A program made the translations under genes and the position numbers. Under the pieces are notes generated by a model that was given only the letters and a program-made list of their open reading frames with translations, was not told where the DNA came from and did no database searches. A stretch of DNA of 63,827 bases from Mustelus asterias. Lineage: Eukaryota. Shown piece by piece: positions 1-63,827 of the stretch; the stretch's first letter is position 1, and each line of letters begins with the position of its first letter. The DNA lies in contig NW_027590659.1 in assembly GCF_964213995.1 (NCBI RefSeq), positions 124,001 through 187,827 on the forward strand, given 5' to 3'.

Positions 1-1963
1 TGTTGGAGCAGCTGAAGATGGTTGGGGCCTCGGACACTCACCCTGAGGAACTCCTGCAGGGACGTCCCAGGACTGAGAGGATCGGCTTTGAGATATTCGG
101 CACATTGGGGGAAAGGTTGAAAACCAGAGGATGCTGAATTCAGGTAAATGGCGACAGCGGCAACATGAGGAAATGTTTCTAACGTAGTGAGTGTCCAGTA
201 TCTGGAATGTACTGTCTGAGCGTGAGGTGGAAGCAGATTCCATCAAGGACTTCCAGGAGAAGTTGAATGGGAAGCTGAAGGGGAAATATTTACAGGGTGA
301 CGGGGAAAGGGTGGAGGAGTGGGAATAGTGACATTGCTCTTGCAGAGTGTCGCACTGGCTTGATGGGGCTGAATGGCCTCCTGTGCTGTCACCGTTCTAT
401 GATTCAGATGCAAGTTATCTTCTCAGTGTCTATTAGACCCCACTCTTTCCTCCATGATCAGTTACAGCATTTTAAGTTCAGATCCCAGAACGTTTTATTT
501 GGGGATTTGAGGAGTGGTGTGTTTTCCAGCCTGGCCGAGAATTTGATGCTGTAACTGAAGCCACAATTGAATGATTCTGAGGGCAGATTATGATCCACTG
601 AGACACAGCTGGCTCCAAGCTTCCCTGAAAAATGTCGCTGTTGTGTTCCCGGCCAGATGATTTCTCCGTCTTGTGTCGGCCGGCTGTGCCACAAGGATCT
701 GGACTTTGTTCCCAGATGTTCACAATGTTTATCAATGATTTGGATGTGGGGACCTAATGTAATATTTCCAAGTTTGCGGATGACACAAAGCTAGGTGGGA
801 ATGTGAGTTGTGAGGAAAATGCAAAGTGGCTTCAAGAGGATTTGGACAGACATTGTCTCTCAGTGCCTCTCTCAATCTGGCTCTCTTTCTCTCACTCCCC
901 TTGACTCTGTCATCTGTTGGTCTCTGCATCTCTCGCTCTCTCTCTCTCTCTGGGAATCTGTAAAAACATATCCACTAACATGCACACAGACAGAAACATA
1001 CACACACAAACACACACACATACGCGACTGTGAGAATTGTCACAGATCAATCCCAATATCAGTGAGTAATCTCCAATGCAATAGTTTGTGACCAGGTTGT
1101 GCAACATGCATTGAAATGTGGCAATATGGAAGTTGGTTCACTCAGTTGGCTGGACAGCTGGTCTGAGATACACAAAGTCTCCAACACGTCATGAAAGCCC
1201 AACCCTTTCAACCTTTCCCCTGGCCTGAGGTGTGGTAAATCACCGCCAGTGAGTTCTCCCCCTCAAAGGGGAGAGCAGCAGATCGTCATCTGGGACTGTG
1301 GTCACTTTCCCTTTACCGATGTTCAACTTTATTTCCCTTCCTCAATTTCTGCTCATCTCCAAGAGACTCGAGCGAAATTCACCCAATCTTTCAACACCAA
1401 TATTACACACACAATACTGGAGCAATTGGACATTTCACACAACACCCAATAGCTGGTAACAAGACCAAACAAAAACTGTTCCAAACAAGAGTGGTGGCAC
1501 CAGCTGACCCACACAAATATATAACTTGAAAGGAATATTCGTCTATCCATCCAGCTGACTCTCTTTCTCTGTCTATCTAACAGAGAGATTTTTCAGTGCA
1601 GTAACAACTGAAACAGGGTAGAATGTAGGAATAAGAAAGACAGGAACTTGTGTAAAATAAAACTGAGACACAGGTGAGTTGAGTAATGAATGAAACAAGG
1701 CCGAACACAGCAGTATCTCCGATGATGCTGAATGTAAGAGAAACAGATCAAATCTATTCCTGGGGAAGTGCAGCAACAGCTTAGAAATTGTCGGGTGTGG
1801 TGTAGATAGAGGCATGGCTGCGTGCGTTAATAACTGTGACTTCACTGAGTGCATTGGAAACAGTGACATAGTTGAGTGAAGCAATAACTAAGTAAAGACC
1901 AATTGTAGTATATACAGAGGGATGGCCCCATGCATTAAGAAGAGAAACTGTATCTAGTTTATA

Positions 1964-2255
1964 GGGGTGGCGCAGTGGTTAGCACTGCAGCCTCTCAGCG
2001 CCAGGGACCCGGGTTCGATTCCCGACTTGTGTCACTGTCTGTGTGGAGTCTGTATGTTCTCCCCGTGTCTGGGTTTCCTCCGAGTGCTCTGGTTTCCTCC
2101 CACAGTCTGAAAGACATGCTGTTCGGTGGATTGGCCGTGCTAAATTCTACCTCAGTGAAGCCGAACGGCGCCGGAGTGTGGCAACTAGGGGATTTTCACA
2201 GCAACTTCATTGCAGTGTTAATGTAAGCCTACTTGTGACACTAATAAATAACATT
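1964..2255 (+). mobile_element. tRNA-derived V-SINE (HE1-like head) with alternative 3' tail ending cactaataaat
   Basis: A-box ggcgcagtggttagcact, B-box ggttcgattccc, V-domain-like gggtttcctcc..gtgctc..gtttcctcccacagtc. Duplicate at ~26,931-27,222. Confidence 0.85.
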
Positions 2256-3029
2256 GAAACTGTATAAAGTGTTATATACACAGATACAGTGCTGAGGTAA
2301 AGAGAAATGGAGACATGTTCCACATTCATTACCCAGACATGGTCTAGTTTATTTTTTATAAAGAGTGACATGGTTAAATGCAGTGATAATTTAAGCAGGT
2401 CCCCTCCCTAACAGCACTGTTGGTGTACCTACACCACATAGACAGCAGCGGGTTCAAGACGGCAGCTCATCACCACCTTCTCCAGGGCAACTAGGAATGG
2501 GCAATAAATGCTGACCTAGCCAGTGACACCCACATCACAAGAATCAATAAATATTCATCTAACCCAGCACATTGTCCAATGAAATATCAATCCATACATG
2601 GTATTAATACAGTGAGAACTCAAAAAGGGTTGATTGTAGTGTCCACAGCAGCATGGTGTAATGTAGTATTCACTGAGACAACTGAGCGTATAAACAGCGA
2701 CTGGGTTGAGTGCAGTGATAACTGGGAAAGGAGCGAATGTCCGGGATTCTCCAGCTGTTCACTCGTGGGGAATTCTCTGCTCTCGTTCCCCTGCCTCTGG
2801 TTTCCTGCTAGCGTGAGGTGACTTCAATGGGAAATCCCATTGACAGCGACAGGACCAAAAACTCCCTCTGCTAGTGAACGGTGTGTCACCTCTCACTGCC
2901 CAGAAAGCTGCTGAGGGGAGACTGGAGGATCCCAGAAACTATGTTAAAAATAGCCATATTGGCAACAGCAGGAAAATATTACATCCCAAACTCAGTAATA
3001 TTCACAATGATATTCTCCAATCAGCTGAA

Positions 3030-4657
3030 GGGCAGAGATTACTGATACAAGACCCAGATTGTAATAACAGAGGGAGGTTTAGGGCAGAGATTACTGATAC
3101 CAGGCCCAGACTGTAATAACTGAGAGAGGTTTCGGGCAGAGTTTGCTGAATTAAGGCCCAGATTGTAATAACTGAGAGAGGTTTAGGGCAGAGTTTGCTG
3201 AATTAAGGCCCAGATTGTAATAACTGAGAGAGGTTTAGGGCAGAGTTTACTGATACCAGGCCCAGATTGTAATAACTGAGAGTGGTTTAGGGCAGAGATT
3301 ACTGATACAAAGCCCAGATTGTAATGATTGAGAGAGGTTTAGGGCAGAGATTACTGATACCAGGCCCAGATTGTAATAACAGAGAGGTTTAGGGCAAAGT
3401 TTGCTGAATCAAGGCCCAGATTGTAATAACTGAGAGAGTTGTAGGGCAGAGATTACTGACACAGTGCCCATATTGTAATAACTGAGAGAGGTTTCAGGCA
3501 GAGATTACTGATACAAGTCCCAGATTGTAATAACTGAGAGAGGTTTAAGGCAGAGATTACTGATACAACGCCCAGATTGTAATAACTGAGAGAGGTTTCG
3601 GTCAGAGATTACTGATACCAGGCCCAGATTGTAATAACTGAGAGAGGTTTCGGGCAGAGTTTACTGATACAAGGCCCAGATTGTAATAACTGAGAGAGGT
3701 TTAGGGCAGAGATTACTGATACAAAGCCCAGATTGTAATAACTGAGAGAGGTTTCGGGCAGAGTTTACTGATATAAGTCCCAGGTTGTAATAACTGAGAG
3801 ATGTTTAGGGCAGAGTTTACTGATACAAGGCCCATATTGTAATAACCGAGAGAGGTTTCGGGCAGAGTTTACTGATACAAGGCCCAGATTGTAATCACTG
3901 AGAGAGGTTTAGGGCAGAGTTTACTGATACAAAGCCCAGATTGTAATAACTGAGAGAGGTTTATGGCAGAGATTACTGATACAAGGCCCAGATTGTAATA
4001 ACTGAGAGAGGTTTCGGGCAGAGATTACTGATACAAGGCCCAGATTGTAATAACTGAGAGAGGTTTCGGGCTAAGTTTACTGATACAAAACCCAGATTGT
4101 AATAACTGAGAGAGGGTTAGGGCAGAGATTACTGATACAAAGCCCAGATTGTAATAACTGAGAGAGGTTTCAGGCAGAGTTTACTGATACAAGGCCCAGA
4201 TTGTAATAACTGAGAGAGGTTTCGGGCAGAGTTTACTGATACAAGGCCCAGGTTGTAATAGCTGAGAGAGGTTTCGGGCAGAGATGACTGATACAAGGCC
4301 CAGATTGTAATAACTGAGAGAGGTTTCGGGCAGAGTTTACTGATACCAGGCCCAGATTGTAATAACTGAGAGAGGTTTCAGGCAGAGATTACTGATACAA
4401 GGCCCAGATTGTAATAACTGAGTGAGGTTTCGGACAGAGTTTACTGATACAAGGCCCAGATTGTAATAACTGAGAGAGGTTTCGGGCAGAGTTTACTGAT
4501 ACAAGGCCCAGATTGTAATAACTGAGAGAGGTTTCGGGCAGAGTTTACTGATACAAGGCCCAGATTGTAATAACTGAGAGAGGTTTCGGGCAGAGATTAC
4601 TGATACAAGGCCCAGATTGTAATAACTGAGAGAGGTTTCGGGCAGAGTTTACGGATA
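3030..4657 (+). repeat. 52-bp minisatellite, ~31 copies
   Basis: Unit gggcagag(a/t)ttactgatacaaggcccagattgtaataactgagagaggttt(c/a), with starts at 3082, 3134, 3186... Confidence 0.97.
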
Positions 4658-4754
4658 CATGATCCCGGCAGGATTTACTGTTCGATAATCCAGCTGTTTG
4701 GCCCCGTTATGAGCACACCTTCCATGGCCATCAAGTCCGGAAGTCGGCCTTGAA

Positions 4755-5016
4755 CCCTTGAAGAATGAGAGGCGATCCCATTGAAACAGACTTAAAATTC
4801 GTACAGGGTGTGACAGGGTGGATGTAGATTGGATGTTTCCCCTGGCTGGTGAGACTAGAACCAGGGGACACAATCTCAGAATCAGGGGCAGACCATTGAA
4901 GACTGAGGTGAGGAGGAATTTCTTCACTCAGAGGGTGGTGAATCTTTGGAATTTTCTATTCCAGGGGGATGTGGAAGCCCAATCATTCAGCATGTTCAAG
5001 ACGCAAATCGATTGTG
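4755..5016 (+). mobile_element. CR1/HER1-type LINE 3' fragment
   Basis: Translates ...ETRTRGHNLRIRGRPLKTEVRRNFFTQRVVNLWN..., the CR1 ORF2 C-terminal signature. Confidence 0.9.
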
Positions 5017-5209
5017 NNNNNNNNNNNNNNNNNNNNNNNNNNNNNNNNNNNNNNNNNNNNNNNNNNNNNNNNNNNNNNNNNNNNNNNNNNNNNNNNNNNN
5101 NNNNNNNNNNNNNNNNNNNNNNNNNNNNNNNNNNNNNNNNNNNNNNNGTGTGTTTATTACTGTGTGTGTCTGAGTGTTACTGGGTGAGAATATCTGTTTC
5201 TGTGTGTTT

Positions 5210-5521
5210 TCATGGAATCCTAGACTCCTACAGTGCAGAAGGAGGCCATTTGGCCCATTGAGTCTGCACCGACCACAATCCCACCCAGGCCCTATCCCCA
5301 TTACCCCATGCATTTACCCAAGCTAGTCTCCCTGACGCGGAGGGACAATTTAGCACGGCCAATGCACCCGAACCAGAACGTCTTTCAGACTGTAGGAGGA
5401 AACCGGGGCACCCGGAGGAAACCCACGCAGACACGGGGAGAACATGCAAACTCCGCACAGACAGTGACCCAAGCCGGGAACCGAACCCGACTCCCTGGCA
5501 CTGTGAGGCAGCAGTGCTAAC
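5210..5521 (-). mobile_element. HE1-like SINE with CR1/HER1-type tail
   Basis: Reverse-complement tRNA head, V-domain and tail ggcctccttctgcactgtag. Confidence 0.85.
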
Positions 5522-5850
5522 TGTGTGTTTGATGCGTGTGGTTGTGTTTGTGTGTGTGTGCGTTTATTGTTTGTGTGCGTGTTTTGTGTGTGTGCTTTTT
5601 GTGCGTGTTTTATGTGTGCTTGTGTGTGTGTGTTTTGTGTGTGTGCGTGCTTTGTGTGTGTTGGTGTGTGCGTGTTTTGTGTGTGTTGGTGTGTGCGTGT
5701 TTTGTGTGTGTTGGTGTGTGCGTGTTTTGTGTGTGTTGGTGTGTGCGTGTTTTGTGTGTGTTGGTGTGTGCATGCTTTGTGTGTGTGCGTGTTTTGTGTG
5801 TGTTGGTGTGTGTGTTTTGTGTGTGTTGGTGTGCGTGTTTTGTGTGCGTA
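5522..5850. repeat. TG-rich simple repeat
   Basis: (gtgtgtgttggtgtgtgcgtgtttt)n-like; source of the spurious Cys/Val ORFs. Confidence 0.95.
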
Positions 5851-7519
5851 CGTGCACCATGATCTGTTTGAATGCTGGCGCTGGATCGATGGGCCAAATG
5901 GCCTACACCTGCTCCTATTTTCCTTTGAGATTTAAATACATTGACACACATGCACGCTGACACACACACACAGAAAGATATACACAGTGTGGACATATTT
6001 ATTGACCACTTAATGTGACTGAATGCTACACATCCCAGTTTACCAAAGACACACAATATTCAGCAGCATTGTAAACAGCGCAGCTGAAAACATCAAATTG
6101 GGGATTTGGTTTGAAAAAGGGTCAAAGCCTCTCTTGCTAAAGGCTGTTTGTCTATATTGTGCTGACAGTGATACACTGCCATCCTCTGCTGCCTGCTGGA
6201 CATTGCTCCAGCCGCAGAGAGAGTGAAGTAGATCAGAAACTCACTGGGAGAGAATGCAGCTTCACACAGTATCCATCCAAAATGACAGGAGCATCAGCAA
6301 CACACACAAGCTCCGTGTGGAGACTGAGAGGGGCTCAGTGTGGAACACAAACCTTCACACTAAACGTGGAAGGACATTGATAAAGAGTTTAAAACAAAAC
6401 TTCAGCAAATGTTTTGAAACATTTTGGTCCGTGGAAAAGTGCAGTGTGTAAAAAGCTGAAGATGTTTCCATTTCACATCTTCCTGCTTTGGGGAAATGGG
6501 AGTTATCTTTGCATTTACAAGGATATGGGGAGGAAGGTGTTTGAATGGACATTCAGCTTTTTGGGTGATTAAAGTGTCAATTTGTTTCCAGAAGCTGTTT
6601 ACAGTGATTGTCCCGAGAGATTGTATTGTTTCAGTGATGTCGACGTCTCCAATACTTCAGACAGAGGAAGGAAGCAATATACAAAAGGAAAGATTGGGGG
6701 AATCACTACATTGAAGGTGTGAGGCCTCATCACTCTCTGTCTGGTTTTGTTCTGAAATCTTTACATTTTTAAACACTGAAACCTCTTGCCCTTGTTGGGA
6801 ATATCACTGCGGTTTGAGAAAAGCAAACACTGATCCCACACTAAACACCCCCCCAACACAGGACTGAGCAGAGAGTGTGAAATGTGACTGGTGTCAGAGT
6901 GGATTGTCAAACTGACAGAAGGGATTTGAAAAATCTCTAAATGATTCATTGATTAAAAACTCTAACATTAATGTCCCGCATCATAAACATCTGCTTCATT
7001 ATTGTATCTTTCTTTTACAGATCAAGTGATGGGTTGAATTTTGGACGGTGTAGATTTCCCTCAGCTGATTATTAAGATTCCTGATTGACACAAATACAAT
7101 ATCTGCTGTCGGTGACTCCAACAGTGAAATTCTCTCAGTTTATCATTCTGAATCTGTCACTGAGACAATTGTGGGCGGTAGTTCAGTTTTCAGTGTGAAA
7201 TGTATACGGTAACTTTTGTTGTAATGTAATTGTAGTTAATAGTTTTCCTGTAGTTTAAATCTCAGGTATAAATTAATAACTTTTCTCGTTCCTTGTTCAC
7301 AATTGTTCATTTCCCGTGATGTTGAGCTCTGGTTTTCTCTTTCTGGTGTCTGGTACAGCTGTACAGATATTGGGCAGTTCAGAGCGGGGGGGTTCTGATC
7401 TCATTGTGAAGCTCAAAGGTCAGATTCACTTTTGTTAACTTTAAAATCAATTTTCCTGTCAAATATTCTCTGAATTTAATAAATATTGAATGGAAAATAA
7501 AATCTGACTTTGCCAAACT

Positions 7520-8233
7520 CTCTTTCTGTATTTCTCTGTTGGTGTGTTTATGTGTGTGTCTCTCTGTCTCTATCTCTCTGTGTATCTGTGCGTCTCTCTG
7601 TGTATCTGTGCGTCTCTCTGTGTCTCTATCTCTCTGTGTATCTGTGTGTCTCTCTGTTTCGATCTCACTGTGTATCTGTGTGTCTCTCTGTCTCTATCTC
7701 TCTGTGTATCTGTGTGTCTCTCTGTGTCTCTATCTCTCTGTGTGTCTGTGTGTCTCTCTGTTTCTATCTCTCTGTGTATCTGTGTGTCTCTCTGTGTCTC
7801 TATCTCTCTGTGTCTCTATCTGTCTGTGTGTCTCTCTGTCTCTATCTCTCTGTGTATCTGTGTGTCTCTCTGTGTCTCTATCTCTCTGTGTGTCTCTCTG
7901 TTTCCATCTCTCTGTGTATCTGTGTGTCTCTCTGTGTCTCTATCTCTCTGTGTCTCTATCTCTCTATGTATCTGTCTCTGTATTTCTCTGTATCTGTGTC
8001 TCTCTCTGTATATTTGTATATTTCACTCTGTCTCTGTGTTTGTGTCTCTCTCTTTGTTTCTCTCTGTCTCTATTTCTCTGTATCTGTGTGTCTCTCTGTC
8101 TCTGTACTTCTCTGGATCTGTGTCTCTCTCTCTGCCTCTGTGTGTATATCTCTCTATGTATCTGTGTGTGTCTCTCTGTCTCTGCATTTCTCTGTATCTG
8201 TCTCTGTCTCTGTGTTTCTCTGTCTCTGTGTGT
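7520..8233. repeat. TCTG/TC-rich simple repeat
   Basis: (tctctctgtgtatctgtgtg)n-like; longer in copy 2 (~32,630-33,428). Confidence 0.95.
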
Positions 8234-8579
8234 CTCGATGCTAAGGGCCTAGTATTTCAGGCTCTGACCTGAACCCACAATCTCTCTGACTCTGAGCGAA
8301 GATTACTACATTGAAGGTGTGAGGCCTCATCACTTTCTGTCTGGTTTAGTTTTGTAATCTTTACATGTTTAAACACTGAAACCTCGTGCCCTTGTTGAGA
8401 ATATCACTGCGGTTTGAGAAAAGCAGACACTGATCCCGCACTAAACACCCCCCCCAACACAGGACTGAGCAGAGTGTGTGAAATGTGACTGGTGCGAATG
8501 TGGATTGTCTTTTAAAAGTGGGTAAGAAACACTTCATTTTCAAATCTTTACCCTGCTTCTGGAGCGTCTCAGATTCCAC

Positions 8580-8735
8580 CTAATCTGCACATCTTTGGAC
8601 TGTGGAAGGAAACCGGGGCACCCGGAGGGAACCCACGCAGACACAGGGAGAATGTGCATACTCAACTCCCAACCGAGAATTGAACCCGGGTTCCTGGTGC
8701 TGTGAGGCAGCAGTGCTAAACACTGTCCACCATGT
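8580..8735 (-). mobile_element. Degenerate HE1-like SINE; empty (pre-insertion) site of the Gypsy element
   Basis: aatgtg-CATAC-tcaactccc contains CATAC once (8657-8661); in copy 2 CATAC flanks both LTRs. Confidence 0.9.
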
Positions 8736-9269
8736 AGCCGTATCCCATGTATTGGGACACGGTGAAAAGTATTGTTTCTTGCACGCTACACAGACAAAAC
8801 ATACCATTCATAGAGTCCATTTGGGAGAAGAAGAGAGGGTGCAGAATACAGTGTTGCAGTTACCGATAGGGTATAGAGAAAGATCAGCTTAATGTCTGGT
8901 AGGTCCACTCAAAAATTAACATTCTGACCAAACACTAAAGCTTTCCACAAAACAAGGCTCACAAATTCAACACCACTTTCCTTTGTCCGCTCTCCCATCA
9001 TGCTGTGCGCGGAGTCTCTGATCGATGCTAAGGGCCTAGTATTTGAGGCTCTGAGCTGAACCCACAATCTGTCTGATTCTGAGGGAAGATTACTGCCACT
9101 CAGATACAGCTGGCTGCAATATCCCCTTGAAATATATCTGTTGTGTACAGAGTCACATGTTTTTTTTCCCCTGTGTCTGCTGTCCTCAAAGAACTATTGA
9201 ATAATCTAAACATCCGCATTAATGATCACAGAACAAGGCCAACATGGGGGAATCGAGTATCAGGTTTAA

Positions 9270-9975
9270 AAGTTTATTTATTAGTGTCACAAGTAGGGTT
9301 ACATTAACACTGCAATGAAGTTACTGTGGAAAATCCGTAGTCGCCATGCTCTGGCGCCTGTTTGGGCAACTTGGGGAGAATTTAGCATGGCTGATACACC
9401 TAACCAGCGCGTCTTTCGAACTGTGGGAGGAAACCGCAGCACCCGGTGGAAACCCACGCAGACACGGGGAGAATGTACAAACTCCACACTGACAGTGACC
9501 CAAGCCAGGAATCAAACCCGGGTCCCTGGCGCTGTGAGGCAGCAGCGTTAACCACTGTGCTGCCCCTCATCGAAACATTGTGCAGTTGTGGAATGCACAG
9601 GATAGGAGGGATGTGATAGCACTGGAAAAGGTGCAGAGGAGATTCACCAGGATGTTGCCTGGCCTGGAGAGTTTTAGTTCATAGAATCATAGAATCCCTA
9701 CAGTCCAGAATGAGGCCATTCGACCCATCAAATCTGCACGGACTCTTACCCAGGCTTACCCCGTAACCCCACGTATTTTCCCGCTAATCCCCCTAACCTA
9801 TACATCGTGGGACCCTCAGGGCAATTTTGCATGGACAATGCACCCGGGGGAAACCCACGCAGACACAGGGAGAATGTGCAAACTCCACACAGACAGTAAC
9901 CCGAGGCCGGAATTGAACCCGGGTCCCTGGCGCTGTGAGGCAGCAGTGCTAACCACTGTGCTACCGTGCCGCCAC
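9270..9975 (-). mobile_element. Two HE1-like SINEs (~9270-9565, ~9680-9975) separated by a short CR1 fragment
   Basis: Reverse-complement tRNA heads (gctaaccactgtgctaccgtgccgcc) and V-domains. Confidence 0.85.
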
Positions 9976-10139
9976 TCGAACTGAAGAGAGATTTTATAGA
10001 CTGAGGGTGTGATCGTACCACCTGTTGACGCCACACTCCCGCTCAGCGAGGTCGGAGAATCTGGTGACCAGCCAAATCTCCTTTCACTGCAGTGGGATGG
10101 GAAAATCCTGCTGGCCTGAACAGTGATAAGATTCCACCC

Positions 10140-10520
10140 TGGGGTTGTTTTCCGTGGAGCAGAGGAGGCTGAGGGGGAACATGATGGAGATGGATAAGAT
10201 TATGAGGGACATCGATAGAGTAGACGGGAAGAAAGCTTTCCCCTTGGTGGTGGGATCAATGACCAGGGGGTATAGATTTAGGGTAAGGGGCAGGAGGTTT
10301 ACAGGGGATGTGAGGAAAACCTTTTTCACCCAGAGGGTGGTGGGAGTCTGGAACTCTCTGCCTGAAAGGGTGGTGGAGGCAGAGACCCTCAGAACGTTTA
10401 TGAAGTGCTTAGCTATGCATTTGCAATGCCAAGGCTTACCAGGCCGTGAGCCAAGTTGGGTGATTTGTCTTTGACCGGCACAGATGCAATGGGCCGAAGG
10501 GCCTTTTCTGTTCTCTAGAC
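10140..10520 (+). mobile_element. CR1-type LINE 3' fragment
   Basis: FSVEQRRLRGN...TRGYRF...FFTQRVVGVWNSLP. Confidence 0.9.
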
Positions 10521-11174
10521 CTCCATTGCTAAAACACAACCTCACTGACCCAGCTTCTGGTCATCCATCCAAATCTCTCCCTCCGCAGCTCGGGGACAAA
10601 TACTGCCGCGCAATCTTCCTTTGAAGTGGCTTTGGACATTTCATTCTCCGTGAGGTCTTGTCCGGATAGTGGCTGCTGTTGTTGTGTTTGTCTCAGTGTC
10701 AGCTCAGCAACATGGACAACATGTTAGAAATGGCCGTCTCCCAGTGAGTGTGAGGACAGGGCAGGCTTTGAGCAAGGCCTGGGCCGCTCCCTGAAGGACA
10801 CAGGGCCACCATTGTGCTTTTTGCTGACAAACAGAAAGCTTTCACCCCTCTCTCTCTCTCTCTCTCGTGTCTCATCTCACTCACATTCTGCCTCTTCCAT
10901 TCACTCTGTGCTGCTTTCTGGAGGAGGCTGCCAGCTTTATCCGCCACAGAGCATCTGCCAACAAGAACATCAGATGAAACCTTCCATTCCCCAAGTCCCT
11001 CTTTCCTCTCTGCTCCTCCCTGGGATGGGAAGCTGATGGGAAAAGATTTGCAGGGCTCCAGGGACAAGGTGGAGCAGTGGGACTGGCTCGATTGCTCTAG
11101 CAGAGAGTCGACACCAGCTGAATGGGCTGAATGGCCTCCTTCATTCTGTGGCTATTCTATGGTTGACACACAAT

Positions 11175-12170
11175 AGATAGTCAATATCTTTTCCCAAAGG
11201 TAGGGGAGTCTAAAACTCGAGGGCATGGGTTTAAGGTGAGAGGGGAGACATACAAAAGTGTCCAGAGGGGCAATCTTTTCACACAGAGAGTGATGAGCGT
11301 CTGGAACAAGCTGCCAGAGGTAGTAGTAGAGATGGACACAATTTTATCTTTTAAAAAGCATTTAGACAGTTACATGGGTAAGATAGATAGAGAGGGATAT
11401 GGGTCAAATGTGGGGAATTGGGACCAGCTTAGGGGTTAAAAGAAAAAGGGCAGCATGACACGTTGGGCCAAAGGGCCTGTTTCCATGCAGTAAACATCTG
11501 TGACACTATGACAACTTGTCATTTGGGTCTCAACTTCAAGTTTCTAGGTGTCCAGATCACCAACAACCTGTCCTGGTCCCCCCATGCTGACACTATAATT
11601 GAGAAAGCCCACCAACACGTCTACTTTCTCAGGAGGCTGAGGAAATTTGGCATGTCAGCTACGACTCTCACCAACTTCTACAGATGCACCATAGAAAGCA
11701 TCCTTTCTGTATCACGGCTTGGTATGGTTTCTGCTCTGTCCAAGACTGCAAGAAATTACAAAAGGTCGTGAATGTAGCCCCGTCCATCACGCAGACTAGC
11801 CTCCCATTCATTGACTCTGTCTACACTTCCCGCGGCCTTAGAAAAGCAGCCAGCATAATTAAGGACCTCATGCACACATTCTCTCTTCCACCTTCTTCCG
11901 TCAGGAAAAAGGTACAAAGTCTGAGATCACGTACCAACCGACTCAAGAACTTCCCTGCTGCCCTCAGACTTGTGAATGGACCTGCTACATATTAGATTTA
12001 TCTTTCTCTACACCCTACCTATGACTGCAACACTACATTCTGCACCCTCTCTTTTACTTCTCCCCGATGTACTCTATGAACGGTATGTTTTGTCTGTACA
12101 GCATACAAGAAACAATACTTTTCACTGTATCCCAATACATGCGACAGTAATAAATCAAATCAAATCAAAA
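11175..12170 (+). mobile_element. CR1 3' fragment (~11,175-11,510) followed by an L2/Rex-type LINE 3' fragment (~11,530-12,170)
   Basis: FTQRVMSVWNKLP; then FKFLGVQITNNLSW...FLRRLRKFG...FYRCTIESIL, ending in an (aaatc)n tail. Confidence 0.8.
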
Positions 12171-12669
12171 TCCTCCCAATTCTTTCCTCCACGATAGGTC
12201 GCAGCATTTAAAGAACACGCCCAGGGCCCAGTGCTGTGTCTGAGGGTATCTGACTGCAGTAAGGTGAGTGATACAGGAGGGTCTCACTGTCTGAGGGAGG
12301 TGAGTCTTAGCCGGGGGGGGGGCGTGAGTGACCCAGGTTAATCTGACACTCCAGGGACAGTTGGAATGGAGCTTTCCCCCGGGCTGTCCCCTCCCCGTGT
12401 CTGCGTGGGTTTCCTCCGGGTGCTCCGGTTTCCTCCCACAGTCTGAAAGATGTGCTGGTTAGGGTGCATTGGCCGTGCTAAATTCTCCCTCAGTGTAACC
12501 CGAACAGGCGCCGGAGTGTGGGCGACTAGGGGATTCTCACAGTAACTTCATTGTAGTGTTAATGTAAGCCTACTTCTGACACTAATAAATAAACTGAAAC
12601 TGAAGGTCAAGGTGCTGCTGTGACAATGCACTCTTGTTTAAACACTCTGCAATGCTGAGACTGGGAGAA

Positions 12670-13135
12670 GTGACCACCAGGGGGCAGCATTGCAGCTTCT
12701 GTCCCCCTATTGAAACTGGGATTGTTGCTCCATCTGCTGCACAATCCCAACCCCATCCACTGGGGGCAATCTGGACAATGGCTGCAGACAGACCTCACTG
12801 CGCGTGCGCCGCAATGACACCCACCGCCGGCGGCCATCTTGCGTTGCCAAGGGAGACGGCCAGCGGCCATATTCCGTTGCCAAGGGAGACGGCGGCGACC
12901 ATCTTGAGTTGCCAGGGGAGACGGCATCGATGCGGCGGCGTCTGCGCGCGCTGACCTCTGGGAGCATTCCCGTCCCGCACATGCGCACAGGCCGCCCCGC
13001 CCCCTCGACAGACCCCCCTGTTGTCCCGCCAACGAGCATGGGGCCGGGCCGGAGTGGGCAAGAGGTGACACTGGGGAGGAGCAGCCCCCCCCCCGGGAGT
13101 GTTACAGCGACGCCTGGTGGCCAGGAAGGGCAATA
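12670..13135. promoter_or_regulatory. CpG-rich promoter/insulator-like island (YY1 + RFX X-box triplet, NRF1-like sites, flanking CTCF motifs)
   Basis: CCACCAGGGGGCAG at 12,674; three ~33-bp units ccat(c/a)tt..gttgcca(a/g)gggagac (X-boxes at 12,843, 12,876, 12,908); gcacatgcgcac; reverse CTCF-like motif at 13,107-13,120. No downstream gene identified. Confidence 0.6.
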
Positions 13136-27996: not shown

Positions 27997-29832
27997 GGGC
28001 AGAGATTACTGATACAAGACCCAGATTGTAATAACAGAGGGAGGTTTAGGGCAGAGATTACTGACACCAGGCCCAGAGTGTAATAACTGAGAGAGGTTTA
28101 GGGCAGAGTTTGCTGAATCAAGGCCCAGATTGTAATAACTGAGAGAGGTATCGGGCAGAGATTACTGATACCAGGCCCAGATTGTAATAACTGAGAGTGG
28201 TTTAGGGCAGAGATTACTGATACAAAGCCCAGATTGTAATAACTGAGAGAGGTTTCGGGCAGAGATTACTGATACCAGGCCCAGATTGTAATAACAGAGA
28301 GGTTTAGGGCAAAGTTTGCTGAATCAAGGCCCAGATTGTAATAACTGAGAGAGTTGTAGGGCAGAGATTACTGACACAGTGCCCATATTGTAATAACTGA
28401 GAGAGGTTTATGGCAGAGATTACTGATACAAGTCCCAGATTGTAATAACTGAGAGAGGTTTAAGGCAGAGATTACTGATACAACGCCCAGATTGTAATAA
28501 CTGAGAGAGGTTTCGGTCAGAGATTACTGATACCAGGCCCAGATTGTAATAACTGAGAGAGGTTTCGGGCAGAGTTTACTGATATAAGTCCCAGGTTGTA
28601 ATGACTGAGAGATGTTTAGGGCAGAGTTTACTGATACAAGGCCCAGATTGTAATAACTGAGAGAGGTTTAGGGCAGAGTTTACTGAATCAAGGCCCAGAT
28701 TGTAATAACTGAGAGAGTTGTAGGGCAGAGATTACTGATACAAGGCCCATATTGTAATAACCGAGAGAGGTTTCGGGCAGAGATTACTGATACAAGGCCC
28801 AGATTGTAATAACCGAGAGAGGTTTCGGGCAGAGTTTACTGATACAAAGCCCAGATCGTAATAACTGAGCAAGGTTTCGGGCAGAGTTTACCGATTGAAA
28901 ACCCAGATTGTAATAACTGAGAGAGGTTTATGGCAGAGATTACTGATACAAGGCCCAGATTGTAATAACTGAGAGAGGTTTGGGGCAGAGTTTACTGATA
29001 CAAGGCCCAGATTGTAATGACTGAGAGAGGTTTCGGGCAGAGATTACTGATACAAGGCCCAGATTGTAATAACTGAGAGAGGTTTAGGGCAGAGATTACT
29101 GATACAAGTCCCAGATTGTAATAACTGAGAGAGGTTTCGGGCAGAGTTTACTGATACAAAGCCCAGATTGTAATAACTGAGAGAGGTTTCGGGCTAAGTT
29201 TACTGATACAAAACCCAGATTGTAATAACTGAGAGAGGTTTAGGGCAGAGATTACTGATACAAAGCCCAGATTGTAATAACTGAGAGAGGTTTCAGGCAG
29301 AGTTTACTGATACAAGGCCCAGATTGTAATAACTGAGAGAGGTTTCGGGCAGAGTTTACTGATACAAGGCCCAGATTGTAATAACTGAGAGAGGTTTCGG
29401 GCAGAGATGACTGATACAAGGCCCAGATTGTAATAACTGAGAGAGGTTTCGGGCAGAGTTTACTGATACCAGGCCCAGATTGTAATAACTGAGAGAGGTT
29501 TCAGGCAGAGATTACTGATACAAGGCCCAGATTGTAATAACTGAGTGAGGTTTCGGACAGAGTTTACTGATACAAGGCCCAGATTGTAATAACTGAGAGA
29601 GGTTTCGGGCAGAGTTTACTGATACAAGGCCCAGATTGTAATAACTGAGAGAGGTTTCGGGCAGAGTTTACTGATACAAGGCCCAGATTGTAATAACTGA
29701 GAGAGGTTTCGGGCAGAGTTTACGGATACAAGGCCCAGATTGTAATAACTGAGAGAGGTTTAGGGCAGAGATTACTGATACAAGGCCCAGATTGTAATAA
29801 CTGAGAGAGGTTTCGGGCAGAGTTTACGGATA
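27997..29832 (+). repeat. 52-bp minisatellite, ~35 copies (copy 2)
   Basis: Same unit as 3030-4657, about four units longer. Confidence 0.97.
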
Positions 29833-32800
29833 CATGATCCCGGCAGGATTTACTGTTTGATAATCCAGCTGTTTGGCCCCGTTATGAGCACACCTTCCAT
29901 GGCCATCAAGTCCGGAAGTCGGCCTTGAACCCTTGAAGAATGAGAGGCGATCCCATTGAAACAGACTTAAAATTCTTCCAGTGTGTGACAGGGTGGATGT
30001 AGATTGGATGTTTCCCCTGGCTGGTGAGACTAGAACCAGGGGACACAATCTCAGAATCAGGGGCAGACCATTGAAGACTGAGATGAGGAGGAATTTCTTC
30101 ACTCAGAGGGTGGTGAATCTTTGGAATTTTCTATTCCAGGGGGATGTGGAAGCCCAATCATTCAGCATGTTCAAGACGCAAATCGATTGTGTNNNNNNNN
30201 NNNNNNNNNNNNNNNNNNNNNNNNNNNNNNNNNNNNNNNNNNNNNNNNNNNNNNNNNNNNNNNNNNNNNNNNNNNNNNNNNNNNNNNNNNNNNNNNNNNN
30301 NNNNNNNNNNNNNNNNNNNNNNNNNNNNNNNNNNNNNNNNNNNTGTGTTTATTACTGTGTGCGTCTGAGTGTTACTGGGTGAGAATATCTGTTTCTCTGT
30401 GTTTTCATAGAATCCTAGACTCCTGCAGTGCAGAAGGAGGCCATTTGGCCCATTGAGTCTGCACCGACCACAATCCCACCCAGGCCCTATCCCCATTACC
30501 CCATGCATTTACCCGAGCTCGTCTCCCTGACGCGGAGGGACAATTTAGCACGGCCAATGCACCCGAACCAGAACGTCTTTCAGACTGTGGGAGGAAACCG
30601 GAGCACCCGGAGGAAACCCACGCAGACACGGGGAGAACGTGCAAACTCCGCACAGACAGCGACCCAAGCCGGGAATCGAACCCGGGTCCTTGGCACTGTG
30701 AGGCAGCAGTGCTAACTGTGTGTTTGATGCGTGTGTGTGTGTTTGTGTGTGTGTGTGCGTTTATTGTTTGTGTGTGTGATTTGTGTGTGTGCTTTTTGTG
30801 CGTGTTTTATGTGTGCTTGTGTGTGTGTGTTTTGTGTGTGTGCGTGCTTTGTGTGTGTGCGTGTTTTGTGTGTGTTGGTGTGTGCGTGTTTTGTGTGTGT
30901 TGGTGTGTGCGTGTTTTGAGTGTATTGGTGTGTGCGTGTTTTGTGTGCGTACGTGCACCATGATCTGTTTGAATGCTGGCGCAGGATCGATGGGCCAAAT
31001 GGCCTACACCTGCTCCTATTTTCCTTTGAGATTTAAATACATTGACACACATGCACGCTGACACACACACACAGAAAGATATACACAGTGTGGACGTATT
31101 TATTGACCACTTAATGTGACTGAATGCTACACATCCCAGTTTACCAAAGACACACAATATTCAGCAGCATTGTAAACAGCGCAGCTGGAAACATCAAATT
31201 GGGGATTTGGTTTGAAAAAGGGTCAAAGCCTCTCTTGCTAAAGGCTGTTTGTCTATATTGTGCTGACTGTGATACACTGCCATCCTCTGCTGCCTGCTGG
31301 ACATTGCTCCAGCCGCAGAGAGAGTGAAGTAGATCAGAAACTCACTGGGAGAGAATGCAGCTTCACACAGTATCCATCCAAAACGACAGGAGCATCAGCA
31401 ACACACACAAGCTCCGTGTGGAGACTGAGAGGGGCTCAGTGTGGAACACAAACCTTCACACTAAACCTGGAAGGACATTGATGAAGAGTTTAAAACAAAA
31501 CTTCAGCAAATGTTTTGAAACATTTTGGTCCGTGGAAAAGTGCAGTGTGTAAAAAGCTGAAGATGTTTCCATTTCACATCTTCCTGCTTTGGGGAAATGG
31601 GAGTTATCTTTGCATTTACAAGGATATGGGGAGGGAGGTGTTTGAATGGACATTCAGCTTTTTGGGTGATTAAAGTGTTAATTTGTTTCCAGAAGCTGTT
31701 TACAGTGATTGTCCCGAGAGATTGTATTGTTTCAGTGATGTCGACGTCTCCAATACTTCAGACAGAGGAAGGAAGCAATATACAAAAGGAAAGATAGGGG
31801 GAATCACTACATTGAAGGTGTGAGGCCTCATCACTCTCTGTCTGGTTTTGTTCTGAAATCTTTACATTTTTAAACACTGAAACCTCTTGCCCTTGTTGGG
31901 AATATCACGGCGGTTTGAGTAAAAGCAAACACTGATCCCACACTAAACACCCCCCCCCCCAACACAGGACTGAGCAGAGAGTGTGAAATGTGACTGGTGT
32001 CAGAGTGGATTGTCAAACTGACAGAAGGGATTTGAAAAATCTCTAAATGATTCATTGATTAAAAACTCTAACATTAATGTCCCGCATCATAAACATCTGC
32101 TTCATTATTGTATCTTTCTTTTACATATCAAGTGATGGGTTGAATTTTGGACGGTGTAGATTTCCCTCAGCTGATTATTAAGATTCCTGATTGACACAAA
32201 TACAATATCTGCTGTCGGTGACTCCAACAGTGAAATTCTCTCAGTTTATCATTCTGAATCTGTCACTGAGACAATTGTGGGCGGTAGTTCAGTTTTCAGT
32301 GTGAAATGTAGAAGGTAACTTTTGTTGTAATGTAATTGTAGTTAATAGTTTTCCTGTAGTTTAAATCTCAGGTATAAATTAATAACTTTTCTCGTTCCTT
32401 GTTCACAATTGTTCATTTCCCGTGATGTTGAGCTCTGGTTTTCTCTTTCTGGTGTCTGGTACAGCTGTACAGATATTGGGCAGTTCAGAGCGGGGGGGTT
32501 CTGATCTCATTGTGAAGCTCAAAGGTCAGATTCACTTTTGTTAACTTTAAAATCAATTTTCCTGTCAAATATTCTCTGAATTTGTAAATAAATATTGAAT
32601 GGAAAATAAAATCTGACTTTGCCAAACTCTCTTTCTGTATTTCTCTGTTGGTGTGTTTATGTGTGTGTCTCTCTGTCTCTATCTCTCTGTGTATCTGTGC
32701 GTCTCTCTGTGTATCTGTGCGTCTCTCTGTGTCTCTATCTCTCTGTGTATCTGTGTGTCTCTCTGTTTCTATCTCACTGTGTATCTGTGTGTCTCTCTGT

Positions 32801-33856
32801 CTCTATCTCTCTGTGTATCTGTGTGTCTCTCTGTGTCTCTATCTCTCTGTGTGTCTGTGTGTCTCTCTGTTTCGATCTCTCTGTGTATCTGTGTGTCTCT
32901 CTGTGTCTCTATCTCTCTGTGTCTCTATCTGTCTGTGTGTCTCTCTGTCTCTATCTCTCTGTGTATCTGTGTGTCTCTCTGTGTCTCTATCTCTCTGTGT
33001 GTCTGTGTGTCTCTCTGTTTCGATCTCTCTGTGTATCTGTGTGTCTCTCTGTGTCTCTATCTCTCTGTGTCTCTATCTGTCTGTGTGTCTCTCTGTCTCT
33101 ATCTCTCTGTGTATCTGTGTGTCTCTCTGTGTCTCTATCTCTCTGTGTCTCTATCTCTCTGTGTATCTGTCTCTGTATTTCTCTGTATCTGTGTCTCTCT
33201 CTGTATATTTGTATATTTCACTCTGTCTCTGTGTTTGTGTCTCTCTCTTTGTTTCTCTCTGTCTCTATTTCTCTGTATCTGTGTGTCTCTCTGTCTCTGT
33301 ACTTCTCTGGATCTGTGTCTCTCTCTCTGCCTCTGTGTGTATATCTCTCTATGTATCTGTGTGTGTCTCTCTGTCTCTGCATTTCTCTGTATCTGTCTCT
33401 GTCTCTGTGTTTCTCTGTCTCTGTGTGTCTCGATGCTAAGGGCCTAGTATTTCAGGCTCTGACCTGAACCCACAATCTCTCTGACTCTGAGCGAAGATTA
33501 CTACATTGAAGGTGTGAGGCCTCATCACTTTCTGTCTGGTTTAGTTTTGTAATCTTTACATGTTTAAACACTGAAACCTCGTGCCCTTGTTGAGAATATC
33601 ACTGCGGTTTGAGAAAAGCAGACACTGATCCCGCACTAAACACCCCCCCCAACACAGGACTGAGCAGAGTGTGTGAAATGTGACTGGTGCGAATGTGGAT
33701 TGTCTTTTAAAAGTGGGTAAGAAACACTTCATTTTCAAATCTTTACCCTGCTTCTGTAGCGTCTCAGATTCCACCTAATCTGCACATCTTTGGACTGTGG
33801 AAGGAAACCGGGGCACCCGGAGGGAACCCACGCAGACACAGGGAGAATGTGCATAC

Positions 33857-34101
33857 TGTGGTGGACCTCAGTTGTGCCTTTGTCCTATATGGACCACCGT
33901 TGTGTGTGTTTGTCATACCTGGACACATCCCCTTCCAGTTTGGTTCCTCCCCTCAGCACCTAGTATAAAGGTGGCTGTCTCCTCCCCCTTGTTCAGTCCA
34001 GGTCGGTTAATTGTTGGGATCTGCTCCTGATTCTGTTGTGAATAAAAGCCTACACTTATATTGGCATATCGGTAGTCTTTCGCCTTATTGATAGTGCATC
34101 A
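33857..34101 (+). repeat. 5' LTR (TATA box tataaa at 33,965; AATAAA at 34,041)
   Basis: Matches 38,142-38,386; TG/CA termini. Confidence 0.97.
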
Positions 34102-34125
34102 ATTTTATTCACAACAGTTACTAGT

Positions 34126-37100
34126 ATGGAGCAGTTTCTAAAACCCGACAAGTTAGCTTTAGACCCTCAAGAGGTTGGAGCCTCTGATAAATTTGATCAT
34201 TGGTTGGACTGCTTCGAAGCATTCGTCGACACCGCTACGGCCATCGACACCGACGCTGCTAAACTCCACGTGCTCCGCGCCCGGGTAAGCGAAACTGTCT
34301 ATGGAATCTTCCGGGACGCTGCTACTTACGCGGACGCTATCGAACTCCTAAAAGGGCAGTTCCGAAAGAGCCCTAACGTGGTTTACGCCAGACACCTCCT
34401 AACTACCCGCAAACAGCAGCCAGGAGAATCGTGCGCCCAATTTCTGCGCGCCCTGCGAGTCCTCGCCCGAGCATGCGACTGTAAGGCTGTTTCAGCAGCT
34501 CAGAACACGGAGGATCTGATCCGCGACGCCTACGTTGCGGGCATTGAGTCTACATACATCCAGCAGCGTCTGCTGGAACAAGATGACCTAGACCTCCGGA
34601 AAACGGCCACTATGGCTGAAACGTTAGAAGCAGCCTCCCATAATCTCGGGTCTTACCTTGGATCCCGTTCCACCGACGGCTCCACTGCGACGGCTGCTCC
34701 AGCAGGGCCCAAATGTTACTTTTGTGGCCTCCCTAAGCACCCTCGGCGTCACTGCCCGGCAAAGGACGCGATTTGCTCCGGATGCGGTAAGCTAGGCCAC
34801 TTTGTCAAAGTCTGCAGAGCAAAGCCGCTTCTGAAGACTCGTGGAGCCATGTGTGCTCCGAGGGCGCGGCCATCTTTGATGCAGGCGGCGGCTGCGCGCG
34901 AATCGCCATCTTGGATGCGGTCACCGGAAGTGCGGGAATCGCCATCTTTGATGCGGTCACCGGAAGTGCGGGAGTCGCCATCTTTGAGACTGGCATCAAG
35001 GCAAGCTGAGCAGGAAGCTTCATCCGTGACGTCATCAGACGGCGACGAAGATGGATTCTTCTTTAATTCAACAGTGGCATCGATTTGCCTGGACCAGTCG
35101 CAGCCACATCAACTCTCCAAGTCCATAATGGAGATCAAGGTAAATGGTTATGCAGAAAACTGCCTGTTTGACTGTGGGAGCACGGAAAGTTTTATACACC
35201 CTCGCACAGTGCGTCAATATGCCCTTCCCGTGCGACCCTGGAGCCAGACCATCTCCATGGCCTCGAATTCTCACTCAGTGGAGGTCCTCGGGTGCTGCTT
35301 GGTGACGCTGACGGTACAGGGCACAGTCTACGAGCGTTTTCGGCTCCTCGTGCTGCCGCGACTCTGCGCAGCTGTACTGCTGGGGTTAGATTTCCTCAGC
35401 CATCATAGAAGCGTCATCCTGCAGTACGATGGCCCTTATCCCCCGCTCTCCGTCTGCAAGGCGCCGTCACGGCAGCGCCCCTCGCGCACCACCTGCAGTC
35501 TCTCGACCCTCAAGATCACCCCCCCCCCGTTATTTGATAACCTCACCCCGGATTGTAGGCCTATAGCCACCAAGAGTAGGCGCTATAGTGCGGATGACCG
35601 GGCCTTCATTCGGTCCGAGGTACAACGTTTGCTCCAGGAAGGGATTATCCAGGCCAGCACCAGCCCCTGGAGGGCGCAAGTGGTCGTAGTTAAATCGGGG
35701 GAGAAACACCGCATGGTGATTGACTACAGCCAGACCATAAACAGGTATACCCAACTAGATGCATATCCTCTTCCCCGTATCGCGGACATAGTCAACCACA
35801 TCGCGCACTATAGGGTTTTTTCAACGATCGATTTGAAATCGGCTTACCACCAGCTCCCTATCCGCTCGGAGGATCGCCCATACACTGCCTTTGAGGCGGA
35901 TGGCCGCCTCTACCAGTTCCTCCGAGTCCCCTTTGGTGTCACCAATGGGGTCTCAGTCTTCCAACGGGCCATGGATCAAATGGTGGACCAGCACGGACTA
36001 CGGGCCACTTTCCCGTATCTGGATAACGTCACCATCTGCGGCCATGACCTGCAGGACCATGATGCCAACCTACAAAAATTCCTTCGTACGGCCACTCTCC
36101 TGAACCTCACATACAATGAGGCGAAGTGTGTTTTCCGGACACGCCGCCTCGCCATCCTTGGGTACGTGATAGAAAATGGTGTCCTTGGCCCCGACCCAGC
36201 CCGTATGCGTCCCCTTATGCAGCTTCCCCTCCCTACTACCCTCAAAGCACTGAGGAGATGCCTGGGCTTCTTCTCCTATTATGCCCAGTGGGTTCCCCGT
36301 TACGCAGATAAAGCCCGTCCGCTCCTAAAATCGACCTCTTTTCCCCTGGCGGAGGAGGCCTGTCGGGCCTTCGATGACATCAAAGCGGACATCGCGAAGG
36401 CCGCGATGCACGCTGTGGACGAATCCATCCCATTCCAAGTGGAAAGTGATGCGTCTGACTTTGCCCTAGCTGCCACCCTTAACCAGAGGGGCCGTCCGGT
36501 GGCCTTCTTTTCCCGGACCTTACAAGGCCCTGAGATTCGACACTCCTCGGTCGAGAAGGAGGCCCAGGCCATCGTGGAAGCCGTCCGGCACTGGCGCCAT
36601 TATCTCGTGGGCCAACGATTCACCTTAATTACGGACCAGCGGTCAGTTGCCTTCCTGTTTAACACCAGGCAAAAGGGCAAGATTAAGAATGACAAGATCT
36701 TGCGGTGGAGGATTGAGCTCTCCACCTACAGATATGACATCATGTACCGGCCTGGGAAGCTCAATGAGCCCCCAGACGCCCTGTCCCGTGGATCATGTGC
36801 CAGTGCCCAACTAGACCAGCTACAGTCCCTCCATAACGACCTCTGTCACCCGGGTGTCACCAGATTTTTCCATTTTGTCAAGTCCCGTAACCTGCCCTTC
36901 TCCCTTGAGGAAGTCCGGACGATTACCAGGCAATGCAGGGTCTGCGCTGAGTGCAAACCGCAGTTCTACCGGCCAGGTAGGGCGCACCTTGTAAAGGCCA
37001 CTCGCGCGTTCGAGCGCCTTAGCGTTGATTTTAAAGGCCCCCTCCCCTCCTCTAACCGCAATGTTTATTTCCTGAATATCATTGACGAATACTCACGTTT

Positions 37101-38091
37101 CCCTTTTGCCTTCCCCTGCTCGGACATGACCACGGCTACAGTGATTCGGACCCTGAACAAGCTCTTCACCCTGTTCGGCTTCCCAGCCTATATTCATAGC
37201 GACCGTGGGTCCTCTTTCATGAGTGATGAGCTGAGGCAGTACCTGCTCGCCAAAGGCGTTGCCTCCAGCCGTACCACTAGCTATAACCCCAGGGGCAATG
37301 GTCAAGTAGAGCGGGAGAACGCAACCGTCTGGAAGGCCGTTCTATTAGCGTTACGGTCTAGGGGCCTTCCAGTCAGCCGTTGGCAAGACGTCCTTCCGGA
37401 CGCATTACATTCCATTAGGTCACTCTTGTGCACAGCGACCAATACGACCCCTCACGAGCGGATGTTTTCATTTCCCAGGAAGTCCTCCTCGGGTACTTCG
37501 CTCCCGGATTGGCTGATGTCCCCGGGACCCGTCCTGCTTCGGAAGCATGTCCGGACCCATAAGGCAGATCCCTTGGTCGAGAAGGTCCAACTGCTCCATG
37601 CTAATCCCCAATATGCTTATGTAGCGTACCCTGATGGGCGGGAGGACACGGTTTCTGTCCGTGACTTGGCACCCGCGGGTGCCCCGGAGGTCACCACGTC
37701 CTTCCGCCCCACGGTCCCTGGTGTCGTCCATTCGGAGACTGCTACGCCTCTTCCTCCCTCAGTCCCTGTCCCCAATGTAGTGTGCCCAGAGCCTGTTGCA
37801 GCCCCCCACCCCCCAGCTCCGGTTCCCACCGTTCCCCACACGCCACCAGGGCCACAGCCCATTCCTCTCGCCCCTATGTACAGCTCGCTTGAGTCGCCGG
37901 AGCCGTCGCCACGCAGTACCCGACGACTGGACGGGACGACGGATCGGTCCGCTTCACACCACCCAGCGCCTTCTCTCGACGCTCACTGTACGGAGCCTGG
38001 GCCGACATCGCTCCCTGCTCGGACGACTCTGCGACCTGCACTACGACGATCGCGACGACGGATCAAGCCACCGGTTCGTCTGGACTTGTGA
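34126..38091 (+). CDS. Gypsy gag-pol polyprotein, 1321 aa, single ORF
   Basis: Two CCHC knuckles (CYFCGLPKHPRRHC, CSGCGKLGHFVKVC); protease LFDCGS; RT (IDLKSAYHQ, PFG, YLDN); RNase H (ESDAS, EKEA, TDQ); integrase HHCC + D,D,E (DFKG, DRG, VER); Pro-rich tail. Confidence 0.97.
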   Translation: MEQFLKPDKLALDPQEVGASDKFDHWLDCFEAFVDTATAIDTDAAKLHVLRARVSETVYGIFRDAATYADAIELLKGQFRKSPNVVYARHLLTTRKQQPGESCAQFLRALRVLARACDCKAVSAAQNTEDLIRDAYVAGIESTYIQQRLLEQDDLDLRKTATMAETLEAASHNLGSYLGSRSTDGSTATAAPAGPKCYFCGLPKHPRRHCPAKDAICSGCGKLGHFVKVCRAKPLLKTRGAMCAPRARPSLMQAAAARESPSWMRSPEVRESPSLMRSPEVRESPSLRLASRQAEQEASSVTSSDGDEDGFFFNSTVASICLDQSQPHQLSKSIMEIKVNGYAENCLFDCGSTESFIHPRTVRQYALPVRPWSQTISMASNSHSVEVLGCCLVTLTVQGTVYERFRLLVLPRLCAAVLLGLDFLSHHRSVILQYDGPYPPLSVCKAPSRQRPSRTTCSLSTLKITPPPLFDNLTPDCRPIATKSRRYSADDRAFIRSEVQRLLQEGIIQASTSPWRAQVVVVKSGEKHRMVIDYSQTINRYTQLDAYPLPRIADIVNHIAHYRVFSTIDLKSAYHQLPIRSEDRPYTAFEADGRLYQFLRVPFGVTNGVSVFQRAMDQMVDQHGLRATFPYLDNVTICGHDLQDHDANLQKFLRTATLLNLTYNEAKCVFRTRRLAILGYVIENGVLGPDPARMRPLMQLPLPTTLKALRRCLGFFSYYAQWVPRYADKARPLLKSTSFPLAEEACRAFDDIKADIAKAAMHAVDESIPFQVESDASDFALAATLNQRGRPVAFFSRTLQGPEIRHSSVEKEAQAIVEAVRHWRHYLVGQRFTLITDQRSVAFLFNTRQKGKIKNDKILRWRIELSTYRYDIMYRPGKLNEPPDALSRGSCASAQLDQLQSLHNDLCHPGVTRFFHFVKSRNLPFSLEEVRTITRQCRVCAECKPQFYRPGRAHLVKATRAFERLSVDFKGPLPSSNRNVYFLNIIDEYSRFPFAFPCSDMTTATVIRTLNKLFTLFGFPAYIHSDRGSSFMSDELRQYLLAKGVASSRTTSYNPRGNGQVERENATVWKAVLLALRSRGLPVSRWQDVLPDALHSIRSLLCTATNTTPHERMFSFPRKSSSGTSLPDWLMSPGPVLLRKHVRTHKADPLVEKVQLLHANPQYAYVAYPDGREDTVSVRDLAPAGAPEVTTSFRPTVPGVVHSETATPLPPSVPVPNVVCPEPVAAPHPPAPVPTVPHTPPGPQPIPLAPMYSSLESPEPSPRSTRRLDGTTDRSASHHPAPSLDAHCTEPGPTSLPARTTLRPALRRSRRRIKPPVRLDL

Positions 38092-38141
38092 TATTGTTTC
38101 CGCTTCACCCCCGTGTTGTTTTTTTAAAAGGAAGGGGTGAA

Positions 38142-38386
38142 TGTGGTGGACCTCAGTTGTGCCTTTGTCCTATATGGACCACCGTTGTGTGTGTTTGTCA
38201 TACCTGGACACATCCCCTTCCAGTTTGGTTCCTCCCCTCAGCACCTAGTATAAAGGTGGCTGTCTCCTCCCCCTTGTTCAGTCCAGGTCGGTTAATTGTT
38301 GGGATCTGCTCCTGATTCTGTTGTGAATAAAAGCCTACACTTATATTGGCATATCGGTAGTCTTTCGCCTTATTGATAGTGCATCA
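38142..38386 (+). repeat. 3' LTR
   Basis: Matches the 5' LTR; preceded by the PPT and followed by the TSD. Confidence 0.97.
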
Positions 38387-41300
38387 CATACTCAACTCCC
38401 AACCGAGAATTGAACCCGGGTTCCTGGTGCTGTGAGGCAGCAGTGCTAAACACTGTCCACCATGTAGCCCTATCCCATGTATTGGGACACGGTGAAAAGT
38501 ATTGTTTCTTGCACGCTACACAGACAAAACATACCATTCATAGAGTCCATTTGGGAGAAGGAGAAGAGAGGGTGCAGAATACAGTGTTGCAGTTACCGAT
38601 AGGGTATAGAGAAAGATCAGCTTAATGTCTGGTAGGTCCACTCAAAAATTAACATTCTGACCAAACACTAAAGCTTTCCACAAAACAAGGCTCACAAATT
38701 CAACACCACTTTCCTTTGTCCGCTCTCCCATCATGCTGTGCGCGGAGTCTCTGATCGATGCTAAGGGCCTAGTATTTGAGGCTCTGAGCTGAACCCACAA
38801 TCTGTCTGATTCTGAGGGAAGATTACTGCCACTCAGATACAGCTGGCTGCAATATCCCCTTGAAATATATCTGTTGTGTACAGAGTCACATGTTTTTTTT
38901 TCCCTGTGTCTGCTGTCCTCAAAGAACTATTGAATAATCTAAACATCCGCATTAATTATCACAGAACAAGGCCAACATGATGGAATCGAGTATCAGGTTT
39001 AAAAGTTTATTTATTAGTGTCACAAGTAGGGTTACATTAACACTGCAATGAAGTTACTGTGGAAAATCCGTAGTCGCCATGCTCTGGCGCCTGTTTGGGC
39101 ACCTTGGGGAGAATTTAGCATGGCTGAGACACCTAACCAGCACGTCGTTCGAAATGTGGGAGGAAACCGCAGCACCCGGTGGAAACCCACGCAGACACGG
39201 GGAGAATGTACAAACTCCACACTGACAGTGACCCAAGCCAGGAATCAAACCCGGGTCCCTGGCGCTGTGAGGCAGCAGCGCTAACCACTGTGCTGCCCCT
39301 CATCGAAACATTGTGCAGTTGTGGATTGCACAGGATAGGAGGGATGTGATAGCACTGGAAAAGGTGCAGAGGAGATTCACCAGGATGTTGCCTGGCCTGG
39401 AGAGTTTTAGTTCATAGAATCATAGAATCCCTACAGTCCAGAATGAGGCCATTCAACCCATCAAATCTGCACGGACTCTTACCCAAGCTTACCCCGTAAC
39501 CCCACGTATTTTCCCGCTAATCCCCCTAACCTATACATCGTGGGACCCTCAGGGCAATTTTGCATGGACAATGCACCCGGAGGAAACCCACGCAGACACG
39601 GGGAGAATGTGCAAACTCCACACAGACAGTAACCCGAGGCCGGAATTGAACCCGGGTCCCTGGCGCTGTGAGGCAGCAGTGCTAACCACTGTGCTACCGT
39701 GCCGCCACTCGAACTGAAGAGAGATTTTATAGACTGAGGGTGTGATCTTACCACCTGTTGACGCCACACTCCCGCTCTGCGAGGTCGGAGAATCTGGTGA
39801 CCAGCCAAATCTCCTTTCACTGCAGTGGGATGGGAAAATCCTGCCGGTCTGAACGGTGATAAGATTCCACCCTGGGGTTGTTTTCCGTGGAGCAGAGGAG
39901 GCTGAGGGGGAACATGATGGAGATGGATAAGATTATGAGGGACATCAATAGAGTAGACGGGAAGAAAGCTTTCCCCTTGGTGGTGGGATCAATGACCAGG
40001 GGGTATAGATTTAGGGTAAGGGGCAGGAGGTTTACAGGGGATGTGAGGAAAACCTTTTTCACCCAGAGGGTGGTGGGAGTCTGGAACTCTCTGCCTGAAA
40101 GGGTGGTGGAGGCAGAGACCCTCAGAACGTTTATGAAGTGCTTAGCTATGCATTTGCAATGCCAAGGCTTACCAGGCCGTGAGCCAAGTTGGGTGATTTG
40201 TCTTTGACCAGCACAGATGCAATGGGCCGAAGGGCCTTTTCTGTTCTCCAGACCTCCATTGCTAAAACACAACCTCACTGACCCAGCTTCTGGTCATCCA
40301 TCCAAATCTCTCCCTCCGCAGCTCGGGGACAAATCCTGCCACGCAATCTTCCTTTGAAGTGGCTTTGGACATTTCATTCTCCGTGAGGACTTGTCCGGAT
40401 AGTGGCTGCTGTTGTTGTGTTTGTCTCAGTGTCAGCTCAGAAGCATGGACAACATGTTAGAAATGGCCGTCTCCCAGTGAGTGTGAGGACAGGGCAGGCT
40501 TTGAGCGAGGCCTGGGCCGCTCCCTGAAGGACACAGGGCCACCATTGTGCTTTTTGCTGACAAACAGAAAGCTTTCACCTCTCTCTCTCTCTCTCTCTCG
40601 TGTCTCATCTCACTCACATTCTGCCCCTTCCATTCACTCTGTGCTGCTTTCTGGAGGAGGCTGCCAGCTTTATCCGCCACAGAGCATCTGCCAACAAGAA
40701 CATCAGATGAAACCTTCCATTCCCCAAGTCCCTCTTTCCTCTCTGCTCCTCGCTGTCTTTCCGGAGGAAATGGGATGGGAAGCTGATGGGAAAAGATTTG
40801 CAGGGCTCCAGGGACAAGGTGGAGCAGTGGGACTGGCTCGATTGCTCTAGCAGAGAGTCGACACCAGCTGAATGGGCTGAATGGCCTCCTTCATTCTGTG
40901 GCTATTCTATGGTTGACACACAATAGATAGTCAATATCTTTTCCCAAAGGTAGGGGAGTCTAAAACTCGAGGGCATGGGTTTAAGGTGAGAGGGGAGAGA
41001 TACAAAAGTGTCCAGAGGGGCAATCTTTTCACACAGAGAGTGATGAGCGTCTGGAACAAGCTGCCAGAGATAGTAGTAGAGACGGACACAATTTTATCTT
41101 TTAAAAAGCATTTAGACAGTTACATAGGTAAGATAGATGTAGAGGGATATGGGCCAAATGTGGGGAATTGGGACCAGCTTAGGGGTTAAAAGAAAAAGGG
41201 CAGCATGACAAGTTGGGCCAAAGGGCCTGTTTCCATGCTGTAAACATCTACGACACTATGACAACTTGTCATTTGGGTCTCAACTTCAAGTTTCTAGGTG

Positions 41301-42419
41301 TCCAGATCACCAACAACCTGTCCTGGTCCCCCCATGCCGACACTATAATTGAGAAAGCCCACCAACACGTCTACTTTCTCAGGAGGCTGAGGAAATTTGG
41401 AATGTCAGCTACGACTCTCACCAACTTCTACAGATGCACCATAGAAAGCATCCTTTCTGTATCACGGCTTGGTCTGGTTTCTGCTCTGTCCAAGACTGCA
41501 AGAAATTACAAAAGGTCGTGAATGTAGCCCCGTCCATCACGCAGACTAGCCTCCCATTCATTGACTCTGTCTACACTTCCCGCGGCCTTAGAAAAGCAGC
41601 CAGCATAATTAAGGACCTCATGCACACATTCTCTCTTCCACCTTCTTCCGTCAGGAAAAAGATACAAAGTCTGAGATCACGTACCAACCGACACAAGAAC
41701 TTCCCTGCTGCCCTCAGACTTTTGAATGGACCTGCTACATATTAGATTTATCTTTCTCTACACCCTACCTATGACTGCAACACTACATTCTGCACCCTCT
41801 CTTTTACTTCTCCCCGATGTACTCTATGAACGGTATGTTTTGTCTGTACAGCATACAAGAAACAATACTTTTCACTGTATCCCAATACATGCGACAGTAA
41901 TAAATCAAATCAAATCAAAATCCTCCCTATTCTTTCCTCCACGATAGGTCGCAGCATTTAAAGAACACGCCCAGGGCCCAGTGCTGAGTCTGAGGGTATC
42001 TGACTACAGTAAGGTGAGTGATACAGGAGGGTCTCACTGTCTGAGGGAGGTGAGTCTTAGCCGGGGGGGTGCGTGAGTGACCCAGGTTAATCTGACACTC
42101 CAGGGACAGTTGGAATGGAGCTTTCCCCCGGGCTGTCCCCTCCCCGTGTCTGCGTGGGTTTCCTCCGGGTGCTCCGGTTTCCTCCCACAGTCTGAAAGAT
42201 GTGCCGGTTAGGGTGCATTGGCCGTGCTAAATTCCCCCTCAGTGTAACCCGAACAGGCGCCGGAGTGTGGGCGACTAGGGGATTCTCACAGTAACTTCAT
42301 TGTAGTGTTAATGTAAGCCTACTTCTGACACTAATAAATAAACTGAAACTGAAGGTCAAGGTGCTGCTGTGACAATGCACTCTTGTTTAAACACTCTGCA
42401 ATGCTGAGACTGGGAGAAG

Positions 42420-42880
42420 TGACCAACAGGGGGCAGCATTGCAGCTTCTGTCCCCCTATTGAAACTGGGATTGTTGCTCCATCTGCTGCACAATCCCAAC
42501 CCCATCCACTGGGGGCAATCTGGACAATGGCTGCAGGCAGACCTCACTGCGCGTGCGCCGCAATGACACCCACCGCCGGCGGCCATCTTGCGTTGCCAAG
42601 GGAGACGGCCAGCGGCCATATTCCGTTGCCAAGGGAGACGGCGGCCACCATCTTGCGTTGCCAGGGGAGACGGCATCAATGCGGCGGCGTCCCCGCGCGC
42701 TGACCTCTGGGAGCATTCCCGTCCCGCACATGCGCACAGGCAGCCCTTCCCCCTCGACTGACCCCCCCTGTTGTCCCGCCAACGAGCATGGGCCGGGCCG
42801 GAGTGGGTAAGAGGTGACACTGGGAGGAGCAGCCCCCCCGGGAGCGTTACAGCGACGCCTGGTGGCCAGGAAGGGCAATA
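42420..42880. promoter_or_regulatory. Second copy of the CpG-rich YY1/RFX/CTCF island, abutting the V cluster
   Basis: Paralog of 12,670-13,135; left CTCF core changed to CCAACAGGGGGCAG (42,423). Confidence 0.6.
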
Positions 42881-43000
42881 GCAGCAGCACAGTCTCTGCC
42901 CAAAGGCTTCCCCAGTTCAGCTGCTCAGAGACACTGGGAATGTCTTCAAGTGGAAACTTCAGCTTCTCACATTCACCCCCTGTGTTCAGTCATTGTTTCC

Positions 43001-43033
43001 TAGACAAAGTAGTGAAGAACATTGGGAGAACAT
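43001..43033 (-). pseudogene. Truncated TCR V leader exon (MFSQCSSLLCL...) with orphan upstream region to ~43,935
   Basis: Resembles the leader MCSLLCLL of the V at 48,913. The upstream CCAAT block (43,150-43,180) and CTCF block (43,830-43,935) match 49,030-49,060 and 49,710-49,815 at the same spacing. Ends at the duplication junction. Confidence 0.6.
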
Positions 43034-43959
43034 GCTTCCAGCTTAAGAATTCCACAAAATCAGCAGAATTGTAAAATTATGTCAACTCTTGTACTCTGAT
43101 GTGAAGAAGTAATTTTATATCATGGGCAGTCCTCATTTATTGGGAGACTAAGAGGCGTTACCCAATGACAGGATTGGCTTGTTGCTCAGTGTTGTCAAGA
43201 ATTGGCCACCGAACAACATTGGTTGTAGCCCAATAACTTTACCTGCTCCTGCCTGTCTTTCTCTGCGCCTCTGGTTCTCTGTTCACCTCGGTGTCCATCC
43301 TGCACTCTCAATATTTTGGCGGCTAATGTCTGTCTCCTCTCTCTGTGTCTCAAAGCCCCTCTCTCCCTCAACCGTTTTCCAGCAACGTGCAGAATTTAGA
43401 ACATGCAATTTCTCCCAGTCTCCTATTTCAATAAATTCCCCAAGCCCCATTAGGGGACAGCTGATATGTTAGCCAAAATATCATCATGACAACTCTGAGG
43501 AAAGTTTAAACTTGAAGCAGGTGCACTGAAATCCGACAATCTGTCAGATAAATGTGAGGTTGGAGTCAAATTTACATCCTTTCGATGTGTGGAGAGAACT
43601 TTAATAAGAGATCGAATCTTAGCAGTATTGCTGTGGTTTCAAATTTTGTAACACGAATATAGTTTAACAGAAAGGCCTGGAACATTCAAAACAGATAAAG
43701 CAATTAATTGATGAGGATTCAGACTGAAGTTCGTATTAGTTCCGTGCATGAGTCCACCTGAATTTAAGTATATTATAATAAGAATCATGAGAACAAGAAA
43801 AAATACAGCAGCAAAATCCTGCAACAAGATCTTCCAGTAATCTGAGAATTCACTGATCTCCCATTTACCTCACATCACCACCAGAGGGCGATCCCTCACC
43901 GTGTTTTTGTGATCACTGTTTCAGGAGCGGGTTCCATAACACATTGATATGTTGGGGAG

Positions 43960-44430
43960 CCACAATCCAAGAGAACAGGATGAATTATTCAATTACACAG
44001 TTAAAGGATAGAGAGCAGTAATGCAGGAGAACTCTGCTTTAATTGTTGGAATACACGATGATATGTAGCAGAGCAGTAATCTAAGAGAACTGGATTGCTT
44101 GTTGGATTACACAGTGAGATGTCACAGAGCAGTAATCAAGGAGAACTGGATTAATTGTTAGAATACACTGTAATATTTACAGAGCAGATATGGATGCTAA
44201 ATTTGCAGACAACACAAAGATAGGTAGGAAGATAAATGGTGAAGTGCGTGGAAGGATACGATAAAGAAACATAAGTAGGTTAAGTGAATTGGCAAAGCTC
44301 CGCCAAATTGAGTATAATGTGGTCAAATGTGAAAATGTCCATATTGGCAGGATGAATATAAAATACACTTAATATTTAAACGGTGAAAGATTACAAAATT
44401 CTGAGGTACAGAGGGATTGGGCTGTCCTCG
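43960..44430 (+). repeat. Degenerate 56-bp tandem repeat (~4 units) plus CR1 fragment; paralog of 59,605-60,235
   Basis: gagaactggattaattgtt..attacacagtga.atgtcacagagcagtaatc, followed by the same LINE piece (KFAD.TKIG.KING). Confidence 0.85.
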
Positions 44431-44532
44431 GGAGGGCTGTGTTGTTCACTGGATTTACTACAATAAAGTTTATAAAATGTCTATCTCATTGATGAAGCAC
44501 AGGCGACAAACTGTCAGGACTGCTCCTCTATA

Positions 44533-44571
44533 GGTTTTTGTACGACTCGCATTGATCTTTACAACACTGTG
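44533..44571 (-). other. 23-RSS of V1 (perfect consensus)
   Basis: CACAGTG (44,571-44,565), 23 bp, ACAAAAACC (44,541-44,533). Confidence 0.97.
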
Positions 44572-45088
44572 CCTCCACTGCACAGAAATAGGTAGCAGTG
44601 TCTGTCACCCGAGTGTCGCCGACACTCAGAGCGCTTCGTTTCTCTGCAACAATGTTCCGAGCCCTGATCCTGCCCTGATCGCTGGTACCGCTCACCAGGT
44701 GCTGCACGGTTCGGTCCGGGTATTGTCTGTACCATTGTAGGACCAGTCCAGCTGCTGTAGTGGAACAGTTCAACGATGCCAGGTCTCCCTCGGTAACCAC
44801 CACAGACTCTGGGGACTGTGATACCTCTTCACTACCAGCGGCATCTGGGAAGGATATGTAGATATGCAACAACATCATAAAATTAAAATCTCATACTGCA
44901 ATACAATGTTGCACAATAAAGTACAATTGGACGCATAATACAAGATAACAACAAAACAGAATACTATTTAACAGAACATAGCATCGCTAATGTGTGAAAT
45001 ATCGCTGTCAGAAATAGCGACCACACTTACACTGAGGGAAGAGTAAGAAATCCAGGGAGATGATCACTAAAGCGAAGCTGAGCTTCAT
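44572..45088 (-). CDS. TRAV: TCR alpha/delta variable segment V1; leader exon 45,088-45,031, V exon 44,844-44,572
   Basis: Leader MKLSFALVIISLDFLLFPQ|YAAGS, gtaagt donor, ttcccag acceptor; EEVSQSP...LNC...WYRQYP...DTATYFCAVE; 23-RSS. Alpha versus delta use cannot be told from germline sequence. Confidence 0.92.
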
Positions 45089-45452
45089 GTCGGATCCTAT
45101 CGACACCTGTAAAACACCTCCAATCAGCTTGGCTCATGTAGATCAGGCCCAGGACAGGGTGATTTGGTCGCTCGCCCTGTCTTGTCAGCCTGGATCTGAA
45201 ATGTCTCAACTTGTTGAGACTTTGAATTGGATTTGATTTGATTTGATTGAATTGGAAAAGTATTTTTAAAAAAGTTGTAGAAAGATCTCAGGACAGGAAA
45301 AGCTCCTGGGAAAGCAAAGCTATTGGACATGAATCTGAGCCCAACACCAGTTATACTCTCGCGACCAGAGCTGGATCTCTGGGACTTTTGATCAGGAAGT
45401 GAAATAGTGAGGGAGCTCCAGCATCGATAGGGTGTGGGGGAGGAGCGTGCGC

Positions 45453-45573
45453 AAGAGTCAGAGCGTCCCGCATTGTGACGTCAGAGCAACAGACATTGTG
45501 ACATCAGAGTATCCGCCTCTGTGACGTCAGAATGCGGGCATGTGAGGCGTCACCATGCAGCCCTTTGACGTCA
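45453..45573. promoter_or_regulatory. Phased CRE/ATF site array upstream of V1
   Basis: TGACGTCA at 45,476, 45,522, 45,566; TGACATCA at 45,499; half-sites at 45,453 and 45,545; ETS caggaagtg at ~45,393. Confidence 0.7.
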
Positions 45574-46989
45574 GTGGGTCTGGTCTGAGGGACAGAAACA
45601 TCTCTCCCGGAGCTGATCTGAATCTCCAGCCCTGAGTTTGTGGGAATTTACAACTGATCAGAAACTGGTTTAACCTGTAAACTGATTTGATGACGGATCT
45701 GCCGGTCTGATCGGATTCTGCAGTTAATTTTCTCAGTCATGGCTGGAAAATAAATGGGTGAATGTTGAGTCCGAGGTTAATGTGGTTCCCGCTGGGTGTG
45801 TGTTTTATGCGGCTGAGAACAGCACTGCTCACAGTGGCTGTATCTATCCAGATTCTAGCCTTTGTCTAACATCAAGTGTAATTTGCTAATCCTGCACTTG
45901 ATAGAAATCAATAAGGTTACATCGAGGTTTCGTTTGAATCAATTTTTAAAAAAACGCCATCTGGGCCTTTTTCTAAGATGAAGCTCAGGTCAAGCACTGG
46001 AAGAAATATAATACCTGCTCCAATCAGCTAGGATGTTGTTAATCAAGCCCAAGACTGGAAGAATGGGCCCTGTGTTGTCAGCTTCGATCTGCAATGTCTC
46101 TCTTGCAGCGACCTTTGAGTGGACCAATTCGGTTTTTGATTGGATATAACTAAAACAGAAAGCAGGCATCTCGGTCTTTGGGCTCGGATCAAGCATCAAA
46201 TCGAGCCCAAGATCTGGTGCGATGCTCTTTCATGTCAGCTTGGATTTTTTGCGAGGACCATGAATTAGATTCAATTTGAATTGGTTTTGGGGGCAATTAG
46301 GAGATGGATTCTGGCTTGGCCAGTCCGCTCTGCGCATTGGCTTTGCAACGTTAAGCAATTACTATTTTACAATCCAACAGACAGGAGCTCCCGAACACAA
46401 TGCAAAGTGCGGGGTTGGATTGGTTTCCATCATAAATTCCGTAAGTGAGTCCTTATTCGGATCATCTCTTCAGAGTCCAATTTCTCCAGCTGGAGATGGA
46501 GAGGTTTGGCTGCCTGACCGGTGCTGTTGCTGTTGTTTGTTTCACGATTGTCTGCAAACATGAGTAAGACTTCCTGCGAGCGCAGTTCAATATCATAAAG
46601 CTGATATTGATCAGTGAGTTCCAGAATAAAACAAAGACAATCCTTGCAATATCATGTTTGAAACTTGAAAAAAAAACTACTTCTGTTTCTGTCTCATCAT
46701 TTGAGGACAATAAGTAAGTGACATAATTTCCAGGACTCAGATCTGAAATACATGTTCAAACACGAATCAATCATATCGGAGTGTGTTTAAACTTTAGACT
46801 GAAATCGCGATTGGGAAATTACTTTAAATGTGTTTATTCCACAATTGCCTATCTGAAATTCCCCCTCCCCACCCCCAGAACACCCAGTTGCTGCCTTCCC
46901 ACATTGTCGCTGTTCTCTCTGTAAAAGGGAAGTTGAAGCAAGTAAAACCTCGTTCCAATCCGCACTCGCATTAAACTGCTATAGTGTCA

Positions 46990-47690
46990 CTGGATCCTCT
47001 CAGCTTACGTACACGCTGCCCTCGAAGCGGCTGCGGGGCTGATGAGACGCTCGCACACCTCCTTGTGGAATGTGCCTTTGCAAAGAAGGTCTGGAGTGAG
47101 ATGCAGTGGTATTTGTCGCGGTTCGTCCCGGGCAGCTCGGTGACGCAGGACTCTGTGCTCTACGGGCTGTTTCCGGGGACGCACACCGAAACAAACATCA
47201 ACTGCTGCTGGAGGGTCATCAACTCGGTGAAGGACGCGCTTTGGTCCGCCCGAAACTTGCTGATCTTCCAGCTGAAAGAATTGTCCTCGACCGAGTGTTG
47301 CAGACTGGCACATTCCAAGGTCCAGGACTAGGTGCTCAGGGACACGCTCAAGCTTGGGGCAGCCGCCGCCAAGGCACAATGGGGAAAGGCCACCGTGTAA
47401 AGCGTCTCAACCGAGGCAGACCGAGGGCCGGGTAACTGCAGAATACCCTCGGCCTGCATAACTGTGTGCCAACCTGAAAAATAACGGCACACAGTAAACT
47501 CGGACACATGTATATAGTTTTAAGAAATGAAATATAACAAAATGTAATGTTTTTGTAAATAAGCACTGTATTGTACTGTAAAAATGATTCTTTTTTGCAC
47601 TGTTTATGACTTTTGGATCTGTCATTTTGCAATGTTTTATTGGAGAGTTTTTTTTTGTGAATAAAGTATATTTTTGAAATTAAAAAAAAA
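46990..47690 (+). mobile_element. L1/Tx1-clade LINE 3' end with 3' UTR and A-rich tail
   Basis: CPRSGCGADETLAHLLVECAFAKKVW...ALWSARN is the C-terminal zinc-knuckle region of L1/Tx1 ORF2; aataaa and poly(A) at ~47,660-47,690. Confidence 0.85.
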
Positions 47691-48332
47691 CATGTGTCGC
47701 AGTGGTGTTTTTAGTCCTGTTGCAGGAGACCTGGATTTCAGTGAGCAGAAATATCCCAAGCTGAGATATAATCAGTGTGCTTGTGAGGAAAATCGCTACA
47801 TTGTTGGGGGCCAGGGGTGGGGATGAAGTCGCTGGTCTGATTATTGTAACAGAGAAACACTGGGTTGTGAATTGTGTCAGAAAACATTTGACAGACATTC
47901 AAAATGAGAATGAACATTGATGGCAACCTGTTCTCAGTGATTGTTTTAAATAGCACAATGACAACCTTGCGAAATGTATATGCCAATATAAGCTGTCCCT
48001 TAGGCAGCAAAATACTCTGATCAGATAGACCCTTTGATCAAAGAGACCTTGAAAAGGAGAGTGAAGATGGGGAAAGTGCTGCACAATAATTCACACAGGC
48101 AAGAAAATGTCATCAAAGGTTGAAGCGTGAGTTAAGGAACTGTAAATGTATTTTTAGTATAGTTGCAAGTTAAAAATTCAACTGTGGCTCAGCCGTTCGT
48201 GTTGAGTGTTGTGTTTTGTTTTGATATTTTGTTTCTGACCCTGTGACTATCACTGTCGAGACAAAATAATTATTTCTGTTTATCAGTGTGGGAGCGCCCT
48301 CTGCTGATCACTAACCGGAACTCCCAGTCTGG

Positions 48333-48370
48333 GGTTTTTGTGCGGGGTTCGCTACATCTGTACCAGTGTG
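48333..48370 (-). other. RSS of V2 (22-bp spacer)
   Basis: CACACTG, 22 bp, ACAAAAACC. Confidence 0.95.
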
Positions 48371-48913
48371 GGCTCCATGGCACAGAAATACACGGCGTTG
48401 TCGGACAGAACACCTCTGGCGATATTTAAAGGAACAGTATTGTTTCCTTTGTGCAAAGCAGCCGAGAATCTATCTGAGAAATCCGGAGACTTATCGGTAT
48501 TGCCCGAGCGATATATCTTCATCAAATATCTCAGAGATTGCCCGGGATACTGGATGTACCAGAACATAGTTTGAAAAGCAGCTGTCGAGCTTTTACAGTC
48601 CAGTGTTACGTTCTGTCCTTCCAGAACCGATAATTCAGATCGATCTTGAAACACTGAATCTTCAGCATTTGCCCCTGTAAGAAAACACAGAACACACTCA
48701 ATATCTGGGAGGGAAGAGAGCCCATGGGACAGACACTGATCGTTTAAACATTGACTCAAAAAAAGAAAATCCTCGAAATTTTCAGTAGATCTGACAACAT
48801 CTGTGAGAGGCGAACAGAGATAATGTTTCAAGTCAGGATGGCACTTTGTCAGAGTTTATTGACTCACCGGGCAGCAAGACCATTATTATCAGCAAACAAA
48901 GTAAGGAGCACAT
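48371..48913 (-). CDS. TRAV: TCR alpha/delta variable segment V2; leader exon 48,913-48,868, V exon 48,674-48,371
   Basis: MCSLLCLLIIMVLLP|GANA, gtgagt donor, cttacag acceptor; EDSVFQ...VTLDC...WYIQYPG...DNAVYFCAMEP; RSS. Confidence 0.94.
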
Positions 48914-50599
48914 GGTGTCTGGTTTCGGGTTCGGCAGAAATGAAGCAGTATTTGAAATGTGTTGACATTTCTGTTCTAATATTCAAGCGGAAATTCACAT
49001 CAGCGGAAACGTAATTTACTCAGAAATTATGGGGCGTTTCCCAGCGACAGGATTGGCCGCTTTCTCAGGATTGATGGTCGTCGGGCATCAATCAGCGTTA
49101 GCTCGACTAATAAGTTCTGAGTTTCTCTTTCTCCCTGTCTTTCTCAGATTCCCCTGCTCTCTCTTCGTTTGGAGCCTGTCTATCTCGCTCTGTTATTCCG
49201 CCTCTGTTTGTCTCGCCCCCATTGCTCTGCTTCTGACCGTCTCTGTCTTCGCACTGGCTCTCCATTCTTATCTTTCTCTCCTTCTCCCTAAAATTCAGAG
49301 TTCAGACAATCCGATTTCCCTCACTCTCCTATTTCAATGAATCCACTAAGTTACTCATTCTTTTGGTGCAACAAATGTAGAAAACGTTAATAACCAGAAG
49401 TTACGAGGTAACATTATGATGGAAATATTTAAATGTAAATAACTAAAGAAGATAGGAGATGAATGTGAATCCAGGGTCATATTTACATCTTGTGTTGTTA
49501 TTTTAGAAAAGGCATCTTATCGGAATCTTGAGGGCTTCATATTGTTTAGAATGAGTTTTATAACCACTATTAATTAAATAAAGCGAATCGCCAGCAATTA
49601 AAATAACGATGTTATTATCTCTCATGTATACGTTCAACTGTGTTCAATTGCATTGGAATAGTAAAAGGATTAACAAGAATAATGCAACATAATCACCAGT
49701 AGTAACGACCTTCTGTAATTTGAGAATTCGATGATTTTCCAGGAAATGACCAGTTACCTCAGATTGCCGCCAGATGGCGGTGCCTCACCATGTTTGTGTG
49801 TTTACTGCAGCGGGTCCGGGAAGCATAACTCGGCGGTTATGTTGTTGATCTGGTTTCCTAGGGCGTCCAGAAGCTCTCGGAAATAATCCTGTCGGTATCA
49901 TGTACTATGTTATATTATGTTGTGTTAAGGAATGAAGATGAACGAATGGAAAGACAGTGGGTGAACTCGAGGCCGAGACCGTGATAGAAGTCAAGGCACA
50001 GATTAGGAGGAACAGATGGAGTTACAGGGATATAAACACGAGGATCTTCATTATCTTCATTCCTTAGCTTGAAGCTTTCTGTGTTGCTGCATTTATTCCC
50101 CTCACGGGATCAACATCTAAATCCACTGTTGTACAAATCGCGTATTGTTTTATTTACAATCGCAACCCCCTGAAATCTACCGCGGAGGACGAAGAGTTCA
50201 GCGTCACCAGGTCACGCACAATGAGATTAGTGTTCTTGAGAAACCGTCACAATAAATAACATTCAATCTGAGCGTGTGAGGCCGATCAAATAAAACCGCA
50301 GACAGCTGAGGACTTTGGATCAGCATTCGATGGAGTTTAGAGAGATGAAGGGGGAATCTCATTGAAAAAGACAGCATACTGAAAATCCTGGACAGAGTGG
50401 ATGTGGAGAAGATATTTCCATTAGTAGGAGAATCTAGCACACGGCACACACCCCCAGAATAGAGGGACTGCACTAGAGAACCGATTTGACTTTAATGTCT
50501 CTTTCCCAGGTGACTGTTTGTGTGCCAGGCAACCATCTTATGTGTACCCATCTGTATATGGGTACACATAAGATGGGACTTAATAGACATTCAACCCCC

Positions 50600-63827: not shown

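Follow-up and report, generated by a model that had tools for sequence, protein, structure and literature searches.

A Ty3/Gypsy clade with a primer site complementary to its own LTR is a candidate for self-primed reverse transcription

How does an LTR retrotransposon start reverse transcription when its primer site does not resemble the end of a tRNA? The window, the whole stretch of 63,827 nucleotides of Mustelus asterias contig NW_027590659.1 analysed here, raises this question through an intact, young Ty3/Gypsy element at 33857-38386, which has LTRs, a target duplication, a polypurine tract and the domain order Gag-PR-RT-RH-IN (Table 1). An RNase H domain was found in its protein. The TGG start of a tRNA-led primer site, present in control Gypsy elements, is absent from this one. 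The initial annotation had proposed that a complement of the element's own LTR replaces the tRNA site, and positions 34103-34117 are indeed the exact reverse complement of positions 34033-34047 (the arm), beginning one base (A34102) past the LTR-terminal CA. When the LTR was dinucleotide-shuffled 5000 times, no run beginning 0-5 nt past the LTR exceeded 12 nt, compared with 15 nt in the real sequence. The best match of the primer site to host tRNAs was 7 nt among only 28 distinct genes, mostly Thr, and comparison of the LTR region with Rfam returned no family above threshold. The computed fold of the leader RNA has a z of -3.5. Other features proposed at the outset were recovered as well: the arm begins 63 nt past the end of TATAAA (33964-33969; a distance of ~63 nt had been given) and contains AATAAA at 34041-34046, while the protein has two CCHC knuckles (residues 197-210 and 217-230) and no chromodomain match.

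The youth of the family is evident from scored matches that are identical over 474 nt in 40 of 40 cases, and the junction between LTR and primer site occurs in 568 exact copies. The element sits in an abundant SINE-like repeat (window 33770-33856 and 38387-38460), and target duplications favour G or C at the first base (23/30 left flanks) and the last base (26/30). Elsewhere, window 27880-29900 contains a tandem array of about 35-40 copies of a 52-bp unit.

Judged from sequence, the element very probably primes its own reverse transcription. We put the probability at roughly 70% that it does so in the manner of Tf1, with a capped primer of ~53 nt cut from the 5' R of its own RNA. The RNA would start at A33995 and be capped, and nt +39 to +53 would pair with the primer site, aided by a helix (P0) to the gag start and by a hairpin after the arm. 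By analogy to Tf1, the element's RNase H would cut after A34047. The reverse transcriptase would then extend A34047 over A34102 and U5 back to G34048, and the resulting 55-nt strong-stop DNA would jump to the 3' R through the ~19 nt that separate the cut from a poly(A) site just past AATAAA (near 34066). The position of the arm on the poly(A) signal would follow from the need for the cut to fall a short way upstream of the poly(A) site. Plus-strand synthesis would copy the attached primer and regenerate the primer site, so that mutations in the arm would reach the primer site without a second mutation. Self-priming from a 3' end at A34047, with the arm internal to the transcript, had been suggested initially and is supported by the covariation of the duplex, the spacing of TATA box and initiator, and by-product insertions in the genome.

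Table 1. Features of the element and its predicted priming signals, in window coordinates
Feature	Position	Strand	Remark
Left target-site duplication CATAC	33852..33856	.	5 bp
5' LTR	33857..34101	+	245 bp, TG...CA, identical to 3' LTR
TATA box TATAAA	33964..33969	+	from sequence; present in 138/150 sister-family copies
Initiator-like TCAGTC, predicted transcription start A33995	33993..33998	+	TATA spacing; two by-products end copying here
Helix P0, 5' strand	34021..34027	+	predicted to pair with gag start region
Primer arm in R, holds AATAAA 34041-34046	34033..34047	+	predicted primer 3' end A34047
Predicted cut site, AAA/RCCT context	34047..34048	+	context kept in 28 representatives; suggested by Tf1 analogy
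Hairpin P2 and predicted R overlap for strand transfer	34048..34066	+	P2 only 3 bp here
Putative poly(A) site at CA	34065-34066	+	inferred
Single A between LTR and primer site, predicted first base copied into minus-strand DNA	34102..34102	+	retained at junction in 19/19 by-products
Primer-binding site	34103..34117	+	complement of arm; no TGG, begins TTT
Gag-PR-RT-RH-IN single frame	34126..38091	+	1321 aa
Helix P0, 3' strand	34128..34134	+	gag codons 1-3; predicted
Two CCHC zinc knuckles	34714..34815	+	residues 197-210, 217-230
RT active-site motif YLDN (not YxDD)	36016..36027	+	from sequence
Polypurine tract	38126..38141	+	from sequence
3' LTR	38142..38386	+	identical to 5' LTR
Right target-site duplication CATAC	38387..38391	.	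5 bp

Covariation of arm and primer site

One check proposed with the initial annotation was compensatory covariation between primer site and LTR in relatives, and this was borne out both in loci from other organisms and in copies from the element's own genome. From 86 loci on metagenome and genome contigs, 37 gag starts with sufficient flank were obtained, all on contigs of other organisms. At 21 of these, 10-18 consecutive pairs without a mismatch begin one base after a CA, and a further five pair at 12 of 13 positions; the independent families behind these counts number about 13-16, since several loci are copies of one family. The other 11 gag starts fall short of both 10 consecutive pairs and 12 of 13, which suggests decayed copies or misplaced or doubtful starts. 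When the site of one locus was paired with the LTR of another, 12 pairs were reached in only 25 of 1406 combinations, and all 25 are copies or close kin with a common arm. Among other Gypsy stretches of the element's own genome, used as controls, the LTR end was readable in 16 of 20, and each of the 16 has TGG and no LTR complement longer than 8 bp.

The base pairs themselves are strict. In 28 representatives, picked for an intact duplex, pairs 1-13 are Watson-Crick in 363 of 364 cells and never G-U, despite variation at positions 4-13. Unlike the duplex, the hairpin beside it uses G-U pairs freely. We infer that copying of the primer into the site would leave just such a duplex, free of wobble pairs. 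The arm of these representatives always ends in AAA, followed by RCCT or a near variant, and the inner edge of the duplex is fixed between AAA and RCCT on the arm side and between CA-A and TTT on the primer-site side. Among 150 unselected sister-family copies from the element's own genome, pairs 1-13 are kept in 140-149, pair 15 in 116 and pair 16 in 4. All eight arm and primer-site types with at least three copies in this genome match over 13-15 nt. The pairing is therefore clade-wide and covarying. At locus L042 (near 4950-5000), which belongs to a distant family, the primer site of one copy matches the family LTR over 19 nt instead of 13, a possible trace of read-through.

Predicted transcript and by-product insertions

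The position of the arm within the transcript was predicted from promoter spacing. A TATA box is present in 138 of the 150 sister-family copies, and in 131 of these 138 an initiator-like A lies 31-34 nt past the TATA start and 33-40 nt before the arm. With the predicted start at A33995, the arm would span nt +39 to +53, 38 nt inside the transcript. A start at A34030, weighed as an alternative, lacks support across families. Helix P0, between upstream R and the gag start, has at least six pairs in 100 of the 150 copies compared with 6.6 in shuffles, the copies not being independent of one another. Hairpin P2, directly 3' of the arm, occurs in 14 of 16 distant representatives compared with 4.2 in shuffles. 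Outside the element's own genome, only 2 of the 16 distant representatives have a TATA box and helix P0 is not evident; because neither feature is conserved there, the long primer may be peculiar to this lineage. Poly(A)-tailed processed copies of the element were looked for and not found.

Self-priming predicts a joint of upstream R, the arm and the complement of A34102 and U5, and this joint was used as a query. An exact search gave 18 matches, four of which were discarded as point variants from a sister family. Allowing two mismatches, we found 19 loci of the element's family and three in sister families. The 19 loci have in common upstream R, the arm, a T and an inverted U5 end, and compare with the 568 normal junctions. 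Seven are 437-bp palindromes with two U3 ends, in which the LTR and an A are followed by an inverted LTR that starts at the arm and reaches the U3 edge. In another seven, short U3-to-U5 forms, the arm is followed by 5-27 nt of inverted U5 end. Of the remaining five, two are longer mixed forms and three are joined to internal sequence. A 5-bp target duplication flanks 17 of the 19 (15 perfect, two with one mismatch), which implies that these by-products were inserted as free cDNA.

The ends of these insertions bear on both ends of the primer, for which they are circumstantial evidence. Four events end short of U3. In two of them the end of the inverted copy maps to nt 49-55 (L363) and nt 49-54 (L389) of the primer, ranges that span the predicted +1 at nt 53; the other two end at nt 164 and 135. 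For two of four ends to fall by chance within 7 nt out of 176, the rough probability is about 1%, a figure that ignores microhomology bias: microhomology is present at each start-site event (two of the four short of U3), and an internal match exists for 38 of 170 LTR 7-mers. In L389, the T at nt 53 does not serve as a breakpoint marker, because 11 internal copies also have it. At L257 and L395 the primer site has been overwritten over ~25 nt up to the P0 homology at the gag start, with deletion of the spacer. Of the seven short forms, four pick up again at G34048, where the cut is predicted, and three of these have 4-5 nt of microhomology at that place. The predicted RNase H cleavage of the duplex, proposed by analogy to Tf1, finds indirect support in the by-products.

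The palindromes fit a fold-back of plus-strand strong-stop DNA that ends in the primer site. Any primer has the sequence of the arm, however, and fold-back palindromes by themselves are no proof of a cis source. The by-products could also stem from DNA-level template switches at the inverted repeat, against which argue their integrase-type ends and the fact that no full element with an altered 5' LTR is among the 19. The palindromic inserts L354, L357, L359, L362, L367, L369, L370 and L394, which consist of LTR sequence only, have a U3 end on either side and are flanked by target duplications, look like MITEs and could be mis-annotated as such; in six compared, the arms differ by 0-3 bases.

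Length and source of the primer

The preferred reading was weighed against three alternatives. In the first, self-priming is Tf1-like with a short primer, either because the RNA starts at or beside the arm or because a further cut leaves a primer of 13-18 nt. The sharp outer edge of the duplex, with pair 16 in only 4 of 150 copies, speaks for such a primer, as do the distant families that lack an upstream TATA box and the rarity of read-through by-products, which make up only ~3% of junctions. The long primer has a difficulty of its own, since with 53 nt some mechanism would have to hold plus-strand copying to 15 nt or trim it back to that length. The spacing of TATA box and initiator, however, places +1, in 131 of 150 copies, 33-40 nt upstream of the arm, and at L257, L395, L363 and L389 the arm was copied in one piece with upstream sequence. 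We consider the short primer unlikely.

The second alternative takes the arm of the 3' R as the primer, on the same or a co-packaged RNA, so that the 3' end of the genome would prime at the primer site. The arm is present in both R copies and the palindromic by-products run through U3, as this alternative would have it. The palindromes, however, end exactly at the LTR edge with target duplications, which is what fold-back of plus-strand strong-stop DNA predicts, while the two read-throughs that end at the predicted +1 and the four of seven short forms that resume at G34048 fit a cut 5' template. This source of the primer is quite improbable. The initial annotation had allowed either R copy to supply the primer; self-complementarity stands, and the by-products favour the 5' R.

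A purely regulatory duplex, occluding the 5' poly(A) signal or acting as a U5-AUG-type switch while an unknown host RNA primes, is consistent with the full pairing of AAUAAA in the folded 5' leader and with a tRNA match test that covered only 28 distinct genes, mostly Thr (best 7 nt), but is very hard to reconcile with a duplex that has no G-U pairs, an inner edge fixed one base from the LTR end and no canonical signal in 7 of 16 distant arms, and with a primer site that differs between families and always tracks its own LTR, for which reason a conserved host RNA is unfit as primer.

Masking of the poly(A) signal could still accompany the 5' R primer of the preferred reading. The duplex had been suggested to hide the 5' signal and leave the 3' signal free. 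The first part agrees with the predicted leader fold, in which AAUAAA is fully paired; the second fares less well, as the 3' copy is also predicted to be partly paired. AATAAA or ATTAAA lies in the arm of all 12 representatives from the element's own genome and of 9 of the 16 distant ones (the other seven have no canonical signal). Because the 3' fold also partly pairs the signal and only 9 of 16 distant arms contain it, masking would be a possible extra, a side benefit in some families and not the core function of the duplex.

Relation to known self-primed elements

The nearest named homologues are in rays and sharks (70-81%), with relatives in nematodes, cnidarians, insects and crustaceans; no relative was found in viral contigs. 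Clade members are also present in prokaryote MAGs of GTDB (L031, L032 and L036), probably as host contamination. Neither a chromodomain nor a Tf2-type SH3 (SH3_Tf2-1) was detected in any of 13 proteins scanned (the element and 12 of 12 homologues). Among 121 clade proteins, 105 have two knuckles and 86 have YxDN, with Asn at the last place of the RT motif, yet the family is young and abundant. A literature search for the YLDN motif found no paper.

In the RT-RH tree (60 rows, unrooted, with Tf1, sushi and the Cigr-1, Tor2, MolGy, PolGy and LGF references absent), a branch with an SH-aLRT of 100 sets the 19 clade members apart from the other rows. Chromodomain carriers were taken from another search, because a search of the element's own genome for Tf2-type SH3 gave only weak, broken matches. 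The clade is sister to 10 K02A2.6-like (Mag-like) rows with weak support (89/48) and a long branch between the groups. The best tree separates the clade from the chromodomain carriers without decisive support, and a joint clade is not rejected by the AU test (p 0.345). Paired knuckles are a Mag trait, as they are of the clade. The Mag lineage (K02A2.6-like Gypsy), in the portions of PMC6238403 and PMC8556966 available to us, also resembles the clade in its single frame and is its nearest tree group. Mag-like copies in the element's own genome, in contrast, have a TGG primer site. A further young Gypsy family in this genome (L147-L161 and L166) has a frame of ~1990 aa, a TGG-led primer site and minisatellite-bearing LTRs.

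The mechanism proposed for the clade is a known one, that of Tf1, and what varies is the primer geometry and the setting in a clade without chromovirus marks. Tf1 and Tf2 of S. pombe and Tj1 of S. japonicus are described as self-primed Ty3/Gypsy elements in the sections seen of PMC7175516, PMC4600332, PMC5341516 and PMC11042837. Like the clade, they have no tRNA site, a primer site complementary to their own R, a predicted RNase H cut and a primer copied into the cDNA end. According to the accessible text of PMC7175516, the first 11 bases of Tf1 RNA pair with the primer site and are cut off, and PMC11042837, likewise available in part, describes copying of the primer into the plus strand of Tf1 cDNA. 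Where the Tf1 primer is the first 11 nt of the RNA, the arm of our element is predicted to lie 38 nt inside the transcript; clade arms are 13-18 nt long and usually carry the poly(A) signal. The clade differs further from Tf1, Tf2 and Tj1 in its two CCHC knuckles, its mostly YxDN motif and its lack of a chromodomain or Tf2-type SH3.

Self-priming has been predicted from complementarity of LTR and primer site more widely, in the Tf1/sushi group, including vertebrate sushi elements and the plant and fungal Tcn1 chromoviruses (PMC6317226, in the part seen). That group resembles the clade in its predicted self-priming and in having vertebrates among its hosts; the clade differs in lacking chromovirus marks and is set apart from the chromodomain carriers by the RT-RH tree, with support that is not decisive. 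The same part of PMC6317226 predicts self-priming outside the chromoviruses in the TAR lineage of plant Ty1/copia (Houba, Osr-1), and for this reason repeated origins of self-priming have already been proposed. The TAR lineage belongs to another superfamily and to other hosts than the clade.

Repbase reportedly labels some animal Gypsy families as self-primed. No account of the clade's priming appears in the portions available to us of PMC6317226, PMC4600332, PMC5341516, PMC3601003, PMC5006619, PMC6934838, PMC10886601, PMC6238403, PMC2774666 and PMC8556966; Repbase Reports and subscription journals lie outside this scope, and the supplements of PMC6238403 may name the clade. Within the same partial coverage, experimental proof of self-priming is confined to fission-yeast Tf1, and self-priming is regarded, among Gypsy elements, as a trait of chromoviruses.

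A second, widespread animal clade with another primer geometry bears on the order in which tRNA-priming and self-priming arose and on how often elements switch. Our joint reading, offered tentatively, is that a non-chromovirus, animal-wide Gypsy clade independently evolved self-priming by means of a long capped primer, the 3' arm of which coincides with the poly(A)-signal region, that one helix both primes and silences the 5' signal, that both ends of the primer are preserved, fossil-like, in the by-products, and that the reverse transcriptase works with Asn in place of the second Asp of its catalytic motif. The by-products yield exact predictions, a primer of 33995-34047 and a strong-stop DNA of 34102-34048, and suggest that priming intermediates can be read from genomes. 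Annotation tools that require a tRNA site will mis-annotate the clade.

Follow-up and report, generated by a model that had tools for sequence, protein, structure and literature searches.

Replacement of the second aspartate of the reverse transcriptase (RT) motif YxDD by asparagine has been studied in two yeast retrotransposons, as Ty1 D211N and Ty3 D214N. According to excerpts of the two reports (PMC2148107, PMC5371799), both mutants keep polymerase activity in vitro, the same substitution abolishes Ty1 and Ty3 transposition in yeast, the kpol of Ty1 D211N is reduced 223-fold, and RNase H suppressors bring back 5-10% of its transposition. The role of this aspartate has been open since that work. 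Outside the laboratory, the nematode Bel/Pao elements Cer7-Cer12 and Atlas carry a natural YVDN in intact elements with identical long terminal repeats (LTRs), and excerpts of their descriptions indicate that the 2005 paper leaves the activity of YVDN elements open (PMC554778, PMC9094657). Because natural YVDN had been described there, a retroelement RT with two catalytic aspartates is not a new idea (excerpts of PMC554778 and PMC9094657).

Here we describe a Ty3/Gypsy LTR retrotransposon of 4,530 nt (33,857-38,386) with the RT motif YLDN, which lies in a 63,827-nt stretch of Mustelus asterias DNA referred to below, as a whole, as the window (Table 1). Comparison with its relatives makes it very probable that a two-aspartate RT works in a large, old and animal-wide Ty3/Gypsy lineage, to which this element belongs as a recent insertion. 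The sequence of the element is free of N bases; no further copy of it, no Rfam family and no tRNA gene was found in the window. It has TG...CA LTRs, a 5-bp target-site duplication (CATAC) confirmed by an empty site, and the pol order PR-RT-RNase H-IN behind Gag, as defined by Pfam domains. Among solved structures its RT matches Ty3 best (E 6.5e-51, compared with 5e-35 for CaMV and 1e-22 for a gammaretrovirus), and a fold search with the predicted RT-RNase H (RT-RH) region gave CaMV RT the top E-value and Ty3 the best TM-score (0.73 to 4ol8_B) within the best 50 ranks. YLDN aligns with the YLDD of Ty3 RT, so that N634 is equivalent to Ty3 D214 (numbering from excerpts of PMC5371799). The preliminary description had located YLDN and DCG correctly, although the 35,170-35,178 that it gave for LFDCGS covers DCG alone; it had also called the 1321-aa open reading frame (ORF) uninterrupted and the LTRs apparently identical, and indeed there is no stop within 34,126-38,091 and the LTRs agree over all 245 nt. 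At the end of gag (34,900-35,000), a 33-nt repeat is present in three imperfect units (RESPSxMRSPEV).

Table 1. Features of the YLDN element and its insertion site (window coordinates)
Feature	Position	Strand	Details
Empty insertion site	8,657-8,661		single CATAC, in local ~13-kb duplication, 0.3-1.7% diverged from filled copy
Target-site duplications CATAC	33,852-33,856 (left), 38,387-38,391 (right)		left copy inside SINE-like host repeat
5' LTR	33,857-34,101	+	245 nt, TG...CA; TATAAA at 33,964, AATAAA at 34,041
LTR arm of self-pairing stem	34,033-34,047	+	poly(A) signal at end of arm
Leader, primer-binding-site position	34,103-34,117	+	15-nt perfect complement of 34,033-34,047; no tRNA-type TGG start
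Single gag-pol ORF	34,126-38,091	+	1,321 aa, Gag-PR-RT-RNase H-IN, 0 internal stops
Gag zinc knuckles	34,714-34,815	+	two CX2CX4HX4C, aa 197-230
Inferred intron	35,140-37,883	+	GT donor directly 5' of protease, AG acceptor beyond integrase
Protease triplet DCG	35,170-35,178	+	GAC TGT GGG, aa 349-351 within LFDCGS; retropepsin domain aa 336-426
RT motif A aspartate D569	35,830-35,832	+	intact
RT motif B FGVTNGV	35,932-35,952	+	G608/V609 clade-specific; mostly A/P in other Gypsy RTs
RT motif C YLDN	36,016-36,027	+	TAT CTG GAT AAC, aa 631-634 within FPYLDNVTI; D633 intact, N634 at Ty3 D214 position
RNase H	36,424-36,777	+	D775, E812, D837, D884 intact; Q838 clade-specific (TDQ vs TDH elsewhere)
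Integrase	36,817-37,320	+	HHCC zinc-binding region and DDE core
Polypurine tract	38,126-38,137	+	4 nt 5' of 3' LTR
3' LTR	38,142-38,386	+	same sequence as 5' LTR

The insertion is recent, as seen from its identical LTRs (0 of 245 sites differ, 95% upper bound 1.2%), intact ORF, undepleted CpG (observed/expected 0.88 in the ORF vs 0.37 and 0.47 in the flanks) and empty paralogous site. That site lies in a local repeat that pairs window positions 1-13,260, without the element, with 24,966-43,004, at 0.3-1.7% divergence over five blocks. Since the paralogous site holds a single CATAC, either the insertion came after the duplication or the two copies represent alleles at a polymorphic insertion; the ~13-kb repeat would accordingly be a genuine duplication or a tandem assembly of two alleles.

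Other repeats and gene segments share the window with the element. Both copies of the duplication contain a 52-nt tandem satellite (~2,900-5,000 and 28,000-30,200) with units ~92% identical. Degenerate ORF fragments of a non-LTR retrotransposon, presumably CR1/L2-like by motif, lie on the minus strand at 19,652-23,381. Five immunoglobulin V-set segments occupy 44,573-57,900 on both strands; the two that were examined end in an RSS-like heptamer, a 23-nt spacer and a nonamer, a pattern like that of a T-cell receptor V cluster. An inverted duplication (~46,100-50,400 vs 55,400-59,600, 97-98%) spans two of these segments.

The single ORF probably also gives rise to a spliced, Gag-only RNA. Removal of the inferred intron leaves a 340-aa Gag ending in MEIKLA, which has the same length and C-terminus as the named M. 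asterias protein P0272 and differs from it at 4 of 340 residues. When acceptors were scanned, 1 of 169 AG sites gave the ending LA-stop and reproduced the 340-aa P0272; the M. asterias proteins P0278 and P0284 likewise terminate in E-L-A or K-L-A. No donor GT was found at the equivalent position in two related elements (L001 and L002, introduced below). Spliced RNA of this kind would supply surplus Gag in the M. asterias family of this element.

YxDN turned out to be common among the relatives of the element. The best 120 of 1,253 relatives comprise 97 YxDN (82 YLDN, 8 YMDN, 4 YVDN and 3 YIDN) and 23 YxDD, a set ranked by similarity to a YLDN query, in which the N share is inflated for that reason. 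The Asn is encoded by AAC in the window element and L002, and by AAT in L001, L003 and L005; with Asn in 97 of 120 relatives and encoded by both codons, YLDN is neither chance nor a sequencing error. After addition of the best 150 proteins from a 50%-clustered library, 246 of 271 were kept (at least 70% RT-RH coverage; 25 dropped). By RT-RH identity to the window element, DN was carried by 11 of 11 proteins at 70% or more, leaving no YxDD in that class, by 79 of 99 at 60-70%, 19 of 38 at 50-60%, 4 of 28 at 40-50% and 0 of 69 below 40%. Had close sister copies carried YLDD, the preliminary description would have taken YLDN for a private mutation or an error; all 13 relatives with at least 80% RT-core identity (shorter proteins included) are DN. 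This sister-copy comparison rests on relatives, the near-identical P0272 ending upstream of the protease and thus containing neither RT nor PR. Across the clade as a whole, YxDN is not fixed and alternates with YxDD.

Besides the window element, the clade (ingroup) is represented by 177 RT-RH domains, of which 113 are DN, 62 DD and 2 other, and none of 68 outgroup rows is DN; the 50%-clustered library contributes 58 ingroup rows, most of them D (39 DD vs 17 DN). Just 2 of the 178 ingroup rows have another state than DD or DN, which shows the site to be restricted to these two. Pairwise identity among N rows goes down to 38%, and D/N pairs in the clade come as close as 87% RT-RH identity (P0036 and P0053; P0073 and P0061 are 81% identical). 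Judged from the named hits, which are a minority and of which the nearest come from sharks and rays, DN is carried in sharks, rays, a tunicate (Styela), cnidarians (Actinostola, Paramuricea, Xenia), crustaceans (Penaeus, Macrobrachium, Homarus, Petrolisthes, Oratosquilla), flukes (Dicrocoelium, Trichobilharzia) and a gastropod (Plakobranchus), and DD in Trichuris, Trichinella, Apostichopus and three spider genera.

For an RT phylogeny, as the preliminary description had proposed, a tree was inferred with FastTree from the 178 ingroup rows and 32 other Gypsy RTs (36 of the 68 outgroup rows were removed as redundant), with the D/N column taken out. The ingroup forms one clade (SH support 100) apart from the 32 other RTs, its deepest branches are mainly DD, and 45 of the 47 rows in the subclade around the window element are N. 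At least 17 D/N changes are needed on the 178-row tree, compared with 43-58 when labels are shuffled. A maximum-likelihood tree of 48 rows has 13 D/N changes, with supported DD tips within DN groups and vice versa, and constraining N to a single clade is rejected (p-AU 1.3e-11). The direction of single changes is less certain than their number, since the root depends on a long-branch outgroup. The phylogeny thus gives a distinct clade in which N is the majority near the window element and D and N have switched many times.

Could the RT lineage be functional and the window copy itself non-autonomous? Its protease triplet DCG might cripple the enzyme, the copy being helped by sisters with canonical triplets or the change having occurred at or after insertion. 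We consider this rather unlikely. Of the top 120 relatives, 104 have a residue in the column and none of these reads DCG, which occurs once in the wider sets, in the distant protein P0211; the triplet of close relatives from sharks and rays is DSG, DTG or DMG, and a Ser codon becomes TGT by one base change, all of which would fit a crippling change. Against it stands the closest protease found, that of P0288 (70% identical), which reads VCG, with the Cys present and the Asp lost; a Cys at the same position suggests that it was inherited. The clade's triplet is loose in any case (20 DSC and 18 DSA among 283). The T26C variant of HIV-1 protease is reportedly still active, in work by Strisovsky from 2000. 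DCG also occurs naturally in the Pao-like element Kamikaze (excerpts of PMC554778). Judged from these alignments, DCG is a change separate from YxDN, at subfamily level or private, and not a signature of the lineage, and the protease of the window copy is predicted to be probably active.

The leader raises a second question, that of priming. No tRNA-type primer site was found in the leader 3' of the 5' LTR. The leader instead matches its own LTR by a 15-nt complement that none of 20,000 shuffles equalled (fold z -3.0), and the TATAAA box sits 69 nt upstream of the LTR arm of this stem. A scan of prokaryotic assemblies yielded eight contigs with relatives (L001-L008), evidently stray eukaryotic DNA. 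Three of them, L001 (1-4,023), L002 (1-3,949) and L004 (1-3,969), are circularly permuted single-LTR element contigs in bacterial metagenome-assembled genomes (MAGs), probably host DNA from collapsed high-copy families; the proteins P0013 and P0034, which match these bacterial-MAG contigs, bear bacterial names in NCBI. L001-L005 were compared with the window element for the stem, L006-L008 being excluded for want of a readable LTR and leader; L003 and L005 have near-identical LTRs and are apparently one family, so that the six elements represent five families, and the LTR boundaries in L001, L002 and L004 were set by visual inspection.

In all six readable elements, 10-15 nt of the leader pair with a part of the LTR whose end is the poly(A) signal or a variant of that signal; 0-5 of 5,000 shuffles do as well, and matches across families reach at most 8 nt. 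The stem sequence is different in each family while the pairing holds, so the stem is conserved by covariation. By analogy with Tf1, this stem probably lets members of the clade use their own RNA as primer, a role with which a second one, that the stem could hide the 5' poly(A) signal, is compatible. If so, the conserved self-pairing leader would be an added priming route outside chromoviruses.

The preliminary description had linked YLDN to unusual priming, and Asn might accordingly be selected specifically for self-priming, for instance by slowing initiation on an RNA primer. The window element and four loci with the self-pairing leader are indeed YLDN. However, the link is not supported as it was put, because the sole YLDD element with a readable leader, L004 (a single D-bearing example), has a 15-nt stem equal in quality to those of the YLDN elements (0 of 5,000 shuffles). 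With the stem in all six elements, one of them YLDD, self-priming looks clade-wide and untied to Asn. Motif C of Tf1 is a canonical YxDD. Tf1 self-primes nonetheless (excerpts of PMC7175516), and the repeated returns to D in our trees also speak against a strict need. Selection of Asn for self-priming is therefore improbable.

We then considered whether the RT of YxDN elements is dead or crippled, with YxDD relatives copying these elements in trans, which was one of the two readings of the preliminary description. YxDD members do occur throughout the clade, at up to the 87% identity to YxDN members given above, and excerpts of PMC2148107 and PMC5371799 report Ty1 D211N and Ty3 D214N as without transposition in vivo. 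Yet D569, Y631, D633 and the RNase H residue D775 are kept in 114 of 114 N rows, the window element included. At matched integrase distance, N-N and D-D pairs have similar RT distances (0.37 vs 0.33; 0.52 vs 0.60), ORFs of at least 1,100 aa are present in 72 of 114 N rows and 36 of 62 D rows, and between the window element and two YLDN relatives pN is 0.18-0.26 and pS 0.89, near saturation. These comparisons show selection maintaining the N-type RT, which is as constrained as the D-type. An RT supplied in trans could decay freely, and the N-type RT has not, so we reject the defective-RT reading; the neighbourhood of the window element, with its almost uniformly N subclade and no YxDD at 70% identity or above, makes copying in trans by YxDD relatives more improbable still, and we give it very little credence. 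The other of the two readings, a lineage that works with two catalytic aspartates, gains support from the 13 closest relatives and from the constraint on N-type RTs. That Asn reflects repeated post-insertion CpG decay (G to A at a GAC-GAC junction) or sequencing error is hardly credible and is refuted for the clade, for although a published reference alignment has lone YLDN or YMDN rows (Dane-1, SERV) within groups that are YxDD apart from them, where decay may account for a few single tips, DN is absent from the outgroup, the preceding codon is GAT or GAC and the Asn AAC or AAT depending on the relative, and entire supported subclades are N.

How might an RT work with two aspartates? On the biochemistry of Ty1 and Ty3, D569 and D633 would hold the two metal ions, and N634 would keep a part in positioning that is not ionic, with some loss of rate or processivity. 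That cost may be tolerated through a remodelled background common to the whole clade, D and N members both, a tentative reading drawn by analogy. The background would consist of motif B NGV for NAP, SPWRAQ, DYSQT and, in RNase H, TDQ for TDH; a gentler RNase H would offset the slower polymerase, a guess of similarly tentative standing that is made by parallel with the RNase H suppressors of Ty1 D211N. RNase H Q838 is present in 162 of 163 clade rows (His in 57 of 62 outgroup rows, Gln in 0), and the RT differs clade-wide at G608/V609 (A/P in most of the outgroup), Q518 (outgroup P) and S535 (outgroup R). That D and N members have these clade-specific residues in common fits a permissive background that arose first. 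We found no compensating residue that tracks N in 891 residue-by-column tests once kinship was allowed for: the best 25 of the 891 had 11 independent pairs only, of which at most 2.8 went in the same direction, and the top naive associations (N786, S717 and P630) were lost with independent pairs. Since no single residue tracks N, it is the clade-wide differences that carry the argument for a permissive background. A predicted RT-RH model (pLDDT 83.7, 16 sequences) has a Ty3-like fold and is silent on catalysis.

A broader and more doubtful proposal is that the clade joins a distinct form of self-priming, with a stem ending in the poly(A) signal and a primer freed by the remodelled RNase H, to a rebuilt polymerase floor on which the third aspartate is freely exchangeable with Asn. 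The D and N forms would then be naturally selected states of one enzyme that differ kinetically and might set the copy rate, the use of metals or the trade-off between synthesis and RNase H cleavage.

YxDD is usually presented as invariant, and an element with a D-to-N change there is often written off as dead, a rule that would miscall many intact young elements. As Asn is the usual state of a widespread lineage and not damage, nature provides enzyme pairs with and without this aspartate for comparison: D/N sisters up to 87% identical, separated by many independent switches, make the role of the aspartate testable with unaltered proteins. The precedents make the finding less surprising than a lone active YLDN element would be, and the many natural D/N sister pairs give it more value than a private mutation.

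We found no published YxDN Gypsy lineage in the literature outside most subscription journals and Repbase Reports, where the YxDN reverse transcriptases met belong to Bel/Pao. The Gypsy rows of a 418-RT reference alignment contain none of the clade's signature words, nor does a placozoan alignment, and mollusc and annelid supplements, files that may hold no sequence text, gave no match. The term search covered supplements, in part, of PMC6238403, PMC8556966, PMC11673190 and PMC2871265. Look-alikes of one homologue in a protein atlas belong to generic retrotransposon clusters only. The lineage may correspond to a numbered clade from molluscs or annelids, or may be noted in Repbase or subscription papers.

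Compared with known systems, the element resembles several and coincides with none of those considered. Troyka and Kuafuorterviruses are likewise LTR elements of aquatic animals in which one ORF encodes gag-pol and motif C is non-canonical, but their ends are CG...CG, their duplications 3 bp, their motif C I/V/L-ADD and their zinc finger longer (excerpts of PMC12440569 and PMC11673190), in place of the TG...CA, 5 bp, YLDN and CX2CX4HX4C seen here, and this assignment was rejected. A Tag assignment was also considered and rejected. Tf1/sushi chromoviruses share a primer-binding-site position complementary to the element's own LTR and not to a tRNA (excerpts of PMC7175516). In that group RNase H frees the primer, which comprises the initial ~11 nt of the transcript; the paired segment of the window clade, 10-15 nt long, ends at the poly(A) signal in all six elements read and may or may not be the 5' end of the transcript. 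Chromoviruses also have a chromodomain after integrase; none was found 3' of the integrase here (10 Pfam families at E up to 0.1), and a chromovirus assignment was rejected.

The Bel/Pao YVDN elements have D-to-N at the same motif C position. They differ in their triple Cys-His box, the window element having two canonical CX2CX4HX4C knuckles and no env, and no Pao-specific Pfam family was found in its ORF, so a Bel/Pao assignment was rejected; Bel/Pao being a different superfamily, YxDN arose there independently, and it is in the window clade that D and N alternate inside one clade. Ty3 has the domain order of the window element and primes with a tRNA, for which the window element lacks a site, and its laboratory mutant D214N replaces the same aspartate, as does Ty1 D211N. 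Those mutants polymerise without transposing (excerpts of PMC5371799 and PMC2148107), whereas the Asn of the window element is natural, old and present in recent insertions.
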